Below are positions 1 through 64,000 of a stretch of 64,000 nt of DNA, piece after piece. This DNA comes from Chloroflexota bacterium. Lineage in GTDB: Bacteria > Chloroflexota > UBA11872 > VXNJ01. The notes below the pieces were generated by a model. That model saw only the letters and a list, made by a program, of their open reading frames with translations. It was not told the origin of the DNA and ran no database searches. Location: assembly GCA_965208775.1 (NCBI GenBank), contig OZ242360.1:126085-190084 (forward strand), written 5' to 3'. How positions within the stretch are numbered: position 1 is the first letter of the stretch; each line of letters begins with the position of its first letter. The position numbers and the translations under genes were made by a program.

Positions 1-66
1 ACCGACGCAAGGCAACTGGTAAAAGAGCGCCACTCCACCGCGTGGTGGGTCGGGAACATCTCCAAG

Positions 67-870
67 ATGACGGTCGTCTATACCATCCTGATCATCACCG
101 CCCTCGTTTTCCTCTATCCCTACTTCTGGATGGTCGGCAACGCCTTCAAGACCAACGAGGGCTTTTACACCGATCCGTACCGCCTGATCCCCGAGCAGTT
201 TTCGCTCGACGCGATGCGCGCCGCTCTCGGAATCGGCAGGGTCCACATCTACCTGAAGAACAGCACCATCTTCGCCGTCGTAGGCGTTGCGGGCCAGCTC
301 CTCGTCGACGCGCTGGCAGCGTTTGCGTTCGCCCGGCTCAGCTTCCGAGGCCGCGACGTATTGTTCGTCCTCGTCCTTGCGACCCTGATGCTGCCCTACA
401 GCGTCGTGCTGATCCCCTCCTACCTCATCGTCTACTGGTTCGGACTGGCCAACACTTACGTGGGAGTAATGCTCCCCGGATTTGCGGGCGCTTTCGGGAT
501 CTTTCTCCTCAGGCAGTTTTTCCTGAACATTCCGAGCGAACTGGAGGATGCCGCGCGCATAGACGGAGCGACTACCTTCAGGATCTTCTGGCAAATAATC
601 GTTCCGCTCGCCAAGCCGGCGCTCCTGACCCTGGGCCTGTTCATCTTCATCTTCCAATGGAGCTCGTACGTCTGGCCCCTCATCGTCCTGAAGGACTGGG
701 ACAAATACCCGCTCACCGTGGGCATAGCGCTGTTCAGATCGACGACGTGGACATACTGGCCCAACATACTCGCCGCCACGACTCTAGGAACACTTCCGTT
801 GATCGCGCTTTTCCTGCTGGTTCAGCGCTACATAATCGGCGGCATAACCCTCTCGGGTCTCAAGGGATAG
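67..870 (+). CDS. Carbohydrate ABC transporter permease (MalG/UgpE-like inner-membrane component). The start is uncertain and the gene may begin upstream of the window.
   Basis: The 267-aa ORF has multiple TM segments and an EAA-loop motif (LEDAARIDGATTFRIFWQIIVPLAKPAL) typical of binding-protein-dependent transport permeases. Confidence 0.8.
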   Translation: MTVVYTILIITALVFLYPYFWMVGNAFKTNEGFYTDPYRLIPEQFSLDAMRAALGIGRVHIYLKNSTIFAVVGVAGQLLVDALAAFAFARLSFRGRDVLFVLVLATLMLPYSVVLIPSYLIVYWFGLANTYVGVMLPGFAGAFGIFLLRQFFLNIPSELEDAARIDGATTFRIFWQIIVPLAKPALLTLGLFIFIFQWSSYVWPLIVLKDWDKYPLTVGIALFRSTTWTYWPNILAATTLGTLPLIALFLLVQRYIIGGITLSGLKG

Positions 871-881
871 CCGCCAACCGT

Positions 882-1898
882 CTACGTCCAGTCGAAGGCG
901 ATTCCCATCCAGTCGGTGCCGCCGCGAAGAATCATCTCGTAAGTCGCGGCTGCTTCTTCGATCCGCGGTCGATGCGAAACCAGGTGGTCCACCTTCAGCC
1001 GGCCGTCGGCGATGAGGTCCAGTATCACCCGCCGGTTGCGGCGCTGCGTCCAGGGGTAGTAATGGTTGCCGTCGATGGGAGCCCTGGGCTGCCAGATACC
1101 GTGGATCGAGAGCTCTTTGTGTTGCAGCTCGGTCCATAGGGAAATATCCACCGTACCCGGCAGGCTTCCGACGATCACGATATTCCCGCCCAGCGCCCCG
1201 ATCTTCAAAAGCGTCTTGAGAGTGGCCGGATTGCGGGTCGCCTCCAGTCCCAGGTCTACGCCACGCCCCTCAGTAATCTCCATGACCGCCTCTTCGGTAT
1301 CACGCGACGAGGCGTCGACAACGTGGTCGAAGCCGCTCTCCCGTGAGAACTCAAGCCGCTCCGAAAAGAGATCGACACCAATCACCGGGCAGCATCCCCC
1401 TATTCGCGCGAGTTGGCCGACGAGCTGTCCGACTACTCCTTGACCGATAACGGCACATGAGTCGCCAATCTGCGTGGAGATGTTGCGAAAGCCATGTATG
1501 GCGACGCTGCCGAGAATTCCAAACGTCGCCGACACGTCCGATATCGACTCAGGCACCTTCTCGATGTAATCAGGACGATCGCCGCCCAGGTCGAGCATCG
1601 TGTACGTAGAATGGATGCCCATCGTCAGCACCCTGTCGCCGGGCGCGAAGCCGTCGACGTTCCGTCCCACCTCCACGACCTCGCCGACATTCGAATACCC
1701 CGGATACGCGGGCCAGGGAACCTCAGTCAGCGCCCGAGGACTGTCAAGCGGCAGGGCGAGCATGGTCGTCTCGGTACCAGCGCTTATCAGGCTGGCTGTC
1801 GTCTTGACCAGAACCTGGTGCCCCGACGGCGCTTCTACTTCGTAATCTTCAATCTCGACGACCCGCTCGTCGACAAATACGATCCGTTGCCCCTTCAC
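882..1898 (-). CDS. Zn-dependent alcohol/polyol dehydrogenase (MDR family).
   Basis: The 338-aa ORF has the GroES-like N-terminal domain, a Rossmann motif (GQGVVGQLVGQLARIGG) and overall sorbitol/threonine-dehydrogenase-like layout. Confidence 0.8.
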   Translation of the reverse strand: MKGQRIVFVDERVVEIEDYEVEAPSGHQVLVKTTASLISAGTETTMLALPLDSPRALTEVPWPAYPGYSNVGEVVEVGRNVDGFAPGDRVLTMGIHSTYTMLDLGGDRPDYIEKVPESISDVSATFGILGSVAIHGFRNISTQIGDSCAVIGQGVVGQLVGQLARIGGCCPVIGVDLFSERLEFSRESGFDHVVDASSRDTEEAVMEITEGRGVDLGLEATRNPATLKTLLKIGALGGNIVIVGSLPGTVDISLWTELQHKELSIHGIWQPRAPIDGNHYYPWTQRRNRRVILDLIADGRLKVDHLVSHRPRIEEAAATYEMILRGGTDWMGIAFDWT

Positions 1899-2089
1899 TG
1901 GCGATTCCCTTTCGATGCTAGCGACGTACGGAACGAAGTTTAAGCGTTGCGCCCGATTCGCGATTTGTCACGCTGCACGACGTGAGCAGATCGGCCCTCT
2001 CACCGTTAGTACGGAAATGCGGTTGTGACCTGCGGAAATCTGCAAGAGACACGGAGGCAAAGGCCGACAGCCTTGCAGAGCGGAGGAGA

Positions 2090-2941
2090 CTAGCTGGGCG
2101 GAACGCGGACGATATCGAGCGGCGGAATTTCGGAGATGATGCCGTGCCGGCAAGCGCGTGAATAGAGTTCGCGCAGAGCTGCTTCACCGTCAGCGCCCAT
2201 GTCGACGGTCAACTCGTTGACGTACATCTTGGCGAACTTCTCGCCCCGCTCGGCGTCGATGCCGCGACCGAATTCCAGCGCGTAGTCAACCGCGTCCGCG
2301 TTGTTCGCGAAGGCCGCGTCGATGCTGCGGCGAAGCGCCCTGCCCAGAGCAACGTGCCACTCATTGCCCAGGTCACGCCGTACGCAATCCAGCCCCAACG
2401 GGAGCGGGAGTCCGGTCTCGTCATGCCATTTCTCACCCAGGTCCAGGATTTTCGTCAGGCCGGCGTCGACGTAGGTCAACTGCCCCTCGTGTATCACCAC
2501 CGCGGCGTCAAGCTCGCCCGCCGCAACGGGATCCATCACCGTGTCGAACGGGAGCTGAACAGCCTCGACCTCGGGCAGGAAGATCCTGGAGAGCATGAAG
2601 GCGGTCGTGTTCACGCCGGGCATCGCAACTCTCCCGCCCCGCAGGCTTTCGACGGTACGATCGCGGTTCGAGACGACTAACGGTCCGTAGCCGATACCCA
2701 TTGACGCCCCGCACGAGAGGATTCGGTACCTGTCGGCGACTTGCGGATAGACTGCCGCCGAAATGGCAGTCATTTCCAACTCGCCCCGCATTGAACGAGC
2801 GTTCAGGCTTTGAATGTCCTCCAGGACTTCCGAATGTCCCGCCGGTTCAGGCCCATCGATGCTGACGATTCCGTGGGTGATCGCATAGAACATATAGGCA
2901 TCGTCGGCGTCGGGACTGTGCCCAATCTTGATTTGCCGCAT
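2090..2941 (-). CDS. mqnD: 1,4-dihydroxy-6-naphthoate synthase (MqnD, futalosine pathway).
   Basis: The N-terminal IGHSPDADDAYMFYA motif is characteristic of the MqnA/MqnD family. The gene sits in an operon with mqnA and two MqnC/E-type radical SAM genes. Confidence 0.75.
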   Translation of the reverse strand: MRQIKIGHSPDADDAYMFYAITHGIVSIDGPEPAGHSEVLEDIQSLNARSMRGELEMTAISAAVYPQVADRYRILSCGASMGIGYGPLVVSNRDRTVESLRGGRVAMPGVNTTAFMLSRIFLPEVEAVQLPFDTVMDPVAAGELDAAVVIHEGQLTYVDAGLTKILDLGEKWHDETGLPLPLGLDCVRRDLGNEWHVALGRALRRSIDAAFANNADAVDYALEFGRGIDAERGEKFAKMYVNELTVDMGADGEAALRELYSRACRHGIISEIPPLDIVRVPPS

Positions 2942-3010
2942 TAGCGGAAGATCAAAGACGGCGAACCATCGGTGCCAGGTCCACGCAGGGGTAGGGTCGG
3001 CAATGGCCGG

Positions 3011-4126
3011 CTATGCGACAACCGCCGCCGGTTCCCTGTCGAACACGCGCAGCGTTTCGTACTGACTGTTGCGCTGGGCCGGGATGAATCCTGAGTCCCG
3101 GATCATCTGCCGCACCTCTTCGGCAGTTGTCCGGTTATAGTGACCGGCCTCGTTCATGACGTTCTCGTCGAACAAGGTACCGCCGAAATCGTCGGCGCCG
3201 AAATGAAGGGCGACTTGCCCCGTCTTCTTGCCTTCCGAAAACCACGAGGCGTCGACGTGGTCGAAGTTGTCCAGATACAGCCGCGCTACCGCCAGCAGCC
3301 TCAGGTAGCGATTGGGGCCAGCCCGCTTGCCTTTGATCCGACGCCCCAAGGGTGTCTTGCCAGGGCTGAAGCTCCATGGCACGAAAGCATGAAAGCGGCC
3401 TCTGTGGCCTTCATCCTGCAAGTCCCGGATACGGTCAAGATGCTCGATGATGTCGTCATCGTCTTCGACGTGGCCGTACATCATGGTCGCGGTTCCGCAG
3501 AATCCGACCTTGTGGGCGCTCCGCTCGATTTCGATCCACTCATCCGCGTCCATCTTCAGCGGACTGATCTTCTGTCGTACCCGGTTGGTCAGGACTTCCG
3601 CCCCGCCGCCGGGAAGCGTGCGCTGGCCGGCGTCCCAAAGCGCGCCCAGGACCTCCTCGTAACCAAGACCGGACACCTGTTTCATCTCGTATATCTCCGG
3701 CGGCGACCAGAAGTGCGGAGTCACGTCGGGATAGGCTTCCAGGCTGGCGCGCACCATGTCGGTGTAATAGCTGAATGGAAGCTCTGGGTTTAGCCCGCCC
3801 TGCATCAGAACGGTCGTGCAGCCGAGGTCACGCGCCCGGCCTATCGCCTCCACCATCTCGGCGATGGTATGAGTGTAGGCGTCGGACGCAGTGCTGGTGT
3901 GGGGGCGGTAGAAAGCACAGAAGCTGCAATAGGCGTCGCAGAGGTTCGTATAGTTCAGATTCGTATCGACGACATAGGTAACGATAGGCTCCGGGTTGCG
4001 TACAAACCTCACCTCGTTTGCAAGCGCCCCCAACTCGAGCAGGTTGGCTTTTGTCAGAAGGTACAGCCCTTCCGCGGTAGTCAAGCGGTCGCCGGCCAAG
4101 ACCTTTGACCGGATTTCGTCGATCAT
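3011..4126 (-). CDS. mqnC: MqnC/MqnE-family radical SAM enzyme, tentatively cyclic dehypoxanthinyl futalosine synthase (MqnC).
   Basis: It has a CxxxCxxC motif (CDAYCSFCAF) and the MqnC/E-type C-terminal domain, and lies between mqnA and mqnD. The C-versus-E assignment is by position only. Confidence 0.65.
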   Translation of the reverse strand: MIDEIRSKVLAGDRLTTAEGLYLLTKANLLELGALANEVRFVRNPEPIVTYVVDTNLNYTNLCDAYCSFCAFYRPHTSTASDAYTHTIAEMVEAIGRARDLGCTTVLMQGGLNPELPFSYYTDMVRASLEAYPDVTPHFWSPPEIYEMKQVSGLGYEEVLGALWDAGQRTLPGGGAEVLTNRVRQKISPLKMDADEWIEIERSAHKVGFCGTATMMYGHVEDDDDIIEHLDRIRDLQDEGHRGRFHAFVPWSFSPGKTPLGRRIKGKRAGPNRYLRLLAVARLYLDNFDHVDASWFSEGKKTGQVALHFGADDFGGTLFDENVMNEAGHYNRTTAEEVRQMIRDSGFIPAQRNSQYETLRVFDREPAAVVA

Positions 4127-4887
4127 GCGGCGCTGACCTTTCGCTCCAACTCGGAGTCCAGCTCTCTGAATCTACGCAACCCCTCAAGCTCGGCGTCGCC
4201 GAGACGATAGACAAAGTTTCGAATATACGAGCCGGTTTGCTCCAGGCTCAGTCCCGGATCAGTCCTGCGCCGGTGAATAGCGGAAGGGTCCGAAAGGTTG
4301 GAAGTCAGATTCCTGTCGAAGTAACCGGCAACCGTCTCCCTGTCGGCGTCAGAAATGTCACCCGCGGCGTACCAGCGGGCAAACACGAACGGCAGCCCGG
4401 TCGCCTCCTTCCACTCGTCCGCGAGGTCCACGACAACGGGATATTCGTCCGACGGACGCATGTTCCGCAGCGCCTCATCTCCTATCAAAAGGACCGCGTC
4501 GCTGCCGGCGCCTATCGAACCGAATCGTGTCTGCGATTTTGCGCCGTTCCAATGGTCCAGTAAGACCCGAAGCAGACGGACTGAAGTGGCGGTGTCGTCG
4601 ATGATCCCAATCTCACAGCCCGGGAGCTTCCCAACATCGACCCTGGACTTGAGAATCACCGAGCGAGCGGGGCCGAAGCTGGCGATACCGAAGTTGCCGA
4701 TCGGTGCGAACCTGCCGGGATAGTCGAACTCTGCCACCACCGGCAGCGGCGCGATGTCGACCTCGCGCCGCACGGCCAGCGACAACATCTCTCGCGGCGA
4801 GGCAACCGACGAATTGGCGCGCACCTCATCATCGTCAAAGAAGGGTTCGGTGTTGAGATACGGAATGCGACCGATCCTAGGCCGCAT
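4123..4887 (-). CDS. mqnA: Chorismate dehydratase (MqnA).
   Basis: IGRIPYLNTEPFF and FVFARW motifs mark the MqnA family. I placed the start at the internal MRPRIGRIPY methionine, which removes the overlap with the upstream gene. Confidence 0.75.
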   Translation of the reverse strand: MRPRIGRIPYLNTEPFFDDDEVRANSSVASPREMLSLAVRREVDIAPLPVVAEFDYPGRFAPIGNFGIASFGPARSVILKSRVDVGKLPGCEIGIIDDTATSVRLLRVLLDHWNGAKSQTRFGSIGAGSDAVLLIGDEALRNMRPSDEYPVVVDLADEWKEATGLPFVFARWYAAGDISDADRETVAGYFDRNLTSNLSDPSAIHRRRTDPGLSLEQTGSYIRNFVYRLGDAELEGLRRFRELDSELERKVSAA

Positions 4888-6037
4888 AGACCCGCTCCAC
4901 GTTGTAAGTGGCGTCGCGTTCGACTGGAACCTTGCCCGCATCGCGGATCAGATCGATCATCCGGTCCCTGGCGATGCCGAGCGGACTGGCGGCCAGCGCC
5001 GCGTGGGCAATCCGCTCTTCGCCAATGGTGCCGTCCAGATCGTCCGCGCCGAAATTGAGGCCGATTGACGCCGTAGACTCGCCCGTCATGACCCAGTAAG
5101 ACTTGATATGTGGGAAGTTGTCCAGCATCAGTCTCGAGGTCGCCAGAGTTCGAAGATCGTCCATGGGCGTGGCGTGGCGTTCGACCAGCCTTGTCGTTCC
5201 GACCTGGTACTCCAGTGGAATGAAGCAGAGATAGCCGCCGGACTCGTCCTGAGCTTCACGAAGCCGAATTAGATGATCGACACGCTCGGCATGAGTCTCG
5301 ATGTGACCGTAGAGCATGGTGGCGTTCGACTGGATGCCCATCGAGTGCGCCAGAGTGTGAATCTCTATCCAGCGGTCAGCTCCGCACTTGCCCCGAAACA
5401 GCTCTCTGCGAACGCGCTCCGAGAACACCTCCGCGCCGCCGCCCGGCATCGAATGCAAGCCGGCGTCGATCAGCCGTTCGAGAATCTCTTGATCGCTCAG
5501 CTTCCAGCGCTTGTGGAAGTAGTCGATCTCGGCCGCCGTGAACGCCTTGATCTGCACGTTCGGACGCTCTGACTTAATCGTTCGCAGAAGGTCCTCATAC
5601 CACTCGAACCGCCAATCGGGATGATGCCCGCCGACGATATGGACTTCCCGCAGGTCCGGATGGATGCTGTTCAAGATGTCGTCGACCGAGTGCTCGTAGG
5701 CGTGCGAATCTCCCTTCTTGGCCGCAAAATCGCAAAACGAGCAAGACAGTACGCAGATGTTGGTCGGGTTGATGTGCACGTTGAGCACGAAGTAGACGCG
5801 ATCTCCGGAGACGGCCCTGGAAGCGTGATCCGCTATCTGTCCGAGGCCCAGCAAGTCGGGAGTTTGCAGCATCGCAAGCCCGTCTTCGCGGTCGAGACGG
5901 CGGCCCGCCTGGACCTTCTCCCAAATGCGATCAAGCGCGAGGTCCCGAAAGCTCTGTTCCGTGCGCGGTTCCAGATCAAGCATCTTGCGAGACTCCATTG
6001 TTACCAGCGGCGCCGCCCGGTTCGATTTCAGCCCCAA
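4877..6037 (-). CDS. mqnE: MqnC/MqnE-family radical SAM enzyme, tentatively aminofutalosine synthase (MqnE). The true start is probably an internal Met (~5983–5998).
   Basis: It has a CxxxCxxC motif (CVLSCSFCDF) and is paralogous to the 3011..4126 product. A long-start model would overlap the TetR gene by 62 bp. Confidence 0.65.
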   Translation of the reverse strand: MGLKSNRAAPLVTMESRKMLDLEPRTEQSFRDLALDRIWEKVQAGRRLDREDGLAMLQTPDLLGLGQIADHASRAVSGDRVYFVLNVHINPTNICVLSCSFCDFAAKKGDSHAYEHSVDDILNSIHPDLREVHIVGGHHPDWRFEWYEDLLRTIKSERPNVQIKAFTAAEIDYFHKRWKLSDQEILERLIDAGLHSMPGGGAEVFSERVRRELFRGKCGADRWIEIHTLAHSMGIQSNATMLYGHIETHAERVDHLIRLREAQDESGGYLCFIPLEYQVGTTRLVERHATPMDDLRTLATSRLMLDNFPHIKSYWVMTGESTASIGLNFGADDLDGTIGEERIAHAALAASPLGIARDRMIDLIRDAGKVPVERDATYNVERVYAA

Positions 6038-6635
6038 CGCTTCGCAGCAGGGTTACGCGAAGCTCCGGCATCTCCGCTTCGAGAGTTTTCTTGTTGCCGG
6101 TTCGCAGCCATTCGGTCACCACCTCGGCGATCGCCCCGAACCACGCCCGTGACACGAGCCGGCAATTCAAGGGATCGATCGCGCCTTCCGCTATGGCCGC
6201 ATCTAGCTGCGTCTCGATCAAGCGCGCAAATCGGCCGCGCATCACGAGAATCGTATCCTGCAAAGGAGAGTTGCCGGCAGGCAGCTCCACCAATGCGATA
6301 CGCGCCATCCGGCGATGCTTGGCGAACGTTGACAGCACGGTCGTAAGCGCCGCGTCGAGTCGCTCCAAGGCCGTCCGCTTGGGCGATATGGCTTGCTGCA
6401 CCTTGTTTTCGAGACGGTCCGCCAGCCGGACCAGCACGGCCTCGAAGATGTCGCTCTTGCTGGGAAAGTGGAAATACGCCGCGCCCTTGGAGCGGTCGGC
6501 GGCTTCGACGATATCGTCCATCGCCGCGCCGTGATAACCGCGGTCGGCGATTATCTCCTGCGCCGCATCGAGCAACAGCGTGCGCGTTACCTCCGAGCGA
6601 GACTGCCGCCCCTGCGGAGGACCTTTGACAGCCAA
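5976..6635 (-). CDS. TetR-family transcriptional regulator.
   Basis: An N-terminal HTH (TRTLLLDAAQEIIADRGYHGAAMDDIVEAADRSKGAAYFHF) is followed by a C-terminal ligand-binding-type domain. A perfect palindrome lies 21 bp upstream. Confidence 0.8.
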   Translation of the reverse strand: MAVKGPPQGRQSRSEVTRTLLLDAAQEIIADRGYHGAAMDDIVEAADRSKGAAYFHFPSKSDIFEAVLVRLADRLENKVQQAISPKRTALERLDAALTTVLSTFAKHRRMARIALVELPAGNSPLQDTILVMRGRFARLIETQLDAAIAEGAIDPLNCRLVSRAWFGAIAEVVTEWLRTGNKKTLEAEMPELRVTLLRSVGAEIEPGGAAGNNGVSQDA

Positions 6636-6655
6636 TGTCCACCTTCCGAAAAAAT

Positions 6656-6673
6656 ACCGACTGGTCAGTCGGT
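6656..6673. promoter_or_regulatory. Candidate TetR operator: perfect 8-bp inverted repeat ACCGACTG-GT-CAGTCGGT.
   Basis: Read directly from the sequence. It is flanked by A/T runs and sits immediately upstream of the TetR start codon. Confidence 0.5.
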
Positions 6674-6844
6674 TTTTAACCCGCGGCGAACCCGTTTGTC
6701 AAAGGAACTATGTCACCGCCGATACAGCCTTGTACACCCGCCAGCTTCAACTGTTACCGGACACCTCCACCTCCGCACGCATACCGCGCATTCCTTCGAC
6801 AGCGGGAGATCCAGTCGAGCTCGACGCGTCAGCTCTGGTCGAAT

Positions 6845-8266
6845 CTAGCCGAACGGCGCGGGCGGGCGGTGGTGCGCCCAAGGGGCCGCCTGCTCGAAGG
6901 CTGCCGACGCCCGCAATACCGTGTACTCGTCGAACCTGCGCCCCACAATCTGCAATCCCACGGGCCGGCCATCGCTCGTGAAGCCGCACGGTACGCTGGA
7001 GGCGGGCTGTCCCGTCATGTTGAATGGATAGGTGAACGGCGTCCAACCGAAAATCGAGATCTTCTTACCATTCAACGTTTCGGGATTGTCGACTCCTATC
7101 GGAAGAGGCGGGACCGCCACCGTGGGGGTCAGCAAGATGTCGAACTCACTGAGGATTTCCCCCATCCGCTGCGTCAGCCGGCGCCGCACGTGTCCCGCGT
7201 TGGCGCAGTCTATGGCCGACAGTTTGAATCCGGCTTCGACAAATTCCAGATATCCCGGCTCCATGATGTCGCACACGCGGTCAAGATCGTCTTGATGCGC
7301 CGAGGCGAACTTCATGGCGAACAACGTATACCAGGCCGGAGAAGGATCATCGAACGCGACATCGACCTCCTCGAACTTGCTCCCAAGGCTTCCCATATTC
7401 CGCGCCGCGCGCTCTGTGATCTCGGCGACTTCAGCGTCGACCGTCGCAAAGCCGAGAGTCGGACTCCAGCCTATTCGCAGGTCGCCTACGTCGGTCATGC
7501 GCGCAGCATCCTGAAAGCTGGATGGCGGCGGCGGAAGTGTGCTCATGTCCCGTTCGTCGGGACCGGCCATCACGTCGAGCATCAGACCGGCGTCCTCGAC
7601 CGTACGGGTCATGGGACCGGCGTGCGACATCCATTCCAGACCGATATTGACGGGGTACTGCGGCACCCGACCCAGGTTCGGCTTCAGTCCAAAGATTCCG
7701 GAAAAGGACGAAGGAATCCGAATCGAACCGCCGCCGTCGCTGCCAACCGCAAGCGGCCCAAGTCCCGCCGCGACCGCCGCGCCGGCGCCTCCGCTCGATC
7801 CGCCGGGCGAGTGATCGAGACTCCATGGATTGCGCGTCACGCCGAAGACCTGATTGTGAGTGACCCCCATGTGGCCGAACTCGGGCGTATTGGTCTTTCC
7901 CACGACGATCGCACCGGCGCGTTTTAGCCGTGCGACGAGCGGGCCGTCGGCTTCCGGGACGTCGTTTTCGTGGATCCGAGAACCGAACGTGGTCCTGATC
8001 CCCTTGGTCGCGATCAGGTCCTTGATCGTCACCGGCACGCCCCCCAGCGGACCGGGGTCTTGCCCCCTCGCCAGTGTCGCATCGACCGCCTCGGCAGCTT
8101 GCAGCGCGTCGTCCGCCGTCACCGTAACCACCGCGTTAAGTGGGCCGTCTATGGCCTCGATACGGTCGAGCACGGCTCGTGTTACCTCAACGGCGGAAAG
8201 CTCCCTGTTCCGCACGAGGCCTGCGATTCGTGTACCTGGCGTGAAGCAAAGCTCGTCGTTTTTCAC
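6845..8266 (-). CDS. Amidase (amidase-signature family, GatA-like).
   Basis: The 473-aa ORF has the Gly/Ser-rich amidase signature GGSSGGAGAAVAAGLGPLAVGSDGGGSIRIPSSFSGIFGLKP. Confidence 0.8.
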   Translation of the reverse strand: MKNDELCFTPGTRIAGLVRNRELSAVEVTRAVLDRIEAIDGPLNAVVTVTADDALQAAEAVDATLARGQDPGPLGGVPVTIKDLIATKGIRTTFGSRIHENDVPEADGPLVARLKRAGAIVVGKTNTPEFGHMGVTHNQVFGVTRNPWSLDHSPGGSSGGAGAAVAAGLGPLAVGSDGGGSIRIPSSFSGIFGLKPNLGRVPQYPVNIGLEWMSHAGPMTRTVEDAGLMLDVMAGPDERDMSTLPPPPSSFQDAARMTDVGDLRIGWSPTLGFATVDAEVAEITERAARNMGSLGSKFEEVDVAFDDPSPAWYTLFAMKFASAHQDDLDRVCDIMEPGYLEFVEAGFKLSAIDCANAGHVRRRLTQRMGEILSEFDILLTPTVAVPPLPIGVDNPETLNGKKISIFGWTPFTYPFNMTGQPASSVPCGFTSDGRPVGLQIVGRRFDEYTVLRASAAFEQAAPWAHHRPPAPFG

Positions 8267-8383
8267 CTGACTTCCCCGTAATTCTGAGTCTCGGAACAGC
8301 GGTAGTCGTGGGCATTATGGCCCGATTCACGGCCGGAGCGGAAAGACGCCCTCGAAGACATCGTGCACGGTCTGCCCTGACGC

Positions 8384-9130
8384 CTAGAACAGACTCTTGA
8401 CGCCGGCCTCCCGGATCATCTCCAGCACGGCCCGCAGGTCCCGCGCGACGCGTGAGCACCGCGGGTCTTCTTTCCTCACCAGAATCGCCGGAATCCCCAC
8501 CCTTTCCGCACCGAGCACATCGGCTTCCGGGTTATCTCCTACCATCCAGGCAACGTCGGGATTGCCGGCAGCTTCCAGCGCGATCTCGAAGGCACGCCGA
8601 TTCGGCTTTTCGAATCCGGTCGCCGCCGAGGTGATGACGACATCGAAGAACCCGGACAAACCGATGCTGTCCACGATCTCCGGCAGCTCGGGCGCATGGT
8701 TCGAGAGAATCACCTGGCGCCATCCATCCGTCCTGAGGGATTCCAGCGATTGAATCGCGTGATCGAACAGTTCCTGCCGTTCCGGGCGCACATACACAGT
8801 TCGCACTTCCCGCGCCAACTCGCGAGTTCTGGCCGGTTGAATGCCAACTTCCTCGTATGCATTCGCGAACAACGGCTCCAGGTTTTCCCACCACGCGTCC
8901 GGGCTCGAAAGCTCCGGGTGGTGCCGCTCAGGTCGATGCCATGGAAATCCGCTTCTAAGAAACGGTCTTAGTTCCTCCCGGTCGATACTGTGGCCTGGAA
9001 GGTATCGATCGAGAACCTCGATCAGCGCCCCCTGCCAGCCCCCCGGATCGTCCGCAAGCGTGCCATGGAAGTCCCAAAACACTGTTTTGTCACCGCGCCG
9101 CGACGGCCTATGCACGGTCACTTTCTGCAT
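8384..9130 (-). CDS. HAD-superfamily hydrolase.
   Basis: It has motif I (WDFHGTL) and a C-terminal MVGDNPEADV-type motif IV. Confidence 0.65.
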   Translation of the reverse strand: MQKVTVHRPSRRGDKTVFWDFHGTLADDPGGWQGALIEVLDRYLPGHSIDREELRPFLRSGFPWHRPERHHPELSSPDAWWENLEPLFANAYEEVGIQPARTRELAREVRTVYVRPERQELFDHAIQSLESLRTDGWRQVILSNHAPELPEIVDSIGLSGFFDVVITSAATGFEKPNRRAFEIALEAAGNPDVAWMVGDNPEADVLGAERVGIPAILVRKEDPRCSRVARDLRAVLEMIREAGVKSLF

Positions 9131-9150
9131 CCCAATAGCGAATTCCTAAA

Positions 9151-9175
9151 GATTGTGGAAATCCAAGTCACAATC
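9151..9175. promoter_or_regulatory. 7-bp perfect inverted repeat GATTGTG-N11-CACAATC in the promoter region of the HAD gene.
   Basis: Seen directly in a locally AT-richer stretch upstream of the minus-strand gene that starts at 9130. Confidence 0.3.
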
Positions 9176-9335
9176 AGTCTCGCGCGGCTTTTTGATGACG
9201 TTAGCTATCTTCCCCGTCTAGTAGACACTGACAGAGATGGACCCTGCTACAAGTCAAACAAACCGAAGTCAACTTTATGTCAAGTAAAACACAGGCCTGC
9301 GTCAGGCGCGTGCGGACGCGGAGGGGCGGCCGTGG

Positions 9336-10595
9336 TCAAATGCCAAGCGCTTCGTCTATATCCCGCTGATACTCGTCCACGCTTCCGGACGCGACCTCGT
9401 CGACCTTCACCTGACGCCCGGCGACCGACGATTCGACAACTGAGTAGGCAACCGCAAGATCGCGCAGTCCGCCTTCTCCGTCGACCTCCGGCTTCCTTTG
9501 CGAATCTTCGATGGCCTGTAGCCAGTCGAGCAGCTCCAATCCGAATGGGTCCTCCATGCCACCGGGAAACCACCGTTCGAGCTGGTCGGGCGAGGCCTCC
9601 GCGCGCATCAGCTCGATGGTGTCGGACTTGTCGCCCAGATCGTCAGTCAATTCAGTGCCGACTATAGATCCCCTGCTTCCATAGATGGCCTTGCCTCCAG
9701 GCACCGCCACCACGTCGCCGTGCGCTCCCCAGGAGAGCGTCAGGCTTCCAATCGCGCCCGACTTGAAGCGGTACGTGATCATCGCAACGTCTTCGAGCTC
9801 GTTCTCGACCGTCCCCTCGAAAGGCGCGTCGTCACGATAGCGGCGAACAGGCTCCGTGGTAGCCGTAACTGCTCCAACCGAGTCGATCTCGCCGCACTGA
9901 TACTCGATCATGTCGAACAGGTGGACGCCGAAGTCGATGCTCGGTCCGCCGCCCGCCCGCTGCTTGACGTGCCGCCAGGCGGTATGCGCGGCTATGTAGT
10001 CGGGCGACCAGTCGGGCGATCCCATGCCGCCCGCCAGAACCGACTGCAATCGTCCGATGCGGCCGTGGCGGATCGCCCAGTGCACGGCCCTGATGGGCGC
10101 CAAGTAACGGATGACTTCGGCGGTCGCCAGCGTGAGGCCGTTCTTGGCGGCCGCATCGACCAGCATCCGCGCCGCCTTGACCGTAATCGCGAGCGGTTTT
10201 TCCATCATGACGTGCCGCCCAGACTCCAGACAGTCGACGCCGATGGTGTGATGTGAATCGAGCGCGGTCAGCACTATCACCGCGTCCACCGAGTCCGAGT
10301 CGAGCATGCGCCGGTAGTCGCTGTATACCTCCGGTCTGCCGGATTGAAGCTCGCTGACGTACACGTGTGGAGCCGACAGCGGGTCGGTCTGGTCGTTAGC
10401 AGTTGGCGGGCGCGGCGGAATGCCGTCGTCGGGCGACCGGAACATCTTCGCGTCGTCGATATTGCGGGAGCAGAGCGCGGTGATCTCGAAATCAGCCAGA
10501 CCCCGCGTTTTGATCTCCCGCAGCCCGCGAAGATGAGCGGGGAGTATGCGTCCGCAGCCAATCACGCCTAGTCGAATCACTCTCGCCTCCTCCAA
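9336..10595 (-). CDS. Gfo/Idh/MocA-family NAD(P)-dependent oxidoreductase.
   Basis: The N-terminal Rossmann motif IRLGVIGCGRI and the family-typical C-terminal α/β domain are present. Confidence 0.8.
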   Translation of the reverse strand: MEEARVIRLGVIGCGRILPAHLRGLREIKTRGLADFEITALCSRNIDDAKMFRSPDDGIPPRPPTANDQTDPLSAPHVYVSELQSGRPEVYSDYRRMLDSDSVDAVIVLTALDSHHTIGVDCLESGRHVMMEKPLAITVKAARMLVDAAAKNGLTLATAEVIRYLAPIRAVHWAIRHGRIGRLQSVLAGGMGSPDWSPDYIAAHTAWRHVKQRAGGGPSIDFGVHLFDMIEYQCGEIDSVGAVTATTEPVRRYRDDAPFEGTVENELEDVAMITYRFKSGAIGSLTLSWGAHGDVVAVPGGKAIYGSRGSIVGTELTDDLGDKSDTIELMRAEASPDQLERWFPGGMEDPFGLELLDWLQAIEDSQRKPEVDGEGGLRDLAVAYSVVESSVAGRQVKVDEVASGSVDEYQRDIDEALGI

Positions 10596-10641
10596 CCTGT
10601 GGCCGCATGTTGCGCCGCCGCCGGATCACTCATTCGCATCT

Positions 10642-11565
10642 TCATACTGGAACAAACTTCTGAATGGCGCGGGAGCCACGGTCATAACCGGCCATCGTTT
10701 CGCAGACCTCGCCAACGTATACGACACCTCTGGAGTCGACCGCTATGCAGTGCGGCCCCATAAACAGCCCCGCGTCGTTTGTTCGCCCCTCGTAGCCGCC
10801 CCAACTCGCCAGCACGTTTCCATCCAAATCCAAGACGCTCGCCCTGTGTCCGCCCTGCGCAAGGAACAGGTTGCCCGCCGAATCGAGCGCCATGTCCTGA
10901 GGCATGTGAATGTCGGTCCAGATATCCAGCACTTCCCCGTCCGAATCGAAGACCTGTATGCGGTGATTCTCGCGGTCAGCCACCAGGATGCGGCCTTGGG
11001 GATCGATGACAAGTGCATGAGGCAGCACGAACTGCCCCGGGCCGCCACCTGGCTCGCCCCACGACGCGACGAGTTCCCCCGAAGCCGTGAACCTGTGCAC
11101 GCGCGCGTTTCCGTAGCCGTCAGTAACCAGCACGTCGCCGTCCGCGGTTACGACAGCGTTGGTCGGCCGGTTGAACGGCGGGCCCGCGCGTTTGATGTTG
11201 AAATAGTCCTTGCCGTCGTGGCCGGTGTCCGAGTAGACGCCCCGTGTTCCGAGCGTCATAAGCAGGTTGCCGTCCACGTCGAACTTGCGGACCGTGTGGT
11301 CCAGATCGCCCGTGCACCAGACCATGTCATCCGAGTCGATGTATATGCCATGCGGCCGAACGAAAAGCCCCTCGCCCCAGGACCTGACAAAGTTGCCGTC
11401 CTTGTCGAACACCATCACGGGATGCGGACCGCGGCTCAGCACGAAGACCCTGTCCTGCGAGTCGACGGCAACACCCGGGACGTCGAGAAACGGCCAGCCG
11501 GTGGGACGCTTGGCCCAATTGTCCACGACCTCGTAACGAAACTCCCCCGACCCGAATACACTCAT
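10642..11565 (-). CDS. NHL-repeat six-bladed β-propeller protein.
   Basis: The ORF contains repeated VxxDxxGNhhV blades (e.g. DVLVTDGYGNARVHRF, RILVADRENHRIQVFD). Confidence 0.65.
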   Translation of the reverse strand: MSVFGSGEFRYEVVDNWAKRPTGWPFLDVPGVAVDSQDRVFVLSRGPHPVMVFDKDGNFVRSWGEGLFVRPHGIYIDSDDMVWCTGDLDHTVRKFDVDGNLLMTLGTRGVYSDTGHDGKDYFNIKRAGPPFNRPTNAVVTADGDVLVTDGYGNARVHRFTASGELVASWGEPGGGPGQFVLPHALVIDPQGRILVADRENHRIQVFDSDGEVLDIWTDIHMPQDMALDSAGNLFLAQGGHRASVLDLDGNVLASWGGYEGRTNDAGLFMGPHCIAVDSRGVVYVGEVCETMAGYDRGSRAIQKFVPV

Positions 11566-11692
11566 AATGCGTCCCGTCCCTCAACGACTTCGCGGTGCCG
11601 TCACATATCGGCTGCGCATATATTGCCTGATTGACGGACTCTATACAGCGTATCGACTCGTCGGACGGTTTCCGTAGTCTGCAGGATGCTCC

Positions 11693-11720
11693 TTGACGCG
11701 ACTACCCTTGCGTGTAGTCT
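11693..11720 (+). promoter_or_regulatory. Possible sigma70-type promoter (TTGACG-N16-TAGTCT) for the tandem-GNAT gene.
   Basis: Hexamer match by eye about 80–120 bp upstream of the start. No other support. Confidence 0.2.
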
Positions 11721-11800
11721 CAAGAAAAAGCTAGCGGCTTAGTCCCCGCCGATGGCGTTTTATACGCTCTCAGAAACAACTCGACAGAAGCGGCGCCCTC

Positions 11801-12913
11801 ATGCCGGAACTATCCATCGTTAACAGATCGGACAACTGCATGGATGAAATGCCCAAGGAGATTCGTACCGAACGGCTCCTTCTGAGGCCGTTCCGTATGT
11901 CCGATGTTGACGATGTCTTCCAGTACGCTCAGGACCCTGAATGGGCGCGGTATCTCCACGTTCCCCAGCCTTATCTGCGGTCCGACGCCGAGGAGTTCGT
12001 AGCCCTTCAACTGGAAGACCCTTCGTGGGCCATTGTCTACCAAGGACGGATGATTGGCGGGGTTTATCTCCACGACCTGAACCATAAGCACCTGACCTCA
12101 GGGATCGGATACTCGGTTGCCCGCACGCACTGGTCGCGAGGGATCGCAACCGAAGCCGTTTCCGCTGTCGTTGCAGCCGCGTTCGAGCACACGGAACTCC
12201 GACGCATCTGGGCCGCGGCGGATCCCAGGAATGTTGCGTCCCATCGGGTTATGGAAAAAATCGGAATGGTCCGCGAAGGCGTGTTCCGTCAGAATGTGCT
12301 CGTCCGCGGCGAACCGGCGGACACCTCTGTCTACGCCATCCTGCGCGAGGACTGGGAAGCCAGCATGGCCGAGATGCCCAGGGAGACTCGGACTGAACGG
12401 CTCCTGCTACGGCCGTTCCGCACATCCGACGTAGACGATGTCTACGACTACGCTCACGACCCCGAGTGGGGGCGATTTCTCCCGGTGCCCAAGCCCTACC
12501 TGCGCTCCGATGCCGAGGAGTTCGTGGGACGCCAGCTGGCGAAAAAATGGACCGAGGAGCCGGACTGGGCCATGGTGTTCGACGGCAAGGTGATCGGAGG
12601 GGTGAGTCTTCACGACAGGGACCGCGAACGCCGCACGATTGAGCTTGGCTATGCGGTCGCCCGCGCGCACTGGTCTAAGGGGTTTGCCACCGAAGCGGTC
12701 AACGCCGTCATGGGAGCCGCGTTTAGCAACCTGAGACTCGAAACCATCTCGGCACGGGCCGACGTACGGAATATCGCGTCATGGTGCGTAATGGAAAAAG
12801 TCGGCATGACCCGCCAGCGCATCGTGCAAGAGGACGTGCCGTCAGGCGGTCCCCCCGTGGATATGGTCGTCTACGCAATCTCTCGCGAGGAATGGGAGGC
12901 GAAGCAAGCCTGA
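11801..12913 (+). CDS. Fusion of two tandem GNAT (RimJ/RimL-like) N-acetyltransferase domains. The start is probably internal (~11840/11849).
   Basis: Two ~175-aa units, each beginning MP(K/R)E(I/T)RTERLLLRPFR, are ~55% identical. The second unit starts at 12373. Confidence 0.8.
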   Translation: MPELSIVNRSDNCMDEMPKEIRTERLLLRPFRMSDVDDVFQYAQDPEWARYLHVPQPYLRSDAEEFVALQLEDPSWAIVYQGRMIGGVYLHDLNHKHLTSGIGYSVARTHWSRGIATEAVSAVVAAAFEHTELRRIWAAADPRNVASHRVMEKIGMVREGVFRQNVLVRGEPADTSVYAILREDWEASMAEMPRETRTERLLLRPFRTSDVDDVYDYAHDPEWGRFLPVPKPYLRSDAEEFVGRQLAKKWTEEPDWAMVFDGKVIGGVSLHDRDRERRTIELGYAVARAHWSKGFATEAVNAVMGAAFSNLRLETISARADVRNIASWCVMEKVGMTRQRIVQEDVPSGGPPVDMVVYAISREEWEAKQA

Positions 12914-13091
12914 GCGAACTCGACCTCAGACACCCGTCCGTACTCTCCTGACTGCAACCCTGATGGCTCGACACGCGACCGGAGTGAGGTGCTGAAACGA
13001 CGGTTTCCGGCCATCTCTACCGCTTCGCTGTTGGGCCTGATCTCGCGGACTGGTGCTACGCTCTAATTGGGGTAGGCGCGAGTCGCCTCAA

Positions 13092-13163
13092 GCCGGTGTG
13101 GCTCAATGGCAGAGCGGCGGTTTTGTAAACCGCAGGTTGTGGGTTCGACTCCCACCGCCGGCT
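13092..13163 (+). tRNA. tRNA-Thr (anticodon UGU).
   Basis: Manual cloverleaf: acceptor GCCGGTG/CGCCGGC (one G-U pair), D-arm GCTC/GAGC, anticodon stem GCGGT/ACCGC with loop TTTGTAA, T-arm GTGGG-TTCGACT-CCCAC. CCA is not encoded. Confidence 0.85.
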
Positions 13164-13393
13164 CCGATACCCTGGAAATCGCGCTAAAGCACGCCAACGT
13201 GACTTGTGGACCCAGCCTCATCTCTCAAGTCTGCGACCATTTCCTATTCGCAACGAAGCCAACTTCTTGTGTCGCCACACTAGTCGGCTTGGGCATACGC
13301 CATCCGGAGCTATAGAAGCCGACTGAATAGCACGACGGCATTTTAGAAAGCGAGCGGCGTCGAGAACTTCCCAGACTGCCGGCCCGCGATCAA

Positions 13394-15685
13394 TCAACTT
13401 GACTCATAACTGTAGACCCTATCCTCAAGCAGTCCGAGGTCGAGTCCAAAGTAGTAGTCGAGTATTGCCCTGAAGTGGTTGACCGAAGTAATCGAGGGAT
13501 ACACGGCACTCTCGCCGCCCTCGGGAAGCAGGAACGCGGCCAGGATGTCGTGGCTGATCGAGGGATCGTGTTTTTCGTGTCCGTGGTCTCCGGCGATGAC
13601 GATTATCGGAGTTTGTTCCGAGTTGTCGAGTATCGCGTCGACGACTTCCAACATCTGGCCGTTCAGCCAAATGAGCTGACCATAGAATGCTCCGGGAACC
13701 GAGGGATCGTGGTCATCCTGCCAGCTTGCCCCGTCGAACCTGACGTTTCCATGCTTGTCGAACGAATAGGGGCCATGCGGTTTTATCAAATGCGCGACTA
13801 CAAACTTCGGCCCGTCCCAGATTCCGACTTCCTTCATGAATTCCAGCCAATCGAGAGCCCGTTGCGGATGCCCGAAACCGTAGGACCTGTGTTGCGTGCC
13901 AAATTCGGGCGAGAGGAGCAGATTCGCCACGGTTGTCTGCAAGAGCGCCGCGGCAAATCTGCCAGACAGGTGAGTTGTCCGTTCGAGCCGGAACGTTTCC
14001 CTAGTCTCCTCTCCGCTGAATAGGGTGCCCGAGGGGCTGAAGTCCACCACGACGTGCGCGGTGCTGTTGAAATTGGTCAATTCGAAACCAGAGGAGATAT
14101 GCAGATATCTATACCCAATGGTCATCAGGATTTGTCCCAATGCGTGAGCGTCTATCTGCGCTCGGAGACGTCGATAGGCCGCTTGCCTGTTGGTATCGAA
14201 GTACTCGGCGTCAACATATTCCATATTCAGGGTTGAAGTTGCTGAATGGTAAGTCCGAGCGTAGTTACTGCGAGCTTGTGGGGCCACGTAGAAGCCGCGG
14301 TTTTCCAGTTGCTGCACGAATTCGCTGTTGTCGAACTGCGGAGGCGAACCGCTCCTGGGATATTCATCCAGGATGATGTAATAGATGTCTCTAAGTTGAT
14401 CTCTTGAGAGTCTGTCCCTGGCTTCGGCGAGCCGTTCGTCGAGTCCCGGGAAACCGTCGAAAGGGTCAACGTCCTGTGGTCGGCTGCCTGCGTAGAAATC
14501 GGTGGCGATCTGGTAAATGGGCAAGAGAACAAGCAAAACGCTGCCCAGGTTGAGCGTCAGACCCAGCTTGCGCGTGAGGCCGGGATGTCGAGTTAGGAGC
14601 GCCCCGAGACCGAGAACGGTCGGTACGCCTAACCCAAGAAGATACCTGTCATCGGCGTGATCGCCCAGGGCGACGTATATGTGACCGTATGAGAAGAACG
14701 CGATTCCGAGCAGACCCGTAAGCGCCGCCGCCACGGTGGCTGTTTTGAAGATGAGCCGCAATGCCACGAAGGTGACCGTGACGGCCGCCATGGTGACCGC
14801 GAAGACGGCGATCGACTCGGAGACGCGAAACAAGAACAGGTTGCTGGAGAGATAGTGCAATATCGCGAAGGCGGGTATCAGCCACGGAAACACGTAGATG
14901 GCGCGCCGCGCGGTTGAAGTGCGAACAGACGATGCCTGATCCACACGGCGGCCCGGCGGTAGTCGCAGGACCGCCCGAACCCGGCCGGCCAGGGACACAA
15001 ACCCAATTCGCATCCTCCGCGTGGTGTTGCGCAGAGGTCGGGAGACCAGAGGCTGCGACAGTACCGTTATCGCGATTGCCAGCGCTGCGGCCGCCGGCGC
15101 TCCCGCCAGGCGCGCAAGGTCCGGCGTCGATCCCTCGAGAGCGGCCTGCCAACCCCTGCCCTTCCAGACGAACTCATGCGCGAGCGGGCCGTACTCCGTC
15201 GGCTGACGATGTATGGTTACAGACGCGCCAGTTCCCGGCTCGCTGGTCCCGAACATTACGTTGTAGTCCAGCTTCCGTTCCGCTCCGCGCTCCGTTGATA
15301 CCCAGAGTTGCAACGTGAGTTCTTCGCCGGGGGCAGGCCGGTAGGGCGGGAAAACGAGAACATACGCATCCAATTGCTTGCTCGCCCTGATTGAAACTTT
15401 GACCTGCCGCACAGGCTCTTCGGCATCTCCGCCAAGCAACGAGGCGACGACCGGCGCCTCGCCGCGGTCAAAGCGGGCGCGGGCCCAAATACGGACCTCT
15501 GAAACGATGTCGACGTCGTCCAGGACTTGCTCGACTGTTTGGTCGGGCCAGACGGGATCCGTGAGGTCGATAACCCCGCCCGAAGACCGCGAAACGAAGC
15601 TTGTTTGGGGCAGCAGGCTCGCCAGCAGCCCAATACTCACCAGAGCGAGAACAGCCGGTATCAGCCGGGAACGAACCATGTTCAC
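13394..15685 (-). CDS. LtaS-like paralog 1: membrane-anchored alkaline-phosphatase-superfamily (LtaS/sulfatase-like) protein.
   Basis: The 763-aa ORF has an N-terminal signal anchor, a ~170-aa ectodomain, about five TM helices, and a C-terminal domain with ILDEYPRSG and IIVIAGDHGHE motifs typical of LtaS/sulfatase-like phosphotransferases. Confidence 0.7.
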   Translation of the reverse strand: MNMVRSRLIPAVLALVSIGLLASLLPQTSFVSRSSGGVIDLTDPVWPDQTVEQVLDDVDIVSEVRIWARARFDRGEAPVVASLLGGDAEEPVRQVKVSIRASKQLDAYVLVFPPYRPAPGEELTLQLWVSTERGAERKLDYNVMFGTSEPGTGASVTIHRQPTEYGPLAHEFVWKGRGWQAALEGSTPDLARLAGAPAAAALAIAITVLSQPLVSRPLRNTTRRMRIGFVSLAGRVRAVLRLPPGRRVDQASSVRTSTARRAIYVFPWLIPAFAILHYLSSNLFLFRVSESIAVFAVTMAAVTVTFVALRLIFKTATVAAALTGLLGIAFFSYGHIYVALGDHADDRYLLGLGVPTVLGLGALLTRHPGLTRKLGLTLNLGSVLLVLLPIYQIATDFYAGSRPQDVDPFDGFPGLDERLAEARDRLSRDQLRDIYYIILDEYPRSGSPPQFDNSEFVQQLENRGFYVAPQARSNYARTYHSATSTLNMEYVDAEYFDTNRQAAYRRLRAQIDAHALGQILMTIGYRYLHISSGFELTNFNSTAHVVVDFSPSGTLFSGEETRETFRLERTTHLSGRFAAALLQTTVANLLLSPEFGTQHRSYGFGHPQRALDWLEFMKEVGIWDGPKFVVAHLIKPHGPYSFDKHGNVRFDGASWQDDHDPSVPGAFYGQLIWLNGQMLEVVDAILDNSEQTPIIVIAGDHGHEKHDPSISHDILAAFLLPEGGESAVYPSITSVNHFRAILDYYFGLDLGLLEDRVYSYESS
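14240..15685. repeat. Inverted-repeat arm A (~1.45 kb), ~95% identical to the reverse complement of 26702..28147.
   Basis: Codons 1–~483 of paralogs 1 and 2 are near-identical. I aligned DNA stretches by eye and found few mismatches. The end coordinates are approximate. Confidence 0.8.
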
Positions 15686-15689
15686 CGTC

Positions 15690-16940
15690 TTATGGCAGCT
15701 CCCACCTAACGGTGTGCACGACCGACCGACCGGATTCCTCCGGCTCCTGGTAGTAGGGAGACAGCGCGTAGATCGTTAGCAGCGTGCCGTCGGCCAGCTG
15801 ACGGGTAGTCGGCCAGCCGTTGCTCGGACCGTTGCTGATCGATAGCTGGATGGGATGATCGAAGTCCCAAGTCTCGCCCAGATCGTTACTCACGACCGCG
15901 CCCGTGCCGAACGGCAGGTGATAGTTGAGATGGGTGCAGAGGATTCGCCCGTCGCTGAGCAACGCCAGATGCGCGTGAACTTCGCTGTAGTTGAGGAAGT
16001 CCCTCGGTTCGGTCCAGGTCCGGCCTCCGTCGGCGCTTTCCATCAACACGATATGCCCGGCTGCGTGATCGTTGGGTACCGAGCCGGGCGGGTGAGGCGG
16101 GGAAGTGCCCTCGATGGGATGGTCATACTCGAACCGGCTTGTCGCCAGCAGCCGTCCGTCGGGAAGGCTCAGGAAGTCGGACTCCACGAACATCGCGAAC
16201 GAGTCGTCCCAGACCTCGACCGGCTCCAGTTCGGACCAGCTTCGGCCACAGTCCGAAGAGTGGCGCAGCCATGCGCGGCAGTTGGCGGGCGCATCAGTTT
16301 TGGACCATCCTTCGTGGGTGCCCACGCAGCGCATGATCGAGATCGTGCCATCGGACTGGAAGATCGGCCCGCGGACTATCGATACCGACTGATAGCTCTC
16401 GCGCGGCGTTTCCATCGGAGTCATGGTCCACGTATGGCCGCCGTCTTCCGAGCGGCACACCGCATCGACACTTTCCCCCGTGAACAGCAGGCTTCCGTCG
16501 TCGAGGCACGTGAGCGAGTTTTCCTTGCCCAGCAGCGGCGTGTGCTCCATCGGTTCCCAACTGGCGCCGTTATCCCTGGAGATGTGCAGACGCACCGGCC
16601 AGTTCTTGAGCTGCGGCTCCTCGCCGAAGAACTCGTTCGGCGTGCCCGTCGGATACGGACTCGCTATCGAAGGATGAAGCATGTCGACCGGCGAAGCGAT
16701 GATGTCTCCATTGGGAAGGATGGCCATACTCGCCTTGTAAAGTCCCCGACCACCCATCTGCGACCTGACGGCGGGACGCTTCGAGAGCTGCGCGACCGAG
16801 TGGTAGTCCAGTCCCGTGTAACCGGTCAATCCGGCAACGTAATACTCCCCCACGCCGGCTGGTGACCATTCAAACGGCTCGGTTGGTTTTTCGATCATAT
16901 TGCCCTCCCACATCATCTGCCCGATGGCCGAAAGTACCAC
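15690..16940 (-). CDS. BNR/Asp-box repeat exo-α-sialidase-like glycoside hydrolase. GTG start at 16940, or ATG at 16916.
   Basis: Four Asp-boxes are present (SRDNGASW, SEDGGHTW, SSDCGRSW, SADGGRTW). A 4-bp gap to the downstream paralog-1 gene suggests co-transcription. Confidence 0.7.
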   Translation of the reverse strand: MVLSAIGQMMWEGNMIEKPTEPFEWSPAGVGEYYVAGLTGYTGLDYHSVAQLSKRPAVRSQMGGRGLYKASMAILPNGDIIASPVDMLHPSIASPYPTGTPNEFFGEEPQLKNWPVRLHISRDNGASWEPMEHTPLLGKENSLTCLDDGSLLFTGESVDAVCRSEDGGHTWTMTPMETPRESYQSVSIVRGPIFQSDGTISIMRCVGTHEGWSKTDAPANCRAWLRHSSDCGRSWSELEPVEVWDDSFAMFVESDFLSLPDGRLLATSRFEYDHPIEGTSPPHPPGSVPNDHAAGHIVLMESADGGRTWTEPRDFLNYSEVHAHLALLSDGRILCTHLNYHLPFGTGAVVSNDLGETWDFDHPIQLSISNGPSNGWPTTRQLADGTLLTIYALSPYYQEPEESGRSVVHTVRWELP

Positions 16941-17109
16941 GCCCCGCCGTAATCCGGCGGATTGCCAATGGGTCGAATGAGTCTGGTGCTAAATTACGCG
17001 TCATGCAACTGATTTCATCGAGCGCGCTTCCTTTCTCGCCCGCGCCCAGCCGTCACCCGTCCATCCGTGCGCCACGACGCACATGCCGCTCAGGAGGCAG
17101 TCAGCCGTC

Positions 17110-18594
17110 ATGAATTTCATAGTCGTCGTCTGCGATACCCTGCGCCGCGACCACGTCAGCGCATACTCCGCGCAGCCCGAGCGCTGGGAATCGGGCGGCG
17201 AGTGGGCGGTGGAGACACCTCACTTCGACCGTTTCGCCCGCAATGCCTGCGTGTTCGAAAACGCCTACATTGGATCGTTTCCGACCGTCCCCAACCGACG
17301 AGAGATATTCACCGGACGGTCGGTTTTCACCTACGCCGAGTGGGCGCCGCTTCCGGCTTCCGAGATTGTCATCTCCGAAACGCTCGCAAACGCCGGCTAC
17401 ACGACCATGCTCATTGCCGACACTCCGCACATCTTGCAGCGAGGTTTTCACTTCGACCGCGGATTCACCGCCTGGGATTGGATCAGGGGGCAAGAAAACG
17501 ACCGGCTTCGCACGGACCCGCAGCGAGTGGAGTTGCCCTCCGCGCCCCATAAGCTGCGGGAGCCGGAAATGACCATGGGGCAATACCTTCGCAACATCGC
17601 CGACTGGCAGGAGGAAAGCGACCGGTTCTGCCCGACCACCTTCACGCGGGCCAGCCATTGGCTGGAGCAAAACGCCAAGAACAAGCCGTTCTTCCTACAC
17701 GTCGACACATTCGACCCCCACGAACCCTGGGACCCCCCGCAATCCGATGCGGACCGCTACGACCCCGGCTACGAAGGCGAGCGCGTCACTTACCCGGTAT
17801 ACGGCTACTGGGAAGGCTTCCTGAGCCCGGCTGAGCTGCGACATTCGCACGCTCTCTATTGCGGCGAGGTCTCCATGGTCGACCGCTGGTTCGGCCGGAT
17901 CCTGGACACGATGGACAGGCTCGATCTTTGGGACGACACGGCGCTTATCCTCACCTCGGACCACGGGTTCTATTTCGGCGAGCACGGAATAATCGGGAAG
18001 AGCATTATCGAGCCGAACGGACCCGTTCGGCCCCATCCGCTGCTCTCCGAGGTCGCCCGCATCCCGTTGATCGCCCATATTCCCGGCATAACCGAACCGG
18101 GAATGCGGCCCGGCGGCTATATCCAGCCGCTCGACCTGATGCCGACGTTCCTGGAGTTGGCAAACCTCGATGCGAGCGAGGTGGCGAACGGCCGGTCTCT
18201 CGTCCCGCTGATCACCGGCCAGACCGACAAGCTGCGTGAGTTTGCGGTCTCGTCGCACAGCATCTGCGTCCCGCTGGCAGGACGTCCGAGCACCATTGTC
18301 ACGCCCGACTGGACGCTAGTCTTGGGAGCGCCGCATTCGGCTTCGGAGACCGACGGCGGGGCGCAGACCGACACTGAAGTCATCGACAGCCGCCGCCGTA
18401 GAGAACAGCCCAGCGATGCCGCCACCTGCCCGCAACTCTATGACAATCACGCCGATCCCGGCATGACCAATAACGTGATCGAGGACCATCCCGACGAAGC
18501 CGGCGACCTTCGAGACATGTACATCGGCTACATCGAGTCGGTCGGAACCGCGGAGGAATATGTCGCCCCCCGCCGCCAAGCGCGGCTACATTAG
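17110..18594 (+). CDS. Sulfatase-like hydrolase (alkaline-phosphatase superfamily).
   Basis: It has VVVCDTLRRDH and LILTSDHGFYFGEHG motifs. I preferred the start at 17110 because AGGAGG lies upstream of it, whereas the 17083 ATG itself precedes that Shine-Dalgarno site. Confidence 0.75.
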   Translation: MNFIVVVCDTLRRDHVSAYSAQPERWESGGEWAVETPHFDRFARNACVFENAYIGSFPTVPNRREIFTGRSVFTYAEWAPLPASEIVISETLANAGYTTMLIADTPHILQRGFHFDRGFTAWDWIRGQENDRLRTDPQRVELPSAPHKLREPEMTMGQYLRNIADWQEESDRFCPTTFTRASHWLEQNAKNKPFFLHVDTFDPHEPWDPPQSDADRYDPGYEGERVTYPVYGYWEGFLSPAELRHSHALYCGEVSMVDRWFGRILDTMDRLDLWDDTALILTSDHGFYFGEHGIIGKSIIEPNGPVRPHPLLSEVARIPLIAHIPGITEPGMRPGGYIQPLDLMPTFLELANLDASEVANGRSLVPLITGQTDKLREFAVSSHSICVPLAGRPSTIVTPDWTLVLGAPHSASETDGGAQTDTEVIDSRRRREQPSDAATCPQLYDNHADPGMTNNVIEDHPDEAGDLRDMYIGYIESVGTAEEYVAPRRQARLH

Positions 18595-18710
18595 CTCTTC
18601 GATTTATCTCGCCACATTTGCGTGTCCACTGACAGGCCCCAAATGGCGACGGGCTAGCGGTGCGATGACCCGCTGCTTGTATTCATTCGCTCCGACTATC
18701 AATATACGGA

Positions 18711-19853
18711 TTGCGAAGTCGGGTATCAGCCGGATATTGCGGACGCGGTGAAGGAATTGCCTTGAATCGACTCAAAATCGGCGTGATCGGGTGCGGGGCC
18801 ATAGCCCAGATTCAGCACCTGCCGCATCTGCGCGAGCTTGACGACCAGTTCGAGATCGGCGGAATCTGCGACATCTCGGACTACCTCCTGGGTAAAGTCG
18901 GCGACGACTTCCACGTTCCCGCCGCCAGGCGATTCAGCGATTATCACGAGCTTCTGGCTAGCGACATCGACGGGGTGATCGTCTGCTCCTCCGGCAACCA
19001 CGTCGCGCCCACACTGGCGGCAATCGGGGCGGGCAAGCACGTGCTCGTCGAAAAGCCCGCGTGCACCACAGTCGACGAGGCCCGCGAGATGACGCGGACC
19101 GCCGAGGAGGCGGGCGTGGTTTTCATGGTGGCTTACATGAAGCGATACGACCCCGGATTCATTTTTGCCAAGCAACGGATCGCTCGCATGGGAGAAGTCA
19201 GCTTCGTGCAGGTCAATCACTTTCATCCCGACAACGAGCTGCATACCGCCGAGTTCAGGTTTCACAGGGCTATCGACATCCCTCCCGAAGCACGGGAAGC
19301 CGCCCTGGCCGAGGACAACGCCGAAGTTGACGCTGCTCTCGGATTGCAACCGGCCAGTCCTGATCAGCGAGGGGCGTTCAACCTGATACTCGGAAGCCTG
19401 ATTCACGACATCGGAAACCTCCACGGGCTGTTCGGACCGCCGGAACGCGTGCTGCATACGGAAATCTGGCTGGGCGGACGGGCCGTATCGACAATGCTGG
19501 AATACCCGGGCGGCATACGTGCCGTGATGAACTGGGTCGATCTGCCCGAATTGTGGGACTTCGAGGAGACGCTCGCCGTTTATGGAAGTCGCGAGCGTGT
19601 GACCGTATCCTTTCCTACCGGTTTCGCGCGAGGACTTACGACGGACGTCACAGTTGTCGAAATCGACGGTGAGTTGAATCCGTCGAGAAAGTTCGCGCAG
19701 TGGCACGAGAACGCGTTCAAGAACGAGCTGGCGCATTTCGGCGACTGCATCAGCAACGGCCGAGAGCCGACTACTCCCGGACGCGAAGTGATCGACGATA
19801 CGACTCTCGTTCGGGAGATCGTTCTGGCTTGGCAGGGTAATGGAGCAAACTGA
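18711..19853 (+). CDS. Gfo/Idh/MocA-family oxidoreductase. The exact start is uncertain.
   Basis: Rossmann motif LKIGVIGCGAIA is present. The stop overlaps the next start (TGATG). Confidence 0.75.
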   Translation: MRSRVSAGYCGRGEGIALNRLKIGVIGCGAIAQIQHLPHLRELDDQFEIGGICDISDYLLGKVGDDFHVPAARRFSDYHELLASDIDGVIVCSSGNHVAPTLAAIGAGKHVLVEKPACTTVDEAREMTRTAEEAGVVFMVAYMKRYDPGFIFAKQRIARMGEVSFVQVNHFHPDNELHTAEFRFHRAIDIPPEAREAALAEDNAEVDAALGLQPASPDQRGAFNLILGSLIHDIGNLHGLFGPPERVLHTEIWLGGRAVSTMLEYPGGIRAVMNWVDLPELWDFEETLAVYGSRERVTVSFPTGFARGLTTDVTVVEIDGELNPSRKFAQWHENAFKNELAHFGDCISNGREPTTPGREVIDDTTLVREIVLAWQGNGAN

Positions 19854-20503
19854 TGGGCTTCGAGGTTTTCGACTACCGAAACGATCTCAAGAACGTATTC
19901 ATATCGCCTGAGATCAGGTCGCGATTCGTCGCGATGGAGCCGGGCGAAGTCTCGCAGCGGCACAGCCACGATCTCGGGCAGGAGATATTTCTGGTCTTGC
20001 AGGGCAGAGCCGAGTTCGAAATAGAGGGGCATCGAGAAGTGCTCGGGGTGGGGCAGCTCTGCGTTGCCGAGATCGACGAACAGCACTCCATTACGTGCCT
20101 CGGTGACGAGCCGATGATCATGTACCTCTCGGTAACTCCGCACGTCGAACCCACCCACACCAGATGGGACGGGCAGGGAAACAAGCTCCAGCCCAGCTAC
20201 GGTCCTTCAACCCGGCAGGAGCGGTCCCAGCACGACCCCGCGGCCGGCTTGTCGGCGGAAGAGCTTGCGGACAAGCTGGTCTCGTCGGCGCGGAAACTCT
20301 CGCGTGGAGCCGAGGAGGCGGCGAAGGTCCTGACCAGGTCCACGCCGGAGGCGGTAACGTCTCTTGACGAACGAGATCGGGAGTCTGGAATAAAGTCGCT
20401 AAACGAAATGTGGGCGCATGTCTTCACGGTCCTTGACGACGTGAGCAAAACCGAGCTTGCCTGGAACCAGTTCTCGGCAAGAATCGACGAATCGCTTCAA
20501 TGA
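19853..20503 (+). CDS. Cupin-domain protein with a ~100-aa helical C-terminal extension.
   Basis: It has a cupin-2 core (HSHDLGQEIFLVLQGRAEFEI…). The start codon overlaps the upstream stop by 1 nt. Confidence 0.6.
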   Translation: MGFEVFDYRNDLKNVFISPEIRSRFVAMEPGEVSQRHSHDLGQEIFLVLQGRAEFEIEGHREVLGVGQLCVAEIDEQHSITCLGDEPMIMYLSVTPHVEPTHTRWDGQGNKLQPSYGPSTRQERSQHDPAAGLSAEELADKLVSSARKLSRGAEEAAKVLTRSTPEAVTSLDERDRESGIKSLNEMWAHVFTVLDDVSKTELAWNQFSARIDESLQ

Positions 20504-20560
20504 ACGCACTGTTCCCCCGGTCGAATCGCTCGCAGCCCGTCTCAGAGCGCGAGGCGTCTA

Positions 20561-22633
20561 GTGGACTCTGATTTCGCGGGAATCAGGGTCGGCGTAGACA
20601 CAGGCGGCACATTTACCGACCTGGTCGCGATGGACGTCCGAACGGGCCACGTTCAAGTCCACAAGCGGCCCTCCACTCCGGCCCAACCCAGCGACGCCAT
20701 CTTCGAGTGCATCGAGCAGATGGACAAGCCCGCGAGCCGTATCTCGTATCTCGTCGTCGGCACGACTGTAGCGATCAACTCAATCCACCAGCGGAACGGA
20801 GCGCGCGTGATCTACGTGACCACCGGGGGATTCGAAGACATCCCGTTCCTCCAAAGAACGAACCGAAGGTTCCATTACGACCTCCAATGGAGCAGCCCGA
20901 CTCCCCTGGTGCTTCGACGTGACAGCGTGGGGGTGCCCGAGCGGATCGACTATCAGGGCGAAGTGCTGATCCCGCTGACCGACGACGGGCTGAATCAGCT
21001 CGCCGCCGACATCCGGCGGCGGCTGGATGGCGCGGCGCGCGGCGACGTCGCTCTTGCGGTCAATTTCCTGTTTTCATACGTGAGTCCCGATCACGAGCTG
21101 AGGACAAGGGACTACCTGCGGAGCGAGTTCCCGGACGTTCCCGTGTCGGTGTCGTACGAAGTGGCGCCGATCTGGCGCGAATACGACCGCGCCAGCACAA
21201 CTCTGGTCGACGCTTACGTGAGACCCCTCGTGCACCAGTTCGTCCAGTCCATGCAGGCCGGTCTCGAGGAACGAGGGTTCGACCGCCACTGGTCGCTGAT
21301 GAAGTCCAACGGCGGGCAAATGCTCTCCCAATCGGCAGCCGACCGGCCTGTCCAAACGCTGCTTTCGGGTTTGTCGGGCGGCATTATCGCCGGAAGGCAT
21401 TTTGGCGAGGCGGTCGGCCAGAGCAACGTGATAACGCTCGACATGGGCGGCACCAGCACCGACGTGGGAGTCGTCGTCGACGGATTGGTTCGATATACGA
21501 CCGAATGGGAGATCGAGTTCGGACTGCCCGTCTCGGCCCCATTTATCGACATGACGACGATAGGCGCCGGCGGCGGTTCTATCGCATTCATAAACAAGGG
21601 CGGGCTGTTGCAGGTCGGCCCGTCCAGCGCGGGCGCCATCCCCGGCCCCGCCTGCTACGGCCAGGGCGGCGACCGCCCAACCGTTACCGATGCCAATATC
21701 GCCTTGGGCAGACTCAATCCCGACAACTTTCTGGGTGGCGAAGTAAAGCTGCATCCCGACCTGGCTGTGCGGGCGGTCGGGTCGCTCTCCGGGTCGCTGG
21801 GAACGTCGGTCGAAGCGACGGCCGCCGCCATCGTGGACGTCGCCAACGAGAACATCGCCGAGGCTATACGGCAGATGACGATAGGCCGGGGACTCGACCC
21901 GCGCGAATTCGCTATCGTCGCATTTGGCGGGGCGGGGCCGCTCCACGCGGCGGCCATCGCGCGGTCTATCGGAGTCGAGCAGGTCATTGTCCCTCCGCAT
22001 CCGGGACTGACCTCCGCTTTCGGAACCTTGCTCGCCGATCTTCGCGTCGACAAGACATGGACGAACATAGTCCGCTCCGACCGCCTCGATCCCAAAGCAA
22101 TCGACGACCGGCTTCAAGGTCTGGTTCTCGATGCGACCGAGGACCTTCGACGCGAAGGCTATGGGGGAGTGCCGACCCTCCGGCGCTCGGTAACAATGCG
22201 CTACCTTGGGCAGAACTACGAGGAAGAAATACCGATCCCGGCCGGCCCGATCACCGCCGAATCCGCGCGCGATCTGCTCGAATCGTTCCATCAGCACTAC
22301 GAGCAGATTTACGGCTACCGGATCGCCGACGAAATCATCGAGATGGTCCAGTTCAACGTGACTGTCATAGGCAGGACAGACAATCCGAGGTTCCCCGAAA
22401 TCGAGTCCGGGGCTGACGGCGCCCCAGTCGGGACAAGATCGGTCCTGTTCGATGGACAATACACTGCCGATTGTCCAATCTACGACCGTGAGGATTTAGC
22501 GCCCAATCAGAAAATCGAAGGTCCGGCGATAATCGAGGAACTTGATTCGACCACGTTCTTGCGGCCCGGCGATTCGCTAACCGTCACGCGCGACGGCACC
22601 GCGATTGTCCAAATTGATTCGACAGCCGATTGA
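20561..22633 (+). CDS. Hydantoinase/oxoprolinase A-family subunit (HyuA-like; acetone-carboxylase β-like).
   Basis: The N-terminal IRVGVDTGGTFTD motif and 690-aa length match the family. Confidence 0.85.
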   Translation: MDSDFAGIRVGVDTGGTFTDLVAMDVRTGHVQVHKRPSTPAQPSDAIFECIEQMDKPASRISYLVVGTTVAINSIHQRNGARVIYVTTGGFEDIPFLQRTNRRFHYDLQWSSPTPLVLRRDSVGVPERIDYQGEVLIPLTDDGLNQLAADIRRRLDGAARGDVALAVNFLFSYVSPDHELRTRDYLRSEFPDVPVSVSYEVAPIWREYDRASTTLVDAYVRPLVHQFVQSMQAGLEERGFDRHWSLMKSNGGQMLSQSAADRPVQTLLSGLSGGIIAGRHFGEAVGQSNVITLDMGGTSTDVGVVVDGLVRYTTEWEIEFGLPVSAPFIDMTTIGAGGGSIAFINKGGLLQVGPSSAGAIPGPACYGQGGDRPTVTDANIALGRLNPDNFLGGEVKLHPDLAVRAVGSLSGSLGTSVEATAAAIVDVANENIAEAIRQMTIGRGLDPREFAIVAFGGAGPLHAAAIARSIGVEQVIVPPHPGLTSAFGTLLADLRVDKTWTNIVRSDRLDPKAIDDRLQGLVLDATEDLRREGYGGVPTLRRSVTMRYLGQNYEEEIPIPAGPITAESARDLLESFHQHYEQIYGYRIADEIIEMVQFNVTVIGRTDNPRFPEIESGADGAPVGTRSVLFDGQYTADCPIYDREDLAPNQKIEGPAIIEELDSTTFLRPGDSLTVTRDGTAIVQIDSTAD

Positions 22634-22662
22634 GCCTGCGTGACGCCCGAACATGAGCCAGC

Positions 22663-24465
22663 ATGAAGACTAGCGGCGAAATGTCGGCAACCGATCTCGT
22701 ATCGATGACCGTCGTTTACAACCGTCTCGTCGGAATTGTCGAGGAGATGGGCACGACAATGATGCGCGCGTCGTACTCCCCGATCTTCAGCGAGAGCCTC
22801 GACTTCTCATGCGTGCTGTTCGGCCGAGACGCAAACATGCTCGCCCAGACCGAGTTCTCGCCAGCCCAAGTTGGAGCCATCAGGTTCGTCGTCAAGTGGC
22901 TTATTGCGGAAATTGGCGAAGATAACCTGAAGCCGGGCGACGTCGTCGTGCACAACGACCCTTACCGCGGCGGCGCGCACATGCCCGAGCACGTCGTTAT
23001 CAAGCCGGTCTACTACAAGGGCGAGTTGTTCGGTTACGTGGCCAACATCGCCCACATGGTCGAGATCGGGGGAATGGCAGTCGGCGGATTCGCCGCCACC
23101 GCGACCGAGGTCTATCAGGAGGGTCTGAGACTCCCGCCAGTCTGGCTGATGCGAGAAGGCGAGTACAACCACGATATATGGCGCATCGTCATGGCGAACC
23201 ATCGCGCGCCGCGGTACTCGTGGGGAGACCTGCATGCCATGCTCGCGTCGCTGGACATCGCCGAAAAGCGCGTCCACGAGCTGCTCGACGCCTACGGCAT
23301 GGAGCGGATTGCGACTATCAGCGCCCAGCTTCAGGACTACGCCGAGCGCTGGATGCGGGAAGAGCTGCGCACCATTCCCGACGGCGAGTACACCTTCGAA
23401 GACCACATGGAGGACGCCAGCGATCCGCCCATGAAAGATTGGGTGCGGCTGAGAGTGGTAGTCGACGACGGCAGCATCATCGCCGACTTCACCGGAAGCG
23501 ACCCGCAGGGACCTCACGTCCTTAACTGCACTTACGGGGTCACTGCCTCCGGCGTCTACAACGCCATATTCAATCTCGTCGACGACGACATTCCTCACAA
23601 CGAAGGTTCCTACCGCCCCATCACCGTCATCGCGCCCCCCGGAACCATCACCAACGTCATGGAGCCGGGACCGTCGGTCGGCGGGAATACCGAGACGCAT
23701 CCCCGGCTGTGGGAGATCGTCCTCGGCGCGATGTCGAAGGCCGTCCCGGACCGCGTTGCCGCAGCCACCGGCGGCACCTCGTGCAACTTCCTGTTCGGCG
23801 GCGTACATCCGCACACCGGCCGCTTTTACGCGCACTATCACTTCGACGGCGTTGGCTGGGGAGGACGGTCGCACGCGGACGGAAACGACAATCTGTGCGT
23901 TCCCAACGGCAATTGCCGCGCCACGCCGGTGGAGATATTCGAGACCCGTTATCCCTTCGTCGAGTGGTCGTACCGGCTGCGCAACGATTCTGGCGGCCCG
24001 GGCGAGCATCGCGGCGGATTGGGCAGCGAGCGCGTTCTGGAGGTCCGAGCGCCGGAGATTAACGTCTCGGCACTGTATGACAGGATGGTCAGTCCGCCGT
24101 GGGGGCTGTTCGGGGGCGGAGACGCGGCAACTTCATCGCTGCTCGTAAGACGCGTGGGCGACGACAAGTACAGGACATTCCGCGAGGCCTATGGCACCAA
24201 GAGTAACTCCCGCATCGCCAACATCAAGTTGAAGCGCGGCGACCGCGTGATGCTTTGCAGCTCCGGCGGAGGCGGATTCGGGCGTCCGACCGACCGTCCG
24301 GCCGAGCTGGTGCTCGAAGACGTTCTGGACGGATACGTGTCGGTCGAAGCGGCCCGCGATCTTTACGGAGTCGAAATCGAGAGTTCCAACGGCGAGACCG
24401 TGCTCAACGACGACAAAACCGAGGCGCACCGCACCGCATCGCGCCCGGAAGGTGGAGCTTCGTGA
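22663..24465 (+). CDS. Hydantoinase B/oxoprolinase-family subunit (HyuB-like; acetone-carboxylase α-like).
   Basis: The 600-aa ORF is HyuB-type (…RLPPVWLMREGEY…, DPYRGGAHMPE…) and lies immediately downstream of HyuA. Confidence 0.85.
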   Translation: MKTSGEMSATDLVSMTVVYNRLVGIVEEMGTTMMRASYSPIFSESLDFSCVLFGRDANMLAQTEFSPAQVGAIRFVVKWLIAEIGEDNLKPGDVVVHNDPYRGGAHMPEHVVIKPVYYKGELFGYVANIAHMVEIGGMAVGGFAATATEVYQEGLRLPPVWLMREGEYNHDIWRIVMANHRAPRYSWGDLHAMLASLDIAEKRVHELLDAYGMERIATISAQLQDYAERWMREELRTIPDGEYTFEDHMEDASDPPMKDWVRLRVVVDDGSIIADFTGSDPQGPHVLNCTYGVTASGVYNAIFNLVDDDIPHNEGSYRPITVIAPPGTITNVMEPGPSVGGNTETHPRLWEIVLGAMSKAVPDRVAAATGGTSCNFLFGGVHPHTGRFYAHYHFDGVGWGGRSHADGNDNLCVPNGNCRATPVEIFETRYPFVEWSYRLRNDSGGPGEHRGGLGSERVLEVRAPEINVSALYDRMVSPPWGLFGGGDAATSSLLVRRVGDDKYRTFREAYGTKSNSRIANIKLKRGDRVMLCSSGGGGFGRPTDRPAELVLEDVLDGYVSVEAARDLYGVEIESSNGETVLNDDKTEAHRTASRPEGGAS

Positions 24466-24475
24466 ACGGCAATTC

Positions 24476-24701
24476 GATGGAAGAGCGTGACGAGCGTCAG
24501 ACCCACGAGGGGCGCTGGGAACAGCTGAACCGAAGCTGGTGGGACACCAAGGTCGTCAACTGCGAGATGTGCGGCCAGATGATCCCTCGCGACGTGTGGA
24601 AAAGCGCCGACGGCCACTCGTTTTGCTCAGTCGAATGCGATGATCTCTACCGCTCCTATTGGCTGCCGCGCTACGGCGGGAAGACGACGACACACGACTA
24701 G
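24476..24701 (+). CDS. Small (~75-aa) putative Zn-ribbon protein, possibly a γ-like subunit of the hydantoinase/carboxylase.
   Basis: It has a C4 pattern CEMCGQ…CSVEC and starts 11 bp after the HyuB stop. The gene order A–B–small matches acetone carboxylase acxABC. The six-frame track shows a longer overlapping form. Confidence 0.45.
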
Positions 24702-24777
24702 CAGCGCAGTCCCTCGGGGCTTGTCGTAACCGGGGCGCACACGATGTTGGAGGGGAGGCCTCGCCACCAGGCACCGG

Positions 24778-26313
24778 CTATTGGCGCGAAGCGGAACTCA
24801 GCCTCGTCATCAGATAGAGCCTGCGACCGGAATTTGCGATTGGGACGGCTCGTTCAGTAGAGAAGTATCGGCCAAACGCCTTTTCGAAGCTCTCCCGGTT
24901 ATAGCCTGGAAAAGAGTGATTCCTCAGGGCCAGCAGACGCTCGACTTTGGGGTCATCACGTGGAACATACTCGATGATCAACGACTTGCCCAGCGATGCG
25001 AAGAACTCGGCGAGCCTGCTGAGGGGCACGTTGTTGGTTATGGCCAGATGATGGACCAGGGCCAGCGCGATTACCGCATCCGTCGGCCCTCGATCCAGGA
25101 GCGACATGCGCTCCGTATTGGCCCATCCACTGGCGGGGCTAGGATTCGAAACGTCGGCAACTATTGGATACACCGTGGCATCTCGACTGCGGGCGACCTC
25201 CCGATAGCTGATTTCGATGGCTCCCGGATCGCTATCGATCGATATCACGCGCACACCCTGTTCAGCCGCGATCCGGGTGAATTCACCGGTGTTGGCTCCG
25301 ATATCCCAAGCCTCCACGGGGCCAACGCTGCGAAGATACTCGGCTACCAGCCCCTTCTTGCTATCGAATCCGGCGTCGTCGTAGCTCTCGCCCTGGTAAT
25401 AGTCTGACCACTCGCTCACCTCGGGATCCCAGCCGAGACTACTCACTGTCGATCTCAGATTGTTCAGGATGGTAAGCAGCCCTTTACGGCTCATCCGTCC
25501 TCGAAAGTCCTTGCGCGTGCTTGCTTTGCCCGCCTGGCGGACCTGCAATTTGGCGTGTGAGAACAGATGCATCGCAAGGCCGGGCCGTAAGCGACTTCGC
25601 AGCGGCAACAGGCGAGCCGCCAGCGCCAGCGGTATTCCGTCAAGATGCACCTCAAGTAAGCGGCCCAGGCTTACGTCCCGAAGCGCCATCAGAGCCAAAG
25701 GCGCCAGGAAATGCTGGCAAAACTGCTTGTACGCCACCCACGGGAAACCCTCTTCGTATTCCTCGAACGATAAAGTGTCCACAAGCGCGGGGCGGCCGCC
25801 GTGGAGCTGAATGTTGTAGGCGCTGGCATCCTTGAGCGACATCCCGAACTCGACAGCCCGAATCTGGATATCCAGCGTGACCAGAGCCGAGTCTCTAAGC
25901 TGGCTGAAGCACCATTCATACGGGTAGGAGATGAACGGTACTTGAGCCGGCTTCAGAATCCTGTAAGCCTGCTCGTCCTCCAGCCCGGCGGGCACCTCCT
26001 CATGAGGCAGCAGCAATCCATCCCGCACAAGGCCGTCATAGAGGCCGGAAGCCATCAGACGGTCATAGACCGGCCCATATGACTTGGCGACGTGACGGAA
26101 GACGCACCCGTCCCGCCGGAAGACGAATCCCGCCGGATCGCGAAACGATCCGGCTATCGCTTCATCGATCCCTATCGTCACCCGGCCCATCCACGGCTCT
26201 GCGATCAGCCTCGGTCGATTCCACATCCTCAAGGCTGGACACGGTGCCTCCGTCACCAGACGAGCGCCGGAAGATCCCGAGAATCCTGCGGAACCACAGC
26301 CCCACCGAAACAA
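24778..26313 (-). CDS. Two-domain protein: an N-terminal ~330-aa domain with a protein-kinase-like catalytic-loop pattern, fused to a C-terminal class I SAM-dependent methyltransferase.
   Basis: The C-terminal region carries SAM motif I (WDIGANTGEFTRIAAEQGVRVISIDSD). The N-terminal region has DASAYNIQLHGGRPALVDTLSFEE, resembling the HxD…N / D(F/L)(G/S) motifs. The start is probably internal (~26229 or 26190). Confidence 0.6.
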   Translation of the reverse strand: MFRWGCGSAGFSGSSGARLVTEAPCPALRMWNRPRLIAEPWMGRVTIGIDEAIAGSFRDPAGFVFRRDGCVFRHVAKSYGPVYDRLMASGLYDGLVRDGLLLPHEEVPAGLEDEQAYRILKPAQVPFISYPYEWCFSQLRDSALVTLDIQIRAVEFGMSLKDASAYNIQLHGGRPALVDTLSFEEYEEGFPWVAYKQFCQHFLAPLALMALRDVSLGRLLEVHLDGIPLALAARLLPLRSRLRPGLAMHLFSHAKLQVRQAGKASTRKDFRGRMSRKGLLTILNNLRSTVSSLGWDPEVSEWSDYYQGESYDDAGFDSKKGLVAEYLRSVGPVEAWDIGANTGEFTRIAAEQGVRVISIDSDPGAIEISYREVARSRDATVYPIVADVSNPSPASGWANTERMSLLDRGPTDAVIALALVHHLAITNNVPLSRLAEFFASLGKSLIIEYVPRDDPKVERLLALRNHSFPGYNRESFEKAFGRYFSTERAVPIANSGRRLYLMTRLSSASRQ

Positions 26314-26701
26314 CTCCGCCCAGCACCGCTGCGATCAGGATCTGTATCAGAAAGCTGCCGCTTCCGGGATCGAGATAAGGCAGAAATAGCAGCCTAACGA
26401 CGCTCAGGCTCGAGATCGAATTTCTACCCCCACCGCGAGCGTAATTCGACACATCACTCGCTGTCCCGGACCTGTTTCTAACCATCCAATACTCCCGCGA
26501 AGAGCGCTTTCTCACACCATTATGCATTTTGACGCGTAACGACGGTAAATGACCGCTTTCAGTCGGCCTTGGTAGGAAGCACAACGACGCAACTTCAATG
26601 GCGAAACACTGGTGGAAGTAAAATCCACCGACTTTATACATGGATTTCAGACAAGCGCCCCACCGGAAGCCAGAGTGGTAGATCGATGACACATCAGCTT
26701 C

Positions 26702-28147
26702 TTGCTTAGATCTCGCTTGCGGCTGATACCGGCTGTTCTCGTTCTGGTAAGTATTGGGCTGCTGGCGAGCCTGCTGCCCCAAACAAGCTTCGTTTCGCGG
26801 TCTTCGGGTGGGGTTGTCGACCTCACGGATCCCATCTGGCCCGACCAAACAGTCGAGCAAGTCCTGGACAATGCCGACATCGTTTCGGAAGTCCGTATTT
26901 GGGCCCGCGCCCGCTTTGATCGCGGCGAGGCGCCGGTCGTCGCCTCGTTGCTGCGCGGACAGGATGAACAGCCTGTGCGTCAGGTCAAAGTGTCAATTCG
27001 GGCGAGCAAGCAATTGGATGCGTATGTTCTCGTTTTCCCGCCCTACCGGCCTGGCCCCGGCGAAGAACTCACGTTGCAGCTCTGGGTCTCAACGGAGCGC
27101 GGAGCGGAACGGAAGCTGGACTACAACGTAATGTTCGGGACCAGCGAGCCGGGAACTGGCGCGTCTGTGACCATACATCGTCAGCCGACGGAGTACGGCC
27201 CGCTCGCGCATGAGTTCGTCTGGAAGGGCACGGGTTGGCAGGCCGCTCTCGAGGGATCGACGCCGGACCTTGTGCGCCTGGTCGGCGCATTAGCGGCAGC
27301 CGCCTTAGCCGTTGCCGTAACAATACTGTCGCATCCTCTGGTGTTCCGACCTCTGCGCAACACCGCGCGGAGGATGCGACTTGGGTTTGTGTCCCTGGCC
27401 GGCCGGGTTCGGGCGGTCCTGCGACTACCGCAGGGCCACCGTGTGGCTCAAGCATCGTCTGTTCGCACTTCAACCGCGCGGCGCGCCATCTACGTGTTTC
27501 CGTGGCTAATACCCGCCTTCGCGATATTGCACTATCTCTCCAGCAACCTGTTCTTGTTTCGCGTCTCCGAGTCGATCGCCGTCTTCGTGGTCACCATGGT
27601 GGCCGTCACGGTCACGTTCACGGTATTGCGGCTCATCTTCAAGACGGCCGCAGTGGCGGCGGCGCTTACGGGTCTGCTCGGAATCGCGTTCTTCTCATAC
27701 GGTCACATATACGTCGCGCTGGGCGATCACGCCGATGACAGGTATCTTCTTGGATTAGGCGTACCGACCGTTCTCGGTCTCGGGGCGCTCCTAACTCGAC
27801 ATCCCGGCCTCACGCGCAAGCTGGGTCTGACGCTCAACCTGGGCAGCGTTTTGCTTGTTCTCCTGCCCATTTACCAGATCGCCACCGATTTCTATGCAGG
27901 CAGCCGACCGCAAGACGTTGACCCTTTCGACGGATTCCCGGGACTCGAGGAACGGCTAGCCGAAGCCAGGGACAGACTCTCAAGAGATCAACTTAGAGAC
28001 ATCTATTACGTCATCCTGGATGAATATCCCAGGAGCGGTTCGCCTCCGGAGTTCGACAACAGCGAATTCGTGCAGCAACTCGAAAACCGCGGCTTCTACG
28101 TGGCCCCACAAGCTCGCAGTAACTACACGCGCACGTACCAGTCGATT
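26702..28147. repeat. Inverted-repeat arm B (~1.45 kb), partner of 14240..15685.
   Basis: See arm A. Identity ends close to the start codons on both arms, and the upstream regions differ. Confidence 0.8.
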
Positions 28148-28972
28148 CCCTCATCCCTGAACGCTAGCTACTTCGGTGAACTGGCTGGAGACGAGGAGCC
28201 CGCTCGACTTCAGGATATTGGAACAGTCGATGACCACCTTCTTGGCCGAATTCTGAAAGCTCTAGGGTACAGATACGTGCACGTTTCGTCGGGATACTTC
28301 TCGACCAAGACAAACCAAAACGCCGACCTTGTCGTTGACTTTGCGCCATCCGGAACCCTTCTCTCTGGGGCCGAAGCCCCGAAGGCGCTTGAAGAGACGA
28401 CACGCTTGTCAAGCAAGTTTGCAAACACTTTCCTGCGAACAACCGCAGCCCAGCCGTTCGTGTCCAAGGATTTCGACGTTGAGCCTGACGGCATTTACGG
28501 CTGGGGCAACCCATTCCGGACCCTGGCCTGGATCGAGTTCATGAAAGAAGCCGCGGCTGTCGATGGGCCAAAGTTCATATTCGCCCACCTTCTAAAACCG
28601 CATTCCCCTTACTCCTTCGATAGATTTGGAGCCATCAGCACGGATTTAGCCGGCTGGAGCGACGATCACGATCCCACGGTAAACAGCGCATTTTACGGTC
28701 AGCTCATATGGCTCAACGGTCAATTGCTCGAAGTTATCGACGCTGTACTCGACGACTACGACGAACCGCCGATTATCGTCGTCGCGGCAGACCATGGGCG
28801 CAAAGGTCCTTTCCGCAACGAGATCCTGGCGGCGTTCCTGCTTCCCGACGGCGGCGAGAGCGCCGTGTATCCCTCAATTACCTCAGTCAACCATTTCAGG
28901 GCAATCCTGGATTACTACTTCGAACTGGACCTCGGTCTGCTGGAGGACAAGGTCTATAGTCACCCGGGTTGA
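26702..28972 (+). CDS. LtaS-like paralog 2 (TTG start), a mosaic of paralogs 1 and 3.
   Basis: Residues 1–~483 are ~95% identical to paralog 1, and the C-terminal catalytic domain is closer to paralog 3. The DHG motif reads VVAADHGRKG rather than IAGDHGHE. Confidence 0.7.
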   Translation: MLRSRLRLIPAVLVLVSIGLLASLLPQTSFVSRSSGGVVDLTDPIWPDQTVEQVLDNADIVSEVRIWARARFDRGEAPVVASLLRGQDEQPVRQVKVSIRASKQLDAYVLVFPPYRPGPGEELTLQLWVSTERGAERKLDYNVMFGTSEPGTGASVTIHRQPTEYGPLAHEFVWKGTGWQAALEGSTPDLVRLVGALAAAALAVAVTILSHPLVFRPLRNTARRMRLGFVSLAGRVRAVLRLPQGHRVAQASSVRTSTARRAIYVFPWLIPAFAILHYLSSNLFLFRVSESIAVFVVTMVAVTVTFTVLRLIFKTAAVAAALTGLLGIAFFSYGHIYVALGDHADDRYLLGLGVPTVLGLGALLTRHPGLTRKLGLTLNLGSVLLVLLPIYQIATDFYAGSRPQDVDPFDGFPGLEERLAEARDRLSRDQLRDIYYVILDEYPRSGSPPEFDNSEFVQQLENRGFYVAPQARSNYTRTYQSIPSSLNASYFGELAGDEEPARLQDIGTVDDHLLGRILKALGYRYVHVSSGYFSTKTNQNADLVVDFAPSGTLLSGAEAPKALEETTRLSSKFANTFLRTTAAQPFVSKDFDVEPDGIYGWGNPFRTLAWIEFMKEAAAVDGPKFIFAHLLKPHSPYSFDRFGAISTDLAGWSDDHDPTVNSAFYGQLIWLNGQLLEVIDAVLDDYDEPPIIVVAADHGRKGPFRNEILAAFLLPDGGESAVYPSITSVNHFRAILDYYFELDLGLLEDKVYSHPG

Positions 28973-29079
28973 GCCACATGTTTAGTGCTTGCAACACGAC
29001 TGTATTAGGCTAGTACGCACTGGACATCGGCCTCGGTTCCTTGAATCGGTTGGCATGAACCGCGCGCTAGCACTCACAC

Positions 29080-31350
29080 TTGTCTAAATTTCGCCGCCCG
29101 CTGATCTCCGCCGTTCTCGTATTGGTCAGTGTCGGGCTGTTCGCAAGCCTGCTGCCTCAAACAAGCTTCGTCTCGCGGTCTTCCGGTGAAGTTGTCGACG
29201 CCATAGGTCCTGTTTGGCCCGACCAATCAGTCGAGCAAGTCCTGGATGGCGTCGACATCGTTTCAGAGGTCCGCATCTGGACCCGCGCCCGCTTTGACCG
29301 CGGCGAGGCGCCGGTCGTCGCCTCGTTGCTGCGCGGGCAGGATGAACAGCCTGTGCGTCAGGTCAGATTTCCAATCAGGCCGAACAAGCTCCTAGAGCCG
29401 AACGTTCTCGTCTTTCCGCCGTACCGACCTGCCCCCGGCGAAGAACTCACGTTGCAACTCTGGGTTTCAACGGAGCGCAGAGCAGAGCGGGAGCTGGACT
29501 ATTACGTGATGTTCGGGACCAGCGAGCGGGAATCCGGCGCGTCTCTTACGCTCAATAGTGAGCCGACTGACTACGGCCCTCTCGCTTACGAAGTGATTTG
29601 GAGAGGAACAGGTTGGCAAGCCGCTCTCGAGGGATCGACGCCGGACCTCGCGCGCCTTGCGGGAGGGCTGGCGGCCGCAGCGCTGGCAATCGCGATAACG
29701 GTACTGTCGCATCCTTTGGTCTCCCGAACTCTGCGCAATACCACGCGGAAGATGCGAATCGCGTTTACGTCCCTGGCCAGCCGGGTGCAGACGGCAATGC
29801 GCCTATCGCAGGACCGCCGAGCGTCTCGACCATCAGCCGCACGGCGTGCCTTCTACGTCTTTCCGTGGCTATTCCCCGCTTTCGCGATATTGCACTATCT
29901 CTCCAGCAACCTGGTCCTGTTCGGGCTGTCCGAGTCCATCGTGGTCTTCGTGATCACCATGGCGGCCGTCACGGTCACCTTCGTGGGATTGCGGATCATC
30001 TTCAAAACAGCCGCCGTGGCGGCGGCGCTTACGGGTCTGCTCGGAATCGCGTTCTTCTCATACGGTCATATTTACGTAGCCTTGGGCGACCACGCCGACG
30101 ACAGGTACCTTCTTGGATTGGGCATACCGACCGTGCTCGGTCTTGGAGCCCTGATAGCACGACGACCGGAAGCAGTCCGCACGACCATCCCGATTCTCAA
30201 TGTGGCAAGCGTTGTCCTACTCGCGGCGTCGGTGTATCAGATCGCCTCCCATTACTATGCGGCGAGTTCCCCACAACCCGATCAAGGTTCAGAAGCATCA
30301 GTCCCGCTTGAAGAAATCGTCACCGACGCGAAGACGCGAGTCCCCTCAAGCGAACTCCGGGACATCTATTACATCGTCCTGGACGAATATCCCAGAAGCG
30401 GTTCCCCGGAGCAATTTGACAACGCGGAGTTCATACAAGAACTCGAAAGCCGCGGCTTCTATGTCGCCTCCCAGGCACGCAGCAACTATCCAGAGTCGTT
30501 TATGTCCATACCCTCTTCCTTGAATATGGACTACGTAGGCGAGGACACCATACGGGGACCAGGGGAGACTGGCCGCCTCGTCGAAATGGCCGACGACCAC
30601 GCGCTGGGCCGCATTCTGAAAGCGCTGGGCTACCGGTATCTCCACGTTTCGTCAGGATGGTTTTTCACCAAGACAAGCCGCAACGCCGATGAGATCGTGG
30701 CATTCGCGCCTTCGGGCCGCATCCGTTCCGGGCCCGAAACCGCCCAGCCGCTTTCGTTCGACGAGGCCGCCCGCTTGTCAAACAGATTTACGACTACCTT
30801 CTTGCGAACGACCGCCATCAGGCCATTCCTGTCGCATGAATTCAGCGTTGAGCATGACGATCCCTATGACTCGACCCACCCGTTTCACACGCTCGCATGG
30901 CTCGAATTCATGAAAGAGATCGCGAGCATCGATGGACCGAAGTTTGTGTTTGCGCATTTAATGAGGCCGCACGATCCGTATTCGTTCGACAAGTCAGGGA
31001 ACATCACATTCGACCAGATCGGCTGGCGTGATGATCACGATCCCACGGTTGGCGGCGCGTTCTACGGTCAAGTCATCTGGCTCAACGGCCAGATGCTGGA
31101 GGTCATCGACGCCGTACTGGACGATTACGACGAACCGCCGATAATCGTGATCGCGGGAGACCACGGGCACGAACGGCATAATCCCACCATCGCTAATGAC
31201 ATACTCGCGGCGTTCCTGCTTCCCGACGGCGGCGAGAGCGCCGTGTATCCGTCAATTACCTCGGTCAACCACTTCAGGGCAATACTGGACTACTATTTCG
31301 GACTCGATCTAGGACTGCTTGAGGACAGGGTCTACAGCCCCGGTAGTTGA
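29080..31350 (+). CDS. LtaS-like paralog 3 (TTG start).
   Basis: The 756-aa ORF has the same architecture. It shares near-identical tracts with paralog 2 (e.g. GEAPVVASLLRGQDEQPVRQV) and the conserved C-terminal 50 residues. Confidence 0.7.
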   Translation: MSKFRRPLISAVLVLVSVGLFASLLPQTSFVSRSSGEVVDAIGPVWPDQSVEQVLDGVDIVSEVRIWTRARFDRGEAPVVASLLRGQDEQPVRQVRFPIRPNKLLEPNVLVFPPYRPAPGEELTLQLWVSTERRAERELDYYVMFGTSERESGASLTLNSEPTDYGPLAYEVIWRGTGWQAALEGSTPDLARLAGGLAAAALAIAITVLSHPLVSRTLRNTTRKMRIAFTSLASRVQTAMRLSQDRRASRPSAARRAFYVFPWLFPAFAILHYLSSNLVLFGLSESIVVFVITMAAVTVTFVGLRIIFKTAAVAAALTGLLGIAFFSYGHIYVALGDHADDRYLLGLGIPTVLGLGALIARRPEAVRTTIPILNVASVVLLAASVYQIASHYYAASSPQPDQGSEASVPLEEIVTDAKTRVPSSELRDIYYIVLDEYPRSGSPEQFDNAEFIQELESRGFYVASQARSNYPESFMSIPSSLNMDYVGEDTIRGPGETGRLVEMADDHALGRILKALGYRYLHVSSGWFFTKTSRNADEIVAFAPSGRIRSGPETAQPLSFDEAARLSNRFTTTFLRTTAIRPFLSHEFSVEHDDPYDSTHPFHTLAWLEFMKEIASIDGPKFVFAHLMRPHDPYSFDKSGNITFDQIGWRDDHDPTVGGAFYGQVIWLNGQMLEVIDAVLDDYDEPPIIVIAGDHGHERHNPTIANDILAAFLLPDGGESAVYPSITSVNHFRAILDYYFGLDLGLLEDRVYSPGS

Positions 31351-31523
31351 GGTCTCATGTGTTGCCCCGAGGCGCGTTCCACGGTGTGCAGTCCCGATTC
31401 GACACGCAGTCCAGTGATCTGACGATCGCACAACCAAACTGGACTAAGAAGCGTTCGGATGTCTACGCGATGCGGGCGCCGCCGGACTCGACTGCCCATT
31501 CAGCCTTCATACGTATCAGCCGC

Positions 31524-33272
31524 CTAACCGCCCACGTCCTCATGGACCTGATAAGAGACCTCGCCGGAGTCTGAGACTGTGATTCTGAGCACGGGAATGA
31601 TGGCGGCATCGCGCCATTGGTTCGGCTTGTCTTCGTGCCGCAGACGTACCGCCAGTACGTAGCTATCCGCGTCCAGCACCCCTTCGGACCGTTCAAGTGG
31701 TTTGAAAACGCCGTGCTCTCTTTGGACGGCCAAGCTGGGAGCGTGGAAGTCAAACTCGTGAATGAGAGAGGTCGTACCCTTGCCGGGATTCAGATAGCTA
31801 ACAAACCACATTGCGATGGCAGTAGGGCCGTTTGGCAGGACCTGCTTTGATGGGTTCCAAGGCAGAGGATCGGTGGCGATCAATACCCAGTCCTGGCTTG
31901 ACCACCGATCGGGAGCGCCGTCGTCGAAGGTTGCGGTGAAAGCGATGCGTCCTTCCGTATCGCTTACGTCGGAGATGCGGACGCTGAACCGCAGCGGTTC
32001 CGCCGACGGAGGCGGGGGCATGATTGGATCGACAGCTCCGTTGAGCGCGTAGACGGCGGCTTGCTCGTTCCACCAGATAGGCTCACGCGCCGCCGGAGGA
32101 AGCGCCCAAGGCAGGAAGGCCGCCGGTGTGATCATCAGGTCGGGTGTCTCTTCGCCGACCGGCCCAATCTGCCAAGTCGAACGCAAGTGCACTGTATTCG
32201 GGTCAATACTGCCCAGCAGCCGGGTATGGGAGAGGGTCCATGCAGTCTGGTAGAGGAGAATGGATTCGAAACCCTTCGGGATCAACACCGTTGCCGACGC
32301 CGCAACAGTCTGTCGTAGGTTTTCGAACGAACCGGCTGTTGGGGGCACGTCGAGGGTGAGAAGCGCAGGTAAGACTCGGTACAAGCGCTCGGACTCGTCG
32401 CGGACCAGGAGCTCGAACAGGCGAGGATCGTCCAGCCGCGCCGCGGCGTCTTCGGGCAGGCCCTCAACCCAATCATCAGGCGCGTGAAGGTATTCGAAAC
32501 CTATCCGCCGGATAGCCGCTACCTCCAGGAAATTGAGGACGTCCTTATACATAGGTCCTTCTCGCGGGTGCACGTGAACGAGTCCGGCAAGTCCCGATGC
32601 GTTCGGACGGCCCGTGGCGTAGGTAATTTCATGCGGGTAGGGCGAGAACACACGTGCATCGACCGCGGTGTTGTTGCGAATGAAATCTTCGATGCGGTCG
32701 GGCAATCCCCGGAGCTTGTGACGCCTAGCCAACCACTTGCCGTCGACCTGCGAAGCCGGTCCGGCGTTGGCCACCTCGATCCCTCTCCCTATCGCCCGTC
32801 TGAGGTTGGTGACCGGCGCCGAGATCGTAGGCCAAACTACCAAGCCCACGAGCAGAGCACCGGCGGCATAGCGGCAGCGGGACCCCAGCTTGGCCATTTG
32901 GCTGCTTAGGGCAATTAATAGCGCGAGCAGCGCCAGGTTGCGGGCATGACCAGCCAGGCGTCCCAAGTCGTGCGGAGCGGGGTCGTAACGCAGCACCAAC
33001 GCGGCGACAATCAGCATCAACGCACCCACGGTCAGCGCCAGCACGAACACCCAGCCAGCGATTGCGCCCGCCATTCCTGGCAGTACGAACATGACCAGGT
33101 TGACGACGACGCCCCAGATAGCCGGTCCGACGATCAGACCTTGCGCCAGCGCGACCCGGCGATCGGTCTCTCGCAGCGCCACCAAGACAATGACGTAACC
33201 AACGCCGACGAGCGCGACGAGCTCAGCCAGCAGGAAGAGCAGGCCGGGGACGACCGACGGATCGACTGTCAT
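31524..33272 (-). CDS. Short (582-aa) paralog of the 930-aa GT-C-like membrane protein, lacking the central ~350-aa polytopic region.
   Basis: The N-terminal ~80 aa and C-terminal ~450 aa align closely with the 33285..36077 product, while residues ~80–440 of that product have no counterpart here. Confidence 0.55.
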   Translation of the reverse strand: MTVDPSVVPGLLFLLAELVALVGVGYVIVLVALRETDRRVALAQGLIVGPAIWGVVVNLVMFVLPGMAGAIAGWVFVLALTVGALMLIVAALVLRYDPAPHDLGRLAGHARNLALLALLIALSSQMAKLGSRCRYAAGALLVGLVVWPTISAPVTNLRRAIGRGIEVANAGPASQVDGKWLARRHKLRGLPDRIEDFIRNNTAVDARVFSPYPHEITYATGRPNASGLAGLVHVHPREGPMYKDVLNFLEVAAIRRIGFEYLHAPDDWVEGLPEDAAARLDDPRLFELLVRDESERLYRVLPALLTLDVPPTAGSFENLRQTVAASATVLIPKGFESILLYQTAWTLSHTRLLGSIDPNTVHLRSTWQIGPVGEETPDLMITPAAFLPWALPPAAREPIWWNEQAAVYALNGAVDPIMPPPPSAEPLRFSVRISDVSDTEGRIAFTATFDDGAPDRWSSQDWVLIATDPLPWNPSKQVLPNGPTAIAMWFVSYLNPGKGTTSLIHEFDFHAPSLAVQREHGVFKPLERSEGVLDADSYVLAVRLRHEDKPNQWRDAAIIPVLRITVSDSGEVSYQVHEDVGG

Positions 33273-33284
33273 CGATCCGATCTC

Positions 33285-36077
33285 CTAGCTGCCGAGTACA
33301 TCCTCATGGACCTCATAGGAGATGTTGCCGGTGTCCGAGACTGTGATCCTGAGCACGGGAATGATGGCGGCATCGCGCCACTGGTTCGGCTTGTATTCGT
33401 GCCGCAAACGCACGGCAAGCAAGTAGTCGCCGGGGGCCAGCTCTCCTTCGGACCGTTGCAGCGGCTCCATCACGCCGCCTCCTCTTCGGACCGCCAGGAA
33501 AGGCTCGCGGGGGTCGAACTCATAGGCGAAAGAGCTGACGTCCTGTCCGGGATTCAAATAGCTGTCAAACCACGTTGCGATGGCAGCGCTGCCGTTGCCG
33601 AAGACCTGTTTCGGGAGGTTCCAGGGCGGAGACTGAATTTCGACGATCACCCAGTCCTGACCCGTCCATTGGTCAGGCGCGCGGTCGTCGAAGGTTGCGG
33701 TGAACGCGATACGTCCATCCGCCTCCGATACCTCCGATACCCGGACGCCAAATGGCAGCGGTTCTGCCCAAGGCGGTGGAGGCCTGATCGGATCGACTGC
33801 CTCGTCGAGCGCATAAACGGCGGTCTCGTCGTTCCACCAAATCGGCTGGCGCGAGGCGGCGGGAAACATCCAGGGCGAGAATTGAGCCGGGGTGATGATG
33901 AGGTCGGGCACCTGGTCGCCAACCGGCTCAGCCCGCCACGGGGTTAGCAAATGCAGTCTCGTGGGATTTATGAAGCCGAGCAGGCGGGTATGCGACAAAG
34001 CGCGAGCCGTGCGGATCCAAGTCCTCGCCGTATAGCGGCTGCCGCTCGCCTCGAATTCCCCCGGCAGCAATACCACTGTGGACGCGGGCACGGCTTGTCG
34101 CAACGCCTCGTAAGAGCCGGGCGCGGGCGGCGCATCGAGGCGCAGGAACGCGGGCAACACACGGTACAGGCTCTCGGACTCGTCGCGGATCAAGAGTTCG
34201 AACAATCGAGGATTACGAAGCCGCTGGACCGCTTCATCCGGCAGGCTGTCGACCCAATCCTCTGAGGCGTGAACGTAGTCGATGCCAAGCCGGCGAGTTG
34301 CGGCCGGCTCCAGATAGCCGAGGACATCCCGATATTCGGGGCCCTCGGCTGCAAGACCATGGACAAGTCCAACAAACCCCGACGCGCTGGGACGGCCCGT
34401 GGCGTAGGTCAATTGACGTGGGTGGGGCGAGAAGATGCGGGCGTCGACGTCGGTGTTCTTACGGATGTAAGCCGCGATTCGCTTCGACGGGAAGGATTCA
34501 AGCACAAACCGCCGGCTGGAAAGCTCGCCGGAGTCCTCGTGCATCGGCTGCGCATTCGCGACTTGCACGCCATTCCCCAGGGCATGGGCCAAGTTGCGGA
34601 TTGGGTGGATGGTGGTCGGCCAGACGATCAGGAGCACGATCGCGGCTCCGGCGGCGTAGCGCAAGGGCGCGTGCCGCAGATCAGGGAGGCGGGTGCTGAG
34701 AGCGATCAGGAGCGCAAACAGGGCGAAGACGCGCGCATGACCTTCAATACGTTGGATGTCCCACGGTCGAGGCTCATAGGTCAGCAGCAGCCAAGCTAAC
34801 AACAGGATGCCGGTTACGGCCAGCAGCGCCTGCACCAGGCGGTCGCGCCAAGCCAGCAGCGCGGCAACCCCGGCAACGACCAGCGGGCCAATGCTCAAGA
34901 TACCGACGCCGCCCGGCAGCCGATCAAACGTGCCGAGCAGCCGCCAGCCTTTGAAATACTCGTTGATGCCGAACAAGAAGGTAGACGCCGCGGAGCCGCC
35001 CAGGATATGAGAAGAGAATCCCCCGGCCAATAGCAGGAAGGCGGCAAAGACAAGGCCCGAGGCAGACCTGGCTGCATCGCTCCATCGAGCTGTACCAGCG
35101 CGTCTGGTTCGAACCAGGAAGGTGGCTTCCAGACCAGCCCACACCACGAGCACGATGGGAACGAGCGAAGTCGAAAGAAGGCCCAGGAACCCGACAAGCC
35201 CGGCAAGCATCATCACCGAAAGCCACGAGCGTCGTCGGGTCGAAGCGGCATGGGTGAGCACGACCAGCGCCAGAGCATACGACAGCGTGAACGCGGGCTT
35301 GTGGACGTTTTGCAGTGCTCCGACCGGCGCGTCGTGGAGCAACTCTGACCAGGGCCAGAAGATGTCCATTAGCGAGGAACGCAGCCCGGCAGCGGGAATC
35401 CCAGCCGGGAGAACAACCGTGAGAAGGCTGCCCGCCGTGAGCAAAAGAGGAGCAGCTATCAGCGCAATTGGTCCGGAGGCGCGCCGCATCAGCATAGTAA
35501 CGACGACGAGGAAGAGGCTAACCCAGGCATAGGCGCCCAGCAGCTCCTCGACGAAGGCCATATCCGGGCCGGACGGCGGGGCGAGCAGCCCCCTCACCAG
35601 GTTGGCGCCGTAGTGGTATGAAGCGGGCATCCCCGGACTCCACGGGAATTCGGGCGGAAACACGCCTGACCGAATTGAAGCGGCCAGTCCAATGTGAACG
35701 GGTGCGTCGGATAATCCGACCAATTGCCGGCTGGCGAGCGCGGCCCAGAAGAGCGCGACTGCCGTCAGACTGAACACCGCCGCCGTGCGGAGTTGCGGTC
35801 GAAGCGGATTCGGGGAGCGCCAGACCAGCACGGCTGCCAGCGCCAGCACGAATACCCAGCCCGCAATCGCTCCCGGCATCCCCGGCAGCACGTACATCGC
35901 CAGGTTGACGACGACGCCCCAGATCGCAAGTCCGACCACCAGCCCCTGCGCCAGCGCGACCCGGCGGTCGGTCTCCCGCAGCGTCACCAGGACAATGACG
36001 TAGCCAACGCCGGTGAGCGCGACGAGCTCGGCCAGCAGGAAGAGCAGGCCGGGGATTACGGATGGATCGCCTGTCAT
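33285..36077 (-). CDS. Large polytopic membrane protein with a C-terminal extracytoplasmic domain (GT-C-fold glycosyltransferase-like; family uncertain).
   Basis: The 930-aa ORF has more than 12 predicted TM helices, an FPPEFPWSPGMPASYHYG loop motif and a ~400-aa soluble C-terminal domain. It is paralogous to 40333..43101. Confidence 0.55.
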   Translation of the reverse strand: MTGDPSVIPGLLFLLAELVALTGVGYVIVLVTLRETDRRVALAQGLVVGLAIWGVVVNLAMYVLPGMPGAIAGWVFVLALAAVLVWRSPNPLRPQLRTAAVFSLTAVALFWAALASRQLVGLSDAPVHIGLAASIRSGVFPPEFPWSPGMPASYHYGANLVRGLLAPPSGPDMAFVEELLGAYAWVSLFLVVVTMLMRRASGPIALIAAPLLLTAGSLLTVVLPAGIPAAGLRSSLMDIFWPWSELLHDAPVGALQNVHKPAFTLSYALALVVLTHAASTRRRSWLSVMMLAGLVGFLGLLSTSLVPIVLVVWAGLEATFLVRTRRAGTARWSDAARSASGLVFAAFLLLAGGFSSHILGGSAASTFLFGINEYFKGWRLLGTFDRLPGGVGILSIGPLVVAGVAALLAWRDRLVQALLAVTGILLLAWLLLTYEPRPWDIQRIEGHARVFALFALLIALSTRLPDLRHAPLRYAAGAAIVLLIVWPTTIHPIRNLAHALGNGVQVANAQPMHEDSGELSSRRFVLESFPSKRIAAYIRKNTDVDARIFSPHPRQLTYATGRPSASGFVGLVHGLAAEGPEYRDVLGYLEPAATRRLGIDYVHASEDWVDSLPDEAVQRLRNPRLFELLIRDESESLYRVLPAFLRLDAPPAPGSYEALRQAVPASTVVLLPGEFEASGSRYTARTWIRTARALSHTRLLGFINPTRLHLLTPWRAEPVGDQVPDLIITPAQFSPWMFPAASRQPIWWNDETAVYALDEAVDPIRPPPPWAEPLPFGVRVSEVSEADGRIAFTATFDDRAPDQWTGQDWVIVEIQSPPWNLPKQVFGNGSAAIATWFDSYLNPGQDVSSFAYEFDPREPFLAVRRGGGVMEPLQRSEGELAPGDYLLAVRLRHEYKPNQWRDAAIIPVLRITVSDTGNISYEVHEDVLGS

Positions 36078-36330
36078 CGCTACTGCCCTGTCATCGCACG
36101 CAATGCCGTGACCGGGTAGCGATTACAGGCGGAGCCGGGATCAATGTCACCAGAGGTAGTACCGCAACAATGTATGCGAGCGGCGCCCGCCGACGCCACT
36201 CGGAGTCGAAGACGGGTCATACAGCGCGAAGTTTACTTTGCCTTAGTCCACCTCGGCCGCAGGCCACGAGTCCGGCTTGAAGTCCAATCCCGTCTGGCGA
36301 CTTGACAGTTTTCCCGGCAAAGCCAGACCG

Positions 36331-37344
36331 CTATGCGTTCCAGCGCTCGCGTGATTCTGGGCTTCGCCGCAGCCGGCCTGCCACGGTTCCCCAAGCATAG
36401 ATGAGCAACGTCAGCCAGCACGCGGGCGCGTGGAGGATCCAGGCAGGATCGCCCGACCGCCTGTATCCCGTCCACGAGTCTTTCAACAGCGGAACAATCG
36501 TTAGACAGGCGACTACAAAACGCAGCAGTCCGCGTTTGTGCGCCGCGCTCCATTGGTCCGACCGCTTGCCGTACCGGCGGAAATACAGATAGTCGCGGAT
36601 CCGGCGAGTCTGCTTGGCCGCGAACTGACGCAGCCCGTCCGCGTATAGATGGACTATGCCTATTTTGACCTTTGCGAATTCGAAGCTGCCGCTTCGAGCC
36701 AGGCCGTCCGTCACGTCTACGTCGAAGAAGTAATCGCGGTCTCGCCACTGTCCAAGCGCATCCCTCCGCCAGACCGTTCCGTTTGCGCCAATGGTCGGCA
36801 TCAGTCCGGCTTCGAGCTCAACCGTCAAGAAATCACCGCCGTCCACCGTGTTGACCGGCAGCGATGTCCACTTTCCGGTAAGCATATTCAACCGGTCGTA
36901 GTTGCCTATGAAATGGCAAAGCGGATCGTTCACGCCCAGCATCGCGCAATACCGGGTAAAAGCAGGATCGCCGTCTCTCCTGGTGAATTCCCAAGGCTCG
37001 GAACCGACCAGGTCGCGGTTCTCGGCCATCGGCGCGACCATTCTGGCGAGCCAGTCCTGCCGAGGCAGAATGTTGTCGCTATCCACCAGCGCGACGAGAT
37101 CGCCGGATGCGCGGCGGAGGGCGGCCGCCTTTCCCGCCTCTCCGGTTTTCAGAGGATTCTCGATGACCTCAGCCCCGTAGCCCAGAGCCAGTTCCGGTGT
37201 TCCATCGCTCGACCCTCCGTCGGCGACAATGATCTCTACACGCTCTCGGGGATAGTTCTGCGTGACGATTGATTCCAAACACGCCGGCAGTGTTTGGGCA
37301 GAGTTGAGAGTCGGAATCAGCACGCTGACCGTAGGCTGATTCAA
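36331..37344 (-). CDS. GT2-family glycosyltransferase (polyprenyl-phosphate sugar synthase-like; DPM1/CsbB/GtrB type).
   Basis: It has VSVLIPTLNSAQTLPACLESI…DGGSSDGT and a DxD motif (VDSDNIL), plus a hydrophobic C-terminal tail. Confidence 0.75.
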   Translation of the reverse strand: MNQPTVSVLIPTLNSAQTLPACLESIVTQNYPRERVEIIVADGGSSDGTPELALGYGAEVIENPLKTGEAGKAAALRRASGDLVALVDSDNILPRQDWLARMVAPMAENRDLVGSEPWEFTRRDGDPAFTRYCAMLGVNDPLCHFIGNYDRLNMLTGKWTSLPVNTVDGGDFLTVELEAGLMPTIGANGTVWRRDALGQWRDRDYFFDVDVTDGLARSGSFEFAKVKIGIVHLYADGLRQFAAKQTRRIRDYLYFRRYGKRSDQWSAAHKRGLLRFVVACLTIVPLLKDSWTGYRRSGDPAWILHAPACWLTLLIYAWGTVAGRLRRSPESRERWNA

Positions 37345-37468
37345 GATCGCCGCCCGCCCACTACAAGAAATCGGGGTACGCGAGTAGTCCCATAGTCTCC
37401 TGATCGGTGCCTCTACGCCCCACTGTGGGTTATCGATCGCTCAACGACTAAATCGTTCATCGACGCCG

Positions 37469-38203
37469 CTAAAAGGTGATTTCAGGCAAACGATACATCA
37501 GCGCAAACGCCAGCATGGGCGCAGCGAGCGCGGGTATGGCAGCTGCCAAACGGGGTTGGCGCTTCGAGGACTCCGCAAACACGGCGAGGGCCAGGAAAAC
37601 CAGAAGGCCGGCAACTACGCCCGCGCCCAAAGGATCACTCCGCATGAACCTCCACAGGAAGCCCACCGGGCCGACCTCGGACCAAACGCGGATTGCCAGG
37701 TCCTGCTCCGGGGGCCGGTTGCCGTCGTGATCCTTGAAGCGGCCGTCGGGATATTGATCTTGAAGACCTGCGCCTATGTGGACCTCACCAGTTTCCCCTT
37801 CCGGCAAGAAGAATTGAAATTCCAGGATGTCGTCCGATTCGACATTCAGAGGATCGAATTCGACGCGCGTCCACGCGTCTTCAACATCGGGAGGAACCTG
37901 CACCAATGCCTCTCGAACGAGCGCATCCAATCTCTTCGACCACACTCGTACCGCAATCCGGACAGGGGTCTCAGACCCGGACGTTAGCGGCAGCTCAATT
38001 GTTGTGAGCGTGACGGAGCCCGTGTTGACTGTCTGGCTTACAGGGAGTCCGATAGGCCCCATACGAAACTGCGAAACGTTTGTGGTTTCCAGGTGAGGAA
38101 CGCTTCGCGACCCCAGCACAAGCATCCCGACCGCCGCGACAATCGCCGCGATTGCTATCGCCACCGGCAGATGACGCTCAAACCGCGCGCTCCGCAGGCT
38201 CAA
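37469..38203 (-). CDS. TM–ectodomain–TM membrane protein resembling the N-terminal module of the LtaS-like paralogs.
   Basis: An N-terminal TM is followed by a ~150-aa domain with motifs (VRIAVRVWSKRLD…, AIRVWSE) that parallel VRIWARARFD…/LQLWVSTE in the LtaS-like N-terminal domains, then a C-terminal TM. Confidence 0.45.
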   Translation of the reverse strand: MSLRSARFERHLPVAIAIAAIVAAVGMLVLGSRSVPHLETTNVSQFRMGPIGLPVSQTVNTGSVTLTTIELPLTSGSETPVRIAVRVWSKRLDALVREALVQVPPDVEDAWTRVEFDPLNVESDDILEFQFFLPEGETGEVHIGAGLQDQYPDGRFKDHDGNRPPEQDLAIRVWSEVGPVGFLWRFMRSDPLGAGVVAGLLVFLALAVFAESSKRQPRLAAAIPALAAPMLAFALMYRLPEITF

Positions 38204-40299
38204 GTTCTAAACCCTCGAACGACTCGTCCGACAGGAGTGACGGAGAGGATTAGCACGATCAGGACCAATCCCGATATCGCATATCCGATAACGACGTATT
38301 TCTGCAATTCATAACTGACCGTGATGGTGCCGGGCCCTGAAGCGGGTAAGTTCCAGGAGTTGAAGAGAGGGTCGGGCGAACGCTCGAGCGACTTTCCGTC
38401 GAGGGTGGCCTTCCAGTGAGGGGATGCATATTCGCGCAAGATCAGACGGTCCGGCTCTTCGCTGCCCTGCAATTGAATTTCGTATCTGGTCGGAGAAGAC
38501 CTTCGCCATTCCGGTTCAGCTCCGCCGATGTCTACCAGAGGCGCGGGTACGCCGATGAGGTCGAAACTCCGGATAAGTAGTCCGCCCGAGCGCTCTCGAA
38601 GCCCGGGAAGTGACGCAATGGTCTCGGCCAGACGTTCGCCCTCCCGGTCGTCGGCAGCCAGTGCAACGGCGCCCACGCCCTCCGCACGCAATATATCTGC
38701 GAATCGGGAAGGATCGGCCAGAGCGTTATCGGCAAGCGAGCGAACCGGAGTCAGGGCGTACACCAACACGCGGGCGCGCATCGATCCCGCCACAGCTCCC
38801 CGAACAATTCGAGCCGAACCCCACGACGTTGTCCGGTTGGGCTGGTTGAATACCAGGACCGCCGCATTGGGGTCTGACATTGGCCTGAACTCATCGGTAA
38901 ATTCGTAATACTCGCGGGGGAATTCGGCTGGAATGTAACTCGCGAAATCGGTTTGAAAGAGCGACCGTTCGATTGCCGGTCGCATCCATACGACCATGGC
39001 GCCCGCCACCGTCGCGACCGCTAGCCCACCCATCCAGCGTTTCAGCGGCCAGTTTCGCTTTGCCGGTAGCTCCATCGCGGTCGGAACCATCCACGCGATG
39101 CCCACGGCGTAGCCCATGGGCACCAGCGCTCCAATCTTGTCCGGTTCCCGTATCAACCAGCCAACCGGAACCGATCGCACGATCCACTCGTATATCTGAC
39201 CGCCCCCGGGAAGGCTGCTCAAACTCATCAACACGACGAAGGCTCCCGTTATCCCGAGGACGAAAACCCACGTCGATCGGCGGCGGCGGTCGAAGATTGT
39301 CGCCAGCACCAGCGAGCCGACGCCGAGCAAGCTGGATACAGACCACCCGACCGCGGCAAAGCCGGATGGCCGAAAGTTGACACCAAAGAAATGGTGTGCC
39401 GTCAGCGTGAGGGCACTCCACAGGGTTTGGGTTTGGGTGGAGACGATCACCGGAGCCGACTCGTAGGCATAGGGCGGCCCGACCTGCCCGCCCGCAAAGA
39501 AGGTCGAGGCGGCGGGAACCCACACAAACGCCCCTGTGACGATGACCGCCAAGACGTAGACAACTCCGATCTTGAAGATCGTCTTCCGGCTGTTCGACCG
39601 CTGCACGAATCGAACGACCCACAGAAGACCCACTGCCAAGACGGTAATCGCGAGATAGTGTGGGCTTCCCGCTGATATCAACATCGTGGCAAGGCCAGCC
39701 CCAACGGCCGGCGGCCACCGGCGGCTGCGAATCGAATATGCCATCAACCCGATAACCAGCGGCAACCCGAGTGCCGAGAGCGCCACGCCGAGCTGCTCCA
39801 GGCGGCCCAGGTACCACGGATTCGCGACCCAGAACACCGAGCCGAGAGTAAGCCCCAATGATTCGCTCACGGTCAGGCCGCGAGCTCTTCGCGAGGGGCC
39901 AAGCAGCAGCCGAAAGCCAGCCCATGCCGTCACGAATCCAATGAGCGCCCATCCGACCACGACCGACTTCATGATCGCGGAGCTGGATAGTCCACCCAAT
40001 TGTCCGGCCGCAACAAAAGGCCCCCACGTGCCGAAGAGCCCTATGGATACCAGAACGCTATGGCGGTTCGGGTCCCAGGCCGGGTAGAAGATCCGCGGCA
40101 AGAGGTCCGCGTGCAACGCATAGGTGAGATCGCCCTGGAGAATCTCACCAGGTGTGACTATGACCCGCCACCACAGTGCGATTACCACGGCAAGTCCAGC
40201 CAGGAAGATTGCGGGGACATGTAAACGATCGCCCCTGAGAATTGAGTTGGCCCGCGCCAGACCGCCGGCGCTCCATTCAAGACGGGGTTGCCGCGTCAT
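38200..40299 (-). CDS. YfhO-like/GT-C-like large membrane protein (699 aa), paralog of 45470..48217.
   Basis: It has an N-terminal polytopic region, a C-terminal extracytoplasmic domain and a final TM. Shared motifs with the paralog include NPWYLGRLE, SPHYLAIT and YASPHWKATLDGKSLE. Confidence 0.55.
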   Translation of the reverse strand: MTRQPRLEWSAGGLARANSILRGDRLHVPAIFLAGLAVVIALWWRVIVTPGEILQGDLTYALHADLLPRIFYPAWDPNRHSVLVSIGLFGTWGPFVAAGQLGGLSSSAIMKSVVVGWALIGFVTAWAGFRLLLGPSRRARGLTVSESLGLTLGSVFWVANPWYLGRLEQLGVALSALGLPLVIGLMAYSIRSRRWPPAVGAGLATMLISAGSPHYLAITVLAVGLLWVVRFVQRSNSRKTIFKIGVVYVLAVIVTGAFVWVPAASTFFAGGQVGPPYAYESAPVIVSTQTQTLWSALTLTAHHFFGVNFRPSGFAAVGWSVSSLLGVGSLVLATIFDRRRRSTWVFVLGITGAFVVLMSLSSLPGGGQIYEWIVRSVPVGWLIREPDKIGALVPMGYAVGIAWMVPTAMELPAKRNWPLKRWMGGLAVATVAGAMVVWMRPAIERSLFQTDFASYIPAEFPREYYEFTDEFRPMSDPNAAVLVFNQPNRTTSWGSARIVRGAVAGSMRARVLVYALTPVRSLADNALADPSRFADILRAEGVGAVALAADDREGERLAETIASLPGLRERSGGLLIRSFDLIGVPAPLVDIGGAEPEWRRSSPTRYEIQLQGSEEPDRLILREYASPHWKATLDGKSLERSPDPLFNSWNLPASGPGTITVSYELQKYVVIGYAISGLVLIVLILSVTPVGRVVRGFRT

Positions 40300-40332
40300 G
40301 GAATTGCCCCGGACTCGCGTAGGGTTTCGCTA

Positions 40333-43101
40333 TTACTCAATGAACGCCGCGGCAAGCGGCCCTTCGAAAAATTCGAATCTAGGACCTCCATCCTGGCTTG
40401 CGTGGACTCGCAAAACGGGCAGAACTATACGCTCATTCCCATCTAGCGTAAGCCGCATCGCCAGTACGTAGGATCCTGTAATCAGCTCTCTCGTCGAGGA
40501 CTGCGCGGGGAGGAATCCACCGCCTCCGGTCGACCACTGCAAAGTGCCCGTTTCGACGTTCCAATCGTATTCAACTCTGAGATCGTGGGACGATGGGTTC
40601 ACCTGTCCGCTGTACCAGTGGACAGGTCGATTCTGCAGTGCAGGCACTGCCCACCGCGTTCCGTCGTCGGCGATTAGCACCCAGTCCTGCCCGGTCCAAC
40701 CGTCGGGATCGCCAATCTCAAATCTCATAGCGAACCGGATGCTCTGCTCGTCCACGCGTGATTCCTCGATATCGACCCAAAGGGCCGCATTTCCCCGTCG
40801 CATGGCCCCGTCTTCGACATCGCCGACGGCATAGACGGCGTTCCCCTCCCTCGACCAGACAGGTGATCGTAGATGAGCCGGTAATACAGTGGGAGATAGC
40901 CGCGAGGGTAGGATCAAAAAGTCGAGGTCTTCACCGTTATAGGGATTTAGGCCTAAAGTGCTTCGCACGTGCGCCGGATCGCCAAGATCTCCGTATAGCA
41001 CTGCTCCTTGCAAAGCCGCGGCCATCGAAAGCCGTTGAAGTGGATGGACGGCCGGCGAGATATAAACCCTGGCCCCTTTCCCCGTAAGGGTGCGCAGCGC
41101 GTTGAATGATTCCGGGACCGGGCTCGCGGCAAGCTCGGAAAATGGCTCAAGGATTTCGTATAAGGCGCCTTCGTCACCTTGAACAAGCGGCTTGAAATAC
41201 TCGGGGCTTTGCAGCCAGTTCCTTGATTGCTCGGATAACCCATCCTCCCATTTTGGGGTTGCATGGACATAATCGACTCCCAGTCTGCTGACCGCTTCCG
41301 GGTCGAGATGCTCTATCGCGTCAAGGTATTCCGGACCACGAAGCCCTACATACTGCGTAAAGCCAACGTAACCATAGGGCGCTGGCCTTCCCGACGCGAC
41401 TGAAATCGTCATGGGATTCGGAGACAGGATCGAGGCGTTCCCCACTAGATCATCTTTGATATAGGACACTAGTTCCGCCGGAACTCCGGCCAACTCCGCC
41501 CGTCCCATGATGCCCGCACGGATCCTGCGCGTCTCGGCCGTTGGAATGGCAATTTGCGGACCTTCTTTTACGGCGAACCAGAGATTCGCGCCCGAACCGG
41601 CGACCGTAGGCCAAACCACGATGACGCCAAGCGCCGCGCAGGCAATTCTGTGAGGCCATCGCTTGAGCCGGGCCAAGAAATATCCAATCACCAGGATCGT
41701 CGCGATGAGAAGAAGGTTTCGAAAATGCCCCTGCAGTCGAAGATTGTCGAAACTCGAGAATTCGTATTCGACGAACAGGCCCACTGTCCACATTGCCAGA
41801 CCGGCCCCGGCAAGAAGCAAGCCAATCAAACCGGCTCGCCAACCTAGCGCCACTAACGCCACGAGCACCAGCGGACCGATGCCCAGGATCCCCAGACTTC
41901 CAGGCAGGCGATCGATCGCTAGAAGGTCTGTAACGTTCGGCAAATCCGGCCATACGAACGCCAATCCGGACTCACCGCCCGCGCTGCGAAAGACGGTATC
42001 AAACAGCACTCCACCGTAGACGACCGCCAGCAAAATCGAGAGCGCGATTCCGGCCGTACCGGCTCTCAGGTCGGAAATACGAGTTTCGCGAACGCGAGCG
42101 AAGCGGAAGGCCACGACCATCGCCCAAATCAGCGCGAAGGCTGCAAATACCGGCTCGTCGAGCAGCATGAGGTAAGCGCCGAGCACGGACGTCGCTACAA
42201 GTCCTACGACGGGGCGTGCGCCACCCGCGACCAGCCGCTCGACCAGCATCAGCAAAAGTGCATACGACATGGAAAATGCTGGATTGAAGATGTTGGGCGG
42301 ACTCGCCTCCACCGGCGCCATCCACGGCACTCCGGCCCCAGGAAAGTAGACATCCAGAAGCGAGGCTCGAATGCCTGCCTGAGGCAGTCCGCCGGGCACC
42401 GCGGCCAGCAAAGTCCACGGCTGATCTCCGACCAGCACCAAAGTCCATGCCCCGGCGCTGAGCATCAGCGGCACGGTCAGGATCAAGGACCACAGCGATC
42501 GATTGCGGGCGACCAGACTCCCCACTATCAGAAAGAGAGCCGTAACCGAGAAGGCGCCCAGCAGCTCGGTTACGAGAACGTAGCCCAAGCCCGTTCCGGC
42601 TTCTAGCGCGCCGATTATGAGATCGGGACCATAGTGGTAAAACGCCGGCTCGTTTGGATTCCATGGGAACGCCGGGGGGAAGTTCCCGGCCATCATCGAC
42701 GCTGTCAGGGGTACGTGCACGCCGATGTCGGGGACCCACAGTAGTTGACGAGCGCTGAGCGCTATCCAAAACACCGGCAGAAAGATCGCCGCGAATGTCG
42801 CGGCAGCGGATCGAGAGGGTCTCGGCTCGACGCGCTTTTTCCAAATCAACACCACGGTTAGCATGGCGGCGGCAGACCATGCCAGGACCACTCCAATTGC
42901 GCCGGGCGCGACGTAGAACGCGGCGTTTACCAGAAGGCCCCAAAGGGCAAGTCCCGCGATGAGTCCTTGAGCAGCCGCCAGATAGCCCGGCTTCTGTCCC
43001 AGAAGCCCGCGCACGACGACGTAACCGAATATGGCGATGGCGCCGACCTGTATTGCAAACAACGCGAATCCAGGCAGTAGCCCAACGTCGACTAAAGGCA
43101 A
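40333..43101 (-). CDS. Large polytopic GT-C-like membrane protein (922 aa), paralog of 33285..36077.
   Basis: The corresponding loop motif is FPPAFPWNPNEPAFYHYG, with the same overall architecture. Confidence 0.55.
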   Translation of the reverse strand: MPLVDVGLLPGFALFAIQVGAIAIFGYVVVRGLLGQKPGYLAAAQGLIAGLALWGLLVNAAFYVAPGAIGVVLAWSAAAMLTVVLIWKKRVEPRPSRSAAATFAAIFLPVFWIALSARQLLWVPDIGVHVPLTASMMAGNFPPAFPWNPNEPAFYHYGPDLIIGALEAGTGLGYVLVTELLGAFSVTALFLIVGSLVARNRSLWSLILTVPLMLSAGAWTLVLVGDQPWTLLAAVPGGLPQAGIRASLLDVYFPGAGVPWMAPVEASPPNIFNPAFSMSYALLLMLVERLVAGGARPVVGLVATSVLGAYLMLLDEPVFAAFALIWAMVVAFRFARVRETRISDLRAGTAGIALSILLAVVYGGVLFDTVFRSAGGESGLAFVWPDLPNVTDLLAIDRLPGSLGILGIGPLVLVALVALGWRAGLIGLLLAGAGLAMWTVGLFVEYEFSSFDNLRLQGHFRNLLLIATILVIGYFLARLKRWPHRIACAALGVIVVWPTVAGSGANLWFAVKEGPQIAIPTAETRRIRAGIMGRAELAGVPAELVSYIKDDLVGNASILSPNPMTISVASGRPAPYGYVGFTQYVGLRGPEYLDAIEHLDPEAVSRLGVDYVHATPKWEDGLSEQSRNWLQSPEYFKPLVQGDEGALYEILEPFSELAASPVPESFNALRTLTGKGARVYISPAVHPLQRLSMAAALQGAVLYGDLGDPAHVRSTLGLNPYNGEDLDFLILPSRLSPTVLPAHLRSPVWSREGNAVYAVGDVEDGAMRRGNAALWVDIEESRVDEQSIRFAMRFEIGDPDGWTGQDWVLIADDGTRWAVPALQNRPVHWYSGQVNPSSHDLRVEYDWNVETGTLQWSTGGGGFLPAQSSTRELITGSYVLAMRLTLDGNERIVLPVLRVHASQDGGPRFEFFEGPLAAAFIE

Positions 43102-43323
43102 GAACGACTCCTAAGATCGTCCAATTCGGTATGCGCACCTGCGGCATATTATTGTGCCGTCGCCATTCCGTAATCGCTTGGAGACGATGCCGGGGCAATA
43201 GACTAGTGATTGAGTTTGACAACGGCGGGCAGAGATGCCGGACTCAGGAAAGGTCGCCCCGAGGATCAAGACTGAAAGAACCCGCAAACACAACCATCAC
43301 GCCAGCTCCGTGATCGCGGTCAA

Positions 43324-44607
43324 TTGAGACGGATCCGAATTCCGGCAATCGTCCGCGACAATCTCGTATATCTGCCGTTCTTCGCCGCGGTGAGCGTCCT
43401 GAACTACTCGTTCCAGGTATACATGGCGCGCACGCTCGCACCCGGACACTACGCGGCCCTCATTGCGGCGCTATCTCTGCTGGCGATACTTTCCAGTCCC
43501 AGCGCAATTATCGCCAACCTTAGCGCCAGGACCGTCGGGACGTATTGGTCGGCAGGGTCGGTCGTCCGCTTACGGCACCTTCTGGCCCGAGTATGGGTTT
43601 GGCTCGGCTCCGCTTCGGTAGCGTTGTCGTTGATATTTGTAGCGCTGTCATGGCCGATTGCAGAAGTCCTCTCGATCGAATCCATGTGGGTAGTGATCTG
43701 GGCCGCTATCGCCGTTGGGCCGGCATTGCTGTCCCCTCTCCTGGCCGGAATGTTGCAGGGGGCGCGATCGTTCGCTCTCTACGGCGCGTTTGGCGCCTTT
43801 GGTGCGGGGACAAGGCTCGGTATCGGAGTCCTGCTCGTCGGTACAGGATTCGGCGCTGCCGGAGCGATGGCGGCGACTCCCGCTTCCGGGTTTCTCGCGA
43901 TCGCCGCCGGCTACGCGGGATGGCGTTGGCTAATGCGTGGCAGGACGAGCGACGACAAAGAAAACCTGACGATTCAACTTCCGATTCGCGGCCAGCTTCA
44001 GGTGGCTGCAATCGGCGCGGTGCAGATTCTGCTCTTCAATCTCGATATCTTGTTTGTAAAGGCGCTATTCGACGAACAGATTGCGGCTGACTACTCCGCC
44101 GCCGCGCTGGTAGGACGAACTATCTTCTTTGCCGTGAGTCCGCTGGCCACCGTCCTGCTTCCAAACGTGGTCCACAACGCCGTCCGCGGAGAGAACTCGC
44201 TCGGCATTTTCGTATTTAGCCTGTCGGCCGTTATCGGGCTATGCCTGATCGGCGTTTGTGTCGTGTTCCTGTTTCCGGATCTGATCTACAAGGTCGTATT
44301 CGCCGACGTCTACCTGCCCTATCTGGACGTATTGCGGGCTTACGCGCTGTCTGGCTCGCTGCTATCCATCATCATGCTGCTTGCCACATTTCACATCGGC
44401 GTCTCGAATCTCAGAATCTGGTTGCCGATGTCAGTTCTACTGCCGCTACCAATAGTCAGCTACACGGTCTTCAACGCCAACCCCGGTCAAATCGCCTGGG
44501 CGATGGTGGCATGCCTCACCGTTTACACCATCTATATCGCCTGGGAAACACTCAGGTTCGCAGCCAGGCGAGGCGATCGGGAGTCACCGCCCGCAACCGT
44601 CGGCTAG
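43324..44607 (+). CDS. Polysaccharide/oligosaccharide flippase (MOP/Wzx-like). TTG start, so the start is uncertain.
   Basis: The 427-aa protein is polytopic with an N-terminal Wzx-type pattern (…NYSFQVYMARTLAPGHYAALIAALSLL…). Confidence 0.65.
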   Translation: MRRIRIPAIVRDNLVYLPFFAAVSVLNYSFQVYMARTLAPGHYAALIAALSLLAILSSPSAIIANLSARTVGTYWSAGSVVRLRHLLARVWVWLGSASVALSLIFVALSWPIAEVLSIESMWVVIWAAIAVGPALLSPLLAGMLQGARSFALYGAFGAFGAGTRLGIGVLLVGTGFGAAGAMAATPASGFLAIAAGYAGWRWLMRGRTSDDKENLTIQLPIRGQLQVAAIGAVQILLFNLDILFVKALFDEQIAADYSAAALVGRTIFFAVSPLATVLLPNVVHNAVRGENSLGIFVFSLSAVIGLCLIGVCVVFLFPDLIYKVVFADVYLPYLDVLRAYALSGSLLSIIMLLATFHIGVSNLRIWLPMSVLLPLPIVSYTVFNANPGQIAWAMVACLTVYTIYIAWETLRFAARRGDRESPPATVG

Positions 44608-44647
44608 CGTTGTCTCGATTCGAAGCGCCAGCCGCCTTTCCAAGCCA

Positions 44648-45439
44648 TCACAACGGCCACGGCTCGAGCGCATTGAACACGCCGAAAAGCACCCAGGCAG
44701 CCGAACCGGCGATGAGCAGCGCCACGATTACGGCCTCCGGCAGAGCTCCTCCAACCATCCGCGCCGCACGTAGGGAAACCCAACCGGCGCCGACTATCAG
44801 AGCCGCCGCCGTTGCCGCTAGAAACAACAGACTGACGGCCGGTGTGCCAAGCATCGACATCAAGACCGAGCGCGGTGTCGACCGCCGCCACAGTTGCAAG
44901 ACGAGATCGTTGTCTCCGCTTCCCGGGTCGCCGTTTATCGACGCCTGGCCGGCCCCGTACCCGTCGACGCGATTACCCTGCAAGTAGATTGGCCCCGGCG
45001 AGTCCGCGGGATTCACCACCTGAATGACTATTCCGGAACCAACCACAGACACGTGTGACGGTATTCCTATGGCCGCCTCGCCGCTAGGCTGGACGTCAAC
45101 AAGCTGCTCAAATAGGACAACCTGTTCGGAACCACTCTTGTGGAGAATGCGAACAATGGCCCCGACGGCGGATGCCGGTCTGTCGATCCAAACGGCCGCC
45201 TTCGTTAGCGGCTCTGGCATGTCGCCCAGCGACTGCTCGGCAGCGGCGCCCGGGGGCAGCGGGCCGTATTCGAGATTGAAGTCGATTGCCGGAATCGACG
45301 GCCACTCCCGCTCGGAAGTGGTAAGTGCATACATGCCCGAAAGCAGCGCGACGAACCCGACCAGCGCGGGGAGCAATCGCCGCCAGAGCGGCGTCCTGCC
45401 GCCGGATTGGATTGTTAGAGTGGCTCGCAAGCCTGACAT
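44648..45439 (-). CDS. TM–ectodomain–TM membrane protein, second standalone homolog of the LtaS-like N-terminal module.
   Basis: I placed the start at the internal Met 63 to avoid a 155-bp divergent overlap. The architecture matches the 37469..38203 product. Confidence 0.4.
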   Translation of the reverse strand: MSGLRATLTIQSGGRTPLWRRLLPALVGFVALLSGMYALTTSEREWPSIPAIDFNLEYGPLPPGAAAEQSLGDMPEPLTKAAVWIDRPASAVGAIVRILHKSGSEQVVLFEQLVDVQPSGEAAIGIPSHVSVVGSGIVIQVVNPADSPGPIYLQGNRVDGYGAGQASINGDPGSGDNDLVLQLWRRSTPRSVLMSMLGTPAVSLLFLAATAAALIVGAGWVSLRAARMVGGALPEAVIVALLIAGSAAWVLFGVFNALEPWPL

Positions 45440-45469
45440 CACTACTTCTTTAGCTGAGGGCCGCGATAA

Positions 45470-48217
45470 ATGATAGGCAAGCGAAGCACGCTGGTCTGGA
45501 TCGCGGCTTTCATATTCGGGCTTGCGACAGTAGCCGCGGTCTATAGCTTGGTGCTCACCCAGCCCGGCGACTTGCAGCAGCGCGACCTTTACCCCTCGCT
45601 GTTCCTCGAAAGGGTAGTCGAGCATTCCGTATACCCGCTGTGGTCGCCGCGCGGCACATTCAACATCGCCGGTACCGGACGACTGCCTATAACCCTCATT
45701 CTGGCGGGGTTCGCCAAATTGTTCGCTCTCGATGGCGCCACCTACGCACGATTGATAGTCCTCTGGATCGTGTTAGCCGCCTACACGAGCGGCTTCTTCG
45801 GGTTCTACCTCCTGTCACGGTGGCGTCGTGGAGAAGGTGGGAACGTTCCGATCGGAGCGCTGGTCTGTGGAGTGGTCGCAGCCGTAAACCCGTGGACTAT
45901 CGCCAGGCTCGAGCACAGCTGGGTGATGGCCCAATGGGCCGTCCTACCGATCGTCGTTGGAGCGTTTGCCGAGGGTCTCCGCACGGGGCGCAAAAGGTGG
46001 ATTCTGGGTTCCGCCCTGATTATGGCGGCATTCGGCACGACCCAACCACACTACCTGGTAATTACAACCGGGGTTGTGTTCTTGACAGCCGCCGTCGTCG
46101 CGGTCTGGGGCTCAGGAAAACCGGTCAGGCATTTCGCCGACCTCGGGCTGTGGTTATTGACTCTCGTGCCGCTCTCTGCGCACTTAATCGCCCCTTACGC
46201 GGCGGCGAGGCTCCTTGCCGGAACCGGCGACCCCGCCTACACGCTGACCGACCAGACCCTCACCACGATCTCAAGATTCCAGGACTTGCCCGGAACACTG
46301 CTTGGGACCGGCAATTTCAATTGGCAGGACGTACTGGCCCCCTCTGGCCCGGAGAGAGTCATATGGTCGATGGCGGCATGGGTCATCGCTTTGACACCGC
46401 TCGGCGCAATCTTGCTGGCGGGATGGAGGCGGCCGGCCATAGCTCTGGCGGCGGGCGGGTATCTGGTGGCTGTTTTCCTGTCGATGTCGCATTGGGAATG
46501 GACCGCCGAGCTGTTCCAGCGAGCGGTCAACGACGTGCCCGGATTCTGGGTCTTCCGGGAGCCTGACCGCACCACAGGCTTGGTCGTATGGTCTCAGGCG
46601 CTCGCCTTGGGGATGGTGGCAACCAGCCTCACGGCCTGGCGAGGTCCGCGGCGACAAGCCGTGAGCCGGTGGGCGATTGTGGCCTATCTCGCAGCCGCCG
46701 CAGTGTTTCACGCAGCCCCCGCAACGGTAAACGCCCTTTGGAAATCCGACGTGTCGAACTATGTTCCAAAGCCGCTCCCGGAAGACTACCGGCGCGTGCT
46801 GCGAGCGGTTGACCGTAGCACGGATCCAAACGGCCGCATTCTCGTCGCTTCGTCGGACGAACGGGCGCCTAACTGGGACAAGACTCGAATAGTCAGGCTC
46901 ATGGAAGCCGCCAGCATTGAATCGCCCAGCATCACCGGCGATACGCGGTCTCCGGTCCCGCCCTCGCCCGTCTCCGGGCGGTGGTTTGAGTTCTTTTACT
47001 CGCTCCCGGGAGACGAGGCCGTTGACGCGGCCCGTAACGCCGGCTTCGACCGTATCGTGGTCGTTCGCGACTACGACGCGGGAGAAAGCACGTTCTCCGC
47101 AATCTCTCAGGCTCCCGGCGTGCGAGACATCGCCGCTGGACCGAACATCTGGGCGGGCGAGCTTTTCGAGGACGGGCCTCCTACCATCGAGACCGGTGTT
47201 CCCATCCTCGTCACTGACTTGGCATCGACCACGGACACGAATGAAGTGGCCGTACTCGCCAATCATTCGGCGGCGTTGGATCATCCCGGAGTTTCCATCG
47301 CGTCCGCCTCGACCGCCGAAGCCGCTATCGAACAGTCATTTGCCGAGCTTGGGCCGTCCGGCGTCAGACCGGTCACGGACTGGTTTGGATTCCGCAGCCG
47401 GCGCGGGGGCTGGATACGAGGCGGCGCGTACGCAGACGAGCGCCAGACCTGGCAAGCCGAACTCCGCCGACTGGGACTCGAGTCATGGAGCGCCGACTAT
47501 GACCTCGGCATCGCCTTCGCCCCGCCCGGAGAAGCGCGAGATCGAATGACCATTGACACCCATGACGCGCGCGGACGGACGACAGCCCAAACAGAGGAGT
47601 CAGGCCCGCGCAGGGTCTATACCTACAATGCGCCAACGGTATGGCTGCGAGTTTTCACGAGCCCGGAATCGGACTGGCTCGACATAGAGTGGCAAGGCGG
47701 CGGAAAGCGGATCGATACCAACTCGCTCGAAGCAACCTGGCGGTGGGTCGAGATTGGAGCGATCGGGAGAGAAACAATTGCGATTGTTCCCGGCCCCGGA
47801 CTGGCCGCTGTCAACGCCATCGCAATCGCGCCGGCCGGCTGGAGTCCCGAAGACCGATCGCCGTCCGTCCAATTCGTTCATGCGGAAGTCGAATATCAGC
47901 GCCTGTCTGCGACGAGATATGCCGCAAGCCTGACTTCCGACCGCGGACTGGTCTTCATACTGCTCCGCGAGGCCTACGATCCACTTTGGCGAGCCAAGGT
48001 GGACGGAGGAAGCATTGAGCCTGTGCTCGCCGACGGACTCTGGAACGGATACGTGATTCCCGTGGCGGAGGGAGGCGTCACAAATGTCACGTTCGAGTAT
48101 GCGGCCCAGCGGTGGTACGACGTCGGGATAGGAATATCGCTGGCAAGCGCTCTGACGTTGGGCGCTCTTTGGGCGATTTTCGTAGTCCGCGGTCACACCA
48201 AAAGGCGCACGTTATGA
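45470..48217 (+). CDS. YfhO-like/GT-C-like large membrane protein (915 aa).
   Basis: NPWTIARLEHSW, TTQPHYLVITT, FREPDRTTGLV and YDPLWRAKVDGGSIEP motifs, plus a C-terminal TM, match the 38200..40299 product. Confidence 0.55.
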   Translation: MIGKRSTLVWIAAFIFGLATVAAVYSLVLTQPGDLQQRDLYPSLFLERVVEHSVYPLWSPRGTFNIAGTGRLPITLILAGFAKLFALDGATYARLIVLWIVLAAYTSGFFGFYLLSRWRRGEGGNVPIGALVCGVVAAVNPWTIARLEHSWVMAQWAVLPIVVGAFAEGLRTGRKRWILGSALIMAAFGTTQPHYLVITTGVVFLTAAVVAVWGSGKPVRHFADLGLWLLTLVPLSAHLIAPYAAARLLAGTGDPAYTLTDQTLTTISRFQDLPGTLLGTGNFNWQDVLAPSGPERVIWSMAAWVIALTPLGAILLAGWRRPAIALAAGGYLVAVFLSMSHWEWTAELFQRAVNDVPGFWVFREPDRTTGLVVWSQALALGMVATSLTAWRGPRRQAVSRWAIVAYLAAAAVFHAAPATVNALWKSDVSNYVPKPLPEDYRRVLRAVDRSTDPNGRILVASSDERAPNWDKTRIVRLMEAASIESPSITGDTRSPVPPSPVSGRWFEFFYSLPGDEAVDAARNAGFDRIVVVRDYDAGESTFSAISQAPGVRDIAAGPNIWAGELFEDGPPTIETGVPILVTDLASTTDTNEVAVLANHSAALDHPGVSIASASTAEAAIEQSFAELGPSGVRPVTDWFGFRSRRGGWIRGGAYADERQTWQAELRRLGLESWSADYDLGIAFAPPGEARDRMTIDTHDARGRTTAQTEESGPRRVYTYNAPTVWLRVFTSPESDWLDIEWQGGGKRIDTNSLEATWRWVEIGAIGRETIAIVPGPGLAAVNAIAIAPAGWSPEDRSPSVQFVHAEVEYQRLSATRYAASLTSDRGLVFILLREAYDPLWRAKVDGGSIEPVLADGLWNGYVIPVAEGGVTNVTFEYAAQRWYDVGIGISLASALTLGALWAIFVVRGHTKRRTL

Positions 48218-48335
48218 CAGCAGACCGTGCCGCAACCGAGACGGCTGACGCGGTCACCTGTTTGATCGCTCTCCAGCAGGACGGGTATCGTTCATGCGAG
48301 AAAGCGCCTGCATCCACTTCGGGAGAGTAGACCCG

Positions 48336-49145
48336 ATGCGCATTGGCCTTGTGACGCTCTGCTCGCCCCGCGGTGAGCGGGACCGGAATCTTGAGAAGAT
48401 CCTCGAATTCGGCAAACAAGCCGCCGAGAAGGGCTGTCAGCTCGTACTGTTCCCCGAATACTCGGTCAACGGAAGCTGGGTAACTTACGACCGCGAAGCC
48501 GACCTTGCCGACTTGCACCGGCAGGCGGAGCCGATTCCTGGACCGACAACTCAGATCATCGCCGAAGCGGCCCGTGACCTGGGAATTGCCTTCGGAGTGG
48601 GAATCGCGGAGAGGGGTTTGACTCGCAAGCCGTTTAACGCCTACGCGATCATCACCGGAGACGGCGTAGTTCACGTCCAGCGCAAGCTCCAGCCAACCGA
48701 GAGCGAGATCGCCTACTATCGGGGCGGCGGTGACGCGCTTGAGACGTTCGAGCTTGGCGGTGTGCCGTTCGGCGTAACGATCTGCGCCGACAACGAGTCT
48801 CCAGCCATCCATGACCGCCTTTGCGAGAAGGGCGCCAGGGTGATCATCGAACCCCACTACGATTGCGTGAAGAAGTTCCAGAACGTCGGCAGCACCTGGG
48901 AAGAGCTGATCGAGTTCAACAGGGTAGGTACCCTCCGACGCCGCGCCGAGGAGCTTTCACGACGGCTGGGCGTCATCTCGATGTATATCGACGCCAAGGA
49001 CCCACGAGAGAACATTTCGGACCGGATGGACTGGCCACACTACGTCAACGGAAAGAGCGCGGCTTTCGGACCGGATGGCGAGCTTCTGGCCGAGAACGCC
49101 GGAAACGAGGAGTCCTTACTGGTCGTCGATATCGACCTGGCCTGA
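48336..49145 (+). CDS. Carbon-nitrogen hydrolase (nitrilase-superfamily).
   Basis: The Glu (LVLFPEY) … Lys … Cys (VTICADNE) catalytic-triad pattern is present. Confidence 0.75.
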   Translation: MRIGLVTLCSPRGERDRNLEKILEFGKQAAEKGCQLVLFPEYSVNGSWVTYDREADLADLHRQAEPIPGPTTQIIAEAARDLGIAFGVGIAERGLTRKPFNAYAIITGDGVVHVQRKLQPTESEIAYYRGGGDALETFELGGVPFGVTICADNESPAIHDRLCEKGARVIIEPHYDCVKKFQNVGSTWEELIEFNRVGTLRRRAEELSRRLGVISMYIDAKDPRENISDRMDWPHYVNGKSAAFGPDGELLAENAGNEESLLVVDIDLA

Positions 49146-49161
49146 CGCAGGCTGCAGCCGA

Positions 49162-50328
49162 CTACTCAACGCAGTCCCCAAAGGTCGCCACGCTTTTCGG
49201 TAGCTTGCCGTCGGGAGTCCAGCACGCTTCACGGATATCCACGGCCACCGGCTTACGCTCGCGCATAGACTGGACAGCCTTCTCGAAGATCAACGTCGGA
49301 ACGCTCGCCTCCCACACGTCCATCGGGTTGGGACCGCCTTCGAGGCACAGCTTGGCGAACATCTCCATCTCTTCGTCGAATCCGGCTCGATAAGGGTTTC
49401 CCGAAGCGTCGTTGAGTATCCCCGTTCCTTCGGAGTAGATTTCCTCAAAGCCCTCGGCATCCGTGCCTTCGAATACCAGGCTGCGAAAGCGGTTGGTCGC
49501 CGCACTCACGGATCCCGCCAGCACTTCGCCGTAGTACTTGGGAACAATGCCGCCCGACCCCACGTCGCTGAAAACCGAATTCGCCACTCCGCCGTTCTCA
49601 AAGCGAATGACGATGGTGCTCGTACTGGTGGGCCTTCCGCCATAGCCCATCGCGTATATCTCGACAGGCTGCGACCGCATAACGTGCCATATCCAATACA
49701 GAGCGTAACCGCCGTTATCGAACACGCCGTCCGCGCCGTAGGGGCCTTCCGGATCATCGACCCGATGCGCGCCGGGACCGGCGTCCGGACCGAACATCAC
49801 CTTGTTTCGGCGGTTTTGCTCCGGCGGGATGCGAACGGTGAAGAGAATGAAATAGGGCTTTTCGATTACGTCCCGCAGCCTGATCGTCACGGGCGAGTGC
49901 TTGAACCACCACGCCCCCATATATTGAACGTCCGATTCGCTCACTGCCCTTTGGATCGCGTGGGCCTCGGCCACCGTCATCATCGGCGGCTTTTCGCAGA
50001 AAACATGCTTGCCGGCGGCTATTGATTCAAGCGATATCTCCGCGTGAGTCGAATGGGTTGAGCAGATGATTACCGCGTCGACTCCCGGATCGGATAGAAC
50101 ACGACCAAGATCTGTCGTGTAGTAGCCGGCCCCGCCTTCCTCGGCGCGCTCGCGGGCGGCTGACTCGACTACGTCCATCGACGCCGTCAGCCGCATCGCC
50201 GGCGTCTTGAGAATGTTGGCCAGGTGATACCGGCTGATTCCGCCGCATCCCACGATCGCCACGTTCAGTTTGTCAGCCAATGTGCTCTCCTTTAGATCGC
50301 TCGGATAGGCAGGCTCACCGACTCGCAA
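49162..50328 (-). CDS. Gfo/Idh/MocA-family oxidoreductase.
   Basis: It has the LNVAIVGCGGISRYH Rossmann motif. Confidence 0.8.
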   Translation of the reverse strand: MRVGEPAYPSDLKESTLADKLNVAIVGCGGISRYHLANILKTPAMRLTASMDVVESAARERAEEGGAGYYTTDLGRVLSDPGVDAVIICSTHSTHAEISLESIAAGKHVFCEKPPMMTVAEAHAIQRAVSESDVQYMGAWWFKHSPVTIRLRDVIEKPYFILFTVRIPPEQNRRNKVMFGPDAGPGAHRVDDPEGPYGADGVFDNGGYALYWIWHVMRSQPVEIYAMGYGGRPTSTSTIVIRFENGGVANSVFSDVGSGGIVPKYYGEVLAGSVSAATNRFRSLVFEGTDAEGFEEIYSEGTGILNDASGNPYRAGFDEEMEMFAKLCLEGGPNPMDVWEASVPTLIFEKAVQSMRERKPVAVDIREACWTPDGKLPKSVATFGDCVE

Positions 50329-50393
50329 AGATTATCGGAAGTGCCACCGATCCGTTGCACGGTCAGGCGCATCCCAACCGATATGCGACAAAT

Positions 50394-51350
50394 CTACGAC
50401 GGTTCTCCCAGGCGGCATACGAAGGCCAGCGGCTTGTCGCGCGTGAACCGACGCAGGTTCTCTCGAAAGATCTGGCGGCGTCCTTCATACATGGCGGGCG
50501 TCAAGGCTGAAGCGTGGGGCGAAAGGATCAGGTTCTCCAGGTCCCATAACGGGCTGTCGGTGGGCAAGGGCTCCACCTCTGTTACATCCAGCGCCGCCCC
50601 TGCCAGACTACCGGACTCCAGCGCGGCGGCGAGCGCTTCCTCGTCGATAATGCCCCCGCGTGATATGGCTATCACGTTCGCGCCCGGCTTCATCAGACCC
50701 AAACGCCGCTGATCAATTACTCGGCTCAACTCCGGCAGCTTCGGGGCGGTGACGACGAACCAATCGGACATCGCAAGTAGGTCGTCCAGGCGGTCCATGC
50801 CCCAAACAGCGCGGACTCCCGCCGGGACCTCTGTCGGACTTGGATCGACGGCGTAGATCTCCATTCCGAAGGCGAGCGCCCGCTGGGCGACGGCCCTTCC
50901 TATCCCGCCGAGTCCGAACAATCCCATCGTGGAGCCGTTCAGGTCGATCATCCGCCCGGCGTACTTGCCGGTATCCCATACTCTCGCGCGCTGGTCGTCG
51001 ATCAAGTCCCTCACGCGGTGCGCAAGCGCCAGGATCATCCCCATGGCATGGTCCGCCATCGGACCGGCGTGCGGTCCGGGTGAGTTCGTAATTACGACGT
51101 TCGAAGCGGCGATTTCCGGCACGTCCTCGAGCCTGTCCAGTCCCATGCCTGGAATATGAATCCAGCGCAGCCTGTTGGCGGCTAGGAAAGTCTCCCTGTC
51201 CGGCCATCCAAGAAAGCCGTCGGCATCGACGATTTCCCGCCGCTGATCGACCCGCTCGTACGCCACGGCAAAGTCGACACCCGGAAAGTCAGACTTCAAG
51301 CTCATTTCCAGCGTCTCGCCTAGAAATGGGGTTCCCACGACAATTTTCAT
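50394..51350 (-). CDS. D-isomer-specific 2-hydroxyacid dehydrogenase (PGDH/GyaR-like).
   Basis: NAD-binding GLFGLGGIGRAVAQRA and a catalytic-domain layout are present. Confidence 0.8.
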   Translation of the reverse strand: MKIVVGTPFLGETLEMSLKSDFPGVDFAVAYERVDQRREIVDADGFLGWPDRETFLAANRLRWIHIPGMGLDRLEDVPEIAASNVVITNSPGPHAGPMADHAMGMILALAHRVRDLIDDQRARVWDTGKYAGRMIDLNGSTMGLFGLGGIGRAVAQRALAFGMEIYAVDPSPTEVPAGVRAVWGMDRLDDLLAMSDWFVVTAPKLPELSRVIDQRRLGLMKPGANVIAISRGGIIDEEALAAALESGSLAGAALDVTEVEPLPTDSPLWDLENLILSPHASALTPAMYEGRRQIFRENLRRFTRDKPLAFVCRLGEPS

Positions 51351-51544
51351 CCTGGCATCTCCTTAGCTACTCGCGTGCACGCATCCGGCCTCAACGGCGC
51401 GTAGGGGTTGACTGAACGGGCCGCACAAGCTCTTTCTGAATTCGTCGATAACGAATTCGCCACCGCATAGCTCCCAAAGCGTAGATCGTCAGGCAAGGCG
51501 AGAGAAACTCCCCGGCGCGGATGTGCGGCGGCCGCGGCTGATTG

Positions 51545-53176
51545 TCAACTGCCTGACGCTTGCTCATCGAAGTCGGCTCTGAAGTCGAGAAGACCCGCGA
51601 CCTCCAGCGTCTCGCTGTTAATCAACGTAACGACCGGTCGGATGCTCCAGCCCGCGTATATGTACGGGCCTTGCGGATCGGCCCAAACCCATTCCGCCGA
51701 CTGGTCGAGCGGCGCCAACCGGACCGGATAAGGATCAGCCAGACCAACGACAGTCAACACATTCAGGCCGACTCCAACGACGTAGAGACTTGCTCCGTCG
51801 CCGCTGACCGCCAGCCAGGTGGCGCCGGGAGCCTCCGCGATCGGTCCGACGACATGCTCTTCGACAAGATCGACACGGTAAATGCCGCCGGTCAGAGTGA
51901 CGACGTAAACGACCTGGCCGGATGGATCGGCCGCAACTCGAAAGACATCCTTCGGCAGGCCGGACACAATCGTCGCGACTTCACCCGTGCGAATATCGAC
52001 GACCTCCACCTTGCGATTATGGCGGTCGACGTAGAAATACTGGGCCCCGGCGGGAGAGACCAGCGGAGGTACGTCGTAGAGGCTCAGATAGCGGGTCAAG
52101 ACCCTGAATTTCCGGGTGTCTTCATCAACCGCGATCAGATCGAATAGCGCCACCTTTCCTGGCGACTCAACCATTAACAGGACTTCGCCGGTGCTCGACC
52201 GACCCGAATACCAAGCGTACGGGGGATATCTGAAGTTCCTCCGCGAAAATCCAATCCCGACGTTGCGGAAGAAGGTCAGGGCGGTGTCGAACTGCTCCGC
52301 GGAACTGCGATTGGCCCCGTTTGAGGGCCGTGAATCCTCAGGTACGAGGAAGAAGAAGTTCATGAAGAAGCCGGCGGGAACGTCTCCCGAAGCTGTCCTG
52401 GGAAGGTCCACCGCCAGATCCGACCGCATCCCGGAGGCCCTGTCGACCCCGGCGATCCTGAGAGTGCCGGTTCCCCCCGACTCCGTAAACGGCACGAATA
52501 GCCGACGTTGCGGATCGCTGGTTAGTCCCAATCTTGCGTTCGTCGCTCCCGACACCGATATCCGCAAATCGAGGTTGGCCCTCAGGTAATCGAGTTTCCT
52601 CGCATGGACGGCCATCTCACCGGGATTGACGTTAGTAAACCGGACTGATCCGTCAGTTCCGGTCATCCCCTCGCTGGCTACACTTCCGCGGAAGTCCAGT
52701 AGCTGCACCTTTACGTCCGGCAGCAATTCTCCAGACTCGACGTCGAACACCTCGACGTTCAGCTCATTTTCATACGGATCGATCTCGAACATGACGGACG
52801 AAGCGGCGAGGACCTCTGCCCTGGACCTGACAGCCTCCGCCTCGAACCGGACGGACTCTGTCTGAGGACCGATCAGCGCGGCGGGAACCACGGCATCCAC
52901 AATGAACGTGCCGCTCCGTGACGTTATCGCCTTGGCTATCGACAAGCGTGTCGAGCGCTCGGCGCCGTCCATCCGGTTGATGAACAAATCGACTTGCGAG
53001 CGCGGCGGCCATCTCTCGCCTTCGAGCCGCACCGGTTCTCCGGGTATTCCTCGCCCAGGGGAAACTCTCAGCTCAGAGCCGGACGCTCCGACCGAACTGG
53101 CACTGCCTCCGAGCGTCTCCCCGTAGGCGCCAAGTCCTATCACAGCGACAACCGGAATCAAGACGATCAGCGCCAC
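51545..53176 (-). CDS. Secreted or membrane-anchored protein with a carboxypeptidase-regulatory-like β-sandwich and a C-terminal YVTN-type β-propeller.
   Basis: It has an N-terminal hydrophobic signal, a VEVFDVESGELLPDVKVQLLD…GSVRFTNVNPGE segment, and repeated propeller blades at the C-terminus. Confidence 0.5.
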   Translation of the reverse strand: MALIVLIPVVAVIGLGAYGETLGGSASSVGASGSELRVSPGRGIPGEPVRLEGERWPPRSQVDLFINRMDGAERSTRLSIAKAITSRSGTFIVDAVVPAALIGPQTESVRFEAEAVRSRAEVLAASSVMFEIDPYENELNVEVFDVESGELLPDVKVQLLDFRGSVASEGMTGTDGSVRFTNVNPGEMAVHARKLDYLRANLDLRISVSGATNARLGLTSDPQRRLFVPFTESGGTGTLRIAGVDRASGMRSDLAVDLPRTASGDVPAGFFMNFFFLVPEDSRPSNGANRSSAEQFDTALTFFRNVGIGFSRRNFRYPPYAWYSGRSSTGEVLLMVESPGKVALFDLIAVDEDTRKFRVLTRYLSLYDVPPLVSPAGAQYFYVDRHNRKVEVVDIRTGEVATIVSGLPKDVFRVAADPSGQVVYVVTLTGGIYRVDLVEEHVVGPIAEAPGATWLAVSGDGASLYVVGVGLNVLTVVGLADPYPVRLAPLDQSAEWVWADPQGPYIYAGWSIRPVVTLINSETLEVAGLLDFRADFDEQASGS

Positions 53177-53457
53177 CGCCGCGGAGGCCAGGAAGACGGA
53201 TTTCGACTTGATATTCGTGATGCAAGCCTTATCGCATGTGCCCGCTGAACCGACGCCAAAGCGCTGATCGCGTCCGGCAGTCTCGCCGGCGCCCGTTGAA
53301 CATCAATGCAACAGGCAACCGAGGGTAGATCGCCAAATCGTTTAGATACTATCTGAACCGAATCTTCGGAGCGGTTGTTTACGGACGCGCAATATCACAT
53401 TGGAAACGCCTGCGCCGTATGCTATGCGTCGGGCGCAACGGGGACACGGGAGCGAAC

Positions 53458-54984
53458 ATGTTCGTCGCATATTCACGAGACAAGGTTTACAAGGACATCG
53501 GCACGACGAGGCAGCTTTTCATCGACAACGACATAGTTGCCGTAGTCAAGAACGTCACCCGAAGGCAGCACACGCCAAAAAAGCACCCGGCCAGTCCCGT
53601 TTATCAAAACGACCGCCCCTGGGAGGTCGTAACCTATTTTCGAACTTCGAACTTCAGCGTTATCCACGATCCATCCGACGGTCTGTTCAAGTGCTGGGTC
53701 CAGGACTTCCACGACTATTTCACGGTGCCTGGGGTCCCATATGAACGAAGCCGTATCTACTACGCCCAGTCCGAGGATGGCATCAATTGGGAAAAACCTG
53801 CTCTCGGTAAGCACTCCGTGGACGGCCGGGACACCAACACCATAATCGTTTCACCCGACCACACGGGTAAGTCCACAATCTGCCCAAACATGATCCTCGA
53901 TCCGGTCGAGACAGACCCCTCCCGCCGGTTCAAGATGGTGCACCTTCAGATTACGAACGGCCAGAGGCATGGATTGTGCTTGTCGTTTTCACCCGACGGC
54001 ATCGATTGGACGCCTTACGAGGGGAATCCAATCATCCCCGAGTGGATGGCTGACGTGGAGATCCTGTCTTACGACCCAATCGACAATAAGTACGTTCTCT
54101 GGGGCCGTTATGGGGGTGCATCCGGCGGCAGCAAACACCCCGATATGGATAGCTGGTTTTGCCCGGTTTGGCCCAGCAAACCCGAGGGAATATGGGGAGT
54201 CCGCCGGCGCATCTACCGGCTTGAAAGCCCCGACTTGTTCAATTGGTCGAAAGGCGAGCTTCTTTGGGACCCCGGAGACGAAGCCAACGTCGACGACGGC
54301 TACTACGGCTTCGTTCGCTGGCGAGCGGGCGATCTCCATCTTGGGATTCTGAACGTGCTCCACCAGGTCGAAAACACCATGAACATGTACCTGCATCACA
54401 GCCGAGACGGGATCAACTGGAGCAGGCTTTTAGAGCACCGGCCGCTCATTTCGCGAGGCGGCGCGGGGAGCTACGACGAGTTCGGAGTCGAGACCACCTC
54501 GCGCCCGATTCACGTCGGCGACGAAGACTGGATTTTCTACGGTGGCATGAATGTCCATCACGACTGGTGGATCCTGGGCGGCGACGAGGGGCTGGATGTC
54601 CCCGAAGCGCATGATCCGTCCATGTTCCAAAACGGACATTTCCTCGGCCTGGCCACCTTGCGCCGCGACGGATGGGTCTCGTTCGGTGCGACAATCCGCG
54701 ACGGATGGGTCGAGACCAAGCCGATATTTTCCACGGGACAGGATCTGTTCATTAATGGCAAATGTCTCCCCGACGGTTATATCAAGGTCGAAGTCATGGA
54801 CACCTGGAACAACGTCTGGGAAGGATTCTCGGTGGACGACTGCCACGCGTTTACAGGCGATGCCGTCCGACATCGCGTTAGGTGGTCGGGAGACCGTGCA
54901 GCCAACGAAATCGCGGGCCCCGTCAAACTGCGCATCCACCTGCGCCAGGCCGACATCTACGGTTTCGAGTTCGGAGACGAATAG
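53458..54984 (+). CDS. Five-bladed β-propeller glycoside-hydrolase-like protein (GH43/GH130-like; family uncertain).
   Basis: Repeated S.DG(I/N).W motifs (SEDGINWEKP, SPDGIDWTPY, SRDGINWSRL) and no signal peptide. Confidence 0.45.
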   Translation: MFVAYSRDKVYKDIGTTRQLFIDNDIVAVVKNVTRRQHTPKKHPASPVYQNDRPWEVVTYFRTSNFSVIHDPSDGLFKCWVQDFHDYFTVPGVPYERSRIYYAQSEDGINWEKPALGKHSVDGRDTNTIIVSPDHTGKSTICPNMILDPVETDPSRRFKMVHLQITNGQRHGLCLSFSPDGIDWTPYEGNPIIPEWMADVEILSYDPIDNKYVLWGRYGGASGGSKHPDMDSWFCPVWPSKPEGIWGVRRRIYRLESPDLFNWSKGELLWDPGDEANVDDGYYGFVRWRAGDLHLGILNVLHQVENTMNMYLHHSRDGINWSRLLEHRPLISRGGAGSYDEFGVETTSRPIHVGDEDWIFYGGMNVHHDWWILGGDEGLDVPEAHDPSMFQNGHFLGLATLRRDGWVSFGATIRDGWVETKPIFSTGQDLFINGKCLPDGYIKVEVMDTWNNVWEGFSVDDCHAFTGDAVRHRVRWSGDRAANEIAGPVKLRIHLRQADIYGFEFGDE

Positions 54985-55219
54985 CGTTGACTTTGTTGTC
55001 AATACCAGTTGTCAAGACAATTTGGCTACAATATGCCGAGTTCGGTCTGCAGCGGCGCCGAAGGCAGCCAAGAGTCGATGATGAAGTCATCCGATTGCCC
55101 CGGTTGGTGCCCGACGACCATCACGGCAGAGTCGAGGGAGCAGTAACACGAGTCTAGCCACCGAAGCGCAAAGCGAACCTATCGAGGGCTCGGCCACGCT
55201 CAAGCACAGCCGAGCGTTC

Positions 55220-56083
55220 TTGGTCAGGCTTGCGGCGATAACAGGGATCCGCTACGTGATGCTGCTGGCGATAGCGGCGCTGACTTCGATCCCGCTGTTC
55301 TGGATGGTGTCGACATCGGTGAAGGAGTCGGGCAAGGAGTTCCTGGTTCCCCCGGAGTGGGTCCCAATCCCGATCATTTGGCGAAACTACATCGACCTCT
55401 GGGAAGTCACCGACCTGCATCTGTACGGAATCAACAGCATCATGGTGGCGATTCTCGCCACCATCGGTACCGTCCTAACCTGCTCGCTCGTGGCGTTCGG
55501 CTTCGCCAGGATCGATTTCCCTGGCAAGACGTTTCTCTTCTTCATGCTGATATCCACCTTGATGCTACCGAGCATAATTACGCTCGTGCCTACGTTCGTG
55601 CTGTTCAGAGTGCTCAACTGGAACGACACGCCGTTTCCCCTCATAGTCCCCTTCTGGTTCGGAGGCGGGGCGTTTGGCGCGGCGTTCTACGTGTTCCTGA
55701 TGCGGCAGTTCATGCTGCAGCTGCCGCGTGAGCTGGACGAGGCGGCGCTGGCCGACGGCGCGTCGTACTTCCGAATCTATTGGAACATCCTCTTGCCGCT
55801 TTCGGGGCCCGTGGTAGCTACGTCGGCCATCTTCTCAGTAGTGCATCACTGGAACGACTTCCTGCATCCTCTGATATTCCTGGCAAGCGACCGCTGGCGC
55901 ACGCTGGCACTGCACCTTCGCTACTTCCTCTATGACGAGGCCCAGCAGAGTCCGGGCGAAGACCGCTGGAACATGTTGATGGCGTCTGGCGTAATAATGC
56001 TGATTCCGATACTTATCTTGTTCTTCTCCGCGCAGAAATACTTCGTCCGCGGAATCGCGCTCACTGGACTCGCCGGCAGATAG
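55220..56083 (+). CDS. MalG-like ABC permease, an orphan inverted duplicate of 57274..58206 (TTG or GTG start).
   Basis: The EAA region (LDEAALADGASYFRIYWNILLPLSGP) is near-identical to the minus-strand MalG, and long identical peptide runs are shared. No adjacent MalF, SBP or ATPase gene. Confidence 0.7.
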   Translation: MVRLAAITGIRYVMLLAIAALTSIPLFWMVSTSVKESGKEFLVPPEWVPIPIIWRNYIDLWEVTDLHLYGINSIMVAILATIGTVLTCSLVAFGFARIDFPGKTFLFFMLISTLMLPSIITLVPTFVLFRVLNWNDTPFPLIVPFWFGGGAFGAAFYVFLMRQFMLQLPRELDEAALADGASYFRIYWNILLPLSGPVVATSAIFSVVHHWNDFLHPLIFLASDRWRTLALHLRYFLYDEAQQSPGEDRWNMLMASGVIMLIPILILFFSAQKYFVRGIALTGLAGR

Positions 56084-56487
56084 AGGCGCCGCCTCTCGGC
56101 ATCGAGGGCCGAGTCTCAGACGCCGATTGCCATTTCGTCGGCTCGCCACAGGCACAACTACCACGAGGAAGTTCGACCGTTCCGGTGAAGAGCCTGTCCC
56201 CTGTTTGGTTAGGGGCCAGAAACTAGAGACGGGGCGGACTTGAACCCAGTCCGGTGGCGGGCTACTCAGGCAGACGAGATCAAGCAGCCCTGGTCCGGAT
56301 CTCCACTTCCGAGCGAATAACCGACCCGTCTCATCAAGGCTGATTCATCCAGTCCATTGACTACCGCGTTTCCGGCAGGAGTTGTTTTCCTCCAGCCTGT
56401 CGACCTGCCAACGGGAGTCCTAAAACCGGACCGCGTTGCCCTTACCCAGTCCAGCGATGCGAAACGCGCCAGCCCAGAAGAGCCCGT

Positions 56488-57126
56488 CTACTCGACTACG
56501 TCGTAGGCGTCCTCTCCGAGGAGCTCCAGACAAATGGCTGTTTTAGTCGAGTCCAGCCGCGCGGGAGCGAACTTGGAAGACCACTTGCAACGGTCGGTCA
56601 GGAAATCAACGGGATCACGCCCAGCCAACGGCTCGGGATGCGCTTCGCCCGCGGCTGTCCAGTCGGCGATTGTCTGACACGCGATCACCGCGTCATCCAG
56701 GTTTTCAGGAATGTAGAGACTTATGTCAAGCTCGATAGTCTCCGCGCCTTCCATCTCGTCGATCTCGGATACGTCCTCACCCCGCGCTATGGCTTCTTTC
56801 CTAATTTGAGCGCGACGCTCGGTGTCGGCCTCTTTTTTTGCAACGACGTGCGTTATCGATCCTTGCTCGAGCGGGATCTGGGCGGCCTTCTCGAACTCGG
56901 CGGCGCATTGCGCGGGATCTTCAGCCGGCGGCTGCCAGCGGCGGTCGAGGCCGCGGCGGTCGAAAGCCACGTCGGCCTTCAATCGTTCAGACGACGTGGT
57001 TTCCCCAGCAGGCTCTCCACAGGCGGCGAGCGCCAACCCAATCAAGATGGCAGTCAATCCAAAAATCGTAAATCGCGCTATCCCAAGGCGGGAGCGTAGT
57101 TCCTTCGATGGTCTCACATACGGCAT
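56488..57126 (-). CDS. Putative lipoprotein of unknown function.
   Basis: Signal peptide with lipobox (…ILIGLALAAC|GE), using the internal start MPYVRPS. Acidic soluble domain. Confidence 0.45.
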   Translation of the reverse strand: MPYVRPSKELRSRLGIARFTIFGLTAILIGLALAACGEPAGETTSSERLKADVAFDRRGLDRRWQPPAEDPAQCAAEFEKAAQIPLEQGSITHVVAKKEADTERRAQIRKEAIARGEDVSEIDEMEGAETIELDISLYIPENLDDAVIACQTIADWTAAGEAHPEPLAGRDPVDFLTDRCKWSSKFAPARLDSTKTAICLELLGEDAYDVVE

Positions 57127-57273
57127 ATCAAGCCTCCGCTCGATACGTTTCAATTCTTCCTTCTCAGCAACGAATGATATCTCAATACTTCCGCTAATTC
57201 GGCGGGGCAACCGTCACAATTCCGCCCCGCGACTGAGCCCCCGGTTCCTGGCAAGGCGCGAATCTCGTGGCAG

Positions 57274-58206
57274 CTAGCGCCCCGCCAGACCCGTAAAGGC
57301 TATTCCGCGTATGAAGTACTTTTGTAGCGAGAAGAACAGAACCAGTATTGGAATCAGCATCAGGACAGCCGAGGCCATGAGCAGGTTCCAGCGTCCGCCT
57401 CCGGCCCCGTGCGAGGTCTCGTCTTCGAGGAAGAAGCGCAGGGCCAGCGCCATCGTTCTCCATCGCTCGCTGTTTATGAAGATCAACGGCGCGAGGAAGT
57501 CGTTCCAGTGATGCAGGATCGAGAATATGGCCGATGTCGCCAGCGCGGGACCCGAAAGCGGCATGATGATATTCCAGTAAATGCGGAAGTACGTCGCGCC
57601 GTCGGCCAGCGCCGCCTCGTCCAGCTCACGCGGCAGCTGCAGCATGAACTGCCGCATCAGGAACACGTAGAACGCCGCGCCGAACGCGCCACCGCCGAAC
57701 CACCACGGGACTATGAGGGCGAGCGGATTATTGATCAGACCCATCAGCCGGAAGAGCACGAACGTTGGAACCAGCGTGATGATTCCAGGCAGCATCAGCG
57801 TGGAAATCAGCAGGAAAAACAGCGAGTTCTTCGCCGGAAAGTCAATTCGCGCAAAGCCGAACGCCACGAGCGAACAGGTCAGAACGGTGCCGATCGTGGC
57901 AAAGACTGCTACCAGAATCGAATTGAGCCCGAACTGATGCATGTGGGTGACCGACCATACGTCGCGGTAGTTCAGCCATATGATTGGATCGGGGATGATT
58001 TGCGGCGGGAACACAAACTCCCGACCTGTTTCCTTGAGAGAGGTGGAAGTCATCCAGATCAGCGGGACCGACGAGACGACCCCAATGACTATCAAGATGG
58101 AATAGTCAACCAGTCGAACGAGGCCGAGCCGCAAGAAGTAGCCGCGCGCGTGTTTCCGAGACGATCCAGCGATGGCGTCGGTCTTGGCCGCGGTCGCGAG
58201 GCCCAT
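57274..58206 (-). CDS. Carbohydrate ABC transporter permease (MalG/UgpE-like).
   Basis: EAA motif and six TM helices. Last gene of the SBP–MalF–MalG operon. Confidence 0.8.
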   Translation of the reverse strand: MGLATAAKTDAIAGSSRKHARGYFLRLGLVRLVDYSILIVIGVVSSVPLIWMTSTSLKETGREFVFPPQIIPDPIIWLNYRDVWSVTHMHQFGLNSILVAVFATIGTVLTCSLVAFGFARIDFPAKNSLFFLLISTLMLPGIITLVPTFVLFRLMGLINNPLALIVPWWFGGGAFGAAFYVFLMRQFMLQLPRELDEAALADGATYFRIYWNIIMPLSGPALATSAIFSILHHWNDFLAPLIFINSERWRTMALALRFFLEDETSHGAGGGRWNLLMASAVLMLIPILVLFFSLQKYFIRGIAFTGLAGR

Positions 58207-58209
58207 CGG

Positions 58210-59142
58210 CTAGTTGGTGGCTCCTTCGTAGTACACCCAGCTTCTGCCAACCAGGAAGTTGATCGCCGTGAAGAACATCACGATAGCCAGCAACACCCAT
58301 CCAAGAGTGGAGGCGTACCCCATCCTCAGGAATTCAAACGCGTGCTGGTAAAGCCACAGGACATAGAACAGGGTGGAATTGATAGGACCGCCTCCCGTTG
58401 CGATAAACGCAACGGTGAATACCTGAAACGAGCCGATGATTCCGAGGACCAGGTTAAAGAAGATGACGGGCGTGATCATCGGGACTGTCACGTGCCAGAA
58501 CCGCCTAAGCACTCCGGCGCCGTCGATTGACGCAGCTTCCTGGAGCGTCAACGGAACGCTCTGGAGCCCGGCGAGGAAGATGACCATCTGTCCCCCGACG
58601 CCCCAGAAGCTCATGATGATGAAGGCGGGCTTGACCCAGCTCGGATCTCCCAGCCAGTCGATTCTGGGGCCGTTGAACAGGTTGATTACGTAGTTGAAGA
58701 ACCCGTAGTCCGGGTTGTACATGTACATGAACAAGATCACGCTCGCGACGGCGGGCGTGACGGTAGGCAGATAGAACAGCGTGCGGAAGATGTTGATTCC
58801 CCGCAGCTTTTGATTCAGTGCCAGCGCCAACAGTAGCGCGAGCGCAATCTGGAGCGGCACACCGATGAACGTGTAGTAGGCCGTGTTGTACAAAGCCGTG
58901 TAAAACAGCTTGTCGTTGATCATGCGGTCGTAGTTGGCCGCACCTATAAAGCTCGGCGGCGACAGCAGGTTGTATTTGGTGAAGGAGACGACCGCCGAAA
59001 AGAGCATCGGATAAGCCGTGAAGATCACGAATCCGAGGATCCCGGGGCTTATGAACAAATAGCCCGCCAGATACCGTTTTAACCTGGCGCTGCTCAGCGG
59101 CCGCCGGCCGCGTGGCGCTTGAACAGTTTCAGCTACCGCCAA
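58210..59142 (-). CDS. Carbohydrate ABC transporter permease (MalF/UgpA-like).
   Basis: EAA motif (LQEAASIDGAGVLRRFWHVTVPMI). A 4-bp gap separates it from the downstream MalG. Confidence 0.8.
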   Translation of the reverse strand: MAVAETVQAPRGRRPLSSARLKRYLAGYLFISPGILGFVIFTAYPMLFSAVVSFTKYNLLSPPSFIGAANYDRMINDKLFYTALYNTAYYTFIGVPLQIALALLLALALNQKLRGINIFRTLFYLPTVTPAVASVILFMYMYNPDYGFFNYVINLFNGPRIDWLGDPSWVKPAFIIMSFWGVGGQMVIFLAGLQSVPLTLQEAASIDGAGVLRRFWHVTVPMITPVIFFNLVLGIIGSFQVFTVAFIATGGGPINSTLFYVLWLYQHAFEFLRMGYASTLGWVLLAIVMFFTAINFLVGRSWVYYEGATN

Positions 59143-59301
59143 CGTCTATCCCTCGTTTCCGCCTTTACAGCTTGACCATCGTCGGTCGCCCCGGGCCGCC
59201 CACCCGATGTGGGCGGCCCGGACACGACTTAACTCAACCGATTCGGCCAGCCCGCTCGTTCGGTTGGGAGTCCCGAACGGCGAGAGTACCGATGAATTCG
59301 G

Positions 59302-60708
59302 CTATTCGTGCAGCAGCCTGTCGGCCTCTACCTTGACGTCGTCCAGGAACTCCTGGACCGTCTTGCGGCCAAGGACCGCCTCGTCGTAGTTGGCCTGGAA
59401 GATCTTGTTGATCTCACCGTAGGCTACCGGCTGGAAGAACTGCTCCTTGAGCTGCTTCGAGGCCGCGATGTGCACCTCGATGTTGTCCCAGGCGACGATC
59501 GAGTTTCGGAAAACCTCGCCGCTCATCTGAGACTTGCGCGTCGGAGCCGTAACACCGGCGGCGATGACGTGGTTCACGCCTTCCATGCCTACGTAGGAAA
59601 CCAAGTCCCACGCCGCGTCCTTGTCCGGAGTGGCGCTGTGCATGCCGATGCCCTCGGGAGCGTCCCGGCTCTGGTCATCGCCGTTCGGCATCTTGAACAT
59701 CGGAGCCACGCCCGCCGGCGTGTCCGCCGGGATGCGCGTGGTGAAGGACCGGTGCGACTGGTAGATACCAATTCTGCCGCTTACGAACAGGCCCTGGTTG
59801 CCGCCCTGGAAGGTCTTGGAGTATGACCTGGACGGGACCAAGTCCTGCTGGACGTGATCGACCGCCCACTGCATTCCCGCAACGCCCTCGGGGCTGTTGG
59901 CCACGAACTCGTTGGGGTCGTCGAATGCGCCGCGGTTGTCCCAGACCTTACCGCCGAAACCCCATATCCAGAGATACTGGAGCTTGAGGGCCGCCGGTAC
60001 TTCGGTTCCGCCCCAGACACGCTCGTCGCCCTCGCCGGTCGACAAGGTCTCGATCATGTTCTGGTACGCGTCGATGGTCCACTCGCCCTTCTGGTGCAAG
60101 TCCCAAGGAAGTTCGAGACCGGCGTTCTCGAGCAGAGGCTTGTAGTAGATGTACAGCCACGGACCGTGGAACATCGGGACCGTGTAGGCCTTGCCCTTGT
60201 AGGACATCGCCTCGAGGCTTCCGGAGTGGAAGTCGTCTCGGGCAAACCCCGAGTCGGCCTTCATGTACTCGTCGAGCGGCTCGATGACGCCGTTGGCGGC
60301 CATCTGGACCACGAACTGCGGGTGAACGTAGTTCACGTCCGGTGCAACGCCGCCGGCGAGCGACGTCAGCAGCTTCGCCGCAAAGTCGGCGAACGGGAAC
60401 TGGTTGAGCGTCAGCGTGACGTGGGGGTTGAGCCCCATGTAGTCCTTGACGATCAGCTTCAGCGCGTCATCCATCTGGATCAGCGCCTGGTGCCACCATT
60501 CCAGCTCAATCTGGGCCGGCTTGGGCTTCTCGGCCATGGCGGTCGCCGCCGGCTCTGCAGCCTTGGTCGCGGCAGGCGCCGCGGTCGCCTGTGTCGCCGG
60601 AGCTTCTTCCTCACCGCAGCCGGCGAGGGCGGCAAGCCCGACTACTCCGACTCCGGCAACCGCGCCGGCTCGAAGGAAGTTCCTTCGCGAAAAAGATTTC
60701 AATTTCAA
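59302..60708 (-). CDS. Extracellular solute-binding protein (SBP family 1), Tat-signal lipoprotein.
   Basis: SRRNFLRAGAVAGVGVVGLAALAGC twin-arginine motif plus lipobox. The 468-aa length is typical of a sugar SBP. Confidence 0.8.
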   Translation of the reverse strand: MKLKSFSRRNFLRAGAVAGVGVVGLAALAGCGEEEAPATQATAAPAATKAAEPAATAMAEKPKPAQIELEWWHQALIQMDDALKLIVKDYMGLNPHVTLTLNQFPFADFAAKLLTSLAGGVAPDVNYVHPQFVVQMAANGVIEPLDEYMKADSGFARDDFHSGSLEAMSYKGKAYTVPMFHGPWLYIYYKPLLENAGLELPWDLHQKGEWTIDAYQNMIETLSTGEGDERVWGGTEVPAALKLQYLWIWGFGGKVWDNRGAFDDPNEFVANSPEGVAGMQWAVDHVQQDLVPSRSYSKTFQGGNQGLFVSGRIGIYQSHRSFTTRIPADTPAGVAPMFKMPNGDDQSRDAPEGIGMHSATPDKDAAWDLVSYVGMEGVNHVIAAGVTAPTRKSQMSGEVFRNSIVAWDNIEVHIAASKQLKEQFFQPVAYGEINKIFQANYDEAVLGRKTVQEFLDDVKVEADRLLHE

Positions 60709-61119
60709 TTGCTTCTCCTAGTCCAAAAGAGACCCGAAAATCGCTGCGTCTATTGCTTTCGTAATACCCCCTCCTGCAGGCGCTACGTTTCCACAGACCG
60801 GATGAGGACCATCAACGTTGCTTACCTTAATGAAAATCAGGGAAACTCGGCAAAGAGCGGCTCGCCTTCGACCGCCAATGCCGCCGATCCCCAATTCACC
60901 GAACAGCGTCCTCGCCAGCCCCCCGGGTTGGTTCAATCCTCACTGAGACTGTTCCACGGCGATGATATAAGTTGTTTCGCCTGCTATCAAGCGCCGACCG
61001 CCAGGTAACGTCAAGACTTTTTCGAAAGTCTGACGAGCGCGCGGAGCCACACGAGACGTTCACTTCCGCAACGTTGGGGCGAATCTCACGCAAGAACCTC
61101 CATCGAAGGGCCGACAGAG

Positions 61120-61950
61120 TTAACTGTCTCCGCTTCTGAGCTTGTCCAGTATTCGCTGACCATTCAAACCGAGCAACTTGCGTTTCTGGTCGTCCGACAG
61201 CCTGCACGAGGCAATGCGCCCTATAGCCACGGACAGCGAAAGCAGCAGGGAATCGGACCCGAATAGAACGCGGTCCTCTCCAGCCTCGCGGACCAGGTGC
61301 TCGATCAGATTGTGAGTTATTGGAGCGCAGATCTCGATGTAGAAATTGGAGCTAGCCCTGGCGCACTTGCCGTATATTCTCGCGCCTTCGAGGTCTGGCC
61401 CCGCGTGATACGCGACAAACGTGACGTCCGGAAACTGCGTCGCCGCTTCCGAGAGTTCGACCGGCGTTCCGATCGCAGCTCTCGCTCCCGTATGTGAGAC
61501 GACTACAAAACCGTGCTTGTTGGCGAACTCGTACACCGGCCAGTACGCCCTGTCGTTGAGATGAAACCCGTGGCGGTGCGGGTAGAGCTTTATCGCGCGC
61601 ATGTCGTATTCATCTCGACAGCGTTCCAGCTCGGGAACGGTCGCGTCCCTGTAGTTGGGGTTGACCTCGACCGCGCCTTCGAGGCGTCCGGGATAATCGC
61701 GCATTGCCTGCCCGATCACGTCGTTGCCACGCCTGACGTCTCCCGACGCGAGCCCCATCAAATGGTGAACGACCGACTTCTTCACTCCGAACTGGTCCAT
61801 CGACCGTATCAAATGCTCCGGCCGGTCCTCAGACGCCCAGTGCTGGTACCACCTGCCCAGATGGGTATGAAAATCGACTATGTGGAGATCACCCGCGCCC
61901 GGACCGTTTTTCAGGATGTCTGAAACCGTGGGCGGTCCGGCGGCGGTCAT
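61120..61950 (-). CDS. Amidohydrolase-2 family metal-dependent hydrolase (ACMSD/lactonase-like TIM barrel).
   Basis: DFHTHLG metal-binding start and …VVSHTG… are typical of PF04909-type enzymes. Confidence 0.65.
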   Translation of the reverse strand: MTAAGPPTVSDILKNGPGAGDLHIVDFHTHLGRWYQHWASEDRPEHLIRSMDQFGVKKSVVHHLMGLASGDVRRGNDVIGQAMRDYPGRLEGAVEVNPNYRDATVPELERCRDEYDMRAIKLYPHRHGFHLNDRAYWPVYEFANKHGFVVVSHTGARAAIGTPVELSEAATQFPDVTFVAYHAGPDLEGARIYGKCARASSNFYIEICAPITHNLIEHLVREAGEDRVLFGSDSLLLSLSVAIGRIASCRLSDDQKRKLLGLNGQRILDKLRSGDS

Positions 61951-62735
61951 CGGCGGACTCCTTCGAGCAGTCGTTTCAGGTTCCCGGAAGCGATTTGCCT
62001 TTTGGCGTCATCGTCTATGCGCGCCCGCGAAATCGCCACGATAGCCGGCCCCGGCGCCCATCGGGGCAGGCCGGTGCCGAATAGCAGCCGCCCCGGGCCG
62101 AACCGTTCGACGATCCGCTCAATGTAGCCGCTCTCGTGATTCTCCGCCGTATCGAGATACAGATTCTCGTGGATCTCCCACAACGGCCAGATGGGGCGGT
62201 TGGTCCGCCAGCTAATCCGGGCGGACTGATTCAGGACCAGCGGCAGGTCGGGGTGCCGGGAGCAAACGTCGTGCACTTCGTTCCAGGTGATCTGCGATTG
62301 ATCGACGAACAAGGGCATCCGCCGATCTTCCAGCGCCGACAGCAGTGGACCCGCCGACCAGTAGGCGAGCGGGAAGTTGTGACCGGTTTCAGGCAGGTCC
62401 ATTTTCTGGGACGGGTAGATGCGCCCCGTCAGCACGTCCTGATCGATCATCGTCTGGGTCAACTCGTCAGGCGGTGGGAATTCGCCGGTGTGATGGGGAA
62501 GCAGCACCCATTGCGGAAGAAGGCGCCCATTCCCGTTCAGCTCTTCCATCAGGATGTCGTTGCCGGTTTCCGCGTCGTACTCCCGGGCCACGAGGTGATA
62601 GACGAGTGCCGACCGAATGCCCGCGTAGTCGAAAGTCTCCAGCAGCTCGCCGACCGTTGCCGGCAGATCGGGGACCGGCGGATCGGTGTAACGCCCGATG
62701 GCACAGTTGCAATCGAAGAATTCGAGTTCAGCCAT
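61947..62735 (-). CDS. Amidohydrolase-2-like protein, translationally coupled to the downstream paralog (ATGA overlap).
   Basis: Similar length and layout to the neighbour, with a 4-bp overlap to 61120..61950. Confidence 0.55.
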   Translation of the reverse strand: MAELEFFDCNCAIGRYTDPPVPDLPATVGELLETFDYAGIRSALVYHLVAREYDAETGNDILMEELNGNGRLLPQWVLLPHHTGEFPPPDELTQTMIDQDVLTGRIYPSQKMDLPETGHNFPLAYWSAGPLLSALEDRRMPLFVDQSQITWNEVHDVCSRHPDLPLVLNQSARISWRTNRPIWPLWEIHENLYLDTAENHESGYIERIVERFGPGRLLFGTGLPRWAPGPAIVAISRARIDDDAKRQIASGNLKRLLEGVRR

Positions 62736-63011
62736 CCGCGTCTCCCCCGGGCCGACTCAGGTTGTCATGATCATAGCGGCAGCCGCGGAATCGGCAAACA
62801 GTTCATGCGCCCGCCCCCCTCCATGATCGTCATCGACGCAGCACCCGCGGTCCGCGCACAGGCTATGCTACCGACGGGGACCGGCGGACTTGTCTGACCC
62901 GCTGGGCATCTGGGATTCGTTCCGCAGCTATTCAATTCCAGACGAGTCAGCGAACCTTGCGACCCAGCGGGCCACTTCAAGCCATTCCAGACCATCATCC
63001 GGGGGAATCCA

Positions 63012-64000
63012 ATGTGGGACAAGACCGAATACGAAGTTCCAGAGTCTCAATTCAACGACCGTCTGGAAAAGGTCCGGGAGTTTGCCGATCAGAACGATCT
63101 GTCAGCCGTGGTCGCATACTCCGCGCCCACCATTCACCACTGGGCTCAAAGCGGGCACGTTAGTTATCTGACGAACTGGTCAAACCTCGACCGGTTGGTT
63201 GACACGATGGTCGTCGTCCCCCGCAAGGGGGCTCCCGTCCTTCTGCTGGCGGGTGTGGAGTACATGCTCGAACAGATCGACGAGGTGTCGTGGATCAAGG
63301 ATGTGCGGATGGTGAGCTCGCCGGACCCGCGGGCCGTATCCAGCTCCTATGACGCGGGCGTCGCCGGGGAGGAAACCGAGGGGGGCGCGACCACTTTTGG
63401 CGGAGCGGTCGCCGACATCGTCAGTGCAAACGGCTGCGGCGGACGCCCGATAGGAATCGCCGGCAAGGACCAGCTAACGCTCGCTCTCTATATGGATCTG
63501 GAATCGTCGATAAGGGAAGGCGTCGCCGATACTCCCGACATCGTGGCCGAACTGCGCGCCGTGAAAAGCCCCGAGGAGATCAGCCTTCAGCGGCAGGTCG
63601 CCGCAGTCGCCGACCGGTGTTACGAGACGATGATGATTGCGCTCGAGGACGGCATGTGGGGATACGAGCTGTCGGCCGAGATGGATCGCACCGGCAAGAT
63701 CGTTGGAGCCGATTTCATCTACAACACGATGCACACGGCTCCGCAGGGCGATCTCGAGTCCGGCGTTTTATCCATCAAGTCGCACGACCACAGAATGCAC
63801 CGCGGCGATTACATAAACACAAACGCCTACATCATCAACAAGGGCTACTGGATTCAGTCCGCGCGCAGCGGGACAATTGGGAGAACGTTCCCGTCAGAGG
63901 CCCATCTCGTCCAGGAGCTGCTCGACATCCAGCTTGAAGTCCTGGACGCCATCCAACCCGGACTCCCCATTGGCGAAATGCTGCGTATCGCGGAGGCCGG
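63012..64000 (+). CDS. M24-family metallopeptidase (creatinase/Xaa-Pro dipeptidase-like), 3′-partial because it runs off the window.
   Basis: I translated the frame manually. It is open from the ATG at 63012 to the window end, with a creatinase-N-like domain followed by the start of the pita-bread fold. This ORF is absent from the six-frame track because it has no stop in the window. Confidence 0.65.
   Translation, partial: MWDKTEYEVPESQFNDRLEKVREFADQNDLSAVVAYSAPTIHHWAQSGHVSYLTNWSNLDRLVDTMVVVPRKGAPVLLLAGVEYMLEQIDEVSWIKDVRMVSSPDPRAVSSSYDAGVAGEETEGGATTFGGAVADIVSANGCGGRPIGIAGKDQLTLALYMDLESSIREGVADTPDIVAELRAVKSPEEISLQRQVAAVADRCYETMMIALEDGMWGYELSAEMDRTGKIVGADFIYNTMHTAPQGDLESGVLSIKSHDHRMHRGDYINTNAYIINKGYWIQSARSGTIGRTFPSEAHLVQELLDIQLEVLDAIQPGLPIGEMLRIAEA

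Follow-up and report, generated by a model that had tools for sequence, protein, structure and literature searches.

Enzymes built from HyuA- and HyuB-type subunits have been described both with and without a small third component. The HyuA/HyuB-type hydrolases divide their reaction between the two subunits, with phosphorylation by subunit A and hydrolysis by subunit B (PMC11033972), and this hydrolase (Hyd) branch has been described in the literature as having neither γ orthologues nor a third subunit. One of its members, caprolactamase, belongs to a pathway made up of a lactamase and an ω-aminotransferase (PMC6061476). The acetone and acetophenone carboxylases (Acx and Apc), in contrast, carry a γ subunit, given as about 20 kDa for AcxC, which binds the C-terminal arm of the HyuB-like subunit; its role is unknown and its zinc is considered structural (PMC5214803, PMC5543143, PMC8453981).

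The 64-kb stretch of Chloroflexota DNA analysed here (the window) encodes a HyuA/HyuB pair and, directly after it, a small four-cysteine protein for which we have coined the name HyuZ. The HyuA-type subunit (690 aa; 20561..22633, + strand) is recognised by the Pfam families Hydant_A_N, Hydantoinase_A and Hydant_A_C (E = 1e-12 to 4.5e-93) and the HyuB-type subunit (600 aa; 22663..24465, + strand) by Hydantoinase_B (E = 4.7e-175, 583 bits); the original prediction placed this pair and the small ORF behind it correctly. Upstream on the same strand lie genes for a GFO/IDH/MocA NAD(P)-dependent oxidoreductase (18711..19853; Pfam GFO_IDH_MocA, E = 3.9e-23), whose stop codon overlaps the start of the next gene, and for a cupin-domain protein of 216 aa (19853..20503; Pfam Cupin_2, E = 1.7e-13). 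The order GFO-cupin-HyuA-HyuB-small is common to loci L001, L002 and L007-L011 (the window-type loci), in which the cupin protein is present at 54-92% identity; L008 is the closest relative. Sulfatase, BNR/sialidase-like and GFO/IDH/MocA neighbours were found as predicted, while in the supposed kinase-like/methyltransferase fusion only the methyltransferase half has Pfam support, and that is weak.

Both large subunits have the hallmarks of their superfamily. HyuA combines the three Pfam domains with intact ATP motifs, DTGGTFTD (residue 13), DMGGTSTD (residue 294) and GAIPGP (residue 358), corresponding to the P1 (DxGGTxTD), P2 (DxGGT) and adenosine (GxxPGP) motifs as defined for the superfamily (PMC8453981). 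HyuB has the Hydantoinase_B domain and a metal site, D47/H106/E109/H131, that aligns with D41/H99/D102/H124 of CapB, Glu replacing Asp at position 109. Among solved structures, HyuA is nearest to N-methylhydantoinase 7hk5 (437 bits) and CapA (6yra_A, 378 bits), compared with 268 for Apc and 259 for Acx, and the separation is wider for HyuB (7hk5, 292 bits; CapB, 275; Apc, 120; Acx, 79-80). HyuB can also be aligned over its full length with CapB (581 aa), whose whole length is covered as well, the carboxylase counterparts being 684-776 aa long. The top-scoring NCBIfam families are those of caprolactamase, NF050156 and NF050157, at 517 (CapA) and 324 (CapB) bits, far below the 1000-bit equivalog cut-offs, and the two proteins are not CapA/CapB orthologues. 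By these scores HyuA and HyuB belong to the hydrolase (caprolactamase/N-methylhydantoinase) branch, the lactamase assignment at the window locus being one by homology only.

The small gene most likely starts at a GTG at position 24462 (24462..24701, + strand), which overlaps the hyuB stop codon (GTGA), rather than at the less well supported ATG at 24477. A Shine-Dalgarno-like element, AGGTGGAG (24450..24457, + strand), lies 4 nt ahead of the GTG, still within the 3' part of hyuB, and may serve this start. A start codon occurs at the equivalent position, 33 residues before the CxxC, in L001 and L007-L010, and L009 offers no other start for its small gene. The 11-bp gap after hyuB that had been proposed applies to the ATG only. 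From the GTG, HyuZ is a protein of 79 aa (9.4 kDa, pI 5.3) with cysteines C34, C37, C55 and C59 (codons at 24561, 24570, 24624 and 24636) in the pattern CxxC-x17-CxxxC; the 24 residues first given between CEMCGQ and CSVEC have to be corrected to 17 between the cysteine pairs.

Could this be an untranslated chance open frame in GC-rich DNA, where spurious ORFs are numerous? A longer open frame does cover the region (from a TTG at 24255), as had been pointed out, and it is in phase with the small ORF; it simply extends that reading frame backwards into the hyuB 3' end, where the translation is Arg-rich off-frame text. This upstream part is not conserved, varying in length and closing two codons before the start in L008. 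The small gene itself has a GC3 of 0.81, resembling its neighbours, and a dN/dS of 0.13-0.31, with synonymous sites near saturation, so that the codon-usage check suggested at the outset points to a coding sequence. Among nine HyuZ sequences of 59-81% identity the four cysteines and 29 further positions, aromatic residues among them, are invariant. Several distant family members have His instead of Cys as the fourth residue of the motif, which fits a metal ligand. The six frames of the whole window contain a single instance of the motif CxxCG-x8-30-Cxxx[CH], and the family comprises 201 representative clusters at E ≤ 1e-3. Purifying selection, these clusters and a position after hyuB kept in 21 of 21 close loci speak against a chance frame, a reading that we regard as effectively refuted. 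Judged by sequence comparison, the small four-cysteine ORF is a real, conserved gene under purifying selection.

The tie between this gene and hyuB is strict. It directly follows hyuB in all 25 related loci examined, answering the call for a conservation check in homologous loci, and hyuA-hyuB lies immediately upstream in 15 of 15 matches from 185,579 species genomes and in 6 of 6 metagenome loci; four distant HyuZ members likewise lie downstream of hyuB or of a piece of it. The HyuZ-family HMM gave no further match in the 495 kb of sequence searched. In five Chloroflexota loci (L014, L017, L018, L020 and L021) HyuB and the finger are joined in a single reading frame, the HyuB portion being full-length in L014, L017 and L020. 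The linker between them, some 35 residues long and with a high content of Ala, Gly, Arg and Pro, fits a mobile finger domain equally as well as a rigidly docked one. At least 10 further metagenomic representatives encode a C-terminal HyuB fragment followed by the finger, and one has the reverse order, with the finger preceding the HyuB N-terminus. Taken together, synteny and fusions support a three-gene layout that is real, conserved and functionally linked, with the small protein tied to the HyuB-like subunit.

This association does not seem to be confined to Chloroflexota. The closest HyuAB relatives from outside the phylum come from Rhizobium, Agrobacterium vitis, Sulfitobacter and one haloarchaeon (Halalkalicoccus), and in each of these, at 43-53% HyuB identity, a Cys4 mini-ORF is adjacent or fused; it was absent from six HyuAB loci at ≤ 38% HyuB identity. 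Its placement varies in these relatives: it precedes hyuA, separates hyuA from hyuB, follows hyuB or, as in A. vitis S4, forms the N-terminus of a 640-aa HyuB (WP_012650545.1). In a neighbour-joining tree of 18 sequences, CapB and N-methylhydantoinase not among them, the partner-associated HyuB proteins that were sampled, 11 in all, fall into a single clade with 100 bootstrap support. Profile-profile comparison of the Chloroflexota and alphaproteobacterial finger families gave 88.7% (E = 2.6e-6) over about 37 columns that mostly reflect the Cys pattern, and similar fingers could also have been recruited independently in the two groups. The alphaproteobacterial fingers are annotated as 'hypothetical protein', 'Metallothionein' or, misleadingly, 'N-methylhydantoinase B'. 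Two haloarchaeal HyuAB loci that lack the finger have an Nramp metal transporter gene immediately upstream.

HyuZ is predicted to be a treble-clef finger of the TRASH/FCS-like type. Its AF2 model has a core with pLDDT > 90 and comprises a knuckle, β-strands and a C-terminal helix; the zinc-ribbon label first attached to the ORF is not borne out, the predicted fold being neither a zinc ribbon nor the Yippee-like fold reported for AcxC. The ligand pattern of TRASH/FCS fingers, CxxC-x(17-22)-CxxxC, is present as CEMC-x17-CSVEC, including the 'FCS' element, and matches to TRASH_HVO_1752_C, zf-FCS and L24e are weak, all falling under the curated thresholds. In close homologues none of the four ligands varies, and in the wider family the fourth may be either Cys or His; conservation beyond the ligands is strongest at the aromatic residues W19, W26, W27, W46, Y63, Y66, W67 and Y71.

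The original prediction had likened this layout to the acxABC arrangement. The gene order is indeed real and conserved, but by profile and score neither the small protein nor HyuA and HyuB are of the carboxylase type. That the trio is nevertheless a true acetone/acetophenone-type ketone carboxylase, with HyuZ a very short, diverged AcxC/Apcγ and the GFO/IDH/MocA dehydrogenase making the ketone, would agree with the matching order of HyuA-like, HyuB-like and small Cys4 proteins; the adjacent dehydrogenase would parallel pathways leading from alcohol to ketone to carboxylation, as with the alcohol dehydrogenase just downstream of the Paracoccus acx locus, and hydrolases and carboxylases are indistinguishable by sequence motifs (PMC5214803). 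We nonetheless consider it very unlikely. The proposed alignment of the small ORF with AcxC revealed no detectable homology (hhalign of the family profile against AcxC, probability 0.6%), and none of 54 family members matches Pfam PF08882 (Acetone_carb_G) at E ≤ 0.01, a profile that picked up Paracoccus yeei AcxC, taken as positive control, with 179.5 bits. HyuZ is much shorter than AcxC, as had been noted (79 aa versus 166 aa in P. yeei), its cysteine pairs are separated by 17 residues rather than about 46-50 (C74/C76 ... C124/C127 in Xa AcxC and C22/C25 ... C75/C78 in Apcγ), and its predicted fold differs. HyuB, with its higher scores against hydrolases, lacks both the N-terminal extension of the carboxylases and the long C-terminal arm (50-90 aa) that holds γ in them. 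Sister loci, moreover, follow a lactam-to-amino-acid logic, with an aminotransferase and in some cases a semialdehyde dehydrogenase.

Two other roles for HyuZ deserve consideration. It might be a metallochaperone or metal-sensing module of the TRASH type, supplying or buffering the divalent metal of HyuB (Zn, Mn or Fe) instead of being a structural subunit, in keeping with the weak TRASH/FCS matches, the conserved metal site in HyuB and the flexible linker of the fused forms; the Nramp genes beside finger-less haloarchaeal loci also hint that metal supply matters. Such a role seems unlikely to us, since Cys4 treble-clef sites are usually structural, every TRASH match is under threshold and the aromatic conservation outside the ligands resembles a protein interface. 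The regulatory roles of small prokaryotic zinc-finger proteins are diverse, and treble clefs of the FCS, L24e and YacG types often bind RNA, DNA or DNA-handling proteins, so HyuZ might instead be a translational or transcriptional autoregulator of the operon and no part of the enzyme. This is highly improbable, as unrelated lineages have repeatedly joined such a finger in frame to one or the other HyuB terminus; the acidic pI, the lack of a helix-turn-helix or other nucleic-acid-binding module and the hyuB stop/hyuZ start overlap, which suggests translational coupling and roughly 1:1 synthesis, also speak against it. We favour the view that HyuZ is a zinc-binding treble-clef mini-protein acting as a dedicated partner, or detachable domain, of HyuB in one distinct ATP-dependent HyuAB subfamily, which on the genomic evidence is probably the case.

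HyuA would draw on ATP to phosphorylate a cyclic amide in its enol or imidate form, a chemistry known for the family and for which the motifs are intact. HyuB would then use its Asp/His/Glu/His metal site to hydrolyse the intermediate so activated, likewise known chemistry with conserved ligands. HyuZ, its translation presumably coupled to that of hyuB through the overlapping stop and start codons, may bind HyuB as a stoichiometric third component, as the strict synteny and the fusions to either HyuB end suggest. Its four cysteines would hold a structural zinc and its invariant aromatics form the interface. Stabilising or assembling the HyuA2B2 complex would be its likely role, as proposed for the non-homologous carboxylase γ subunits. 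The class III aminotransferase that comes next in sister loci, alone or accompanied by a succinate-semialdehyde dehydrogenase, makes an ω-amino acid or another amine the probable product there. The window enzyme sits instead with the GFO/IDH/MocA oxidoreductase, the cupin and a sulfatase, with no adjacent aminotransferase, a context in which its cyclic-amide substrate may be sugar-derived.

Each of the known systems shares part of this picture. The TRASH/FCS fingers (ribosomal L24e, MYM/FCS, haloarchaeal TRASH_HVO_1752_C and DUF7576) have the same CxxC ... [FY]CSxxC pattern with the last two ligands at a helix start, but HyuZ differs from them in a conserved G-x-W strand at the N-terminus and a YWLPRYG helix at the C-terminus, and in a strict genomic tie to hyuB not reported for those families. 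The alphaproteobacterial Cys4 proteins of 63-69 aa (Sulfitobacter dubius WP_243263862.1, Rhizobium ruizarguesonis WP_029768277.1) share the CxNCG ... YCSxxC ligand pattern and, like the A. vitis S4 extension, accompany the same HyuAB clade, where they either neighbour HyuB or are part of it. Their alignment with HyuZ is limited to the finger core (about 24% identity), the strand and helix are missing and the gene position relative to hyuA and hyuB is variable. CapAB (6yra), OplAB and N-methylhydantoinase (7hk5) have the architecture, ATP motifs and HyuB metal ligands of the window enzyme but are described without a third subunit, and neither the vicinal-disulphide context of CapB nor an adjacent aminotransferase is present in the window, although the sister loci do share the lactamase and ω-aminotransferase arrangement of the caprolactam pathway. 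AcxC and Apcγ resemble HyuZ in being small Cys4 proteins encoded directly after the HyuB-like gene of an ATP-dependent HyuA/HyuB-type enzyme, and where they are held by the HyuB-like C-terminal arm the HyuZ finger is fused to the HyuB C-terminus in sister loci; they are, however, proteins of 15-20 kDa with a Yippee-like fold, compared with 9.4 kDa and a predicted treble clef, and their catalytic partners belong to the carboxylase rather than the hydrolase branch. Without detectable kinship to AcxC/Apcγ and with HyuAB of the hydrolase branch, the acxABC resemblance is one of architectural analogy and not of family membership, and HyuZ would represent a previously undescribed, zinc-binding third component in HyuAB enzymes of a lactamase-type subfamily, an analogue but not a homologue of the carboxylase γ subunits.

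The hyu genes belong to a co-directional run on the forward strand, comprising a sulfatase gene (17083-18594), a GFO/IDH/MocA oxidoreductase gene (18711-19853), a cupin gene (19853-20503) whose start codon overlaps the stop codon of the oxidoreductase gene, hyuA (20561-22633, 690 aa) and hyuB (22663-24465, 600 aa), the last followed on the same strand by a small open reading frame that carries four cysteines, ends at 24701 and has a translation including GRWEQLNRSWWDTKVVNCEMCGQMIPRDVWKSADGHSFCSVECDDLYRSYWLPRYG. The order of hyuA, hyuB and small four-cysteine frame is as stated in the original prediction, subject to small corrections. Its cysteine motif was read correctly, but the two cysteine pairs are 17 rather than 24 residues apart, and the 11-bp gap that it placed after hyuB holds for an ATG at 24477 (11 nt past the hyuB stop, 74 aa) but not for the start preferred here, a GTG at 24462 (79 aa), which overlaps that stop in a shared GTGA and has AGGTGGAG just 5' of it. 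We take GTG 24462 as the start of the small protein, HyuZ, because homologous loci share it: a start codon is found at the equivalent position, 33 residues N-terminal to the CxxC, in the related loci L001 and L007-L010, and is the sole one available in L009. The longer frame that had cast doubt on the small gene, opening at TTG 24255, can be set aside as the HyuZ frame extended back into hyuB, where it gives an Arg-rich, off-frame translation; the extent of this open frame 5' of the HyuZ start varies in every relative, and in L008, the closest, it is closed two codons upstream. When 16.8-25 kb was scanned for promoters and terminators, the counts were on a par with those of shuffled sequence, and the 76-bp spacer 3' of the small gene contained no terminator.

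The small frame is a gene. Codon usage bears this out, its GC3 (0.81) being like that of neighbouring genes (0.7-0.8), with a GC content of 0.55 at codon position 1 and 0.45 at position 2, and comparisons with the HyuZ genes of L001 and L003 give a pS near saturation (0.58-0.69), a pN of 0.20-0.28 and a dN/dS of 0.13-0.31. Nine HyuZ homologues (59-81% identity) have kept the four cysteines, MCGQMIPRD, W19, W26, W27 and W46, and the C-terminal W-x-PRYG (W67, P69-G72) is likewise invariant in them. Read in its six frames, the 64-kb window contains the pattern CxxCG-x8-30-Cxxx[CH] a single time.

Conservation of the small gene 3' of hyuB, on which the original prediction would stand or fall, was found throughout. 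Scanning one genome for each of 185,579 species with a HyuZ pattern yielded 15 loci (14 from Chloroflexota MAGs and one from a MAG labelled Gemmatimonadetes), and hyuA-hyuB lies immediately upstream in 15/15 of these and in 6/6 metagenome loci. Searching 1.84 billion representative proteins exhaustively with a profile extended the family to 201 members at E <= 1e-3 (47 at E <= 1e-10), most of them 60-90 aa long; four distant members on long contigs, one from Thermomicrobiales, are also found 3' of hyuB genes or gene fragments. When the family HMM was run against every six-frame ORF of the 495 kb of sequence analysed, it matched at these positions only. No Pfam or NCBIfam model reached its threshold on 54 family members, all named database entries are called 'hypothetical protein', and tblastn of the window HyuZ against annotated plasmids gave no match.

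The AlphaFold2 model of HyuZ (mean pLDDT 76, core above 90) has a β-strand at the N-terminus (G-R-W-E-Q), then a CxxC knuckle, further short β-strands and a helix spanning 57-71. The third ligand, C55, is placed just before this helix and the last, C59, on its first turn, so that the predicted layout would be that of a treble clef and not of a zinc ribbon, in the classification of Krishna et al. 2003 (as cited in PMC5214803). Against PDB sequences, neither the protein on its own nor the profile returned anything beyond marginal FCS-finger matches.

That a protein is fused to its partner is classically taken as a sign that the two associate physically, and the finger is found in frame with HyuB in five loci (L014, L017, L018, L020 and L021), joined by an Ala-, Gly-, Arg- and Pro-rich linker of ~35 residues; L014, L017 and L020 have a full-length HyuB portion. 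At least ten more metagenomic representatives consist of a C-terminal HyuB fragment, linker and finger, and one has the reverse order, finger and then HyuB N-terminus. Four Chloroflexota MAGs carry two paralogous HyuA-HyuB-finger systems (L013/L020, L014/L016, L015/L017 and L019/L021), with the finger fused to HyuB in one copy and split in the other in every case; in three of the four, a class III aminotransferase gene comes after the split copy, the L019 contig ending too early to show one. The only fusion seen of a HyuZ-like finger to a partner other than HyuB is P0117, a metagenomic protein of 483 aa with the finger at its N-terminus and a remainder resembling, by eye, a PLP enzyme of the alanine-racemase-N / D-serine-dehydratase type.

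With HyuB as tblastn query against annotated plasmids, the two nearest relatives were found outside Chloroflexota. Plasmid 2 of Halalkalicoccus jeotgali (HyuB 53% identical to that of the window) has a 49-aa ORF with CALCGKKMFVTDHEIDGVTVCSEWC overlapping the start of hyuA, and Rhizobium ruizarguesonis pRL12 (43%) has a 67-aa ORF (CDNCGVLLY...YCSDWC) between hyuA and hyuB. The Rhizobium-type mini-protein follows hyuB in Sulfitobacter dubius, ahead of succinate-semialdehyde dehydrogenase and aminotransferase genes, while in A. vitis S4 it forms the N-terminal ~60 residues of a 640-aa HyuB, with an aminotransferase gene downstream of it. This alphaproteobacterial finger family (14 clusters) matches the Chloroflexota family over the finger core in a profile-profile comparison (88.7%, E = 2.6e-6). 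No finger ORF, annotated or unannotated, is present in six plasmid HyuAB loci whose HyuB shares 38% identity or less with that of the window, and in a neighbour-joining tree of 18 sequences (11 HyuB with a finger, six without, and AcxB) the 11 finger-associated HyuB form one clade to the exclusion of the other seven (bootstrap 100). The finger therefore tracks one HyuAB subfamily through two domains of life, and where it sits and whether it is fused vary from locus to locus.

Five stand-alone alphaproteobacterial Cys4 proteins of 63-69 aa (P0247, P0250, P0251, P0255 and P0256) are named 'N-methylhydantoinase B' in IMG or NCBI, and the related P0249 is a 'Metallothionein' in UniRef. The former name masks the family; it is an artefact of annotation, which probably arose because some reference HyuB carry an N-terminal finger fusion. 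Two finger-less haloarchaeal hyuAB loci on plasmids have an Nramp divalent-metal transporter gene upstream that ends one base before hyuA (L029 744-1952, Haladaptatus; L034 740-1948, Halorussus), which suggests that these enzymes have a metal supply of their own; an Asp/Glu racemase-family gene starts in overlap with the hyuB stop in both.

The window enzyme itself resembles the hydrolases. HyuA retains two phosphate-binding motifs and the adenosine motif, and HyuB, which aligns end to end with CapB (581 aa), retains the CapB metal ligands as D47, H106, E109 and H131. Among solved structures, N-methylhydantoinase scores highest (HyuA 437 bits, HyuB 292 bits), followed by caprolactamase (378 and 275 bits), with lower scores for acetophenone carboxylase (268 and 120 bits) and acetone carboxylase (259 and 79 bits); in NCBIfam, CapA and CapB come out best, at about half or less of their equivalog cut-offs. 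In this family the substrate is activated by subunit A, which phosphorylates it at the cost of ATP, and is then hydrolysed by subunit B (PMC11033972), a two-step chemistry that we assume for the window enzyme as well.

Three gene contexts recur: (i) the window type, [sulfatase]-GFO-cupin-HyuA-HyuB-HyuZ; (ii) HyuA-HyuB-HyuZ with a class III aminotransferase downstream, accompanied in Sulfitobacter by succinate-semialdehyde dehydrogenase; and (iii) fused HyuB-Z amid genes for ABC peptide-type transporters and xylose-isomerase-like TIM barrels, also with a 2-hydroxyacid dehydrogenase and an enolase-superfamily gene. Context (ii) mirrors the caprolactam route, in which a lactamase is followed by an ω-aminotransferase (PMC6061476), and points to lactams of ω-amino acids as candidate substrates. 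No class III aminotransferase was found in the 64-kb window, where our guess from the neighbouring genes is a sugar-linked cyclic amide. There is precedent in Agrobacterium AgaF/AgaG, which open the sugar-linked lactam agropinic acid; a search on agropinic acid together with hydantoinase found nothing relevant in the literature available.

Downstream of HyuZ, the gene at 24778-26313 (-) had been called a kinase-like/methyltransferase fusion, of which the methyltransferase half is detected below Pfam thresholds (C-terminal domain, residues 337-459) and the N-terminal 330 residues have no Pfam match; the gene is conserved in the vicinity of the hyu genes in L007 and L008 and partly in L001. Three proteins of 756-763 aa (13394-15685 (-), 26702-28972 (+) and 29080-31350 (+)) look like a paralogous family, with a weak sulfatase-like Pfam match in the C-terminal third only and no Pfam signal in the N-terminal ~450 residues. 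Beyond them, 31524-48217 holds large ORFs of 582, 930, 699, 922, 427 and 915 aa with no Pfam match, a GT2 glycosyltransferase gene in their midst (36331-37344) and, at 34-36 kb, an unusually high AT skew (0.27). At 2090-6635 (-) lies a futalosine-pathway menaquinone cluster (two VitK2_biosynth and two radical-SAM MqnC/MqnE-like genes), adjoined by a TetR regulator gene.

Most likely, a distinct hydrolase-type HyuAB subfamily has HyuZ as its third component, which binds zinc and is either split off or fused, and we infer that the role of HyuZ is structural or in assembly; the main rival to this reading makes it a metal-delivery protein. A fuller proposal, possible if somewhat doubtful as a whole, would have HyuZ as an obligatory zinc-binding third subunit defining an unrecognised ATP-dependent HyuAB subfamily of Bacteria (Chloroflexota, Alphaproteobacteria) and Archaea (Halobacteria), a convergent counterpart in the hydrolase branch of the carboxylase γ subunit; the subfamily may need it for assembly or activity, and could act on lactams new to these enzymes, for instance those linked to sugars or those of ω-amino acids. 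Our search of the literature available for a zinc-finger, TRASH or small-protein partner of hydantoinases found no description of such a component.

Enzymes of the hydantoinase/oxoprolinase type spend ATP to open very stable lactam rings, and matter both for recycling nylon monomers and for the metabolism of 5-oxoproline, creatinine and opines. Insolubility or instability of the B subunit is a reported problem (PMC8453981, PMC11033972); if the proposal is true, HyuZ would be a third part to co-express with HyuA and HyuB, and the finger an annotation marker setting the subfamily apart from other HyuAB enzymes. The idea is directly testable, as the family occurs in the cultured, tractable Rhizobium leguminosarum, A. 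vitis S4 and Sulfitobacter dubius.

The small zinc-binding γ subunit is stated to be confined to the ketone carboxylases, the hydrolase branch being described as two-component (PMC8453981, PMC5214803): Hyd enzymes are without Apcγ orthologues (PMC5214803) and caprolactamase is without γ (PMC8453981). AcxC is a 20-kDa protein of Yippee-like fold with a Cys4 zinc site and an unclear role (PMC5543143), and Apcγ, with Cys22, Cys25, Cys75 and Cys78, is enclosed by a C-terminal arm of its HyuB-like partner (PMC5214803), an arm that the window HyuB lacks. The AcxC of the Paracoccus yeei acxABC locus, our positive control, scored 179.5 bits on Pfam Acetone_carb_G, which matched 0/54 HyuZ members, and hhalign of this AcxC against the HyuZ profile gave 0.6%; HyuZ is therefore not in the AcxC family, and Pfam, hhalign, cysteine spacing and fold together rule it out as a homologue of AcxC or Apcγ. 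That same P. yeei AcxC (pTT13-2, L027 5760-6260), annotated as the γ subunit, has two cysteines only (C81 and C124), as against the four reported to bind zinc in X. autotrophicus AcxC (PMC5543143), so the Cys4 site may not be universal in AcxC. Of the acxABC reading in the original prediction, the architecture stands while homology fails and the chemistry probably does too. What HyuZ would have in common with AcxC and Apcγ is to be a small zinc protein attached to a HyuB-type subunit and encoded after hyuB; if the proposal holds, it would be the second, independent case of such a protein, and may help explain the enigmatic γ of the carboxylases.
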